Positions 1 through 64,000 of a DNA stretch of 64,000 nt are shown here, in pieces. Numbering within the stretch: position 1 is the first letter of the stretch; every line of letters begins with the position of its first letter. Source of the DNA: Nemertoderma westbladi (lineage: Eukaryota > Animalia > Xenacoelomorpha); contig JAUCBJ010003467.1 of assembly GCA_032718475.1 (NCBI GenBank), positions 62,325 to 126,324 on the forward strand. The letters run 5' to 3'. Both the position numbers and the translations under genes were made by a program. The notes beneath the pieces were generated by a model. It saw only the letters and a program-made list of their open reading frames with translations, was not told the origin of the DNA and ran no database searches.

Positions 1-39
1 CGTGAAATGTATATGACAAATAGAGTCCTAAAAAAGAAA

Positions 40-580
40 TTAAAACGAATAAGTTGGTCCTTCTCCCTGTCCCAAAGAAGTGTAACCTATCCCTCTATGA
101 GTCTTTTCGGGGAATTGATCTCGATTGCTGCAAAGCTATACAACCAAAAGAGAAAGAAATACACCTGGCTGTTATTCTGGCTCAGTCTGCCCATGTTCAG
201 CGTATTTACAGCATATTAGATCCGTGAGGAAATTATTGAAGCAAACAGATAAGTGATCTGTACAGATCAGTGATCTGTACAGATCAGTGATCTGTACAGT
301 CATACAAGTAACGAACATCAGTTACGATGGTTCAGTGACGACAGATAACTATAACTACGATTTTTTCCACCACATTTGTGTCTACTGCTGATGGTGACAC
401 AGATAACTACGATTTTTTCCACCACATTTGTGTCTACTGCTGATGGTGACACAGATAACTACGATTTTTTCCACCACATTTGTGTCTACTTCTGATGGTG
501 ACACAGATCCATTCGACGAAGTCTTATCATGGGGAGTTCTTCAGGGTGACACACTTGCATTCTTGTTCATAAAGTTGTGG
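40..580 (+). mobile_element. Decayed RTE-like LINE fragment (RT domain) with internal 17-bp and 52-bp tandem repeats
   Basis: Frameshifted RT-like peptides LLPVPKKCNLS, ISIAAKLYN and VSTADGDTDPF...GVLQGDTLA. A 52-bp unit (gatttttt ccaccacatttgtgtctactgctgatggtgacacagata...) occurs x3 at ~345-510 and gtgatctgtacagatca x3 at ~253-300. Confidence 0.65.
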
Positions 581-1154
581 TTTTCAAAATAGGATCTGGT
601 TAGATTAATTTATTGGTTGGGGTTCCCGGTTAGTTGGTCAGGCCTCAACCATAGCCGCTCAACCATAGGCGCCCAACCATAGGTGCTCAGCCATAATCCC
701 AGAAATATTAGCGGAATTTTGGAGATTATTTCCAGAGGCCAAGGCCATGGCAGTTAATTATAACTTATCTTCAGATTGTTGATATAATTTACCAATGGCA
801 GGTTTATTAGGGTTGAGACCTTACCGCAGCTAACCCTAACCAAAACACTAAACCAAAGTACTATACATTACAAAACAGCGGGAAAATGTATAAAAATCAG
901 ACAGTCTAGAATTCGTCATACGTAAAAACTGACATCGGAAATGGAATCACCGACCAAGAAAACTCGCTTAATGAAAATGTTAAGTTCATGGTCATGGTTT
1001 ATGACAAACAAAACTGACAGACGGACAAACAAACAAACAGACAGACTGTCTAGATTTCTTAAAAACTGACATCGGAAATGGGGCCATCAACCAAAAAACC
1101 CCTATATAGCGCAAATCGTTGGTTGTTGGTATCATGACCTACTACAGTATAGTC

Positions 1155-1232
1155 GTCGCTGTGTCCGAGTGGATACAGCGCCTGAACTGCTTACACAATA
1201 GGGTATGGTGGCGCGGGTTCGAATCCGACTTA
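1155..1232 (+). repeat. tRNA-derived SINE head or tRNA pseudogene
   Basis: Pol III A-box TGTCCGAGTGG (1162-1172) and B-box GGTTCGAATCC (1216-1226). The acceptor stem does not pair. Confidence 0.55.
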
Positions 1233-1919
1233 ATGTTTCACCTTTGAACCCCATGTGCGGCACCGGCACACTGGCGCCTCAAGCATTTATAACATAATTA
1301 TTGGCTAAATTGTAATTAAATTTCATGTGATTTAATTTTAAAGTACCTTCAAACCAATAAGAATTCCTTCATTCAAGCAATATTAAATTAACACCAGTTT
1401 TTCCTGCGCAACACGAATATTAACTCCGTCCCAATAGGGTATAACAAAGATATAAGAGGTTTTAAATAAAGACGGCACCCTATGCCGCCCTAAGGGTCAG
1501 GGTAAAATATGTAAAGGCGGCACTCTGCCGCCCGCCTCCCTGAGGGTTGAGTTATAATTATATGAAGGCGGCACACTGTGCCGCCTTAATGAATATGGTC
1601 CACAATTATTTCTAATGAAAAAGCAATATGAATGAATAGGCGGCAGTTTGTCTCCTATTTAAGTGTTATTGCTGTTGGTATGCAAAGGGTTAAACTGTCA
1701 TGCCAAGATTTGACAAGAATCATATAATACTAACAAGAATTAACAAAGTCTCAAATCACACCAACGCAACGCAATGCAAGCCAATCCAAGTCACTCAATA
1801 ACCTCCTCCAAGACCCACAAAGTCTTGGTGACTCTTCCAGACAAGACAACGCCCACCAATAATTACCAAGAACTCAATGCATTCAAACCGCAATTATTGG
1901 CAATAGAGTTGAATGAATG

Positions 1920-2060
1920 TTCAGCATATGAGATTCCTGGGGAAATTATTGCAGCTTTAAGATCACTGTACGATGGTAGGGTGACACACTTGCACCATTC
2001 TTATTAGTAATTGTGGTTGATTATGTTCTACGGATGTCCTTAGACCATCTTAATAAAGAG
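1920..2060 (+). mobile_element. RTE-like LINE RT fragment
   Basis: AYEIPGEIIAALRSLYDG followed by GDTLAPFLLVIVVDYVLRMSLD in another frame; same family as 40-580. Confidence 0.55.
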
Positions 2061-2334
2061 GGGGTGATGGTGGGGGTTACCATCACCCCATCTTTTTTAA
2101 GATGGTTTAAGACATTCTGCATGCATCTGTGCATTGCAATTGCACCAAAATAAATACTGATACTGGTAGGGTGGTAGGCCCTACTTATACATATTCAGAT
2201 ATTATATACATTTTGTTTTTCGCAATTGCTGACAAGTTACGCATTTGCGTTTTAACAGTTTAAGGCGGGAATAAAATATAAATAAAACAGAATTAGATTG
2301 TCTGTCTGTCAGTACCGGTAGCGGTAATTTAGTA

Positions 2335-3235
2335 CCGGTGTAACAGGAAAATATGCCCCCCCGGGAAATGTGCCCGGGGGGGCATATTTTCCTAGGAAAA
2401 AATGCCCCCCCCTTAGGAAATTATGCCCCCCCTGAATTATACAATAAACAAAACTTATTACTACTAAAACTTACAAAAATTATACAAAACAATAAACAGT
2501 CACTTTACCAAATGAAGGAAAGGAGCAGGTTACAGAGGCAGGCCATTCTAACCTAAACAATAAACGATCATTTAACTAATTGAGGGAAAGGAGCAGGTTA
2601 CAGAGGCGGGATTTTCTAACCAAAACAATAAACAGTCACTTTAGCAAATCAGGGAAAGGAGCAGGTTACAGAGACGGGATTTTCTAACCAAAACAATAAA
2701 CGATAACATTACCAATTGAGAGAAAGGAGCAGGTTACATAGGCGGGATTTTCTAACCAAAACAATAAACAAGCACTTTACCAAATCAGGGAAAGGAGCAG
2801 GTTACAGACTTAAAAAAGCTTGGAGCTGCTCGGCGCCCACACAAACCACACTCGCACTGCAGCACTGCTGTTATACCAGTACTTACTACAGTACTACAAT
2901 AGCCTACTGACTTAGATACTTCAGTATGCTGTTCTACATCCCTTACTGCCTTACCTGCTTACCTACCGGCAGACTGGTACCGTACTATTCTTCCAACTAT
3001 TACAAGTTCTGCAGTTGGTAGATTAAAAGTGGCTACCAGCAGACCGGTATCGTACCAGTTTTCAGACTTTTGAGGGGGGCTAATTTTCCTGAGGGGAGGC
3101 ATTATTTCCTAAGGAGAAAATGCCCCCCCCGGGCTAAATTTCCTAGGAAAAATTGCCCGGGGGGGACATAATATCCTAGGAAATAATGCCCCGGGGGGCA
3201 GATTCTAGGGGGGGCTGATTTCCTTGTGACACCGG
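2335..3235. mobile_element. Non-autonomous TIR element (MITE) with CCGGTGT termini, TA target duplication and an internal ~68-bp tandem array
   Basis: ta|ccggtgtaaca...tgtgacaccgg|ta. Subterminal inverted cctaggaaa/gccccccc blocks at both ends. About 5 copies of aggagcaggttacagaggcgggattttctaaccaaaacaataaac at ~2490-2810. Confidence 0.7.
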
Positions 3236-4550
3236 TACTGTTCTAAAATAGCGGTACAGACCAGGCAGACAGACGTAGTACGTAGTATAGTCCTGTAGTC
3301 TGATACGGTAGTACCTGAGTACAGTCTGACAGTTGTACCGCTTCCGGCTACCGCATTAGTCAGTTAGTGTCAGGTCAGGTAGTCAGGGTGTGTGTGTGTC
3401 AGTTGTCAGTGTGTGAGTTGTGTGTGTGTGTGACTAATAGCTGAACATGAGAACAGCTGAATTCAGGAATAGGTAGATAGGCACCCTCCTGACCAGCTGA
3501 CGGACCAGTACCGGCAGACCGGTATACAGACTGATAGAACAGGTAGGCCTATACAACAGTAGGGTGGTCCAAAAAACTTTTTTTCATTCTGTCGATTTCC
3601 TCTTTGGTCAGTTGGTGTTTAATCATACTGTCATAAGAACAACGCAACACAACCTCATCAACCTTAACACCAACAGCTCTACATCTGTACATGCTGCTCC
3701 AACCACAAGCGAGTTCATCAGTTCATTTCAGTGATAAAATCTTGTCCTTGTCAGCTTATCCAGCTGTCCAGAGTTGATGTTAGGGCTGTACAGCTGTAGG
3801 GTGTGTTTGAGAATACGCTTTCTCTTTACTTTATAGCAAGTGAACGCAAAATGCTGAAATGTATGGTTCAGTTCAGAGGTAGGCCTACAAAGTCATCATT
3901 TGTTATAACTTAACTAAGTGATGATTCGGACAGTGTCATTGCTTCACTTATTTGTTGCTTCACTTATTTGTTGCTTCTCAATCTGGCTGTCTGGGCTTTT
4001 TTTCTTCTTCTTGTAGTGCAGTTAGTGTTTTTTTCTCTGCCCTCTTAATCAGTTAATGATTGTATCTTATTTTTCTCTTGCAATATTTATAGCCCCTTTC
4101 ACCTTTTTAGCAGTTGCTCGATCTACTCCTGCCATTGTCTGCTTCCGGGAAGATCTCTGACTGTCTGATCAAACAGAAAGATAAATCTTCAGCTGCTGCA
4201 TTGTCACCTTGTCGACCCTGTAATACTGTAATATCCTCTGCCTCTCAGCATCTTTGCAGGACAGCAGGATAAACCTACATCAAAAGATCAGCAAGTGACT
4301 TTGTAAACACTTTAACAGCATCTTGATCAGCAGCTTTCCCTTTCATATTATACTTTCCAACTTTCACATACTTCAGTACTTTGCATTGCATGCATTCGCA
4401 CAATTTATTACGGTAAATAATGGAATCTGTTGCTATGGTTGGAATGCCACCCTTGCTGTCTGGCATCTAGGTCCACAATTCTTCGATTTCACCCCCCCCC
4501 CCCCCCCCCCCCCCCCCTCCAGATTTTTCTACAAATCTTTATCATATCAG

Positions 4551-5024
4551 CATATTGCTTGAAATTTGAAACACAACTAGTTCCACTCACCGTCGATGAC
4601 CCCATGAAGCCGGAATTTTCGATTTTGCCTTTAAATTTTTTTATAAGCGTTTTAAAGTGTCATTTGCGAAATCGCACCCTCAGTATCGTGGCCATTCTTC
4701 GCATTAGTCGTAACTTTTTCATATCATTAAAAAGCTCGCGTTGCAAGGATTCCAAATATGTAACAATATCTGAATTTCATTGAGAAACGGCTGACAGGCT
4801 GAGATCAGGAGATATAGGCGTTCAATGATTGCAAGAATTAACGTTCGCTAGATGCCATTTATTCTATTTAATAAATACACTATGTTCTGGAACATTTTGT
4901 TTAAGTATGATTTAAATCGCTTATAAAAAAAATTTAAAGGCAAAATCGAAAATTCGGCTTCATGGGGTTATCGATCTGTCGATGGTGAGTGGAACTAGTT
5001 GTGTTTCAAATTTCAAGCAATATG
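4551..5024. mobile_element. Foldback/MITE with ~100-bp inverted arms
   Basis: catattgcttgaaatttgaaacacaactagttccactcac... (4551) is the reverse complement of ...gtgagtggaactagttgtgtttcaaatttcaagcaatatg (5024). An outer inverted pair lies at ~4510-4547 / ~6507-6544. Confidence 0.65.
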
Positions 5025-5914
5025 GCTCGCGCTGAATTTTTACAACTGCAGTATTACTGGCAGCTGTTATTTATTGTACCGGTTCACCAGTAGTGGTGTA
5101 CGTACGGTACGTATACAGGTGTATAAACACGACTTTTTGTTGTTTTGTTGAATTGCGGATGCCTTGCTGCCTTGCGATAATTAGAAGTATCATTTTTAGT
5201 GTATTTGTCAATATCGCATCAAGGTGCTAATGTTGACTTGTGCCGGACTTCACATTATCTGCAATAATGCACTATTCGCTCTATGCTTGTTTTGAAGGTG
5301 TCTACACCAACTAAACCTCATTGCGGTTCTAATGAGTTTCAAGTTTGTATAATAGTAATCATATGATATGAAATTGCACTTGTTCGTCACCTAACGACGA
5401 TTTATTATGGGGGTAGTGACTGTTTGCAATGGCAATGCCAGTCGAGGCCAACAGCCACCCCCTATGCACTGTAAATATAATTAAAGAAATTAGTATTATA
5501 GTAATGCTGTAAATCCGAGTAGCAGAATGAACAAGTTTTGTCTAAATAATTTTTTTTTATTTGTGTATTTCTCGTTTCAGTCATTTCCTTAAATTATTTG
5601 TTTCTAAAAATATCCTAGTTCCAAACTCTGCCATGCCTATAGATAATTAAGAAAAAAAAAAAATAATAATAAACATTACTAAGTGCCAAAAAATAAATTC
5701 AAAATGAAAATAACGCTGGTATTTAATTTTTCATTGTCGTATAGAAAGTAACTTAATTTTTTATTTAATCCATTATATATATATCCGTATTATTATTAGT
5801 TATATATATATTATTTCAACATTTTCGTATTATTTTATAAATTTTTTTTCCAATATTTTATTTATTAATTCAACAGTCGTATTAATCAGAGTTAATATGA
5901 ATGAAAATTCCTGA

Positions 5915-6242
5915 TTAATTGGGATACATTCCTTCGACCTCGAAAGAGTTACTAATATGCGTGGAGTTTAGCGATTTGGACGCTCGGGATGCGTTGATGG
6001 ATTCCTCGATAACCGATTCATCGATATCCGTGACAAACTGCGATTCGGAATCTCTAATCTCGTTATTCCCGTCCATCGCTGCAGTATCGTAGTGTTCAGC
6101 GGTCCCACCTTTTTTTTTTTCCTTTGGCTAGTCTCCTTTGCGACGCGCGAAGGGCGGTAGGTCCAGCTTCAACAGGTTCTTTGGAATCTCGACGAGATAC
6201 GTTTCTCTGCTGGATTTCTGTCAGGGTTGAAGACTCATTAAT
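5915..6242 (-). CDS. Putative short gene or terminal exon, unknown product
   Basis: GC-richer island reading NESSTLTEIQQRNVSRRDSKEPVEAGPTALRASQRRLAKGKKK, then a frame break in an A11 run (6110-6120), then GGTAEHYDTAAMDGNNEIRDSESQF...EGMYPN*. AATAAA lies downstream at ~5860. Confidence 0.35.
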
Positions 6243-7426
6243 ATGAAATATTGATGATATGAAATATTAAAAAAAGCCATTACTGGTACTGGTAATAAAA
6301 TCTTTACAATTTTTGGGAAAATTTTTCCCGTCTTGTTTCCCCGAGGAAACCGGGAAATTTGAGAAAAATATCAGAGTCTTTTCATATATAGACAATGTAG
6401 AATTGAATATGTGAAAAATTATGTAAGTGTTTTCCCACTAGACAAGTGTTTTAGACACATCCATTTTTTAGTGTTTCAGTGCCCCCCAAACCGGAAATTC
6501 CCCAATATGATAAAGATTTGTAGAAAAATCTGGGGGGGGGGGGTCTGTGTCATCAGAAAATGACACTATATTACGGGACATGGTGTATATTACAGTATTA
6601 TATATAGATTGGCTTCCCAAATTATTAATAAACACCAAACACAATATATAGGCCTAACAAATATGCCTAATAAATAATAAGCAATAAGCTGAAGGCATTC
6701 CAGAATTAGCGACCAGCAAGCAATAACAATTAAATTTTTTTTTATGTCTGACAACTTCTAGATTATTGCAAATATGTTATATAGTTTATTTATGGTATGC
6801 AGTAAAATTCATGTAATTTTGACCAGAACTAGTCCCATGACATATCACACCTCACTGCTTTGACGCCACACAATGTGGGCAATGTGGGGTGCGTGCTGGG
6901 ACTAGCTCTCATAACTTTGACTTGATTTTTTTTCTCCTATCAACTTTTTTTCAGTTTTGTTACATATTAAACACTGTCAGAATATCAAAATGAAAAAAGT
7001 TTTTTCGACCACCCTAGTATACAGGTAGGGCTATGAGTAAACCTAGTACCGGTACTGTACTGTCAGCTTATAAGTTTTTAAGTTGTACCGTACTGGTCTG
7101 ACCAGATAGCGGGGGAAACTGGACGCAATAAAAATTCATCCTTCTCCAGGGGAAATTCGACGCAAATAACAGCTGCTTACTTCAAAAATAAAACTGTAAC
7201 CTGTTCTATTGTATTTAGTTTATTGATTTGGTTAAAACAACGTGCAACTGTAACCTGCTCCTTTCCCTAAATTGAGAATTTAACATTGAGGCGGGATATT
7301 AATTCGCCAAGATGGGTTTGCGACCAGTCCAGTCCCCCCCCCCCCCCCCCCCCTGTCTCGGTCTGACAGAGATAGGCCCAATTCCAGATTCCATTAAGCA
7401 GTTAAGAAATACGATTATATTAAATA

Positions 7427-8362
7427 ATGGTTAAGCCACAAAATAATCATGGTCGTAAAGGTACCGGTACAGTTGGGACACCGGCCAGACAAAGTCCACC
7501 GGTACTCGGAGCTAACCAAAGCAGCGGCTATTCCACAACTGGACGCGCTAACATTCGACCTACAGCTCTTTTCCGGGAGGAAGATATGGACTCTGAGTCC
7601 ATCACATACCACCGTCCACGGAACAGACAACGCTCAGACGTGTTCTCACGCGTAACCACCGACGGAACTTCTCATCAAACCGTTCCTACACAGGGAACTT
7701 CTCGTCAGACTGTTCCTAACAAGGGAACATCTCGCCAGAAAGTTCCTAACAAGGGGAAATCTCGCCAAACCGTTCCTACCCAGGGAACTTCTCGCCAGAC
7801 TGTTCCTAACAAGGGAACATCTCGCCAGACTGTTCCTAACAAGGGAACATCTCGCCAGACTGTTCCTAACAAGGGAACATCTCGCCACACTGTTCCTAAT
7901 AAGGAAACATCTCGCCAGACCGTTCCTACCCAGGGAACATCTCGCCAGAACGTCCCCACCCAGGGAACATCTCACCAGACTGTTCCTACCCAGGGAACCA
8001 GCAGTTCTCAACCTCGGAAGTCATCCGACGGTCACGGAAGCGGCGGTAGGAAACAATCTCATCCAAAGAAACGCCTAACAATGCGAAAGCAAATTATATA
8101 TTTCCAAAGAACATCGCAATTATTAATCCCCAGACTTGCATTTCTACGGGTTGTTCGAGAAATATGCGGGGACTGCACCGGTGGGACTCCATTCATGTTC
8201 CAAGCATTGGCGATAGAGGCGTTGCGAGAAGCGAGCGAGGCATTTCTTGTTTATATGTTTCAGGATGCGCAACTTCTATCGACGCACGCTAAACGTGTTA
8301 CAGTTATGGTTCGAGATATTAAACTACTGAAACGTTTAAAAGAAGATCAATTTAACGTTTAA
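7427..8362 (+). CDS. CENPA: Centromeric histone H3 variant (CENP-A/CenH3-like), intronless, 311 aa
   Basis: C-terminal histone fold LLIPRLAFLRVVREIC...FQALAIEALREASEAFLVYMFQDAQLLSTHAKRVTVMVRDI. CenH3 hallmarks: H3 Q68 replaced (FLR), loop 1 two residues longer, H3 T107 replaced by A, and a long unrelated N-tail. AATAAA at 8388. Confidence 0.8.
   Translation: MVKPQNNHGRKGTGTVGTPARQSPPVLGANQSSGYSTTGRANIRPTALFREEDMDSESITYHRPRNRQRSDVFSRVTTDGTSHQTVPTQGTSRQTVPNKGTSRQKVPNKGKSRQTVPTQGTSRQTVPNKGTSRQTVPNKGTSRQTVPNKGTSRHTVPNKETSRQTVPTQGTSRQNVPTQGTSHQTVPTQGTSSSQPRKSSDGHGSGGRKQSHPKKRLTMRKQIIYFQRTSQLLIPRLAFLRVVREICGDCTGGTPFMFQALAIEALREASEAFLVYMFQDAQLLSTHAKRVTVMVRDIKLLKRLKEDQFNV
7664..7993 (+). repeat. Coding minisatellite, 11 x 30 bp (GTSRQTVP[NK/TQ])
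   Basis: Direct reading of the repeat units inside the CenH3-like ORF. Confidence 0.95.
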
Positions 8363-8821
8363 AAGAAGATCAATTTGCGTAATTAACAATAAATCTAATC
8401 TTAATCTAATATTAATTGTAGTTACCCATATATCATGTTCTCATGAGCCCGCTTTGAATCTTGTGTGACATGATTATTGTTTGTACCGTCGTTGTCTGGC
8501 TGTAAATAGTCTTACCATCTTATACATAGAACTCCGCTTCTCTGAACAGATTCCTATTTTTTGTTGATTTCATATTTTAATTTTTTCAGTATTTTAATAA
8601 TGGTACACAGTTTTAGTTATATATTCATATTCAAGCTTATCATAATTCATAATGAAGGATCACTATATTTTGCATGAGTTTTTTTAATTTCTCATACATT
8701 TTCTTGTTTTACTGTTTACTTTACATTTTCGTGTTTTCGTATTTACTGCGTTTTTTTACATATTTTCCAACTTCACTACAAGGAATATAATGCCGTAATT
8801 CAGTGATACGACCATGACGCC

Positions 8822-8852
<31 letters not shown>

Positions 8853-10004
8853 ATTATAAATATGATATATGCCAAGGTTTCAAATGTTCGATTTTATTAA
8901 ATTGATTAAAAAATATTCAAGAAATGCAGAATTGGTTGTGAAATATCTAAGATACGGGCATTCTAACGTTGTATGGTTTTGAATAATAAATAAACAATTC
9001 TAGAATTTTATTTATCTCATAAGATCCGGCTGGCGGTTCCTGTCTCTGACTACCCGACGTATCACGTCGTGTTGCGACACTATATTTCTGGACATGGTAT
9101 CCTCCTAGTGTGTGTCTGCATAACTATAATGCTTGGTTGATACATTACGGTATATTATAAGTACGTACATGTTGGTACAATATGTTCCTGGAGAAAATAA
9201 TTGAACGTTTAAACTTTTTTAATATTAGAATATTTTCAACAAGTGCAATATTGAATTGAAAAAAACAGTGTCTCCATCACTATTATTGCACCAGTTGCAC
9301 CGCAGTTATTCCGTGACCGCATGCTTACGAAAATAATGGTTTGGTGGTTTCGATAGAAAGCTGCTGGAATATGGATTACAAGTCTGTTTAAACAATGGAA
9401 ATTGGATGCTAAATGGCTGAGATATGGGCTGTCGAAGGATTCATGTTTTTAGCTATTTATAATAACTGCCAAAGAACTTTTTAATAATTAATATTTAGGA
9501 AATCTATGTATGGCATTCAATCTTTAATATCTCCGCATAAGGTGATGGAATCTAAATTCAACCCAAACCAGGGAGGAGAAAACCGACGCAATTAACATCT
9601 GTTTGCGAGTAAAATTTAAACTGTAATCTGTGCTATTGTGATTTACATCAGCATTACACAAGATTACAAGAGCTGTTGTATTGTAAAGAATTGGATATCA
9701 TTAGCTTATTCGAAATATTAATATTATTGGATATTTATTGTAATTGAAACTCGAATAGTGTAGAATAATTTTGCAAAATTATTTTACTGTTTAAAATTTA
9801 CTGTTTAATACAGGGATAACCTCCCTGTTATCCTCCAATGTCACCATAATTATAATTATATTATACTTGTTATGTTATAATTACTTATTATTTTTGTGCA
9901 TTAAAAACTGTAAATTGAAAAATGTTGGTAGTTTCTTTATTGTCACGTATTCCGTCTTCCATATTTTGGGAATTATTGGTCACAGTGAATAGTTATGAAT
10001 TATT

Positions 10005-10240
10005 AAAGTTATTATTATTAGCACTAGTTGTTAATAGTTGTTATTATTAGAGTTATTATTATTAGCACTAGTTGTTAATAGTTGTTATTATTATAAAGTT
10101 ATTAATATTAGCACTAGTTGTTAATAGTTGTTATTATTATAAAGTTATTAATATTAGCACTAGTTGTTAATAGTTGTTATTATTATAGAGTTATTATTAT
10201 TAGCACTAGTTGTTAATAGTTGTATTATTAGAGTTATTAA
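10005..10240. repeat. AT-rich minisatellite (~42-45 bp, ~5 copies)
   Basis: Repeated agttattattattagcactagttgttaatagttgttattatta. Confidence 0.85.
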
Positions 10241-10689
10241 AGTTATGTTTATTACTGAAGACCGTTTTAATGTTTTGTAATCAGCGGAAGTGGTGGACTG
10301 GTGTGTCCATACCATTATTGAACACGACTGAATACGGCACTCGATGGGCTATTCCCCAAAGAAGTATAATTAAACTTTTGAATAAACTAACACATGGCAC
10401 CGTTTTTAATTCATACATATTACATAGTTAACTCCGAGTAATTAACTTTTGTGCTAAAACAAATTTAGAATCTAAAAAGTCGTTTCCTGAAAAATGTTTT
10501 TTTTTAACTTAGTCCCTTAAATGACAGGGTCAATGTATAAAATATTATCAATACCCCCCATGTACAACTACGACCTGCTTTTATGCTCAGAATGCATTCC
10601 GTAAAGGTCGTGGGACCATGTGGCTTTCGATTCAGTTTCACGACCACGTATGTTGGTATGTTTAGCAATTAGATTACTTGCATTCTATA

Positions 10690-10925
10690 GGATTCCTGAG
10701 GACATTATTACGGCAAATCAATCAGATCGGTATACGATGGTTCGACGACATTTTTCTAGCACAAATCCAAAGCAGAACCTAAGTCTCATCTAGCTTGGCA
10801 CTTGCACGGAACCACCTCCGCTTTGCAGGACATTGCTTTCGCCGTGAGGACCAGCCAGTCTATATAATCTTGTGCTTTGGCAGCCTCATGGAGTGAATAA
10901 GCATGGTGGACAGACCATGACTATT
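10690..10925 (+). mobile_element. RTE-like LINE 3' fragment
   Basis: Encodes RFAGHCFRREDQPV...WQPHG; related copies at 42405-42556 and 56135-56350. Confidence 0.6.
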
Positions 10926-10988
10926 ATATTAAATTATATATATTAAAGTATAGGTTTGTGGGATTAAATGTGTATCTTTTACTTTCAG

Positions 10989-11100
10989 GGAAAAGTATAA
11001 AAATCAACTGGAGCAGAATATACTATGTAGGATCACAGATTTCGAAGACGATTTTACAAATTTATTGAAGAAAGCGGAATCTTCACATGTTTCGCACAAG
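10989..11100 (+). CDS. Putative internal coding exon of an unidentified host gene
   Basis: Strong acceptor tcttttactttcag|G and donor AAG|gtatgt. Open 112-nt frame (x)EKYKNQLEQNILCRITDFEDDFTNLLKKAESSHVSHK ending in phase 0. Confidence 0.55.
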
Positions 11101-11159
11101 GTATGTTTTAGTTTTAGTGGTGCGACGGGAATAACGGGATCCACAATTTTCGGGATTTG

Positions 11160-12320
11160 TGTTCGCGCTTTCAGACCTTTAGCAGTTTAACCTGCCAAAT
11201 TTAGATGTCTTCTAGATTATAAATCGACTTTAGCCTATGACGAGTATTTGATACACTACATTAGCCGAAGCCAGTCTATGCGCGACCATTCACCCGCTGG
11301 ATATACCCGGGAGACTGGATTCGGAAGCTTTGACCTTATTGCGGTGTAGGCCTACTGTATTATTCGACTGATCGTTAATATATAATCTCTGACCAATAAT
11401 ATTCACTTTCGGGAAATATTAACAGTTCCTTTAGGACGTGGCGCTCTAATTATGTATACAGAGTTATGACTTACACTAGACACAACGGGATGGCTATGGA
11501 TTCACGTATAAAGCGCATTCTTTAGGAGATGCTTTGTTATCAGTCACAATCAGGCACACTACCGCACAATACTGCACACCGATCTGCCGACCTTCACTAA
11601 TTTTAGTCACATATAAAGAGAACAGCAACCGACTCATGTAGTGCCTATGAAATAGCATTAGATTCACTCCAAAACCAATATAATGTAAGTCGCAATTGTT
11701 ATATGTAACCGGTCTCTTACCTTCAGTATATCAAGAAGATTGGGGATTTTATAATTATTTATCGATATTATCCAAATATAATAATATTCCATCAACTGAT
11801 ATAATTAATAACCAACAGTAAATAGCAGTAAAAATGCGGTGTGGTATGTTGGATTGGATTGATTGATTAGTTTGATAACAGATATACGTTTCTATGATCA
11901 AGCCTACTAATGTTTGGCTAAAGCCTGAAAACACAGAAATTCCAAAGCTGGTCTTCTGGCATCAGGAAAAAAGGTAAACATTGACCCATAATGCATTGCG
12001 CGATTTCCCGGAGGTTTCTGTACAAAAAACAGGAGAATCGCTCTGATTGGTTGTCCGAACAAAGGAACAAAGAAAAAGCTACACGTGTACATATCAGCTG
12101 TTAGCTGTCGTCATAGTAACTACACTGTGTCAAGAGGATTTTAGCGTATTGCGACATAAAATTGCTAGTTATGTCCGCTAAAGTACACATACAGAAGAAA
12201 TGGCTTTTTATGTCCACTAAAACACTGGTACAGTAAGGAAACGGATTTTTATGTCCGTTAAACCAACTACAGAGTACTTTGCGGGGAAAATAACCAGCTA
12301 ATTCCGCAAAAGCTTTTACA
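11160..12320 (-). repeat. 3' LTR of the BEL/Pao element
   Basis: tgttcgcgct...gcttttaca; differs from 26275-27435 by roughly a dozen substitutions (by eye). Confidence 0.95.
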
Positions 12321-12398
12321 CCGCTCCCAGAAAATGGGATTTAATTCTATAAAATATAAAAAATCACAGTTTCTAAAATATAAAAATACTCTAAACAG

Positions 12399-13282
12399 TT
12401 AGTCTTTCTTACGCGGACGGCGTTTACGCAGTTTTTTGAGGCTAGCAAGAGTCCTTTTCTCTTTGGGGCGAGCCACTTTACTAGGAGGGCTGTAACTCCT
12501 GGGTGAAGGGTGCAATACAATTGCATCATAAGGTTTAGGATTACGATCGGTGTATCCGCCGGTCGAGGTACCTGGTTGATCGATATCAACTTCAGTGGAG
12601 CGAGGTCTAACGGCCTTTAAGGCGCGTCTTAGGACAGCAGCTCCTACTGGTCCCTGACGGGTCGTCTGGACAATAGCGGTAGGTGGACCGTGAGTGGTGA
12701 GAAATTTCCTCGGTTTGATGATTCTTTCCAACTCGTGTTCTCGGGCTCTATCGGAATCGATATGCTTCTCCTCGAGCTGATTTTCCTCCGCTTGTCGTTG
12801 AAAACATTTGTCCAAACTCTTGCAGAAAGTAGGGCCGTCCAACTTCGATATCTGCTTAGAAATTCTGGATTTCCTGATCGAACTGAGATAAAGCTAATTC
12901 GTTTACCGCTTGGACTTGTTGCTGCAATTTACATTTCTCTAAACAATTGTAGGTTCCTTTTCTGATCTTTTGAAAAATAGTGTCCAACACGTTTCGTACA
13001 ACTCTCTCCTCCGCTTCGGTGACAGGTTGTATCGGGTTAAACCGGGACGATGATACGGTTGAATGGCGATATTAGATGTCCACGTCCCAATCCGGCTAGG
13101 TAAGATGGGCGAATATTTAGGAAGCCCACAACCGGAGAGCCACCGACTAACTGTTCGGGTAACACTAGATCTTTGAACAGTGAGTACAGTTCGGGAGGAT
13201 CCGTGATACTATTAGGATCAAAAGTCTGAGGTCTCACTAGGAAGTGAAGAGGTCTGACCGAGTATTCCGGAACTCTGATCAT
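12399..13282 (-). CDS. Broken or unknown ORFs at the 3' end of the LTR element (81 aa and 147 aa with a basic C-terminus)
   Basis: ORFs 13037-13282 and 12399-12842, with a further open stretch between them. C-terminal KKLRKRRPRKKD is NLS-like. No recognised domain. Confidence 0.35.
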
Positions 13283-13610
13283 AGGTTTATTTAAGGATCA
13301 TTTGAGTCGAGTGAGCGTAGGTGATACATCGAACAAGTTTCGCTCGAAACTCCCGTAAATATAGCGAGTAAAACTGTGTTTAAAGCAACGTCTCCGTGGA
13401 TGTTTATGTCTTTCCGTTTGTTGGTTGGGTCTTGGGCCTTCATCGCAATAATACCAAAGACGCACGTCTTGTAGGGGAAACGCGGGTGATATTTATTCGG
13501 TTTTACAATGTTCCTCCATTTGTTCGAAGCTATCTGGGATGACAGGTAGCGGTCGATCGGCGGTAAGATACATCATAGTGAAATAGAGCCGTTTGAGTTC
13601 TATCATAGGG

Positions 13611-14114
13611 TCATGATGTATACCTTGAGGATATCGAGTTTCTAGATTTTGTTGACTGGCAATATTGAGATATGTTTCCGCTCAGGAATTCCAGATAATC
13701 GTTGAAGTCGCTGCGTTTATCCGGCTCTTCAACGTCTTCTCTTTCGAGTCTGTTTCGAATAGAATTCTCGTGTTCCATTCTCGGTTTATCGTTCCGACTC
13801 CGCTGGGTAGGATATTTAAATAAAACCATTTCCCTTTTGGTGTCGACATCGTCCGTATCGTGTAAATCGATAGGATGGCCGGTAGTTAAGAAGTCCATAT
13901 ACGTACCATTACGATGCGTATAGCGAGCGGTGAATTTTCTATAGTCCAATTCACGCGTAAGTTGCTCCTGGGACATTGGCGGTTCGATATAACGACCATC
14001 ATCCTCCGTAGTAGTTGGACCAGCATCGCCGCGTATCAAGCTATCAACAAACGCTTGTAAAGGTAGAGTATATCGCTCCCTGATACCAAGATCATCTTCT
14101 ATCAACTCAGTCAT
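13611..14114 (-). pseudogene. Frameshifted duplicate of the 206-aa accessory ORF
   Basis: Near-identical to 16788-17408 up to a 1-bp insertion near 13680. Confidence 0.7.
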
Positions 14115-15786
14115 ATCTGCTATATGAGTTTATCAATATTATAATGAGTTTATATTTAGGCTAGCGGGCGTCGCTGCCTACCCCTCTCGGCCCCCGGACA
14201 GCGCAAGATCCTCAGCGCTGGTGTACTTTCGCCGATGTGCCTATCGCCAACGTCGTAGCTGCATAACGACCACAACAACCAGCGCGAGTCACTCCACCAT
14301 CCATCCCAAAGGCTTAGATTTACTTCAGGTTCTTACTGGAGAGTTAGGGCTACTTTCACAATTGCGACTCGCTACTGTAAACACACTTTAGTAGTAACAT
14401 TCACCTATAAACGCACAAATTCCACACAACTGTCACAAACCGCACACATTCGGGCCATTTGTCCGTTAGTCAAGTGCCTTCCAGAATGCCACGTTATTAT
14501 TGGGTATCCTGGGATACTAGCAGTATGCTATTTATTCCTTATGCTATTCAATGGGCAAGCTTTATTGTTCTTTTAACTCACTTCTAATTCTAGCGTGGGT
14601 GTTGCTATGGTGACATTATGGAACGCTAGCGGTAGAATTAGGGTAATTCTCATGCATACAGATCTGGGATGCTATTTAATAGTAATTCTTTAATTGTCAA
14701 TATTCCTCTTTATACATGATTTTATGAATTTTTATCGGCTATTGACCATATGTTGGAGATTCTCGCACACTAATACACTTAATAGGGTGAATCTCTGCTC
14801 CCATGATCTATTAATTAATGGAATTTTGGGAATGTTATAAATTGTATAAAAATGACAACTTATCAAATTCATTAAAAGATATGAATTTAAATTTATTCCC
14901 GTAAATTTTATTATTTAATATTAAAATAGACACAATTTTATTCCAGAACATATCTGGGGACTGGGATCCTTGATTCTAGGAAATTTGTTCTTTTAAGAGT
15001 ATCGGTAAGTGCTACGATATCTTAATTGACTAGAATTTTAAAGGATCTAAATTTTGACAGATTTTAATTTATAGATTTTCTAGAGTTAACTTGTAAGTAG
15101 TTACTCTATTGTATCTATTTGACAGATTTTATAAATATTAATAATTAATATTTAAGATGGGCACCGGTTTATTCCAGAACATGTCTGGGGACGTTAACCA
15201 TTGATTCTAGAATTTTGTCTTTCAAGTATATCGGTGGGTGCCGCGATATCTTAATCGACTAGAATTACAGATGGTCAAAGGGTTTAACAGATTTATTTTG
15301 CGTTATACGCTACTGTTAAAGGGACATCACGCTACTATATGTATTATTTAATATACGGTATGAGAGCAATATCGCACGAAGCAATGTCAGTGAGAAGAGG
15401 CAAGTCGTTTCCAAGGTCTACCCAGAGCTTGGTTTAGCCGAGACACGAGGATCTGAATTTTGCATTCCTAATACTCTACTTACCAATAATACTTGAATAT
15501 AGTAGGAGCTTTATTGTACTTTAATAAGTACGGATATTTCATCTTACTGTAGTCACGTATTTATAATGTAATACGGACAGTAAGGAAAGAGAAAAAGAAT
15601 TATTTCTCGCCGTCGCACTAAATATATAATATATAAGTAACTAAGTAATAAACGCGAATATATATTGCACTAATCTACTAAATAATCGCTAAAATAACAT
15701 TCTACTAAATAAAATTAAAGAAAACGATTATAATAAAATTACATAATAATACATACATAAATATAAAATAATAAAAACAAATGCTG

Positions 15787-16514
15787 TTACGTTGGGGAGT
15801 CCCTAGATGTTTGTTGGATTAGGGAGGTGGTCGTGGGAAGAGTATCTTGCCTTCCATAGTTTCCGGACAGTTCTCGGTCTCGTTCCAGTAAACATAAACG
15901 ACCAACTGGGCGATTGAGCTGCTGTGTCTCGAAGACAATTCCAGGTTTCCTCTTCGTCCTGGAATAGTGACGATAGAAACATCGCTTCAAATACACGACG
16001 GCCTTACAAAGCCGATTCCAGGATCTATAGTGGTCCATCGCTCCCAGCAGGAGAGGTGAGAGTCCCGGCGAGACGTCTGGTGTTCCAGATCTCCAGTCTC
16101 TCTCTCTGATCTCCACAACAGATCGGTTCGCGGTGGGGGAGTTTAGATCCACAGCGTCGTCCCTGGCAATGTGTAATACAGACAGATCTATCACGGGTTT
16201 AAATAACCTTGATTTACTCGTCCGGGTTTTAGGTTTGACTTTCTCCGCTCCCTTGGCTTGTCTAATCTCAGCCGTGGTAAGATGGGGAGGCCATTCATCT
16301 TCTTTACTTAGGAAGTCGGGTCCACCTAACCAGTCTGGAGTATCTGTCAGTTCTTGAGGAGTTGCTCCTCTGGAAGCGATGTCGGCTAGATTAATCGTCT
16401 CGGGGCAATATCTCCATTGATCTACATTAGAGTTAATATCGTCATTATCTGAGGAGTATGGTGTTCCCTCAGTTGGGTCGTCCACCTCACTGCTCTCCGA
16501 TTCCCATTCACTTA
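15787..16514 (-). pseudogene. Duplicated 3' end of the Gag-Pro ORF (RNase H C-terminal remnant)
   Basis: Copy of 19081-19808 created by the tandem duplication. Confidence 0.8.
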
Positions 16515-16787
16515 AAAAGTCTGAGGTCTCACTAGGAAGTGAAGAGGTCTGACCGAGTATTCCGGAACTCTGATCATAGGTTTATTTAAGGATCATTTGA
16601 GTCGAGTGAGCGTAGGTGATACATCGAACAAGTTTCGCTCGAAACTCCCGTAAATATAGCGAGTAAAACTGTGTTTAAAGCAACGTCTCCGTGGATGTTT
16701 ATGTCTTTCCGTTTGTTGGTTGGGTCTTGGGCCTTCATCGCAATAATACCAAAGACGCACGTCTTGTAGGGGAAACGCGGGTGATAT

Positions 16788-17408
16788 TTATTCGGTTTTA
16801 CAATGTTCCTCCATTTGTTCGAAGCTATCTGGGATGACAGGTAGCGGTCGATCGGCGGTAAGATACATCATAGTGAAATAGAGCCGTTTGAGTTCTATCA
16901 TAGGGTCATGATGTATACCTTGAGGATATCGAGTTTCTAGATTTTGTTGACTGGCAATATTGAGATATGTTTCTCTCAGGAATTCCAGATAATCGTTGAA
17001 GTCGCTGCGTTTATCCGGCTCTTCAACGTCTTCTCTTTCGAGTCTGTTTCGAATAGAATTCTCGTGTTCCATTCTCGGTTTATCGTTCCGACTCCGCTGG
17101 GTAGGATATTTAAATAAAACCATTTCCCTTTCGGTGTCGACATCGTCCGTATCGTGTAAATCGATAGGATGGCCGGTAGTTAAGAAGTCCATATACGTAC
17201 CATTACGATGCGTATAGCGAGCGGTGAATTTTCTATAGTCCAATTCACGCGTAAGTTGCTCCTGGGACATTGGCGGTTCGATATAACGACCATCATCCTC
17301 CGTAGTAGTTGGACCAGCATCGCCGTGTATCAAGCTATCAACAAACGCTTGTAAAGGTAGAGTATATCGCTCCCTGATACCAAGATCATCTTCTATCAAC
17401 TCAGTCAT
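16788..17408 (-). CDS. Accessory 3' ORF of the LTR element, 206 aa, unknown function
   Basis: ATG-initiated, hydrophilic ORF in the env position with no signal peptide or TM segment; preceded by a possible splice acceptor tagcag|atATG. Confidence 0.55.
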   Translation of the reverse strand: MTELIEDDLGIRERYTLPLQAFVDSLIHGDAGPTTTEDDGRYIEPPMSQEQLTRELDYRKFTARYTHRNGTYMDFLTTGHPIDLHDTDDVDTEREMVLFKYPTQRSRNDKPRMEHENSIRNRLEREDVEEPDKRSDFNDYLEFLRETYLNIASQQNLETRYPQGIHHDPMIELKRLYFTMMYLTADRPLPVIPDSFEQMEEHCKTE

Positions 17409-19080
17409 ATCTGCTATATGAGTTTATCAATATTATAATGAGTTTATATTTAGGCTAGCGGGCGTCGCTGCCTACCCCTCTCGGCCCCCGGACAGCGCAA
17501 GATCCTCAGCGCTGGTGTACTTTCGCCGATGTGCCTATCGCCAACGTCGTAGCTGCATAACGACCACAACAACCAGCGCGAGTCACTCCACCATCCATCC
17601 CAAAGGCTTAGATTTACTTCAGGTTCTTACTGGAGAGTTAGGGCTACTTTCACAATTGCGACTCGCTACTGTAAACACACTTTAGTAGTAACATTCACCT
17701 ATAAACGCACAAATTCCACACAACTGTCACAAACCGCACACATTCGGGCCATTTGTCCGTTAGTCAAGTGCCTTCCAGAATGCCACGTTATTATTGGGTA
17801 TCCTGGGATACTAGCAGTATGCTATTTATTCCTTATGCTATTCAATGGGCAAGCTTTATTGTTCTTTTAACTCACTTCTAATTCTAGCGTGGGTGTTGCT
17901 ATGGTGACATTATGGAACGCTAGCGGTAGAATTAGGCTAATTCTCATGCATACAGATCTGGGATGCTATTTAATAGTAATTCTTTAATTGTCAATATTCC
18001 TCTTTATACATGATTTTATGAATTTTTATCGGCTATTGACCATATGTTGGAGATTCTCGCACACTAATACACTTAATAGGGTGAATCTCCGCTCCCATGA
18101 TCTATTAATTAATGGAATTTTGGGAATGTTATAAATTGTATAAAAATGACAACTTATCAAATTCATTAAAAGATATGAATTTAAATTTATTCCCGTAAAT
18201 TTTATTATTTAATATTAAAATAGACACAATTTTATTCCAGAACATATCTGGGGACTGGGATCCTTGATTCTAGGAAATTTGTTCTTTTAAGAGTATCGGT
18301 AAGTGCTACGATATCTTAATTGACTAGAATTTTAAAGGATCTAAATTTTGACAGATTTTAATTTATAGATTTTCTAGAGTTAACTTGTAAGTAGTTACTC
18401 TATTGTATCTATTTGACAGATTTTATAAATATTAATAATTAATATTTAAGATGGGCACCGGTTTATTCCAGAACATGTCTGGGGACGTTAACCATTGATT
18501 CTAGAATTTTGTCTTTCAAGTATATCGGTGGGTGCCGCGATATCTTAATCGACTAGAATTACAGATGGTCAAAGGGTTTAACAGATTTATTTTGCGTTAT
18601 ACGCTACTGTTAAAGGGACATCACGCTACTATATGTATTATTTAATATACGGTATGAGAGCAATATCGCACGAAGCAATGTCAGTGAGAAGAGGCAAGTC
18701 GTTTCCAAGGTCTACCCAGAGCTTGGTTTAGCCGAGACACGAGGATCTGAATTTTGCATTCCTAATACTCTACTTACCAATAATACTTGAATATAGTAGG
18801 AGCTTTATTGTACTTTAATAAGTACGGATATTTCATCTTACTGTAGTCACGTATTTATAATGTAATACGGACAGTAAGGAAAGAGAAAAAGAATTATTTC
18901 TCGCCGTCGCACTAAATATATAATATATAAGTAACTAAGTAATAAACGCGAATATATATTGCACTAATCTACTAAATAATCGCTAAAATAACATTCTACT
19001 AAATAAAATTAAAGAAAACGATTATAATAAAATTACATAATAATACATACATAAATATAAAATAATAAAAACAAATGCTG

Positions 19081-22000
19081 TTACGTTGGGGAGTCCCTAG
19101 ATGTTTGTTGGATTAGGGAGGTGGTCGTGGGAAGAGTATCTTGCCTTCCATAGTTTCCGGACAGTTCTCGGTCAGGTTCCAGTAAACATAAACGACCAAC
19201 TGGGCGATTGAGCTGCTGTGTCTCGAAGACAATTCCAGGTTTCCTCTTCGTCCTGGAATAGTGACGATAGAAACATCGCTTCAAATACACGACGGCCTTA
19301 CAAAGCCGATTCCAGGATCTATAGTGGTCCATCGCTCCCGGCAGGAGAGGTGAGAGTCCCGGCGAGACGTCTGGTGTTCCAGATCTCCAGTCTCTCTCTC
19401 TGATCTCCACAACAGATCGGTTCGCGGTGGGGGAGTTTAGATCCACAGCGTCGTCCCTGGCAATGTGTAATACAGACAGATCTATCACGGGTTTAAATAA
19501 CCTTGATTTACTCGTCCGGGTTTTAGGTTTGACTTTCTCCGCTCCCTTGGCTTGTCTAATCTCAGCCGTGGTAAGATGGGGAGGCCATTCATCTTCTTTA
19601 CTTAGGAAGTCGGGTCCACCTAACCAGTCTGGAGTATCTGTCAGTTCTTGAGGAGTTGCTCCTCTGGAAGCGATGTCGGCTAGATTAATCGTCTCGGGGC
19701 AATATCTCCATTGATCTACATTAGAGTTAATATCGTCATTATCTGAGGAGTATGGTGTTCCCTCAGTTGGGTCGTCCACCTCACTGCTCTCCGATTCCCA
19801 TTCACTTACTTGGTATACCCGTTCTTTTGGTAACCTTTCCATGAGAGTTCTACGGGAAGGGCCAGTAAAGTACCAACCTACTCTAGTTCTTCCCGCATAG
19901 GCTTGTAGTGGTTGCGGTTGAGCAGGCCGTTTCTCCAATGTCTCAAGCGCCTCATGCGCATTTTGGCCGATGAGTATTTGCACTCCAGGGTAATCTGTGC
20001 TGAATCTAGGTATATTAAGCTGCTGGGTGAAATCGTCCTCATCCCAGTTATAAGGTTCTACTTGGCTGGTAGCGAAGTTCTTTATCGCCACCATTTTTAC
20101 TGACCTTATACTGTGTTCTCCTAGTTCATCCTGGGGGGTGGACAACGCACCTACATAATAATCGGCTATTACTGTAGATTTCCAAACCTGCATAATTCCT
20201 GACATGTTTAACTTAGTTCGGAACTTGGGTTGTCCAGCAAAGATGTCTTCGGCTAGTTCTTTGTCGATGAATGTTCCTGTGCTACCGGAGTCAAGGAGGG
20301 CGTTCACTATATAACTCCTTTCAGGTCCGTGGACCCTCAACTGCACTACGGGAAATTCTCGGATTCCTACATTGGAAGTTGGTGCTTTCCAAGATGGTTG
20401 TCGGTCAGAAGTAGTTAGGAGGAGCTCGCTGTCGGTGTCCCTTTTATACGTAAGTGCTCGATACACTGCGGTATTTATCTGGTAACAGGATTCGTTTTCG
20501 TCGGAGAATTCGTCCGTATAGAATCCTTCCATCTCAGAACTTTGGTCAGTGTCATTCACATCACTGAATTGGACATGTAGTTCGGACTCACTTACCTGAC
20601 TCGGGCTGTTTCGCTCGAATTCAGTGTGCAACAAGATATGATGTTTCGCACCGCACTTTGCACACCTTGCGTCGGAGTAACAGGTTCGCCGTTGGTGTCC
20701 TTGTCTGAAGCAATTATAACACAACCGCTTATCCCACATGACTTCACGTCTATCCTTTAATGATTTCCTCAGGAATTCATCACACGCACTTAAACGGTGG
20801 GGCCCGTCACACAGCGCACATTTCGGTTTGATGTTACTTACCTTATTTTGAGTAACGTTGTGCACACTCGTTCTTTCTTCAGGCTTTCTTACATGAATTC
20901 TCTTAGGAGACGTAGGAGGAGTTATTCTTACTTGTTCTCTCCTGTCATTGGTTTGAGACTTGAATTTACTTACGTCCTTAGGCGCTTTATTGACATAATA
21001 AGATCTTTCAGTGTCTTTCCCGCTGTCTTCTTCTTGAGAAGCCTGGCTTTCGCCGTCGTCGGTATAACACACTGGTGTTACCTTTCTCCTAGAAACGGGT
21101 TTCTCACTTACCTTGTTTTCCGGTGTCTTCTCTCTGGACTGCTTTAGGAGCTGTAATTTCACTTCTCCATCTAAGAATGACATGAGATCGGCCATGGTAG
21201 GGTCTCGTCGTTGTTGTTCCATCATATATAACACTTTCTTATCCCAGCGTGTGCCTACTCCACCCTTAGGTAAAGTAGAGGCCACGGCTCCAATAACCAT
21301 AGAACTCTGATATTCATGAGACTTACCTAGCCAATCTAATTGTCTACAGATCTCCTGAATCTCATCGGAAAACTCTATAATCCCGCTGCTAATGAATTTT
21401 CGGGGCGCTACCAATTTTGCATACAAATACCTAGCTATGTTATTCCTATTACCATACCTGATGTTTAGGGTATCCCAAACTTGTCTTAATCCATCTGGAT
21501 GTCCAATAAACTTTAACGCCATTAACTTGGGAGATCCTTCCAAGCACTCGATGAGGAATCTAAGTTTCTCTCCGTTAGATAGCACAGAGTTCTGTATGTT
21601 ATCTTTGTAATATTCATTAAAAGGTAACCATTTCATCTCATCTCCATTGAACTTGACGATCTCTCCCACCTTTACCGCTTGACGGGCTTCGGTTCTAGCC
21701 ATTTGACGCGTAAAACTTTCTTGGGCCATCGTGTTATTTAATATCGAGTTATTGGTATATAAATTTCTCGGATTATGATCAGGTCTATATGGAATATCAT
21801 TGTCAATAGATTTATAATTACCCTTAATAGGGTTTACTATAGGAGTTTCCACTTCACTAGCAGTATAGATGCGTGTAGGCTCCACACCTTGCGCATGAAA
21901 TACTTCAGACCTAACAGGTTGACACATTGTTACAGGGGGTGGTGGTATACCCTTTTGGAGATTTACTAGTTTGTCGCGTTCTAACGCAATACTTTGCTGC

Positions 22001-22497
22001 ACTTCTTGCAACTCTAACCTGCCCTCTCTAATTGTTCCCTTTAACTGCTGCACAGTCTTCCCCATCTCTTGGACCTGCTGAGAGGAGCAAGAACGGTGTT
22101 CCCTCAGCTGCCCGAGAAGGAGACCCATCTCCCGTCGCCCCTCATCTACCCACTCGACCGCCGAAGCGGGAGGCGCCAACGTTGTAGCGGGCGGACGAGG
22201 GACAACGAGCGACAAATCATTAATATTTCGCTCGGAGTCCAGGACATGAACATTTTCAGGGGTGGTTCTGTGGGGCACAGGTAGCTTAGTGCTGTGCAGA
22301 GGGAATTTAGAGGTAGGTTCAGGGAGTACAGGTGTCTCTATCACCGAAGGGGTGGCTTCGAGAATAGGCCTAATTATTTCAGGCTCATCTACTATAGTAG
22401 GGAGTCTTTCTATTTTAATTATTTGGTCTGTGGGTTCTGTACTACCTAAGTCTGTGTTAGTTAGTTGCCTTCTAACAGCTGGGGGCAAATCAGGCAA
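19081..22497 (-). CDS. BEL/Pao Gag-protease fused to an RNase H C-terminal remnant; RT and integrase absent
   Basis: Capsid-like KFNGDEMKW...EKLRFLIECLEG. Triple Zn knuckles CALCDGPHRLSAC, CYNCFRQGHQRRTC and CAKCGAKHHILLH. Protease ALLDSGST...ILIGQN...RVGWYFTGP. Then QWRYCPETINLADIASRG...WLGGPDFL..EWP. Confidence 0.9.
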   Translation of the reverse strand: MPDLPPAVRRQLTNTDLGSTEPTDQIIKIERLPTIVDEPEIIRPILEATPSVIETPVLPEPTSKFPLHSTKLPVPHRTTPENVHVLDSERNINDLSLVVPRPPATTLAPPASAVEWVDEGRREMGLLLGQLREHRSCSSQQVQEMGKTVQQLKGTIREGRLELQEVQQSIALERDKLVNLQKGIPPPPVTMCQPVRSEVFHAQGVEPTRIYTASEVETPIVNPIKGNYKSIDNDIPYRPDHNPRNLYTNNSILNNTMAQESFTRQMARTEARQAVKVGEIVKFNGDEMKWLPFNEYYKDNIQNSVLSNGEKLRFLIECLEGSPKLMALKFIGHPDGLRQVWDTLNIRYGNRNNIARYLYAKLVAPRKFISSGIIEFSDEIQEICRQLDWLGKSHEYQSSMVIGAVASTLPKGGVGTRWDKKVLYMMEQQRRDPTMADLMSFLDGEVKLQLLKQSREKTPENKVSEKPVSRRKVTPVCYTDDGESQASQEEDSGKDTERSYYVNKAPKDVSKFKSQTNDRREQVRITPPTSPKRIHVRKPEERTSVHNVTQNKVSNIKPKCALCDGPHRLSACDEFLRKSLKDRREVMWDKRLCYNCFRQGHQRRTCYSDARCAKCGAKHHILLHTEFERNSPSQVSESELHVQFSDVNDTDQSSEMEGFYTDEFSDENESCYQINTAVYRALTYKRDTDSELLLTTSDRQPSWKAPTSNVGIREFPVVQLRVHGPERSYIVNALLDSGSTGTFIDKELAEDIFAGQPKFRTKLNMSGIMQVWKSTVIADYYVGALSTPQDELGEHSIRSVKMVAIKNFATSQVEPYNWDEDDFTQQLNIPRFSTDYPGVQILIGQNAHEALETLEKRPAQPQPLQAYAGRTRVGWYFTGPSRRTLMERLPKERVYQVSEWESESSEVDDPTEGTPYSSDNDDINSNVDQWRYCPETINLADIASRGATPQELTDTPDWLGGPDFLSKEDEWPPHLTTAEIRQAKGAEKVKPKTRTSKSRLFKPVIDLSVLHIARDDAVDLNSPTANRSVVEIRERDWRSGTPDVSPGLSPLLPGAMDHYRSWNRLCKAVVYLKRCFYRHYSRTKRKPGIVFETQQLNRPVGRLCLLEPDRELSGNYGRQDTLPTTTSLIQQTSRDSPT

Positions 22498-23222
22498 TTT
22501 CGACGGTGGGACATTCTTCTACGTCTATTTAGACGAGATCTATTTCCTCCGCCTTCAGGATCGGTGGTATCGCCTTCATCAGATGATGTATATCCCTGTC
22601 TTTTGGGAGTAGATCGACTCATCATCTGCATTTGACTAGCTGTTAACTGTTTATTTATGCAGTCTTGATTCTCTTGAATATTTTCCAACTCTAGTTGGGT
22701 GGTCTCTTCAGATGTTCTTTGTTCTGCTTCTGCCACTGCCTCTGCCGCTTTTCTTTCCGCTTCGGCCGCTGCCACTGCCGCTTTTCTTTCCGCTTTGGCC
22801 GCTGCCACTGCCGCTGCTACTGCCGCTTTTCTTTCCGCTTCGGCCGCTGCCACTGCCGCTTTTCTTTCCGCTTCTGCCGCTGCCACTGCCCGCTGCCGCT
22901 GCTGTTGTCTTTCTGTACGTTTTTTCTTGACTTGTTCTTCTTGGACCCTAGCGATGCGGAGTCTTTCATCAAATTTAGCTTGGTTCGCAGCTAACATTTC
23001 CACATCGATTGCGTCCAACACAAGCTTGGCTCCTTCACTATTAGGGCGAAGTCCAGACAACCGTCTCCTCAACTCTTCGTCACCTACAAATCGTTGATAG
23101 TCTGACAGATAGATGTCAATAGCATCCCTCTTATGCGGTTTTTCTGCTGTCACTTCACTTTCCACTTGGGAAAAGGTAGCGTCTGTTGATTCTCCATGGG
23201 TTGAGCGCTCAGCCAGCTGAGA
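22461..23222 (-). CDS. Coiled-coil/Ala-rich ORF upstream of Gag (no ATG start)
   Basis: AVAAAEAERKA repeats. Same frame as 23226-24077 beyond TAG TAA; overlaps the Gag ORF, which lies in the -1 frame. Confidence 0.5.
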   Translation of the reverse strand, partial: SQLAERSTHGESTDATFSQVESEVTAEKPHKRDAIDIYLSDYQRFVGDEELRRRLSGLRPNSEGAKLVLDAIDVEMLAANQAKFDERLRIARVQEEQVKKKRTERQQQRQRAVAAAEAERKAAVAAAEAERKAAVAAAVAAAKAERKAAVAAAEAERKAAEAVAEAEQRTSEETTQLELENIQENQDCINKQLTASQMQMMSRSTPKRQGYTSSDEGDTTDPEGGGNRSRLNRRRRMSHRRNCLICPQLLEGN

Positions 23223-23225
23223 TTA

Positions 23226-24077
23226 CTACTGGGCAGTTCCTTGAACTTGGAGACTCACCCGCTGAAACCAAGTCTTTACGGCAACTTGCAACGACGTGTC
23301 TTGTCTTCTTTTCGAAGCCTCCTCAAAGGCCGATAAGATTAGTCTGATTCGTAGAATTCTTTCTCTAACTTGATAAAGCAGCTCTCCCTGCTCTTGAGGT
23401 CCTTGGGGTTGTCGAAACAGTTGTTCCTCTAATCGCTCCATAGAGCTGAAGAATCCCTGTACGTATCCTGCTGCTGACCTCTTCCACACAGCTGGAACGC
23501 TGGTTTCTTTTGTCACTCCCATCCTGTGTATGTCTTCCCAGGCAGCTTCCGATAAGTCATACGGTAGTCCGGGTCCGGGGAAGTTCCATTGCGACTCGAC
23601 AATAGACTTCAGTTCTTCCCTTGTATATCCCGCATAACTATCCTTGGTCGATCGCTTACTTCTCGCCCAATCAATCTGGTGTTCCTCCACCGCAATCAAT
23701 ACCCTAGTGAGTACGGCTGCAGGAAGGATGAGAAGGGGATCCGAATAAACCGCATCTGCCATCCTTGCTCCGCACTCGGGTGTCAGCTCTACAGTATCCG
23801 CACTACTGGAGCTGTCGGGCCGCTGAAAAATAAGTTCTCGGCTCGAGTGTTGCTGCTGTTCCGCTGCTTCTTGGTCCCGCTTGACCTGAGCTCGAGTGCC
23901 TATGATAGACCTATGGTGTTGGACTAGCCTAGGGTCTGATACTACTACTGGAGGGATGATCTTTCTTACAGTAGGAGGTGAGTTGAACTTCGGTCTCACG
24001 CGTTCCACACTCCTGTCTGGGTCACAGATGGTTGTATCTAGGAGACTGTCTGACAGGTTTTGCTTTGTGTCAGACAT
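23226..24077 (-). CDS. First ORF of the LTR element, 283 aa, unknown function
   Basis: aaacATG start; open 283 codons ending in TAG TAA. Confidence 0.55.
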   Translation of the reverse strand: MSDTKQNLSDSLLDTTICDPDRSVERVRPKFNSPPTVRKIIPPVVVSDPRLVQHHRSIIGTRAQVKRDQEAAEQQQHSSRELIFQRPDSSSSADTVELTPECGARMADAVYSDPLLILPAAVLTRVLIAVEEHQIDWARSKRSTKDSYAGYTREELKSIVESQWNFPGPGLPYDLSEAAWEDIHRMGVTKETSVPAVWKRSAAGYVQGFFSSMERLEEQLFRQPQGPQEQGELLYQVRERILRIRLILSAFEEASKRRQDTSLQVAVKTWFQRVSLQVQGTAQ

Positions 24078-25423
24078 GTTTGTTTGTACAGTTGAATGCC
24101 TACTGCTATATTACAGTTTAAGCAAGTCTAGTAATTCAGTATCACCGTTAGCCTAGTAATTAATTACCGATATCGTTACTCTATGTAACGTGATATATAT
24201 ACAATATATTAGAATACCGGTATACACTTATAGTATATATAAGTATAATTATGGACTAGAATTAATTACAGAATACCGGTATATAATTTCAGCACAAATA
24301 TATAGAAATATATAATAGGCCTATATCGTAAATACCGGTATACTATACAGCTTACACTTATAGTATATATAAGTATAATTATGGACTAGAATTAATTACA
24401 GAATACCGGTATAATTTCAGCCTAAATTTGTAGAAATAAATATAATAAGCCTATTGTAAATACCGGTATATCAATTATTTTAGAATAATTGAATTTCTGA
24501 ATTTTAGGGGTTACTTGGTTACTTTCCTTTACTTTATTACCGTTATTTAAGCAGTAGTCCAACTGATATTAAGACCTAATTGTTGTATGACAGGCCTACT
24601 ATTTTATAAATCGGTTTGAGTTGATTTATAATATATATACCCCTATAATGGGTTTTGTCAATATTTGAAATAAATGTTATTATTTCTGGGAAGGAGTCAC
24701 TGCACAGAAGCTGTACGCTCTCAGTGGAGTGCTACTTGTTGGATACTAAAACAAATAATTCTAATTTACCTAAGTTACTTAATACTACAAATTACGTACA
24801 ATTCGGGGTGAGATTACAATCTCTAAATAAACACAAAAAATTACACGTACAAATTTTTAGGGTAATTTTACAAGGAGTCTACAAACCAGCCTAACAAAGG
24901 GTTAGAATATCTGGTTATTACAAACAGACAGGGTACTACGGTATTTGAAAATAACAAAGCAGTAGTAAATATACTGCATTGTCCAGATAGGAAAAATACC
25001 ACCGTCTGACGACTTATAGCCGTATCGCTATAAGTACTACGTTATGTATCACGGAGTGTTCCTACCTAGAAGTTAATTACCGCGGTCTACCAGAACCAAC
25101 GTGCCTATTAACCACTTTACAACACAAATATACTGCCTACACACTAATTACCTTCGGAAAGCACTGTACACTAAACCCTAAATTAGGTACAAGTACTTAT
25201 ACGACAAATAATCAGCAGTTAGAAATACTTGTACAGCTAAAAGAACCACGGTATCTGCTGGAGTGACCGGGGCATAAAATCACCAGTCTTTACCTACGCC
25301 AAGCAGCCCTGATGTAGTACCGAGGTTAATTTAACTATAACGGTATGTATAACAAGCACAATTACTGTAGGAATAAACTTGGGTTGTGAATGTTGCGAAT
25401 AATCGCATAAACTCTGAATAATA

Positions 25424-25996
25424 AATATTACGCTACGCGTACAGACTACTCAAACAAAATACAGACCAAACGCTGGCAGACTACTATCAAGCCTAAACAA
25501 ACTACAGTATATGCAGACTCCGAAATGGTTAGTTATTATGCGTTCTAACCGAGTAGTACGACTTATTCTTTCAAGGGGATTTACCTCACAACACTGGAAG
25601 CCCCTACGTTCCTAACTAGTACTTTATCGGACATACACTCTACAGACACCGCAATCTCTTCAGACCTAACAACAGCCAGACAATAATCCAGCCTACAAAT
25701 TATCTAAATAAGAAATATTACGCTACCCGTACAGACTACACAAACAAAATACAGACCAAACGCTGGCAGACTACTATCAAGTCCAAACAAACTACAGTAT
25801 ATGCAGACTCCAAAATGGTTAGTTAGTATGCGTTCTAACCGAGTAGTACGACTTATTCTTTTGAGGGGATTTACCTCACAGCACTGGAAGCCCCTACTTT
25901 CCTAACTAGTACTTTATCGGACATACACTCTACACACACTACAACCTCTTTAGACTTAACAACAGTCAGACAACAGTCCAGCCTACAAATTATCTG
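25424..25996. repeat. ~290-bp tandem duplication in the LTR-element leader (plus a ~130-bp duplication near 24210-24470)
   Basis: aaatattacgctac...ccagcctacaaattatct occurs twice at period 290. Confidence 0.85.
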
Positions 25997-26263
25997 TACA
26001 ATCTGAGCAGGCTTACACATCTTCTGCTCAATATTAACCTACAAATAAATAAAACTGACAGAAATAGGCCTAAGTAAAATCCCAATAAAAACCAGGCGTC
26101 CCCGATTACTTATTAAGACCTACCAGTATATAATTATCAAAATCGAATAATACTGCTGTACTTGTACTGCTGTAAGTACCGGTCCGGGTGGTTAGGTAGT
26201 CAGGCCTACTAAGTACCGGTCGACCGGTACTTCAGCTTTATTGCCTACTGCAATACAGAAGCA

Positions 26264-26274
26264 ATATCTGTTAT
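26264..26274 (-). promoter_or_regulatory. Non-tRNA primer-binding site candidate (ATAACAGATAT)
   Basis: Immediately follows the 5' LTR end, has no TGG, and is perfectly complementary to the LTR-internal ATATCTGTTAT (27000-26990, element sense). Confidence 0.6.
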
Positions 26275-27435
26275 TGTTCGCGCTTTCAGACCTTTAGCAG
26301 TTTAACCTGCCAAATTTAGATGTCTTCTAGATTATAAATCGACTTTAGCCTATGACGAGTATTTGATACACTACATTAGCCGAAGCCAGTCTATGCGCGA
26401 CCATTCACCCACTGGATATACCCGGGAGACTGGATTCGGAAGCTTTGACCTTATTGCGGTGTAGGCCTACTGTATTATTCGACTGATCGTTAATATATAA
26501 TCTCTGACCAATATTATTCACTTTCGGGAAATATTAACAGTTCCTTTAGGACGTGGCGCTCTAAATATGTAAACAGAGTTATGACTTACACTAGACACAA
26601 CAGGATGGCTATGGATTCACGTATAAAGCGCATTCTTTAGGAGATGCTTTGTTATCAGTCACAATCAGGCACACTACCGCACAATACTGCACACCGATCT
26701 GCCGACCTTCACTAATTTTAGTCACATATAAAGAGAACAGCAAACGACTCATGTAGTGCCTATGAAATAGCATTAGATTCACTCCAAAACCAATATAATG
26801 TAAGTCGCAATTGTTATATGTAACCGGTCTCTTACCTTCAGTATATCAAGAAGATTGGGGGTTTTATAATTATTTATCGATATTATCCAAATATAATAAT
26901 ATTCCATCAACTGATATAATTAATAACCAACAGTAAATAGCAGTAAAAATGCGGTGTGGTATGTTAGATTGGATTGATTGATTAGTTTGATAACAGATAT
27001 ACGTTTCTATGATCAAGCCTACTAATGTTTGGCTAAAGCCTGAAAACACAGAAATTCCAAAGCCAGTCTTCTGGCATCAGGAAAAAAGGTAAACATTGAC
27101 CCATAATGCATTGCGCGATTTCCCGGAGGTTTCTGTACAAAAAACAGGAGAATCGCTCTGATTGGTTGTCCGAACAAAGGAACAAAGAAAAAGCTACACG
27201 TGTACATATCAGCTGTTAGCTGTCGTCATAGTAACTACACTGTGTCAAGAGGATTTTAGCGTATTGCGACATAAAATTGCTAGTTATGTCCGCTAAAGTA
27301 CACATACAGAAGAAATGGCTTTTTATGTCCACTAAAACACCGGTACAGTAAGGAAACGGCTTTTTATGTCCGTTAAACCAACTACAGAGTACTTTGCGGG
27401 GAAAATAACCAGCTAATTCCGCAAAAGCTTTTACA
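26275..27435 (-). repeat. 5' LTR of the BEL/Pao element
   Basis: 1161 bp, TG...CA termini; contains CCAAT (~27160), CACGTG (~27197) and a splice-donor-like GAAG|GTAAGA at 26836. Confidence 0.95.
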
Positions 27436-27990
27436 ATTTGAGATCGGGATTGCAACTGTCGGGATCCCGATTTTCGGCATCGGGATTTTTAATTTTATTG
27501 CGGCCAACTCATCTAAAACTTAAAATAGCTATCTGCCCTGCCAAAGAACAAAAATGCAACAAGACAAGAATGCTTTATAGGAGTAAAAATAATCGATTTT
27601 CGATATTCTCAATGTGCAGCTTCAATGCAGCAGGCTGATTGTAGTGGTAGTCGTATTAAATAAAGTATAGGGTGTGGGATTGAATGTGTATCTTTTACTT
27701 TCAGGGAAAAGTATAAGAATCAACTGGAGCAGAATAACAAATAAATAAAAAGATTTAGAAAGATCTACTTTTTTCCATAGGGTTCACAGCCAGTTTATTT
27801 CCCACGTACGTATTTCATTTAATTCGTGTTAAATATAATTTCAGCAACATTTTTAATAGAAATATACTTTTCATGCCCTATATTTTTTATTTATTATGCC
27901 ATATTTAATTTTATTACTTTTTATGCCTTATATTTTTTACTCGTTTCCCATATTTATGTAGGCCAAACAGTAACACGGTACAATGTACAA

Positions 27991-30900
27991 TAAGGTGGAG
28001 TGATTTGCACTTTTTTTCGAATTTGTGTTGGAACCGGTGTGGGAAAGTTGTGAAATCGGTCAAAAATAACTACTTCAAAGTTTTACAAAATTTCATCAAA
28101 ATCTTCACCTCTCTCACGACTTTCCAAAATTTGAAAATTGATGCGCGCCTTCAAAAATTTTAAAATTTTGTAATTTCATGCAAGCCTTTATTTTTTACTG
28201 AACCATGCAACAGTATCTTTAAAATGAGTCAATGGGAGCTGTGAAAACCTTTGATCTATTTTGGTTTATATCTTCACCTCCCTCCAGAGGTGACAAAATG
28301 GATAAAAAAAGTGCAAAAATTTAAAGTACTCTTGTACTTCCAAGTACTATTTTAAACCTACTGCGTACTTGATTTGCTAAACATTACCACAAATACTAAT
28401 AAAGAGATTGCGGGATTTTTAAAATTGTTGTTGATGAGTGTACTGTCAGGTGATGGCATTCTGAAATCAGTAATTCACTTTTTACATACTCTAAAGTCAG
28501 TCTTGACATACTGACATAACATGTTAGTATTAGTACTGTATGTCATTTCAGAATTTACTTTTGCTACTTGTATCGATTTATCAAAGACCAAAATGATCAA
28601 TTGTACCAGAAACATAACTGTCATCTTTAACTAGGTAGGCCTAACTGTTTCTGGTACACACAACTGTGTTTAGTGAACAGCTTGCTAGGGCAATTTATTA
28701 GCAAAATTTGGACAGTAGGCCTATACACAAATTTCAAATTAGAATTCATGGACATACATGTAAGTCTAATCTCACTATTAGTTATTGAACACTAATATAA
28801 GTTATAAGTTAAACTTGAAAGCTGGTCACTTCAACATGTCAGTGGATCTTACACCATCAACAAGTGGAATACGTATTGATACAAGGCCTAAGTGTCCTAT
28901 ATTTGGGTATGCAACGGAACTGCCTAAAAATAAGCTGCCTACATATCGTGACATATTGCTTTGCTTTCTAAACTTGCGACAACCATTTAGACGAGGAACA
29001 GCTGGAAATAAAAAAACTGCTGAAATATCTGCCAGTGTTGCCAAACGCAAACATGTTGCAGAGGTGTGGCACCGAGCATCCATTCCAACAATGCATTATA
29101 AAAAGTTAATCCAGAAGGTATCAAAATATTACGAAAAGTACCAGAAACTCCTTAAGAACATTAAGGGTCGTTCTCAGACTGAGGCTTTTAAGTTAAAGTT
29201 AATCGATTTTAAAACGGGTGGAGATTTGTTATTCGATGTTGCTTCCTGTAGGTGTGTAAACTTTGTAGAATGTCATTGTGATAAAGCTCTAAAGATACCT
29301 ATTATAGAACGTGCATTCATTACTGACCAAAGAAGTTCTCGACGAATGGCCATTGGAGGGGTGGATATCAAGGAAACTGAATTGAGACATAAACGCAACC
29401 TTCGGAAACAGGCTAATAGAGCTACTAACCTCGGTGACAATGCTACAGATCCTGTCCAAGTTGATACTGATTCCAGTTCTATAGCATCTGATCCAGATTC
29501 TGATAATGATTTTGTAGCCACAATTCGAAAACAAAGTAAACCATCATTATCCAGGTTATCTAGAGAGTGTGACCGGTATGGAGTGTCAGACCGTGCTGGT
29601 GCAGCTATTGCTACGGCCATTCTTGAAGATATTGGCATGGTTGGTCAGGAATCTTCTGATCTTGTTGTAGATCGCTCAAAGTTACGTAGAGAACGTTCAA
29701 AGCACCGTGCAGGTTTACAAAGTTCCATAGTTGTCGAAGTCAAAGGCCTCTACTTTGATGGGAAAAAGAACAGCACTAGAACACAGACAAAGGTAGGAAC
29801 TAGAGTCTTCCCACGAATGAAAAGTGAAAATCATATTGCTCTGGTAGAAGAACCTGGTTCAAAGTATCTTGGGCATGTGGCGGCAATTTCAGAAAAGTCG
29901 GTAGATGTACTTAATTCAATAGAAAGTTTTTTCAATCGAAATGACATTGCGATTATTGATCTAGATTGTGTGGGGAGTGATGGCACTAATGTAAATACAG
30001 GTAAGAATAGAGGCATCATCCGCCGTCTGGAAGAATCAGTGAAGCACCCAGTCTGTTGGTTCATTTGTTTACTTCATTGTAATGAATTACCATTACGTCA
30101 TTTATTTTCTCACTTGGATGGCACAACATCTGGTCCGAACACATTTACTGGGCCAATAGGAGGTCAGCTGGCATTGTGTCACCATCAACCAATTGTGAAA
30201 TTTAAAGCCATTGATGGACCACATCTATCACCGATTCTAGACAAATATAAGGACCTCAGCAGTGATCAGAAGTATCTGTATGAGATAGTGCATGCTGTTA
30301 AGTCTGGCAGCTGTTCTGACACTATTGCACATTGGACCCCAGGTCCAATATCCCATTCCAGATGGTTAACGGTAGCCAGTCGTCTCCTTCGTCTCTATGT
30401 ATCCACTCAGGAACCCACTGACACATTAGTAACGCTGTCCACATTTGTTATTAAGGTGTATGCACCACTATGGTTTGAAATCAAAGTTAACTGGTTATTC
30501 TTTCATGGAGCTTGTCATTTAGCTAAGATGATTTCCTATAGTAACTACTTACCAGATCATCTTAAATCAATTGTCCAAGATGTCATTCAGAGAAATGGGT
30601 ATTTTGGACATCCTGAGAACATTCTTCTCGCGATGATTTATGATGAAAACAAATACATCCGTCAGCTAGGGTATAGACGAATTCTTGCCGCCAAAAGAGA
30701 GTTTGACGCCAGAGAAGACCCCATACAAAAAATTCGGGTATTTGCACCACCGCCATTAAACTTTGACATCACTGAATCAGATTACATCGGACTTGTTGAT
30801 TGGTCAGTAGTAAAGAAATCTGTTCCTCCATTGTTGCGCAAGCTTACTGTTGAGGAGTTGACTGTACTCTGTACCTCTGGTGACATCATCGATCTACCAA

Positions 30901-31630
30901 AATTTCCCCATCACACTCAAGCTGTAGAAAGGATTATACGACTGATATCACAAGCAGCTTCTACACTTGTTGGTGGAGACCGTCGTGATGGCTACATAAG
31001 TTCGAAGTTGGAGTCCCGGTCTTTGATTCCTTCATACCAAACAAAGAAAGACTATAAATTCACTACCTAAACTATGATCATTCAACTCAACTCTTAAATC
31101 TGCAGAGCCGTGTCCGTCTGTAGACTATGTAATATAAACTGATTAATGGTAGTCTTGGGGGCAATTTAAATCAGTATTATATACTTGAATGTCATATAGT
31201 ATAATGGTTCATTCAGAAATAAATAAATTGAATATTGTTGTAGTCCAAAGTTATTTAAGTTTCTCATAATTTACGAAAGCTCATTTGACATTTTTGACAC
31301 ATTGCACCCCAAATTGTTAACAATTGACATCCCTTGAGGGAGGTGAAGATGTTAACCAAAATTTTTAAAAAAATTTTGCGGTTACTTTTGACTCTTTTGA
31401 AAGATTTTATTGCCAGGTTCAGTCAAAAATAAACGCTTGTATCAAATTACAAAATTTTAAACATTTTTGAAGGCGCGCACCAATTTTCAAATTTTTGAAG
31501 GTTGTGAGAGAGGTGAAGATGTTGATGAAATTTTATGAAACTTTGTAATAGTTATTTTTGACCTATTTCACAACTTTCCCACCCCGGTTCCAACTCAAAT
31601 TCGAAAAAAAGTGCAAATCACTCCATCTTA
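27991..31630 (+). mobile_element. Apparently autonomous hAT-related (hATm-like) DNA transposon with ~300-bp TIRs
   Basis: taaggtggagtgatttgcactttttttcgaattt... at the left and ...aaattcgaaaaaaagtgcaaatcactccatctta at the right; inverted similarity extends ~300 bp. Confidence 0.85.
28836..31070 (+). CDS. DDE transposase (hATm-like), uninterrupted
   Basis: YFDG, SDGTNVNTG, CLLHCNELPLRH (CxxH), HSRWLT and HTQAVER motifs; first ATG at 28836. Confidence 0.85.
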   Translation: MSVDLTPSTSGIRIDTRPKCPIFGYATELPKNKLPTYRDILLCFLNLRQPFRRGTAGNKKTAEISASVAKRKHVAEVWHRASIPTMHYKKLIQKVSKYYEKYQKLLKNIKGRSQTEAFKLKLIDFKTGGDLLFDVASCRCVNFVECHCDKALKIPIIERAFITDQRSSRRMAIGGVDIKETELRHKRNLRKQANRATNLGDNATDPVQVDTDSSSIASDPDSDNDFVATIRKQSKPSLSRLSRECDRYGVSDRAGAAIATAILEDIGMVGQESSDLVVDRSKLRRERSKHRAGLQSSIVVEVKGLYFDGKKNSTRTQTKVGTRVFPRMKSENHIALVEEPGSKYLGHVAAISEKSVDVLNSIESFFNRNDIAIIDLDCVGSDGTNVNTGKNRGIIRRLEESVKHPVCWFICLLHCNELPLRHLFSHLDGTTSGPNTFTGPIGGQLALCHHQPIVKFKAIDGPHLSPILDKYKDLSSDQKYLYEIVHAVKSGSCSDTIAHWTPGPISHSRWLTVASRLLRLYVSTQEPTDTLVTLSTFVIKVYAPLWFEIKVNWLFFHGACHLAKMISYSNYLPDHLKSIVQDVIQRNGYFGHPENILLAMIYDENKYIRQLGYRRILAAKREFDAREDPIQKIRVFAPPPLNFDITESDYIGLVDWSVVKKSVPPLLRKLTVEELTVLCTSGDIIDLPKFPHHTQAVERIIRLISQAASTLVGGDRRDGYISSKLESRSLIPSYQTKKDYKFTT

Positions 31631-31853
31631 CTAAATAACCCCCCCCCCCCCCCCCCCCACCCCTTAATGATGAGAAATCATTTATATTTTTCGTACCAGT
31701 AAATAAATAATACTGTATTAGGTAGATTTAATTACTTATTCGTTGCTTGCTTAATTTTATGTGTGAATTTGTGTTTAAACAAAATATTTGGCAAAATGTA
31801 ATTAATAATCTTAAAAATGCTGCCATCGAAATTACAAAATATATTTAATCTAG

Positions 31854-32066
31854 GAAGTAAAGTTTGACTGCTATTCAATCAAAGGAGAGGTTTTGGCGTT
31901 AGTCAAGGATTCCAATACTGGTACAAAGCTCGACCAGATGAGATTGTCACCGGTAGATGTGTATCGCGGTAACGATGGTTTCACTACTGAGGGTGCCTCG
32001 GATGGCGAGATCATTTACTTAAAAAAATGTCATGAAACAGAAGTGAAGAAAGAAATTGTTGGATAA
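31854..32066 (+). CDS. Putative terminal coding exon (70 aa), phase-compatible with 10989-11100
   Basis: tttaatctag|GAA..., open EVKFDCYSIKGEVLALVKDS...KKEIVG*, AATAAA at ~32108. Confidence 0.5.
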   Translation, partial: EVKFDCYSIKGEVLALVKDSNTGTKLDQMRLSPVDVYRGNDGFTTEGASDGEIIYLKKCHETEVKKEIVG

Positions 32067-32414
32067 AAGGAACTCGAACTCGCGACAGAGAAATATATTT
32101 GACAAACAATAAATAACAACAGTATTTGCGAATCCGTTGTAATGGGGAAGCCACTTCTACAAATGCGGGGGAATAGCATGTCAGTTATTAAACTATATTA
32201 ACTTAGTCATATCACAAGTTTGTACCGTCGGGTGTGCGTTTAAACTCGGTTGAGGGTGGGACCCAAGGCGATACCTAGTACTAGGTATCGCCTTGGTGGG
32301 ACCGGTAACAATTATTGATTTAGGGTTAATAGATGGGGGGTGGGGAATGTTTAATTGGAGAGTATTGCTCGAATGTTGTATTTATTAATTATTTATTATA
32401 AATATTAGTTTCTT

Positions 32415-32638
32415 ATTAAATAAACTCAGTTATCGCTTGCATTAAATAAACTCAGTTATCGCTTGCATTAAAGAAACTCAGTTATCGCATGCATTATTAA
32501 AGAAACTCAGTTATCGCTTGCATTAAAGAAACTCAGTTATCGCATGCATTATTAAAGAAACTCAGTTATCGCTTGCATTAAATAAACTCAGTTATCGCTT
32601 GCATTAAATAAACTCAGTTATCGCTTGCATTAAATAAA
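32415..32638. repeat. 26-bp minisatellite (~8 copies)
   Basis: attaaa(t/g)aaactcagttatcgc(t/a)tgc repeated. Confidence 0.9.
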
Positions 32639-32659
32639 CGAAATTTTAAAGAAATTAAA

Positions 32660-33284
32660 AAAAGATATGAGCGTTCAAATCTTGCATGGTTTTGCACCGG
32701 TGCGAGGCTATTTTATTCTATTTAGTAAATAAACCATATTCTGGAACATTTTTTAAATGTATGAATAGCTACGTAATAGTATGATTAAAGATGTAATGCA
32801 TTGTTGCCCAGCTACGTATTTGGATAAACAAACTATTCTAGATTATGACGTATTTATTAAATAGAATAAAATAGCCTCGCATAGGTGCATAACCATGCAA
32901 AATCTGAACGCCCATATCTCCGCTATTTTTCAACGAAATTCAAATTGTGTTACATATTTGGAATCCTTGTACGGTCAGCTTTCTATCAGTACCCACCAAT
33001 CACTATAAGGTTAAATAATAACTGCGGTGTAACTGGTGTAATATCGCTGGAGACTTTTTTTTTAAGTTTTAAACGCTTTTTTTAAACTTTAACGCTTTTT
33101 TTAAACACTTGTAGCTAAAGATTGAAAGCAAAAATAAAAAGTCTGGCTCACCCAGTCAGTAGTGGTCGGGAGGTGAAACTATCTCTGTTTCAAATTTCAT
33201 GCAATCTCATTACGATTTGTAGAAAAATTAGGGGGGGGGGGGGGTGTCACTGAATTACGACACTATATTCTGGGAAATGGTGTA
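32660..33284. mobile_element. MITE/foldback related to the 4551-6590 family
   Basis: Inverted arms ~32663-32732 / ~32850-32918; terminal ttgtagaaaaat..ggggg..gacactatatt..atggtgta as at 6520-6587. Confidence 0.5.
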
Positions 33285-34953
33285 CTTTGGGAGCCGTCAC
33301 TTAGTTGCACTCCCTTCTATAACTAGCGTTACTACATCGAAGGACTCTCGCAAAACTACAACGCCCAGTTTTTGCCACAGTGGTGGATAAACGATGCTCA
33401 TTGACGTGACACTGCGAAAGTTATACAATCTCACTTAACAAATACCGGTAGGAATAATTATACAATTCGGTAACATAGTATAGTATAAAATCCTGCATGA
33501 CCCTACAGATACCACAATAACTGATAGCTACACGCCATCTCGGCGAACTCTATGTCGGAGTATTGCGTTGTTCTATATGGCAGCCGAACTGTCCAGGTAA
33601 GGCAAAGCATTCTAGACGTTTGGACAATTCCTATCTAATATTTGTTGTTTTAACTGCAACTGTTGTGTCGGATAATTGATTGATTACCGACAAGTAAAGA
33701 AAATCTGACACAAATTGAAAGATTTTTGATAGATTATTCCATAATTGATTACAACTACTGCCCACACAACCTCACGCAAGATGAACTGTTTCTTTTTTAA
33801 TTTATAATAATATATCGATTGTGTTAAAGGTAAGTAATATAGGATGTCAAGTATGAAAGTCGAATTATCATTCAACATCCTCCTGACACTAATTATTGTT
33901 CTTCCTCACACCAGTTAACTATATTTACTGATGATATAACTAATTAGAAGACCGTAAGGGCTTCTTGCTGTCAAAAAACACGTCTGTGGGGGTGTGTGTA
34001 TGTGTGTGTGTGTGCACTGGTTAACGCTACATACTGTGGACGTAAGTGCCATACAATACCCACGTTCTGGGGACCTTTCGCGAACTGGGGACGTCCCCAG
34101 AACATTCTGACTGGAAATTCGAAATCTTCATTGCCAAATTAGTCTAAATATGAAATTTCACCGTATTTAGGCTCAGTCCCCACTTTGTTTGTGTTAAGCC
34201 GCACTCGTATGTGTTCGGTGTGTATGGGATGTAAATATTGATGTCCCCACTATAACAGTGATAAGTATACACACATTATCTACGTCATTTTGTGACGTCA
34301 CAATGTCCCCAGTGAGCTTAATTTTTAACGACCCCGGTTTGTGGTTGAAATTAAGTATATTATGAGTTATGTTCAATTATTTATGGATTAGTTAGTCAGG
34401 TCTGTCTTTGAGACAATGCAGCTCAGGCAATCCCTAGATAATGTTTTTTTTATTGCTTTTATACACTCGTGAATAATTGTAAAAGTTAATATTTCATTAT
34501 GAGTTACCTAAGCACCCCTTGTGGTGCAACTTTCCTCAGTTACTATAACAATGGATTTTCACTTTGTCGATAGTGCTAAACAATCCCGCATGCACTATGC
34601 ATACAAGCATGTAGCAATTTTTTTAAAAAATATGTGGACAAATATCGTAATACGGCTACTGCTACTTTTTTTTCTGCGGGGGCATTAATTAAATTCATGT
34701 TTAAAATAAATACAAATAAGGTGGAGCACAACGATATATGATATAACTCTTATCATTCAAATTACATTCAACTCATTCAATTATATTGAATATATCATGA
34801 ATTTTATACCTTTAATTTTTTAGACCCTTCTACGTACTGTAGTTGAAATAGACATTATAATAAATTAACGAAAACACACCCATTCTAAATAGTGTACTGT
34901 ACCTGGCGCATATCTGGGGACATTAGTTTTTTAGTGCTGAGAGTATTATATTA

Positions 34954-36887
34954 TGCCCTACGTTCTACTTATGTAGGTAGTTGCAATGGACGTTAAGAAT
35001 ATATAATAATATTAATAAATTAACGAAAACACACCGTTCTAAATACTGTCCATTGCGCACATCTGGGGACATTAGTTTTTGTATTGTTTTTCTGCAGACC
35101 ATACGGTATGTAGTTGCAATGGACATTAAGACAATTTTTTATATATTGACGAAAACACACCATTCTAAATACTGTCCCTTACGCACATCTGGGAACATTA
35201 GTTTTTTTAGTGCTGGGAGTATTATAATAGGCCCTACGTATAGTTGCAATGAATGTTACTACTACTACTACTACTAGGTCGAGCGAACTCGGACAGTGGA
35301 AATGAGATCCTTCCAGGCTTCCACAGATCTCGCGGTCAGCCACACACAGTCCAGGTGGTCCCAGCAACAGAGCGCACACAGATCTCGTGGTCAGCCACAC
35401 ACAGTCCCGCCGGTCCCAGCAACAGAGCGCACACAGATCTCGCGGTCAGCCACACAGAGTCCCGGCGGTCCCAACAACAGAGCTCACACAGATCTCGCGG
35501 TCAGCCACACACAGTCCCGGCGGTCCTAGCAATAGAGCGCACACAGATCTCGCGGTCAGCCACACAGAGTCCCGGCGGTCCCAGCAACAGAGCGCACACA
35601 GATCTCGCGGTCAGCCACGCACAGTCCCGGTGGTCCCAGCAACAGAGCGCACACAGATCTCGTGGTCAGCCACACACAGTCCCGGCGGTCCCAGCAACAG
35701 AGCGCACACAGATCTCGCGGTCAGCCACACACAGTCCCGGCGGTCCCAGCAACAGAGCGCACACAGATCTCGCGGTCAGCCACGCACAGTCCCGGTGGTC
35801 CCAGCAACAGAGCGCACACAGATCTCGCGGTCAGCCACACACAGACCCGGCGGTCCCAGCAACAGAGCGCACACAGATCTCGCGTTCAGCCACACACAAC
35901 TGCCCTGTTATAATAAATCTTTACAGTATATATAAATAAATTTGTAATTTGATAAATTTGATTTGAATTTAATTTAATTTGATTTAATAAAAACTGTATA
36001 TGTATGTATTGTGCCCTACGTTCTACTTATGTAGGTAGTTGCAATGGACGTTAAGAATATATAATAAATTAACGAGAACACACCGTTCCAAATACTGTCC
36101 CTTGCGCACATCTGGGGACATTAGTTTTTGTATTGTTTTTCTGCAGACCATACGGTATGTAGTTGCAATGGACATTAAGACAATTTTTTATATATTGACG
36201 AAAACACACCATTCTAAATACTGTCCCTTGCGCACATCTGGGAACATTAGTTTTTTTAGTGCTGGGAGTATTATAATAGGCCCTACGTATAGTTGCAATG
36301 AATGTTACTACTACTACTACTACTAGGTCGAGCGAACTCGGACAGTGGAAATGAGATCCTTCCAGGCTTCCACAGATCTCGCGGTCAGCCACACACAGTC
36401 CTGGCGGTCCCAGCAACAGAGCGAGAGTGCACACAGATCTCGCGGTCAGTCACACACAGACCCGGGGGTCCCATCAACAGAATGCACACAGATCTCGCAG
36501 TCAGCCACACACAGTCCCAGCGGTCCCAGCAACAGAGCGAGAGTGCACACAGATCTCGCGGTCAGTCACACACAGACCCGGCGGTCCCAGCAACAGAACG
36601 CACACAGATCTCGCAGTCAGCCACACACAGTCCCAGCGGTCCCAGCAACAGAACGCACACAGATCTCGCGGTCAGCCACACACAGTCCCGGTGGTCCCAG
36701 CAACAGAGCGCACACAGATCTCGCGGTCAGCCACACACAGACCCGGCGGTCCCAGCAACAGAGCGCACACAGATCTCGCGTTCAGCCACACACAACTGCC
36801 CTGTTATAATAAATCTTTATATATAAATAAATTTGTAATTTGATAAATTTGATTTGAATTTAATTTAATTTGATTTAATAAAAACTG
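34954..36887. repeat. ~1-kb tandem duplication, each copy holding a 55-bp minisatellite array
   Basis: Units 34954-35996 and 36012-36887; cacagatctcgcggtcagccacacacagtcccggcggtcccagcaacagagcgca x10 and x7. Confidence 0.92.
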
Positions 36888-36919
36888 ATTCATGAACAAA
36901 ACAGGTTCATGATTTAATT

Positions 36920-37588
36920 TTGCAACCGCATCCTACAGAACCATTTTCTCATCTACGGACTGCTATGGTTCATCGATTAGCTGCTTCCGAGACAGCGCGC
37001 CTTAAGCAGTTATTGTCAACCGAGGAACTCGGAGATAGGAAGCCCTCTCAAGTGCTACGGCACATGCAACAATTACTGGGGACAGCTACAGTCGAACCCC
37101 AACTAATGCGAAATCTGTTTATCCAGAAGTTGCCTTCCAGTGTCCAAACTATTCTGGCTGTCTGTCCATCCACCACGGATTTAGTCACCCTAGCTGATAT
37201 GGCTGATAAAGTCATAGAAGTGACTCAACCTGAAGTCCACGTAAACCACCTAACGACTAGTACCGGTATTTCTGGTCTACCTCTGGCTGCGGGTCAAACG
37301 GCTGTGGAAAACTCATCTGTTCTACAGGATCTCATAAAAACTGTTAACGAATTGCGCTTGGAAGTGAACGAAATCCGCTGTGGCCATCCAACTGACCGAG
37401 ACAATCCATGTTCGGACAACTACTCAACATCCCGGTGCATGCGTAGCTGTTCCCGTTCCGTTGGTTGGTACAATTCTCAAGGATCGCTGTGCTATTACCA
37501 CTGGAGATACCGTGCTAGAGCGCAGAAGTGTACTAAACCTTGCGAATGGCAGAATCAGAACAACAACCATGGACAGTCGGAAAACTAG
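36920..37588 (+). pseudogene. Gypsy Gag (N-truncated)
   Basis: LLSTEELGDRKPSQVLRHMQQL and a C-X2-H-X9-C-X3-C finger. Confidence 0.85.
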
Positions 37589-40500
37589 CAATCCCGCCGA
37601 ACAACCCGGTGGGTTCGGCGTGGAATATATCCTCCGTATTCTGCATACCCGGAACTCAGAACGGAAAAACTAGTAGTTTTCTTATTGATAGTGGGGCCCA
37701 AATTAGTGCGATTCCCCCAAACTCAACTGAACGCAAATGTCCGGATGTCAACTCAGCATTACGGGCTGCAAATGGAACCACTATCAAGACATACGGCAGA
37801 CGAACTGTAACTATTTCATCATTTGGTAAACTGCGCCGGCGGTACAAGTGGACTTTTATTGTTGCTGATATTCACCAACCAATTTTGGGAGTAGATTTCC
37901 TAGGCCACGCTCAACTCTTAGTTGACTGCACTCACTACTGTATTATTGACAATATCACCAAACTGAAGGCCTTTGGGAAACCCAACGACATCTTACTTCT
38001 ACTTAAACCAATGTTCTTCGAAGTGTCAGTTGATTTACCCACACCTTACAAGGAAATCATAGAGAAATATCCCAATGTTATCAAGGAGTTTAATCCTTCA
38101 AAAACCACTCCCAAACATAATGTGAAACACCATATTAAGACATCGGGTCCACCCACATTTTGCCAGCCGCGACGATTAACGCTGAGTAAACTACAAGTAG
38201 CGAAACACGAATATGACAACTTGTTAGACCTCGGTATAGTCCGCACATCATCCAGTCCATGGGCTTCCCGTTACATATGGTCCCGAAGCAAATTCCAGGA
38301 CAATGGCGGCCCTGCGGTGACTACCACAATTGAAATCTACAAACAGTCCCAGATCGATACCCTTTACCTCACATCACAGACTGTACAGCAAGCCTATCCG
38401 GATCGAAGATATTTAGCAAGATTGATCTAGTCAAGGCCTATAACCAAATCCCCGTAGCAGAGGAAGACATTCCTAAAACTGCAATAACTACACCATTTGG
38501 TCTGTACGAGTTTGTCTGCATGCCTTTTGGGCTCCGGAATGCAGCTCAAACCTTACAGCGTTTCATCAACAATATTATTAATGATATGGATGGAGTTATA
38601 GGCCGCTCAGGTGACTTACTGATCCACTCACTGGACTTAGAAACTCACCTGTCAACATTAGACGAATTACTGAGACGTCTCGACGTACATGGACTCTGTA
38701 TAAACCTCAGCAAGTGTGTCTTTGGCGTTTCTGAGATAGTTTTCTTTGGATATACTATTGATGCTCACGGAATACAACCACCACTGGAGAAAACTGAAGC
38801 CCTTAGAGATTACCCGGCACCACAGTCTAAATCAGCACTTAGACGATTTCTCGGCATGTGTAATTATTATTCACGTTTCGTGTCGCGATACCAAGTTATT
38901 GCTTCCCCCCTCACTGATTTATTGCAGGATAAAAACTCTGATTTTACATGGTCAAGGGAAGCTGATGAAGCCTTTAACTCATTAAAGAATGCACTTATTA
39001 ATGCTACTAAGCTGCGCCACCCTACATTTGATAAAGATGCATCTGTTAAAATATCATTAACCACACTAAATACGGATGCTTCCAATAAAGCAGTCGGCGC
39101 TGTTCTTCACCAATGTTCAGAAACTGGCGATATTGAACCACAACCACTGGCGTTTTTCTCCAAGAAATTGAAACCCAATGAACAACGTTATGGAGCATAT
39201 GATCGTGAAATACTAGCGATAATGTTAGCGATTAAACATTTTAAGCATCAACTAGAGGGCACTGACTTTGTGGTATATACTGACCAAAAACCATTGACCC
39301 ATGCACTGACAGCCAAAGACCCATCACCACGCCAGCAACGCTATCTTTCTTACATTGCAGAATTTACGAGCGACATTCGCTATATAGCGGGTCGGGAGAA
39401 TGTGGTAGCTGATGCCCCTTCTCGGATAGAGATAGACTCGATCAGAAGTGGCTATCCACTGTGTCTTTCAGCGTCACAATTAGCAAACTCACAAGCAGAG
39501 GATACTGAGCTATCAAATCTTATTCACAATCCGATTCCATGTAGTAATATTGTTCTAGAATGGCGGACAATAAACTCGGCAATTCCACTGCTGATATATA
39601 TGGTGATGTGTCAATGGAACAGACTAGACCATACGCATACATACCAACAAAACTCAGAGAGCAAGTGTTTGAGCAGTTGCATGGAATTTCACATTCGGGT
39701 TGTAAAGCCACTCGCAGATTAATATCCGAGCGTTTCATCTGGCCTGGGATGCGAATAGACATTACAGCCTGGTGTAAACAATGTGATATTTGTCAGCAAT
39801 CCAAGATTAGTTGCCATATACATACACCCATATCTACAATTCCAATAAACTCGCGCTTTGAAACCATCCACATTGATTTTGTTGGTCATCTACCATCTTC
39901 AAATAGAAACAGATACATACTCACCATTATTGATAGGTTCACGCGATGGCCAGCCGCTGTTGCCATAGCTACTGCGGACTCCAAAACCTCCTTGTGCTTT
40001 TTATGGGAGCATTGGTTCTCAACATTCAGTCTACCGAAAATTATTATTCACGATCGCGGATCAGCATTTACATCCCGAGAATTTAAAGATGAAATGAAGC
40101 GTCTTGGCATCGAAGATAAACCTACAACAGCCTATCATCCTCAGTGTAATGGGATGGTGGAGCGCTGGCATCGGAGATTAAAAGATGCACTCAAGGCTTA
40201 CATCGGTGAGCATCCCCAGGATTGGTGTTCTGTTTTGCCCATTATATTGCTTCAACTCCGAACTACGATTAGGGATGATACACACAATTCCCCAGCTGAT
40301 CTCACAATTGGCCAACCATTGAGGCTGCCATGTGATATGTTTGAGAAGCACTCAGATTTACCAGCAACATATAGCTTCGGCACGAAGTTACAAACTCATA
40401 TGAGAAACTTACAGAGCTCCAATACTAACTATCGGAACCCTAACCATCCGATTTACATACCGGAGACGATTTACACATCGGATTATGTCTGGTTGCGAAT

Positions 40501-40805
40501 TAACTGTCAAAAAGCCTTTGCAACGCCCTTATATTGGACCTTTCAAAATCTTGGATCGCACCAATAAAACTGTCACCATACTCAAGGGCGATAAACAAGA
40601 TGTCGTATCCTTAGACCGTATTAAACCCGCCATCCTAGGTTCTACAACGTTACACTCCAAGACATGCAACGTAGGGAGTGGGAACGGTGAAGCAAAGCCA
40701 AAACAAACTGAAACTGGAAACACACATAACAACAAGGGCGAAGCAATTCATCCTGCTACAGACTACATTAGTAAGCGAGGCAGACGCGTAAAATTTCGGT
40801 TTTAG
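37540..40805 (+). pseudogene. Gypsy Pol (PR-RT-RH-IN), frameshifted, RT active site degraded
   Basis: Split over ORFs 37540-38430, 38520-39722, 39560-40567 and 40485-40805; the YxDD position reads RSGD. Confidence 0.88.
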
Positions 40806-40968
40806 AATTTATTTGTTTATATATATTGTTAGTAGCTCCGCTAGTAGGTCGGGGAGTGATATAGTGATATGAAAATATGATATTGATATGGAGGGAAATT
40901 TAAAAATATAATTATATATATATCTACATGAATTGATTTTGATTATTATTTTTCTCTTATACCCAAAA

Positions 40969-41510
40969 CACTACAGAGGGGGTGGGGGGAGTAGTCGAAC
41001 AAACCTCGACAGAGTGGAGGATGTAGTCGGACATACCCCGACAGTATGGAGGACTCTATAACCGGACATACCACTACATAGGGGGTGGGGGAGTAGTCGG
41101 ACACACCTCGACAGTGTGGGGGATGTAGTCGGACATACCTCGACAGTGTGGGGGACTGTAGACGGACATACCACTACAGAGGGAGTGGGGGGAGTAGTCG
41201 GACATACCTCGACAGAGTGGAGGATGTAGTCAGACATACCCCGATAGTGTGGAGGACTCTACAGTCGGATATACCACTACAGAGGGGGTGGGGGGTGTGG
41301 TCGGACATACCTCGACAGTGTGGGGGACTGTAGTCGGACATACCTCGACAGTGTGGGGGACTGTAGTCGGACATATCACTACAGTGGGGGCGGGGGAAGT
41401 AGTCGGACACACCTAGACAGTGTGGGTGACTGTAGTCGGACATACCTAGACAGCGGGGGGGGGGTGAGGGGGGGGGGGTGGGGGGAGTAGTCAGACATTC
41501 CTCGAACAAT
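40969..41510. repeat. Complex G-rich minisatellite (core gtagtcggacatacc) with ~200-bp higher-order repeat
   Basis: About 14 cores at 33-41 bp spacing; the block starting at 40969 recurs at ~41171. Confidence 0.85.
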
Positions 41511-42404
41511 AGGGTGTAGGGCATCATTTGTCATGATTGCTAACTGATGTTATCTTCAAAGTTTTCACTAACCTCTGTTCCTAAGCCTTCATCTTCCTCC
41601 CCTGACTCAAGTTCGCTGTCGTTTGAATCCGAGAGATATCTCATTATATATATTTTTGCTAGTTATTTCCATGTTTTTCACCCGGGTGATAAATGTTTTT
41701 CACCCGGGTGATAAATGTTTTTCACCCGGGTGATAAATGTTTCACTTGGGTGATGGAATGGAAATAATTGGCCACAATGAGCCACCGCAGTATATTGCAA
41801 TGTTAATCCTACTATTATTATGTCACAGTTACGGCCACGGTTATTCAAACTCGTGATTAAAATCTGCCATATTTGATTTTGCTTGTCATTTATTTACAGT
41901 AGATAAATTTCCTACAAACTCAATTAGAGAGGAATGCGCTCCTCACACGTCGTACTCAACTCATCAGCCAATTGGATGCTTACATTGGATTCATCTCAGA
42001 ATAATATATAAACCCGCAAATAATATTATTTAACATCAACTAATTATTTCACATTTTAGATTTAAAGATTTTTTATTCAGAATCAGGGTAAAATATTCCT
42101 ACTCACAATAAGACGTAAGTATTATATTAATTATTATATTATTTTAAACTTGTAAGATGAATATGAACCGAGAGGCCGCATTGTCTGCTGACACTACCGG
42201 TAGTTATAATGGGTGTCATATAAAGGCCAACCAAATACCACATTTAATTCTTTCATCACTAAATGTAATATACTTGAATTGTTTAATCTTGTCATTTAGT
42301 TAGTCTTTTAGTTCATCACATAGTTATTTTGTCTTGTCAATGTGTCCAGAAATACATGCCATATTGATAATATTCTAGCCAATAAATGTCATTGGACATT
42401 AACT

Positions 42405-42556
42405 TAAAGGACATTGGCCTTGAAGATGCGGATGATCTAGAAAATGTCATGGGTGATAGGGAGTTGTGGCGGTGCAATTTTGTCGATAAGCCGGCACAGC
42501 ATTCTTAAAAATGCAGCTGCAATGCAGCATGCCGATCCTAGTAGTAGTAGTAGTAG
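42405..42556 (+). mobile_element. RTE-like LINE 3' end with (TAG)n tail
   Basis: LKDIGLEDADDLENVMGDRELWR...HS* followed by tagtagtagtag. Confidence 0.6.
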
Positions 42557-43543
42557 CCAATAAATACATTGACAAAAAATTTCTTGCATATTTGACAAGA
42601 GCAAGAGGATAGTTATTTGAGTGTAGGGATAATAACATGGCATCCCCACAGTCCGCAGACATCAGACATCGCAACTGCGCAGGGAGGGCCTTAATTTATA
42701 TTTAGGAAGCAGCTGTCAAATGAATAAATTAATTTGTTAAGTAATTAAAGAAATTTGTGAATAATGAAGACAAGTCCGGCATCCCATCCATGTAATTATA
42801 ATTCGTCGCTGTTGTTCTATACGGAGTAGCTAATGCGATGCGTCATCCAATCTGGCTCTGCCCATAGTAAACTGAGGCAAATAGTTACCGTCGAATCTAT
42901 GACCCACTTTGTGGAACCTTTTTGACACGTCTTAAAATTGTTAATATAATGTGTGGAACCTTTTTGACACGTCTTAAAATTGTTAATATAATGTGTGGAA
43001 CCTTTGATGCTCTGTAAATGATTAGTATCTGCAAATGATTCCTTATTAATTCTATGAGAAGTGAATATTTAAATGGCTCGGAATTGTGGTCTGTGCTCGT
43101 CGTCTCCTCAATAAGAGGCGACGACGTTTGTTTTATTGAAGCAGGTATCCCCCGAATATCTAATCCAATAAATCCATCTCTCAGAGAGCGAAATGTAGTC
43201 CAGTCCTATAATCTGAAAAATTAAAATGCCAGATAAACATACTATATACTATAAACCAGATACTATAAAGGGATCGTGAAAATGTGACAAAATATGAATT
43301 ACCATGGATTCACTTTAGACAGACCACTTTCAACTACATAATATTCTCAGACACCCTAATGGGACTTGGCTTAATCTTCAGACCTGCTCATAAATCCTTT
43401 TCTTGGAACGAAACACAGTTTTGACACCCAACTCCCTAATACCAAACCGAGTCTCAGCACCAGTCTCGTTGAGTGGGCCACCGGGCTTATTAAAATTCAT
43501 ATATTCATGTCGCAGTACACAAGATTTACCTAAAGGCACCCTG

Positions 43544-44147
43544 AGGCACCAGGTACTATGGTAGTATTAACCGCCTAGGCAACGGGAACTACCCTCAGGC
43601 ACCAGATACTTCGGTAATATTAACCGCCTAGGCAACGGGAACTACACTCAGGCACCAGGTACTACGGTAGTATTAACCGCCTAGGCAACGGGAACTACCC
43701 TCAGGCACCAGGTACTACGGTAGTATTAACCGCCTAGGCAACGGGAACTACCCTCAGGCACCAGGTACTACGGTAGTATTAACCACCTAGGCAACGGGAA
43801 CAACCCTCAGGCACCAGGTACTACGGTAGTATTAACCGCCTAGGCAACGGGAAAAACCCTCAGGCACCAGGTACTACGGTAGTATTAACCGCCTAGGCAA
43901 CGGGAACTACCCTCAGGCACCAGGTACTACGGTAGTATTAACCGCCTAGGCAACGGGAACTACCCTCAGGCACCAGGTACTTCGATAGTATTAACCGCCT
44001 AGGCAACGGGAACTACCCTCAGGCACTAGGTACTACGGTAGTATTAACCGCCTAGGCAACGGGAACTACCCTCAGGCAACAGGTACTCCGGTAGTATTAA
44101 CCGCCTAGGCAACGGGAACTACCCTCAGGCACCAGGTACTTCGATAG
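43544..44147. repeat. 53-bp minisatellite, 11 full copies
   Basis: aggcaccaggtactacggtagtattaaccgcctaggcaacgggaactaccctc at period 53. Confidence 0.95.
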
Positions 44148-44149
44148 TA

Positions 44150-44414
44150 CAGCAGGCCCTCGTATTGAGTGAGTAGTTCTAGGCACCAGGTACTAAACCT
44201 GGTGTCGAAATTGTTGCTTATATACTCTTGATGATATTAGCCAATGGGAGGTCTTCACAATATCCAGGCCAGCCAGAATATTAAGCCTGTGCTTGCAGAA
44301 TTAGTTCCCCAGTCTTGAGTCTGCTACTACTATAGTAAGCAACAATTTCGATACCATGTTTAGTACCTGGTGCCTAGCAGCCTAGAGCTACTCACTTAAT
44401 ACTAGGACCTGCTG
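44150..44414. mobile_element. Small foldback/MITE
   Basis: cagcagg...ctaggcaccaggtactaaac.tggt.tcgaaattgttgctta versus its reverse complement at ~44335-44414. Confidence 0.65.
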
Positions 44415-45732
44415 GCCTGGCTATACCTTGCAGTAGCAGAAATACTAGGATGTGAAAGTGTAATTAGGATAGGCCTATATATATTTATAAGTAACATTAC
44501 AATTTATTATTAACATCACATTACATTCATGCACTTTAAGTAATAACAATAACTAATAATAGGTGAGGATGCCTGCCACAAGCATACTACACTAGCAACC
44601 ACAACAATTTCATTTATTTGTGAGATATTTGTGCTACATACTAGGGCCTACGTGCTATCTAGATAGTGCTAGATACTACAATTTGTTTTTATCCCATTAA
44701 CCACTCACTGAGTGACTTATATAAAATATATAACGGTAAAAAAAACTAGCCAAGCACAATCATATTGATTGTTTAAGTTCGACAATGCGAAAAGGTATAC
44801 ACTATATCTTTACCATTTATTTGAGAAATATATTGATATATCCCTAGCAGCACTGCCATGTATAAACAAAAATAATAAAGATCTTTTTTGAGATATTTCA
44901 AAGTAAAAATCATTTTTATGCCGATTAACAAATATGACATAGTTAAACACATGCAAAGAGATAGTCGCAAATATTGTTAACATTCAACAATGTATGTTGC
45001 GATTTATCGCAACGTTTCGCGATGCTTCGAGAAACATTGTGATGTTTCGCAGAACCGTCGATTGACCAAAACAAAAACGCCCTTTAGCCCTTACATTGTA
45101 ACCTAAAAATAGGCAATGTGTACTGATACGGGATGCAGTTTTGATTTAAATACCGATATACAGTATGGGTACACTTGGAGTTGTACTAAAGTCCAATATT
45201 GGACTTTGGAGTCTAAAATTGGACTTTAAGTCTAAAATTTGACTTGAAGTCCAATATTTGACTTCTCACCGACTGCTGAAAGACTGCTGCAGATGACAGG
45301 ACTGCAGGATGACATCCGCCAAATCTCGAATTGTAATTGTAATTGTAAAAACTCACCATTTATTATTGCACATTCAGACATTACCGGTACAGCATTAGGC
45401 CTATTAAAACTTATACCAAGGCCTACAGTATAAACAGCACTGGCAATTACTTACAGTGCAGTTAGGCAGTAGGCAGTAGGTAGCCTAGCCCTAGACAGCT
45501 AGAAGTAGTCCTATAGGTAGTGCGGTAGTGCTTTAGTGCGGTTGTCTGGTACTGCAGTACAGCAGTAGCAGTACTGGCAGGGCGGTACTGGCAGACTGCT
45601 GGACTGGGGAATTTCCGGTTTGGGGGGCACTGAAACGCTAAAAAACGCATGCATCTAAAACCACGAAAACACTTGTCTGGTGAGAAAACACTTGGAAAAT
45701 TTTTCTCATATTCACTTCTGCATTGTCTATAT

Positions 45733-46188
45733 CAGTCAGGAACACTGGTCACTGGTCACACACAATATGTCCAATTTACAGCCAGAATGTCAGAATGTGT
45801 CCGCGGAAAACGCTCTCAGAGTGAAATTTCTCCATAGAAAACAATGCTAAATTTCATTTGAAAATCGGCAGTGAAATTTTAACATTGGCATTCTAAAAAT
45901 TATGCCATTAGAATCTGGAATCACCATAAAATTATGTATAAATTAATTTGAGAATTAGAATCTCATGGTTGGGATAACTATCACTGTATCATAATATTAA
46001 AAATAAAAATGTGCCCAGCTTCTGCTTTGAGTACTAGTCTGCTAGTGGAGTTACAGCCAAAATATGTCCGGAAATATAATCGCAGCCTGTGAAGGACAAA
46101 TAGTGGCTGCACGGACACTTTCTGGCTGTGAATATGTGGACAATTTTTGGCTGGGCTTCAGCCAGAAAGTGACCAGTTTTCCTAACTG
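45733..46188. mobile_element. Tc1/mariner-like MITE inserted in a TA run of a dispersed repeat
   Basis: cagtcaggaacactggtcact ... agtgaccagttttcctaactg. The flanks rejoin into the repeat also seen at 6310-6505 (inverted) and partly at 49790 and 51775. Confidence 0.6.
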
Positions 46189-46359
46189 TATATACACCCA
46201 TATATGAAAAGACTGATATTTTTCTCAAATTCCCCGGTTTCCTCGTGAAAATACCGGGAAAAAATACGATACGGGAGATTTTTTTCACAATCTTTCAGTC
46301 TTTAGCCTATTCAAAATTTTTTTCGAATATTCATTAATAATAGGCCTAATACTGTACGG

Positions 46360-46650
46360 TAATAATAATAATAATAGGCAGATAGGCCTAACACCAAATT
46401 TATATAGCGCACTATCTATAAATAAATAGGTCTAATGCTCATTTACACATAGATTACATAATATTAGTTCGGAAAAGCCTTAAGAAAATAATGTGACTTA
46501 AGCATAGTTTTGAAAGAAGCTAGACTGCTCGTAATCCTGATTTCCAATGGTAGGTCATTAAAGATTCTCGGTGCAGCCGCCGAATAAGATCTATCGCCAA
46601 ATGTTTTATAGTTGGTTGATGGTACTACGACTACCAAAGTTGAGTTATAC
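46360..46650 (-). mobile_element. L2/CR1-type LINE 3' fragment
   Basis: GDRSYSAAAPRIFNDLPLEIR...FKTMLKSHYF*, followed by gcgctatataaat and an (ATT)n tail. Confidence 0.7.
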
Positions 46651-46895
46651 TGCGATCCTGTCCAGCCGCATAGCCAGGAATTTCCCATGGTAGGGTCCCA
46701 GACCCCAAATTGTAATTCATATTTATAGTAGTTGTGGGTGTGGGGGAAGAGCCCCCCCCCCCCCCCAGCGTAGTCCAGGTGTGATTGTTTGGAATTTTAA
46801 CAAAATGCCCGCCACACGTGATGTGTAATGTTTAGTAGGGTATGCAGCAAACTTCGCCCGCAGATAATCTTCTCCCGCGAGCAACCATCGCCAAC

Positions 46896-47812
46896 CCAGG
46901 TTGGAATTCATGCTGCAAAACTCGGACGCGTACCTGCGCGAATGACCGCAAACCAGATGCGCGTTGCGCGTTTGGGTGAGACAGGTGCGCGTTCGGGTGT
47001 GAGACAGGTGCGCGTTGCGCCTCAGCGCGCAGCTCTGCCTCTGATGCGCACCACAAATTAATTGAAATCACGAAAATACACAAAAAAATTTCGCTCGCTG
47101 CGCTCGCATTAGTTTCTCATTTACAATTCTTCAAACAGTCAAATCACTTCACCATAATACTGTAATGTAATACCGGCAACCGGAGCTGAATTTATCTATT
47201 TATTTAACTACAGTACTCTATTGTTGTATTGTTATTAGGTCTTCTATGCTATGCCGATGTTACGTTAGTAAACAGGTAAAGTCAGAAAGTAACAATGTAT
47301 TATAAGTATGACTTAATTATAAGCCAACTGTATGTTTAAGCCTAATTGTTAGGTAGGCCTATACAACAGTACAAAGTATTATTGGCAGACTGGTACCTAT
47401 TTCAATATTCGTTTTTTTGAAATTACCGGTACATGTTTTGTTTGTAATCTAAAATAATATTTTCTGTTATAAAAGCAGTGAGCCCGATGGGCCACCATAG
47501 TAGTGGATTAAAAAAATATTTTTTAATATTAACAATTTTGATGTTGCAAAAATTACATTTATTATGTAAGCCTAGATTCAGCGTACAGACAGACAGACGT
47601 AAAGATAAGCTTAAAACGCTCAAACTTGTAAAATAGGAATGTAAAATTGTTCTTATGAACTGTGCGATTTTTTGAGATATGCATGACATGAGCTGCGCGA
47701 TTTTGTTTGGATTATGACATATGATGAGGTGCGCGACGAGCCAATTTCAGGTGCGCGGTGATTTCAAAACAACAAAGCGTACCTGCGCGCTCATGCATGA
47801 ATTCCAACCTGG
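46896..47812. mobile_element. hAT-type MITE with 8-bp TSD
   Basis: tcgccaac|CCAGGTTGGAATTCATGC...GCATGAATTCCAACCTGG|tcgccaac. Confidence 0.88.
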
Positions 47813-49858
47813 TCGCCAACTAAACAATTATTGTTTTGCTTAGAAAAAGCCGTTTCTGTAACCTGCTCCTTACCTTAAATTGGTAACAACATCGTTTATT
47901 GTTTTGGTTAGAAGAAGCCGTCTCTGTAACCTGCTCCTTTCCCTTAATTGGTAACTAAAATGGTTACTAACACAAATCTTATTGGGCGAAGGTTGGTTCG
48001 AAGGTTGGTTCGAAGGTTGTTCGCGGGCGAATATTGGACGCGGGCGAAGGTTGTACTCGGGCGAAGGTTGCACCCAACCTGTAGTACAGTAGTCGGTATA
48101 CTACTCATTCTGAGTAATGCGCACCAGTACATGTTCATTCCCCCAGTAAAGCCCCCCCCCAGTAAAGATGAGTAATTTAGAAAATCCGCTATTAAGAATT
48201 AATATGATAAAATCATAGTTATAAAGTAAGTTACTGAAATTACAAATGAAATTGAATTAATAAATTAAATTAATATTATAATTAAACTGAGGGGACTGTT
48301 TTACATAACGGTCATTTAATTTGGCTTAATTGGAAAGATTAAAAATAATACTTTAATTATAACATAAAGTTTTTATGTTTCAAGAAACTGCTATTCGCGT
48401 GTCATTTATCACCCTGTCATTTAGCTTTAAATCATTTACGTAATGATGTGTCATTTAAACTCATTAACATAATAATAGTTATACGGCATAGCAACTGGTC
48501 TGGTCGTCATGCTGTCATGGCTTTTCAGTAAATTTAATAATATTTCTATTAAGAACAGTTAACTTATTCTTAAAAACTAGTACTAATGATACCATGAGTA
48601 CTTATGATTCCATGGTCCTACTACCATGGAATCATAACAACATGTATTGATAACATAAAAGTATTGCAAAATGACAGTAGGCAAATTTCAATTCATGTCA
48701 TTTAAATTAAGGGACGTAAAATTTAAATGTGCTTCCGTTTTTTAAATACCTTATTTACAAATCGGCGATTTCCATTTAGTTAAATGTCGCTTCGTGAAAC
48801 AATCCCCCACCCCACACCATGGTATATTATTTTATAAACTGCCACATTTTGAAATTGAACTAATTATGGTACCGGTACATTATTAAATACACTTTTTTGA
48901 TTTATTGAAAGTCAAAAAAAAACGTTTTTTTGTTAAAAAAAATTAATGTTCTAATTAATTACATTTCAAAGTAATTTTCATGGTATTAATAATAATATTG
49001 AATTAAAATACATAGCCACCCACAGGTTATTTAGTTGTGACTCGGCAAGACAAGCTACGCAATATCCAATCACGTTGGTCAGTGTACCAAGAAAAAATTA
49101 CATAATTCATTATATTACATCAGAGTCAGAGTGCCTATCTTATTTATGCTATCTTTCATTGGTATATATTGAACCCTGCTTGACAGGCGAGGCACAGCAA
49201 CGTCGTCTAATCAAAGCACAGAAACCAAGGCAGGAGCCAGTGGGCGCCCCCCTGCAGTGGTCAATTGGGCTCCATTTCATTGCTTTACATTACAGACTAT
49301 TAAACTGGTTGAGAGATTATATAATATAGGCCTAAGTAATAAGCTGGCTTTCTAAGAACATTGTATGATATTATGATGCCTTATCATGGGGGCGGGGGTG
49401 CCTGAGGGAATTATTGGTAGTATATGGCTGGAGCCCTGGCTACAACACTTTGATGGGGTATATGGGTTCTCCTTTCTACTACTTATTTTCTTTGGCAACC
49501 TGCCTGGGATAATGTGGATTGTATCTGGTCTGGGGTCGGGCTCCTTTCCAAAGCAACTTCAACTTCGAATATTTTCTAATATTCGGTTTATTGCACTTGT
49601 CATTATAATTCTTTTAATTTAACGGAACTTGACGATGGCAAAATGCTCTCAGAGTTAGTGTAAGTTGGAATCTCCACGGTAGGGTCCCGGGACCCTGGGA
49701 CCCTACCCTCGCTACGCTAGTGATCCTGTCACTTAACACAGTAACACCAGTCAGCCAGTGCCAGTACAGCAGTACTGCATTGTACCGCTATGTATGAAAA
49801 GACTTTGATATTTTTCTCAAATTTCCCGGTCTTCTCGGGGTATTAGCTGGATAAAAGA

Positions 49859-51712
49859 TAATAATAATAATAATAATAATAATTTATTTATAACGCTCCT
49901 TTTAAGGGCAATAAATCAAGGCGCAGGTACGCGTACACAATTAGTTAATTACGTATTCTAACGAAAAGTAGTGTGTTTTCAGCCGCGACTTAAACAATTC
50001 CACGGTGTGTGCACTGCGGACCGAATAAGGGAGAGCGTTCCATAAACGGGGCCCGGCAACTGAGAAAGCCCACCTCCCGTAACTTTCTAGCCGATAACGA
50101 GGCGCAACCAGAGTTAGTTCATCATCACCTGAACGCAGAGAACGATGAGGAATGTACCGGGTCAGCAAATTCTTTAAATAGCTCGGAGCGTAGCCATTGA
50201 TACACTTATATACTATAAGTACAATCTTAAAGTCAATGCGTCGCAATACAGGCAACCAGTGGAGATATTTGAGCACAGGTTTAATATGTTCTCGTTTCTT
50301 TGTGCCTGTTCTGCTGTTAGTACTGTAGTAGGCGCGCCGCAGAGTTCTGGACATATTGTAGTTTGTTTATATATTTGTCTGGCAATCCATAATATAACGA
50401 ATTGTTATTGTCTAAAGAGCTGGTGATAAATGCGTGGATTAGCGTTTCGAGGTCATGTTTTGCTAAACACCGCCGTATTTTTGATAGATTTCGGATGTGG
50501 AAAAACGCACTGCGAACAGTTAGAGATATTTGTTTACTGAACGTCATATAATGATCCATAGTAAAGCCGATATTGCGGGCATCGGTGCTGCAGCCCACCA
50601 CGTCGTTACCAATACGTATTTGTGGGTTGTCAACTGATGTGCCAAATCGCGACTGCAGTAGCAGCACTTCGGTTTTCTCGGAGTTCATCTTGAGCATATA
50701 TGTGTACATCCATTTCTGAATATCATTTAGGCAATCCTCAGTCACCTGAACTGCTGAATCAATATTTACAGATTTGAAACTGATATATATTTGAGTATCA
50801 TCAGCATACAGATGGTATGATAAACCATGCTTTTTTATTACAGCAGATAAAGAGCGTGTATAAATTGTAAATAGTAGCGGCCCGAGCACAGAACCTTGTG
50901 GCAATCCATACTTTAGGTCTCTGTATGTAGAATAATGACTACCAACACGAACTTGCTGTTTACGATCAGACAAATATGATTTGAACCATTTAAGTGCATT
51001 TCCAGTTATCCCTATATCAGACTTAAGAATTTCTAAGAGTTTCTCATGTTCAACCGTGTCGAACGCTGCAGATAAATCCAAGAGAACAACTAGCACTGCT
51101 GAACCTGAGTCGATGCTGCGGAGAATAGAATCATTTACTGAAAGAAGTGCTGTTTCTGTTCCGTGGTGGTGCCTGTATGCGCTTTGCATCGGCTCATGTA
51201 GGTTGTGAATATTCATATATTGAATCAGCTGGTTTGCGACGACCTTTTCTATTAATTTCGAAATGTAAAGCAAGTTGGAGACCGGCCTGAAGTTTTTAAG
51301 AATTTCTGGGTCCAATTTTATCTTCTTAAGGACTGGTGTTAACACTGCCTCCTTAAACAGAGATGGAACTGTACCCATAGACAATGACATATTAATAATA
51401 CAGGTAATAAGAGGCAGCAGCAGATTGATGGACAGCTTGACCAAGCTCGTCGGCATCGGGTCGCGCGGACTCGTTTTAGATTTCGAGTTATTTATAAGTT
51501 CCTTCGTCTCCTCAGTGGAAATTTCACGGAAAGAGCTAAATCCTTGATCCGTAACCGTTGGGGTGTTAAAAGCCGCCGGGTCACCCAGTCCAATAGGGTG
51601 AGATTTCGTTTCCGTCGGTGTCGCCATTCCCGCCAATGTCGGACGAACTAGTATAGGAATTGTTTCCGTATGAGCAACCGGCCCAATCGATTGGGTGTTT
51701 ACTTCGGTCAGA
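49859..51712 (-). mobile_element. 5'-truncated L2/CR1-clade LINE (RT region), one frameshift near 50320
   Basis: NFRPVSNL, LLDLSAAFDTV, GLPQGSVLGPLLF, YADDTQ, LHWLPV, AFSVAGPRLWNALP; (ATT)n tail at 49859-49885. Confidence 0.92.
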
Positions 51713-52104
51713 TTAACACAGTAACACCAGTCAGCCAGTGCCAGTACAGTAGTACTGCATTGTACCGCTATGTATGAAAAGACTTTGATATTTTTCTCAA
51801 ATTTCCCGGTCTTCTCGGGGTATTAGCTGGAAAAAAGACAGGGAAATACTGAAATAGCAGGACAAAAGACAGGAAAAATTTTCCCAAAAATTGTAAAGAC
51901 TTTAGGCAGTTAGGCCCTAGATAAACATGGTTTTCTCAATCAATATTTTGATTATACCGTACATAAACATAACCTGATAGATAACAGCATAATCTGAGAA
52001 TAATAATAGGCCTATAGTAATAGAAATACCGGTATGAGTATTAAACAATCTGACAATACAACGCATGCAAATTAATTTCACAATTTTTTTGACAGTTTGG
52101 GGGA

Positions 52105-52360
52105 ATGGAGCAGGTAACATATATACAGAGGCAGGCTTTTCTAACCAATACAACAAACGGCCACTTTTCAAATTATGGGAAAGGAGCAGGTTGCAGAGGT
52201 GGGCTTTTCTAACCAAAACAATAAACGATCACTTTACCAAACCCCAAAACAGTAAACAGCCACTTTACCAATTGAGGGAAAGGAGCAGGTTACAGACAGA
52301 CAAGAGGCGGTCTTTACTAACCAAAACAATAAACGATCACTTTACTAATTTAGGGAAACC
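52105..52360 (+). repeat. Dispersed ~68-bp repeat cluster (same as 2490-2810; inverted copies at 7190-7270 and 47820-47950)
   Basis: gggaaaggagcaggttacagag...ctaaccaaaacaataaac units. Confidence 0.75.
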
Positions 52361-53162
52361 CTGCCATATGGTCAGTAGGTCAGACAGTCTGACAGTCGGT
52401 AGAAAAAATGTTAATGTTAAATGTTGTGTTTATACACCTGTACACCAATTCTGGTGAACCGGTACAATAAAAAAAAACAGTTGACAGTAATATAGTAGTA
52501 ATACCGGTACTGACAGACTGAACTGCTGAATACTGCAGTTGTTAAAAATTCAGTGCCCCTGAAACCGGAAAGAGCCCGGTACTGACAGTGGTCAATTTAA
52601 GTTAAGTATTTTTCTAGAAAATACAGTTTTTTCACGTGCTGCGCGAAGGGCACATCGGCCTCTGCGATCGGCAGCCGTAATATTTACACCACATTAAATA
52701 CACGACCTTGGGTGTCTGTCTGTAGATTTTCCTGCAAATTAAAGGAAAATTGAGGAAATGGTGCACATTTGAAAACAGGCAAAAATTGACTTTTCGAGAA
52801 AAAAGCCATAAACTCATGATTTTCAATCGTGCTGCTCCAAGCGGAAAATCACCCTAATTTAATTTTTTTTTTCTATTAAATTACACATAGGTCAGAGAGT
52901 GTACGGTATGTGTAAAATTTGAAACAAATCGGTCCAAAAATGACCACTGGGGAAAGCTGTTTGTCACTGTGCCTCAAATGTAATAGAACCAGAGAACCCA
53001 GTAGGCCGACAGCTCTTGTAGCTGAGCTGGTAGAACTGTCAGACTGTAGAACATTTTGTGGTCTGGTAGTTCAGTTGTTGTTGTTGTTTGAAGTTCAAAA
53101 TTAAACAAAGTTGTAGGCTATGGTGTTGTAGCGAAAATATATTAGTTATATAATATCTGATT

Positions 53163-53891
53163 ATGGCGGCCAATACATACCTGAATGAATATACACAAAT
53201 TCCTTTAATAACGCGGTCCTACACAACTGCCTGCGTGCTCACAACTATAGCCGTACAATTGGAACTGGTTTCGCCGTTTCAACTATACTACAACCCTCAA
53301 CTCATATTTTGGCACTTCCAAATATGGAGAATTTTAACCACATTCACATACTTCGGGAACATAGGTTTTAACTTTTTATTCAGCATGATATTTACCTACC
53401 GGTACTGCCGTATGTTGGAGGAGGGTTCTTTCCGAGGTCGAGTGGCCGATATGGCTTGGATGTTTGTTTTCGGCGGGACAATAATGGCAGTCATGGGATT
53501 GTTTATAAGTCTAGTCTTCCTGGGTCAGGCTTTTACTATTATGCTAGTCTACGTGTGGTCCCGAAGGAATCCTTTTATAAGGATGAATTTTTTCGGAGTT
53601 ATATCATTCCATGCTCCGTATCTCCCTTGGGTGCTGCTAGCCTTTAGTCTACTCTTAGGAAACTCTCCCACGGTCGATTTTATGGGGATAGCCGTCGGGC
53701 ATATTTACTATTTCCTCGAGGACGTATTTCCTCTGCAGCACGGGGGATTTAGATTGTTGAAAACGCCGAACATTTTGTGTCGGATTCTAGACCACGATCC
53801 CAACGAGGTTGTGGATCCTGTGGCGGAATCTGATCGCCCGGGGGGTTTCGCATTCGGACAGCCCCGTGGCGATGGAGACCAACAGGGATGA
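53163..53891 (+). CDS. DERL2: Derlin-2/3 (ERAD rhomboid-like protein), intronless
   Basis: [74 protein letters not shown] and a C-terminal RPGGF.FG. Confidence 0.95.
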
Positions 53892-56134
53892 CGTCCGGGA
53901 TTCTAGCACCCAGGATGCTAGCAAACGCTATTTATAAATCGTGCACTTTGGGTAGGAGCTATCGCCTTTTTATATCGGGTTGGGTATGTGAGTCATGTAA
54001 TTTTATCTCGTGCATTTCATTGTTATTTTTTTCGTATTATTTATACAGTTATGTATGGAAGACATACAATTCATACAGGTATTATTATACAAGGCGAATT
54101 GAATCTTTAGTATCTTGTAATGATATATGGAAATATAACATTCTTTGATCTATTATAAATATTTGATCCTAAATTATTTTTTCATAACAAACAATGTTGA
54201 TTGACTTCCGGATCTTTAAGTTACAGTTTTCTTTTCATTCCGAAAATTGGTAAACGAATTTAAACTTAGTCCAATAGATTTCTAAATTAATTACCTTAGC
54301 TAATTCGGTATTACATTGTTTTAACACAGAATTGCATGTTATATTTATTTTACACTGAATTCAAAAATTCAGAATATTTTTTGCAATTTTTTTTAAATTT
54401 ATTATGTTTAGTACTACAGATAAGATAGGTTTTCAACTTTAAGTCATTTACGTAAATCGACTTAGAATACGTGTGTTGCGTGTAGTAACTAGGATGTTGT
54501 TTCTATGCTTTGTGATTGGGGTTTTTACTATTCTTTGAGGTTGCGGTATAAAAGTTATATTAATATAATAATAACTTTAGTGAATTAATAAATATGCAAG
54601 TTCCGGCAATGTTATAATGTTGTAGTACTAGATAGCTGGCGGCAACCTCAGCACGACTCATAAGTAATAGCTAATTTATTTTTAATATTTCCAATTCCAA
54701 TACGATGAAGTAGGCCTATATATATTGCAAAGCTAGTTTGTACTAGAATGTTGAGACTAGATCAAATTCAATAAACATAAATCTCGTATGTAATTCAAAC
54801 ACGTTGTTTGCGCGACGTATTCTTAACAAATATTTTCATCTCCACTATCGCAATTATAATAATAATATCTTTACTTTGATATATTTTGCCTCGGTGTCTA
54901 TTTTAGAATATTGCGTTTACTAACATTGTGAATATTCGATATTGATTTTGTACATGTATATAAACATATAGGACTATTTGGGCCACCAGGGGGAACTAGT
55001 GTAGGAAATAATGGGAGAACCGGAAAACTCTTGTCCGGACACTTATTTTTTTCAAAATTGATCAATTGCATTTTCATTTATGATGTAAATTAAAGTAAAG
55101 AAATGTTCTTTGTTACTAATATTTTATGATCTCGAATCTCGATAGATTGCAAAGTATTCACGTCTGTTGCTACGGTTGAAGTTATTGCGATAGAAATAAA
55201 AAAGAAAAAAGTTAATAATCGGAATACTCTAATATATATACTATCAGGATGTAGATGCGATACTAATCAAATACACATATTGTATTAAGTAACGCCTCCC
55301 CCTAAAATATAACTTTAATGTTAAATAAACTTTTACATCACAATTTATTAAAAATTCCGGATAAGACCAGTTCCTCTTTTGGTCCTCAATAATTTATCTT
55401 TTAATTAATCAGTGTCTAATTCTAATTAATTATTATTCGAATTTAACGTATAAAGTATTGTTTATGTTTAACAGACATAGATTTTTAAATTAAGTAATTT
55501 AAATAGGATCAATTTTTTATTCATTTTGTGGCGAATTCATTTTTTCCACTCCATTTGCTATAGAGTTGTGTCATCCTAAGTCCTATTTAAATTACTTAAT
55601 AATTTATAATGCATGTATTTTCAAGCTTTGCAATATTTCCCAAGCAAACTTAAACAGTAAATACTAACTATGTAATAATAAGTATCTGTCATTACTTGCT
55701 CACTGTCTCGAGTGTCTGGCTGTATAATTTCTTAGATGTTGTTATTGATTGTAAATTTATGCAGTAAAATTCGGTATTACATACGCCGTTACTCCGTTAT
55801 AATTATTAATAGCAAATTCGATAATATTATTAATAATAATAATCGATTATAATAAAATATAAATTTTACTTTAATGAACTGTCAATTAGGTTACCACGAC
55901 TGGGCACTGAGGGTCCCCAAAAATCAAAGTTTTAGAATTTATGTGTTCGCATCTTAAAATTACTTGTTCCCTCCTAAAATGTAATGCTTTGACAGATTTG
56001 GATAGTTTTGAAGAATGATGTCCCCTAGCCAGTTAGTAATCCATCTAAGCACGATTACATTATATTCTCTATTATTGTTGATGCCCCTTTTTCTATTGCT
56101 TCTAAGTCATTGCTTCAGGGTCTTGTGGGTCTAG

Positions 56135-56470
56135 GCGTTCGCCGTGAGGACCAGCCTGTGCACAATCTTGTGCTATGGCAGCTCCGTGGTGAAAATAAGT
56201 ATGGTGGTCACTGGACCGCCCATGACTTTCGTGAGACGCCTCATAAAGGACAATGGCCTTGAAGATACGGATAAACTCGCGAAAGTCATGGTGGATTGGA
56301 TAGGGAGTTGTAACGGTGCAACTTTGTTGATAAGCCGGCATAGCATTCTTAATGCACGCTGCATTGGGCTTGCCAATTGTGGATGGCATGGTGGTGGAAT
56401 ATTATTTTTTTCAAGCCAGTATAGCATCTCAATGTGCAGCTTCAATGCAGCAGGCCGATTATAGTAGTAG
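56135..56470 (+). mobile_element. RTE-like LINE 3' fragment
   Basis: RREDQPVHNLVLWQ...LIKDNGLEDTDKL; ends gcagcttcaatgcagcaggccgattatagtagtag, as also seen at ~27610-27650. Confidence 0.6.
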
Positions 56471-56623
56471 GTCATTGGAATTTGGAAGTAAGATTTTTGA
56501 AAAAAGTAAGATGCCTAATTTGAATTCAACTATCCTTTGTTTCAACAACAAATTATGTTGTTGTTTTATAGGTTGCTGCACCACCTTAATTACTAAATCA
56601 CCGCAATTGGTTCTAATGCCAAA

Positions 56624-57062
56624 CCAATCAAGGTACTAGAAGTACTCGAACCAATCAAAGCACTAGAAGTACTAGAACCAATCAAAGCACTAGAAGTACT
56701 AGAACCAATCAAAGCACTAGAATTACTAGAACCGATCAAAGTACTAGAATTACTAGAACCAATCAAAGCACTGGAACTAATCAAAGTACTAGAAGTACTA
56801 GAACCAATCAAAGTACTAGAAGTACTAGAACCAATCAAAGTACTAGAAGTACTAGAACCAATCAAAGTACTAGAATCCATCAAAGTATTAGAAGTACTAG
56901 AACCAATCAAAGTACTAGAAGTACTAGAACCAATCAAAGTACTAGAACCAATCAAAGTACTAGAAGTACTAGAACCAATCAAAGTACTAGAACCAATCAA
57001 AGTACTAGAAGTACTAGAACCAATCAAAGTACTAGAATTACTAGAACCAATCAAAGCAATAG
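56624..57062. repeat. Minisatellite of 18/27-bp units built from 9-bp subunits
   Basis: ccaatcaaa-gtactagaa-gtactagaa repeats. Confidence 0.92.
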
Positions 57063-57572
57063 AAGTTGGTTTTGTTTGATATTTTACAAACTACTTGAGG
57101 ACCTCTAAACTATCTTCAAAATTTATCAAAATCTGCATGTCATGTTAGTTTAGGAAGTAGCGCTGATTTTTGGGTGAGAGCGAATAAATTCTAAAACTTA
57201 TTTTTTACGATATACTTTTGTGTTGTGGGTCACCTTTGTCTTTTAAATACTGGGAATTGGGACAACACGTCCGTGGGCAGGGGGATATACTATTTTCTTG
57301 TCCTTCTCAATTTGTTTCTATATTCACATACCGGTATTATAAATTTCAATTTACTTTTAATAGTGGGACTTACGTTGTTTCTTTAATAACTTAACCGATG
57401 TTGATACGCAGCTATGTATCATTTAATTATTCCATAATTTCCAATCTGTAGGTTCGCTTTTATTGGTCTTGTGTTATTATTTTACAATAATCCGTCAGAC
57501 CCTGTTTGTTATGGACCTACTAAGTATAGTATTGTAAACTAAAAGTTAGTTTTCTTTTTTCTTAATTGAATA

Positions 57573-59000
57573 ATGTTGCGACTTTGTATCCAAAGGAATG
57601 GACTAACTAGACAAAGGCAGTACACTACGGTGTCCGACTCATTCCCAAAGCAGTTTCCATGGTTACGAACCTACGGCCCCGCGATTCCCATTTCGAGTCG
57701 CCACATCGAACTTCTTCTCGAGCCCTCCGACTTCTACGGTAAACTCATCGATCTCTGCGACCGCAGCCGCCGTCGCATCGTCCTCAGCTCCCTCTATCTC
57801 GGCACCTCGGAACTCGAGAACGGCCTAGTGGCTGCGTTGCGTCGTGCCGCCGCTAGAGGCGTCAGCGTTCGGCTTCTACTCGACTACAACCGAAGTCTGC
57901 GGGGCTGCCCTAACTCCTGCACCCAACTGTCCGGAATAGCCGGCGACTTCTCCGTATCCCTGTACCACGCGCCGAACCTCTACGGTTGGCGTCGCAGTCG
58001 TCGCCTAGGTAACCTGCGGGAAGCCGTCGGTGTCCAACACATGAAGGCCTACATCAGCGACGATGACGTCATACTGAGCGGGGCCAACCTCAGCGAGACT
58101 TACTTTACGAACCGCCAGGATCGCTCCATACTAGTGCCTAACTCTCCCGATCTGACTAACTTTATAGTCGAACTTGTAACTATCATTTCTGACTCGTCAT
58201 TTCAAATGGATTCAAACGGAATTCCCTATTGGCCTAAAGGTATCCACGGCTATCGTCATCCTTTCTACGGTAGACGCGCCAGCGCCGCATTCGCGTGGAA
58301 TGTTTCCCAGCAGATAAAACAATTTATTTCCCGGTGGAATAAAGATAAATTCGACAGTAATAAAGTAGACACTGTTGTGTATCCTTTGTTGCAGATGGCT
58401 CCTTTGCGTATCCTATCCGAGACTGAGGCCGTGCTGCGACTGTTAGGTGAGTGCAGAATCGGGGACAGACTCTACATGGCCTCGGGTTACTTCAACCCTC
58501 TAAGTTCGCTTTCAGACTTCCTGGTTACCAGCAAGGGGTCTCGCTCGCTGCTGGTCGCGTCCCCTCAGACCAACGGGTGGTGGGGGGCGCGTGGTCCCGG
58601 CCGATTCATCCCCGGGGTCTACCAGGCAACCACGGATAAGTTCCTCAGAGACAGCGCGATCTACAGGGACCCTGAACTCCAGGTCAGACACTATAGACGA
58701 CCGGGGTACAGCTACCACGGGAAGGGTTTGTGGTGGTACCCCCGGGGTAGCCAACACCCCTGTCTCACTCTAATCGGTTCCAGTAACTTCGGCCATCGTT
58801 CCTGGATTCGCGATTTAGAATTGCAGTTTGCCATAGCAACCACCAATAGCGATTTACAAGCTTTGTTTCATAAAGAACGCGAATATTTGTGGTCCTACGG
58901 CGAGCTGTTAGACTCTTCTACTGGAAGTTCTAGTGAGTACAATTCTACGACAAAGCTCCTACTAAAATTGGTGACTCCTTTTATACAAACCTTTTTCTAG
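57573..59000 (+). CDS. PGS1: Mitochondrial phosphatidylglycerophosphate synthase (PLD family), intronless
   Basis: IVLSSLYLG, GVQHMKAYISDDDVILSGANLSETYFTNRQDR, ASGYFN, SYHGKGLW, TLIGSSNFGHRS..RDLE; Arg-rich N-terminal presequence-like segment. Confidence 0.93.
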   Translation: MLRLCIQRNGLTRQRQYTTVSDSFPKQFPWLRTYGPAIPISSRHIELLLEPSDFYGKLIDLCDRSRRRIVLSSLYLGTSELENGLVAALRRAAARGVSVRLLLDYNRSLRGCPNSCTQLSGIAGDFSVSLYHAPNLYGWRRSRRLGNLREAVGVQHMKAYISDDDVILSGANLSETYFTNRQDRSILVPNSPDLTNFIVELVTIISDSSFQMDSNGIPYWPKGIHGYRHPFYGRRASAAFAWNVSQQIKQFISRWNKDKFDSNKVDTVVYPLLQMAPLRILSETEAVLRLLGECRIGDRLYMASGYFNPLSSLSDFLVTSKGSRSLLVASPQTNGWWGARGPGRFIPGVYQATTDKFLRDSAIYRDPELQVRHYRRPGYSYHGKGLWWYPRGSQHPCLTLIGSSNFGHRSWIRDLELQFAIATTNSDLQALFHKEREYLWSYGELLDSSTGSSSEYNSTTKLLLKLVTPFIQTFF

Positions 59001-60628
59001 TTTTAAGATACAATTATGATATACCTGACACTATAACATTGCATTGAAGACAAATTATTTGTTTGAATTTAATTATAATGTAAACGATATATGTTAAAAA
59101 GTATATTGTTGATTAAACACTAAAGGAAGGCGTCCTTAACTATAGTTTAGTCGCCTTGCACTAAAGCACTCTTAGTCTTAATCATTCCAAACCTCGGTTC
59201 CTGGAGTACCCATATAATTTGCACCTTCGTGGGGCCTTCGCGCAGCACGAGGCTCCGTTATGAGATACAGATTAATATTGAGTGATTCTACTGTATCACA
59301 AACTCGATATCTAAGAAATTTAACCAAACACCAATAAATCAAAGAGAGGGAAAACTACAACTGGAAGCGATTCACAAATATACAAACAGCACAAATTACT
59401 ACCAAAAATAATTAAAAATCGCATATTATTTAATTTACTTAACCAACAAAGAAATCAATAAACTCATGTTATTAGTAACATGTTAAACTCATAAAGCAAT
59501 ATAGAAAAAATTTAGATATTTAGGCGTGGAGGCGACCCAATTTGTAAAAAACCGTGGTGTGGTGTATCTTAGGCCAATTTCAAAATTTGAGTGGTAATAA
59601 TTTCTGTACTACGTTGGTTGTGTTTGTGATCAATATCTTAAAAGTTGGGTCTGTATTAGATCTACACATCTGCCAACAGGGAAGACTAAACGGTGTACCG
59701 AATCCGAGATATTGCAGAAAAATATGGTGGCCTAAGTGAAATTGTCAAGTGGGGAAAATTATGCCACTTGTGGTTTTGCTTCCATATATTTTACTGGGCG
59801 GGGTGGTGGCTTAAGTTGTACCAGTTTAAGAATTATAGGACAATTCCATCGTTACGGACTCACATTCATACGCAATTTTCGAATTTAATTGGCATATTTA
59901 ATTAATAACTTTACAATATAAATAACATTCACCTATGGTGGCTGATGGATTAATGGTACATCTTTACTTTGACTTATAAAAAAGAGTTGTATCTCATTTG
60001 ATTCATAGGATATTGTAAATATAGTGCCCGTTACGGACTCACATGCAAATGGACAAAGAAAAATTACCCAATTGTATTTTGACAAATTCTCTTGAAATGT
60101 TTAACGCCATACGTTATAACTTTCACAATGCGAGGTAGATACATCAAATTTTGTAAATTTGTAAGTTAATAGCAGAAAAATATGGTGATAAACCTCATTT
60201 ATAGAGAAATTGTTCGTTACGGACTCACAGAAAAAAATGTTACGGACTCACACTTGAAATCGTTATGCACTCGTTATTTTGTTTAGAAAAAAAAGAGCAA
60301 CGACCAATGACTGTTTATGGTATTTATTCAATAAATATATTTATAGCTTATCTACCTTTCGCTTTCACAATGTACCTTATGCATCACTATTAGTTATATC
60401 TTTAGTAGTGTTCATATTTTGAGTAGGCATATTTGGTGTGTATAGTAGTGTATATTTAATATCCTATAAGTTCATATGACCATAATTTGTTAAAATGACC
60501 AATTTCTAATTCTTTAACAACATAAATACCACGTTCACGGAAAATTTTTTATTCTGGAAAATAAATTTTGAACAGTATTTCGTTGTATTTATGTTTTACG
60601 ATCACTACTATCACAGTACTTAAGTTAT

Positions 60629-60870
60629 TCCACCTTGGCGTAGTTGGTTAAATTGAAATTTGAAATCACATCTCTCCTTGGGTCGTGGGTTCGATCCCAT
60701 CATGAGGGCTAGGGTAGTTTTCGTTTCGGCACGAATACTTTAAAGACAATAAGGAGACTTATTAGCCAGGGCGCATCTCTTCCTTCCGTAAATGGTAGCT
60801 AAATGAGAACTGGAGTTTCCTCTGGGGGAATATAGGAGGGGACCGCACTGGAAATATACACTTTATTATT
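60629..60870 (+). repeat. tRNA-derived SINE
   Basis: A-box TGGCGTAGTTGG (60636), B-box GGTTCGATCCC (60688), non-tRNA body and ttattatt tail. Confidence 0.55.
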
Positions 60871-61869
60871 GAGACTTTGTGCGTAATCCCTGGCCTAACT
60901 GACGATATGTTTTGTATCTCAATCCATCATTCGCTCACTCGTTTCATGAAAACTTGGCGAACTTCGAGTGTATCATACTATACCATCTTGGTCAGTAACT
61001 TCTGTCATCCGTGATATATGCTGTTTGGCCCTTTCGGCCCAGAAATGTGAGTATTAGACGTAAGAGACAGGATTAAACGGGCGCAATGAAGAATGTCGTA
61101 CATTAGGATGATGTATGAATGAATACGTTCGAATGTACTGTCGATGGACAATTGTCAGACTAAAAGGAGCTGAATACTTTCAGTTTACATAGTGAATAAT
61201 GTATACAAAGCAGAATGATTCTTACCTAACCTACCGCCTGGTGAGTCCGTAACGGAAAATTTGTGAGTCCGTAACGCTATTCTTAAACAGTTCAGCTTCA
61301 ATACAGACCATAGAGACCTAATGGATGGTTTTGATTGGTTGTAAACCCAAAGGAAAATGATTGTCAGTGCAATACACATGCGGGGTGTACTCCAAATTAA
61401 AACTTTAAGTACTTTTCGTTACGGACTCACATAATTCTGTAGGCCAAATCTAAAGTTTTTGAAACATTGAATACACAATGCTATTCTGTCAATATTCAAA
61501 TTTTTATCATCAATAAGCTTCTAATAAATGTTGAATTTTCGGTTGGTGTAATTACCTGTCTTAATCAGACAATTTCAATGATAGTAAGATTATGTCAAAA
61601 ATGACATGTAATAATTTCTGCAAATTTGAAAATATGTAAAAAAATTTTCTCATATTCAATAATGAAAAACCAGTTGTTACCCTCAAAAAAATTAAGAATC
61701 CGTCACTTTTATTAAAAATTTCATTCTTTCTCGTCATTTTGATACCAAAATTATGCTGATTAGATGACTTTTTATTTTCGACATAAGTGTTACATCAATG
61801 GTGGAATTGCCCTATACCATGTGAAAGAGCGTTAAAAATGCAACATTTTGACATGTCGTACACCATGAT

Positions 61870-62310
61870 CTATGAACTTCAGTCCGGTTTTCGTAAATCA
61901 TACTGTATTCTACAGACACCTGCCTTATTAACCTTATTACCTTATTGCCTTATTACTGATACAATTAGATGTAATAACGCAAAGGGTTTATATACTGGTA
62001 TGGTAATGTTGGACCTACAAAAGGCTTTCGATACTGTAGATCATGAAATTCTGCTTGGTAAGTTAGGCCTGATGGGTGTAGGTTCTATAGACTGCCTGGT
62101 TCAAGTCCTACCTGTCAGACAGAGGTCAAACTGTAGTCATTAGCAAATCGCAATCTACTGTACAAGAGATTACCTGTGGTGTACCGCAAGGTAGTTAGTA
62201 TATTAGGTCCTCTGCTTTTTGTATGCTATGTAAATGATATGATAAGTAGTATAGATCCCGATTTTAAACTCATTTTATATGCCGACGACAGTGCTCTTAT
62301 TTTCTCTCAA
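61870..62310 (+). mobile_element. Decayed CR1/L2-type LINE RT fragment
   Basis: LQSGFR, LDLQKAFDTVDH, GVPQG.ILGPLLF, LYADDS with frameshifts. Confidence 0.75.
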
Positions 62311-63296
62311 AGATCCGGGATCCGGTTACATCGCGTTTCGGCAACTGTCGCGTTTCGGCAACAGTCGCGATTCGGCAAAAAAGTTGCGTTTCGGCAAAAA
62401 GTTGCGTTTCGGCAACAGCCGCGGTTCGGCAAAAAAGTTGCGTTTCGGCAAAAGATAAATTCCCTACTGTTAGATCGGGGTTGAATTCAATAATTAAAAT
62501 TGTGGTTGTCTTTTTTATGTCAATTATGCAAGGTTAGCACGCTGCAAACAATTTAACGTTAATAATGCATTAATATACGTTATTTTCTGACAATACCAAC
62601 GTTAATTATTAACGTAAAAATTAAATATAAATAACGTTAGTTAGGCCGCCCTTTTAACATTAAAAAATAACGCAAATTTACGTTAATTTTAAACGGTAGG
62701 TATTTGGATCGTCAAAATATATTGTATGTTTAACGTTAAAAAATTAGAAACAACTGACAGTGATAAAAACATCACTTACATACTTAGAATGTGTTCTATC
62801 ATATCTGACAAGTTTCAGTTTGCGGAATGGGGAAATTATTTTTTCTATTTTAATTAATCTTATTTGATTGATTAATATATTTTTTCGTAATTTAATTCAC
62901 CTTTCTAAGCAGTTTACAACAATTTATGTAAATAAATATATATTTCATTGTCATTCGTTTTTTAATAAATGTTTATAATAAGAATAAAGTAACTGTACGC
63001 GTGGTGCACCCCTAGTTACCGTTACATGTAGTAAAAAATAAACAATGAATTACCTTTTATCTTTATTTATACGCAACTCAATATCGGTATTATTATAAGT
63101 AAAATATTATAAGATAGGACTTTTCCTTTATTGTTCACATAAATAAAAAAATTATATTTGACCATAGATACATAGGCCAATTGTAAGGTTCAATTATCAT
63201 TTTCAGACCCAAAGGGCGCGTGGTCTACGAATGGGACGCTCTGATTGGCCGAAACTGAAACTCAATAAATCTCGACTAGAATTAAACGAAACTCGT

Positions 63297-64000
63297 CCAT
63301 ACTCGCTAAGAACATTCCATACTCGCTAAGAACATCCCATACTCGCTAAGAACATTCCATACTCGCTAAGAACATCCCATACTCGCTAAGAACATCCCAT
63401 ACTCGCTAAGAACATCCCATACTCGCTAAGAACATTCCATACTCGCTAAGAACATCCCATACTCGCTAAGAACATTCCATACTCGCTAAGAACATCCCAT
63501 ACTCGCTAAGAACATCCCATACTCGCTAAGAACATTCCATACTCGCTAAGAACATCCCATACTCGCTAAGAACATCCCATACTCGCTAAGAACATTCCAT
63601 ACTCGCTAAGAACATCCCATACTCGCTAAGAACATTCCATACTCGCTAAGAACATCCCATACTCGCTAAGAACATTCCATACTCGCTAAGAACATCCCAT
63701 ACTCGCTAAGAACATTCCATACTCGCTAAGAACATCCCATACTCGCTAAGAACATTCCATACTCGCTAAGAACATCCCATACTCGCTAAGAACATCCCAT
63801 ACTCGCTAAGAACATCCCATACTCGCTAAGAACATCCCATACTCGCTAAGAACATCCCATACTCGCTAAGAACATCCCATACTCGCTAAGAACATCCCAT
63901 ACTCGCTAAGAACATCCCATACTCGCTAAGAACATCCCATACTCGCTAAGAACATTCCATACTCGCTAAGAACATCCCATACTCGCTAAGAACATTCCAT
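63297..64000. repeat. Homogeneous 20-bp satellite running off the window end (35 copies visible)
   Basis: actcgctaagaacat(t/c)ccat repeated with a single variable site. Confidence 0.97.

Follow-up and report, generated by a model that had tools for sequence, protein, structure and literature searches.

A BEL/Pao-derived retroelement of Nemertoderma westbladi as a candidate for self-primed reverse transcription

How does an LTR retroelement start reverse transcription if the sequence next to its 5′ LTR offers no site for a tRNA? This question is raised by a BEL/Pao-derived element of Nemertoderma westbladi, which we analyzed within a window of 64,000 nucleotides (GCA_032718475.1, contig JAUCBJ010003467.1, positions 62,325 to 126,324; all coordinates below refer to this window). 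For BEL/Pao elements, the ICTV profile of Belpaoviridae gives a primer-binding site (PBS) of 18 nt complementary to tRNA(Arg/Gly) and a length of 4–10 kb, and describes replication as poorly understood (PMC8742986). Tf1 of Schizosaccharomyces pombe follows a different route: bases 1–11 of its RNA anneal to the PBS, and RNase H cleaves between bases 11 and 12 (accessible text of PMC7175516). According to the accessible part of a preprint, Tf1 also needs two flanking duplexes, which complete a three-duplex “pretzel” (bioRxiv 2022.12.06.519325). A first-pass annotation of the window had proposed that the element described here is self-primed in a comparable way.

The element is located on the minus strand and extends from 27435 to 11160 (16,276 nt, ~16.3 kb). 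It is bounded by two LTRs of 1161 nt each (5′ LTR, 26275..27435; 3′ LTR, 11160..12320), which have TG…CA ends and show 12 mismatches to each other (98.97% identity). A 5-bp target-site duplication, CAAAT, flanks the element on both sides (upstream copy, 27436..27440; downstream copy, 11155..11159), and a polypurine tract, GGGAGCGG, adjoins the 3′ LTR (12321..12328). These are the terminal features expected of Belpaoviridae. The internal region contains a 3.3-kb tandem duplication on the minus strand (13220..19808, divided into 13220–16514 and 16515–19808; copies 99.7% identical), comprising the end of the gag-protease ORF, an AT-rich spacer and an unknown ORF (16788–17423). Smaller tandem duplications were seen in the 2.2-kb leader, at 25413–25995 (290 nt) and 24223–24470 (130 nt).

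The assignment to BEL/Pao is based on a minus-strand ORF of 1145 amino acids (19081..22518) encoding Gag and protease, with a DUF1759 Gag domain at residues 290–417 (E 3.6e-11), three zinc knuckles at 566–631 and the aspartic protease motif DSG at 743. Its homologs are Pao-type polyproteins: PF05380 was present in 7/7 matches of one search and in 19 of the 20 homologs scanned out of 150 listed in a wider search. After the protease, the ORF continues directly into a segment that lies 3′ of RNase H in full-length relatives, as seen in alignments to P0001 and P0002; in P0001 coordinates, the protease (residue ~780) is joined to the post-RNase H segment (residue 1360). Reverse transcriptase (RT), RNase H and integrase are absent from the element, and its ORFs gave no RT or rve match. 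Hence, the element is a non-autonomous BEL/Pao derivative and not a complete member. With Belpaoviridae (Semotivirus) it shares the DUF1759 Gag, the three zinc knuckles, the protease, the post-RNase H motif, the 5-bp target-site duplication and the polypurine tract, but it differs from them in lacking a pol with RT, RNase H and integrase, in lacking the 18-nt tRNA-type PBS and in its length of 16.3 kb in comparison to 4–10 kb (PMC8742986). Two further ORFs precede the 1145-aa ORF on the same strand, one of 294 aa 5′ of gag (23226..24110; no Pfam or Atlas match, two successive stops at its end) and one of 253 aa with an Ala/Glu/Arg/Lys-rich repeat (22461..23222), whose frame differs from that of the next ORF. 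Both are cut off from the 1145-aa ORF by stops and the frame change, leaving the gag region interrupted. Additional 3′ ORFs on the minus strand (16788–17423, 13611–14129, 16586–16867 and 12399–12893) showed no Pfam match and are possibly captured or accessory genes; Atlas returned only low-recognition matches for two unknown ORFs, which were not used as evidence. Three protein scans and one DNA pattern scan of viral contigs revealed no relative.

The element shares the window with several other features. A plus-strand, intron-less gene at 7424–8362 encodes an H3-fold protein that appears CENP-A-like by eye and whose long N-terminal tail consists of 10-aa repeats, and intron-less genes for a Derlin and a PLD-superfamily protein are located at 53154–53891 (+) and 57570–59000 (+). 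Finding three host genes of one exon each points to a genome with few introns. At 27991–31630, inverted repeats of ~300 nt surround a 762-aa ORF (28782–31070, +) without Pfam match; this structure may represent a DNA transposon of unknown type. A Ty3/gypsy-type protease-RT-RNase H-integrase region occupies four frames at 36896–40567 (+), for which no LTR pair was found in 33000–44000. Finally, an RT ORF (50317–51822, minus strand) lies between two 126-nt direct repeats that are 98% alike (49733–51838).

We then focused on the putative PBS. The 11 nt adjoining the 5′ LTR (26264..26274, minus strand) read ATAACAGATAT, and TGG is absent from the first 100 nt 3′ of this LTR, in line with the first-pass annotation; consequently, the CCA end of a tRNA cannot pair there. 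The exact complement of these 11 nt, the candidate self-primer, is indeed found inside both LTRs, at 26990..27000 in the 5′ LTR and at 11875..11885 in the 3′ LTR (minus strand, LTR nt 436–446), and it represents the sole complement of at least 8 nt between the PBS region and the LTR. As had also been noted, it is situated downstream of a CCAAT box (27165) and two E-boxes (27215 and 27202). A PBS that adjoins the LTR and is complementary to ~11 nt of the element’s own LTR is the arrangement known from Tf1/sushi elements. The Tf1 PBS begins with ATAAC, as the first-pass annotation had stated and the accessible text of PMC11042837 confirms, and the same five bases begin the PBS of the element.

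The probability of such a match was higher than first thought. The initial estimate of about 3e-4 was too low by a factor of a few, judging from shuffles and empirical rates: dinucleotide shuffles of the LTR yielded a complement in 6/5000 cases at offset 0 and in 18/5000 for offsets 0–4, and complements of this kind occurred at 7/13894 internal positions and at 24/47570 positions outside the element. For a feature singled out during a genome scan, a p of about 1e-3 carries modest weight. The statement that pairing stops at exactly 11 nt holds for unbroken Watson–Crick pairs, but not if a bulge, a mismatch and G-U pairs are allowed. In that case, pairing extends upstream through 27001..27010 (minus strand) with 26263–26255 and yields a 21-mer duplex (−16.9 kcal/mol). 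This energy was reached by 25/500 shuffles, and the extension is therefore not beyond chance.

RNA folding gave a mixed picture. A predicted hairpin just 3′ of the PBS (26240..26265, minus strand) covers its last 2 nt; the 11-mer still binds despite this hairpin when it is cofolded with the local PBS region, with a net −3.8 kcal/mol. When the entire 800-nt leader was folded, the probability of the 11-bp duplex was about 0.002. Regarding other signals in the LTR, canonical AATAAA/ATTAAA motifs occur +12 to +118 after the primer end in 9/12 relatives (see below), and no canonical poly(A) signal was found in the LTR of the element. A TATAAAA motif (26862..26868, minus strand) is located 122 nt 3′ of the 11-mer. 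Since this is about where the relatives carry AATAAA/ATTAAA, it may be a variant poly(A) signal rather than a TATA box. Downstream of the 11-mer there is also a splice-donor-like AAG/GTAAGA (26830..26838, minus strand). A pyrimidine-rich, acceptor-like CAG/G motif is found at 27053–27039 on the minus strand, 39 nt 5′ of the 11-mer, and could represent a cis- or trans-splice acceptor or occur by chance.

Relatives were examined for the same features. An alignment of homologs led to 72 BEL/Pao loci from metagenome contigs, of which only nine had a second copy that fixed the LTR end. Eight families entered the counts, without L053, which duplicates L054, and without L033, whose repeat end was ambiguous. 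Seven of these eight carry a non-TGG PBS 2–4 nt after the LTR with a perfect complement of 10–15 nt in their own LTR, while the eighth (L060) has a TGG PBS and a self-complement of 4 nt only. In L004, the complement is contiguous as in the window element. In the other six (L037, L044, L046, L054, L065 and L069), it appears only across a predicted GT..AG intron in the LTR. One donor motif was added after L069 had been inspected, and allowing any GT gave the same six junctions. Pairing each PBS with the LTRs of other families produced complements of at least 10 nt in 3/72 combinations, two of which involve related families with the same PBS. A blind junction search recovered complements of at least 11 nt in 6/38 upstream regions; L002 and L011 were missed through the pyrimidine filter.

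For nine more loci, the LTR end was chosen with the complement in view, and these were counted apart because this choice is circular; they comprise seven junction-type and two contiguous complements of 11–15 nt. In the full matrix, with the circular loci included, complements of at least 10 nt were found in 17/18 matched pairs versus 14/306 mismatched pairs, 12 of the latter among four related families with one common PBS. Altogether, the junction type is represented by L002, L005, L011/L012, L020, L034, L037/L041, L044, L046, L048, L049, L053/L054, L065 and L069. In these loci, the PBS is complementary (10–15 nt) only to the exon-exon junction of an LTR intron, with splicing predicted from motifs only, and the primer 3′ end lies 3–7 nt into the second exon. 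Contiguous self-complements of 10, 12 and 15 nt were found in L004 (1685–1861), L027 (1–277) and L062 (27–431), respectively. A TATA-like motif 5′ of the L054 donor was present in the 3′ LTR copy but not in the 5′ copy, and was not relied on. The window element does not belong to the junction type, in which the complement arises only after removal of an LTR intron: at strong-donor junctions in its LTR, the best complement to the PBS is 7 nt, compared to the contiguous 11 nt. As the complement spans a predicted splice junction in six of the eight relatives, the primer there could not be the unspliced first 11 nt, and the primer of the window element may likewise be internal rather than the start of the transcript. 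Furthermore, since exons are joined in RNA only, a complement to their junction speaks against a duplication at the DNA level in these relatives.

A second alignment provided loci with tRNA-type sites. It comprised 24 loci from contigs filed in prokaryote genomes, ten of which had no usable LTR pair; L085–L089 form one family. All 14 loci with both LTR ends carry TGG within 0–7 nt of the LTR, an identical 18-mer PBS is found in 10/14, and their self-complements reach 5–8 nt. With respect to their source, the contigs that carry the full-length, LTR-bearing BEL/Pao elements L073–L094 are filed under bacterial genomes but are probably misbinned animal host DNA. The putative PBSs of BEL/Pao elements thus fall into two states, one fixed and of tRNA type, the other variable and matched to the element’s own LTR, and the predicted PBS of the window element belongs to the second. 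The general statement that BEL/Pao elements normally use tRNA primers agrees with one sampled clade and with the ICTV profile, but does not extend to another large clade.

In a tree based on RT and RNase H, the self-complementary loci form one clade (FastTree support 0.90), with L060 and L061 outside. Within the same tree, three contiguous loci fall in three places among the junction types, and from this scatter we would guess that contiguous forms arose by repeated intron loss. An alignment of the contiguous LTR of L004 with the intron-containing LTR of L002 showed no clean intron-sized gap. Placing the window element itself is more difficult, as the comparison is limited to Gag-protease and a short segment 3′ of RNase H, which show no more than 28% identity to any other sequence, and the supporting relatives are distant from it (20–28% amino acid identity). 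In free trees, it sits on a long branch outside the self-complementary clade. A tree joining it to this clade was not rejected (AU p 0.31); the tested clade had been chosen in view of earlier trees, and six TGG loci with short ORFs were omitted from the last tree. Because the proteins of the element are BEL/Pao-type, its putative self-priming is likely independent of that of Tf1/sushi.

Taking these observations together, we consider it probable that a fragment of the element’s own RNA serves as primer for minus-strand DNA synthesis, by pairing of the 11-nt PBS with its own LTR. This reading is favored by the position of the duplex, which starts immediately 3′ of the LTR, at the base where the 3′ end of a primer has to be placed. 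The original self-priming proposal thus gains from the position of the complement, the missing TGG and the two-state pattern among relatives, whereas priming itself stays a prediction, and Tf1-like flanking duplexes were not significant, being matched by 21/300 and 43/300 shuffles. In the proposed course of events, transcription would start at or upstream of 27000, and the 11-mer in the R region would anneal to the PBS, which lies about 715 nt further 3′. A cleavage between 26990 and 26989, where the duplex has its 3′ end, would then correspond to the one made by RNase H in Tf1. From the 3′ end so generated, an RT supplied by an autonomous partner element would continue directly into the CA that terminates the LTR. 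If the primer were copied during plus-strand synthesis, PBS and LTR could stay matched while drifting. About half of Tf1 cDNA retains the copied PBS according to the accessible text of PMC11042837, which would offer a route for this. Within this reading, a start exactly at 27000, the mode of Tf1, appears somewhat less probable to us than one located more 5′ and combined with an internal primer, which is what the splice-junction relatives call for; neither reaches even odds. Since U3-R is present at the 3′ end of genomic RNA, transcripts that start downstream of 26990 would exclude the Tf1-type version, yet would still contain the 11-mer.

One alternative is that the PBS pairs with a host RNA without a free CCA end, such as a half-tRNA, the type used by Osser and Bianca, or some other small RNA, and that the complement in the LTR is coincidental. 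With a chance of 1e-3 to 4e-3, coincidence is conceivable, and part of the 11-mer resembles, over 6 nt only, what we take to be the anticodon loop of tRNA-Asn. In addition, half-tRNA priming is known in Copia lineages (accessible text of PMC6317226). However, a fixed host primer keeps the PBS near-invariant, as in the TGG loci (10/14 identical), whereas the non-TGG PBSs vary and track their own LTR. In two contigs of the public run X1, a PBS variant, identified by eye, differs at 2/11 positions and is still without TGG. Moreover, neither a tRNA (ARAGORN) nor an Rfam family was detected in the element, and no tRNA was found within the window. We therefore regard a host-RNA primer as unlikely.

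Even if the pairing is real and conserved, it could serve another role at the RNA level, for example in packaging, dimerisation or a switch between translation and replication, with priming achieved otherwise. The competition between the duplex and the hairpin overlapping the PBS is what a switch would show. This explanation nevertheless appears quite improbable to us, since the duplex lies 0–4 nt from the LTR end in 8/8 cases with fixed ends (seven relatives and the element), inside the 0–7 nt range of the TGG controls, and replaces the tRNA site instead of accompanying it. The loss of RT, RNase H and integrase and the interrupted gag region might instead point to a dead derivative with a functionless PBS, the site having decayed or been overwritten through a short inverted copy of LTR sequence. 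Against this stand the 99% identical LTRs and the intact 5-bp duplication, which indicate recent retrotransposition of the element’s RNA and hence a PBS that worked. Similarly, related copies with 80–99+% identity cover 30/30 bins of 23000–27500 in run X1 (contigs; 0.11 of words matched), and we consider a functionless PBS very improbable. Self-priming thus remains our preferred reading.

How does such an element compare with known systems? Self-priming has been described or predicted for Tf1/sushi, Tj1, Tcn1 and Copia TAR/Houba (accessible text of PMC4600332, PMC6317226, PMC5341516, PMC2864245 and PMC6934838). As far as these sources could be accessed, Tf1/Tf2 of S. pombe, Tj1, Tosmo1-3 and the Tf1/sushi chromoviruses resemble the element in that the PBS adjoins the LTR-terminal CA and complements 11 nt of their own LTR, with no tRNA site. 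In contrast to this Ty3/gypsy group, the proteins of the element are BEL/Pao-type and include no chromodomain integrase. In comparison to Tf1, the loop between primer and PBS would measure about 715 nt, the pretzel was not detected and the 5′-terminal place of the primer is only a candidate. By its anatomy, the element would work like Tf1 self-priming, yet it is not a member of Tf1/sushi. For Copia TAR (Houba, Osr-1) and the Tcn1 chromoviruses, self-priming was likewise inferred from PBS-LTR complementarity in a tRNA-using superfamily; it is a prediction for both Tcn1 and TAR/Houba in the accessible part of PMC6317226, and these elements belong to plant and fungal hosts and to other superfamilies. 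BEL/Pao proteins are shared with the splice-junction BEL/Pao clade (L002–L069), which has a non-TGG PBS 0–6 nt from the LTR and a 10–15-nt complement in the own LTR. Most of its members need the predicted LTR intron removed while the window element does not; L004, L027 and L062 are contiguous like the element.

This splice-junction-complementary BEL/Pao clade is undescribed. The words “PBS”, “tRNA” and “priming” are absent from the main text of three BEL/Pao papers (PMC554778, PMC3118150 and PMC6238403), and the accessible text of PMC3601003, PMC8220671 and PMC5443660 contains nothing on BEL/Pao priming. Overall, no report of BEL/Pao self-priming was found in the literature searched, which consisted mostly of open papers.

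With slightly less than even confidence, we put forward a broader picture in which tRNA-independent priming would be common, and possibly ancient, across BEL/Pao. In most members of one large clade, the spliceosome would assemble the primer from an exon-exon junction of the LTR, and intron-less forms would have arisen repeatedly. The primer would be an internal piece of the R region and not the first 11 bases, and the window element would represent a deep lineage that converged on the 11-nt, LTR-abutting PBS of Tf1 with its ATAAC start.

If the proposed mechanism is true, self-priming, which is proven only in fission-yeast Tf1, would reach a third LTR superfamily as well as animals outside the chromoviruses. 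That PBS-based annotation fails to identify a primer site in many elements of this kind would then be accounted for as well. The predicted RNA ends are a cut at 26990/26989 and the 5′ end of the strong-stop cDNA. Beyond the element itself, its relatives suggest a stranger idea, namely a primer that would exist only after splicing by the host.
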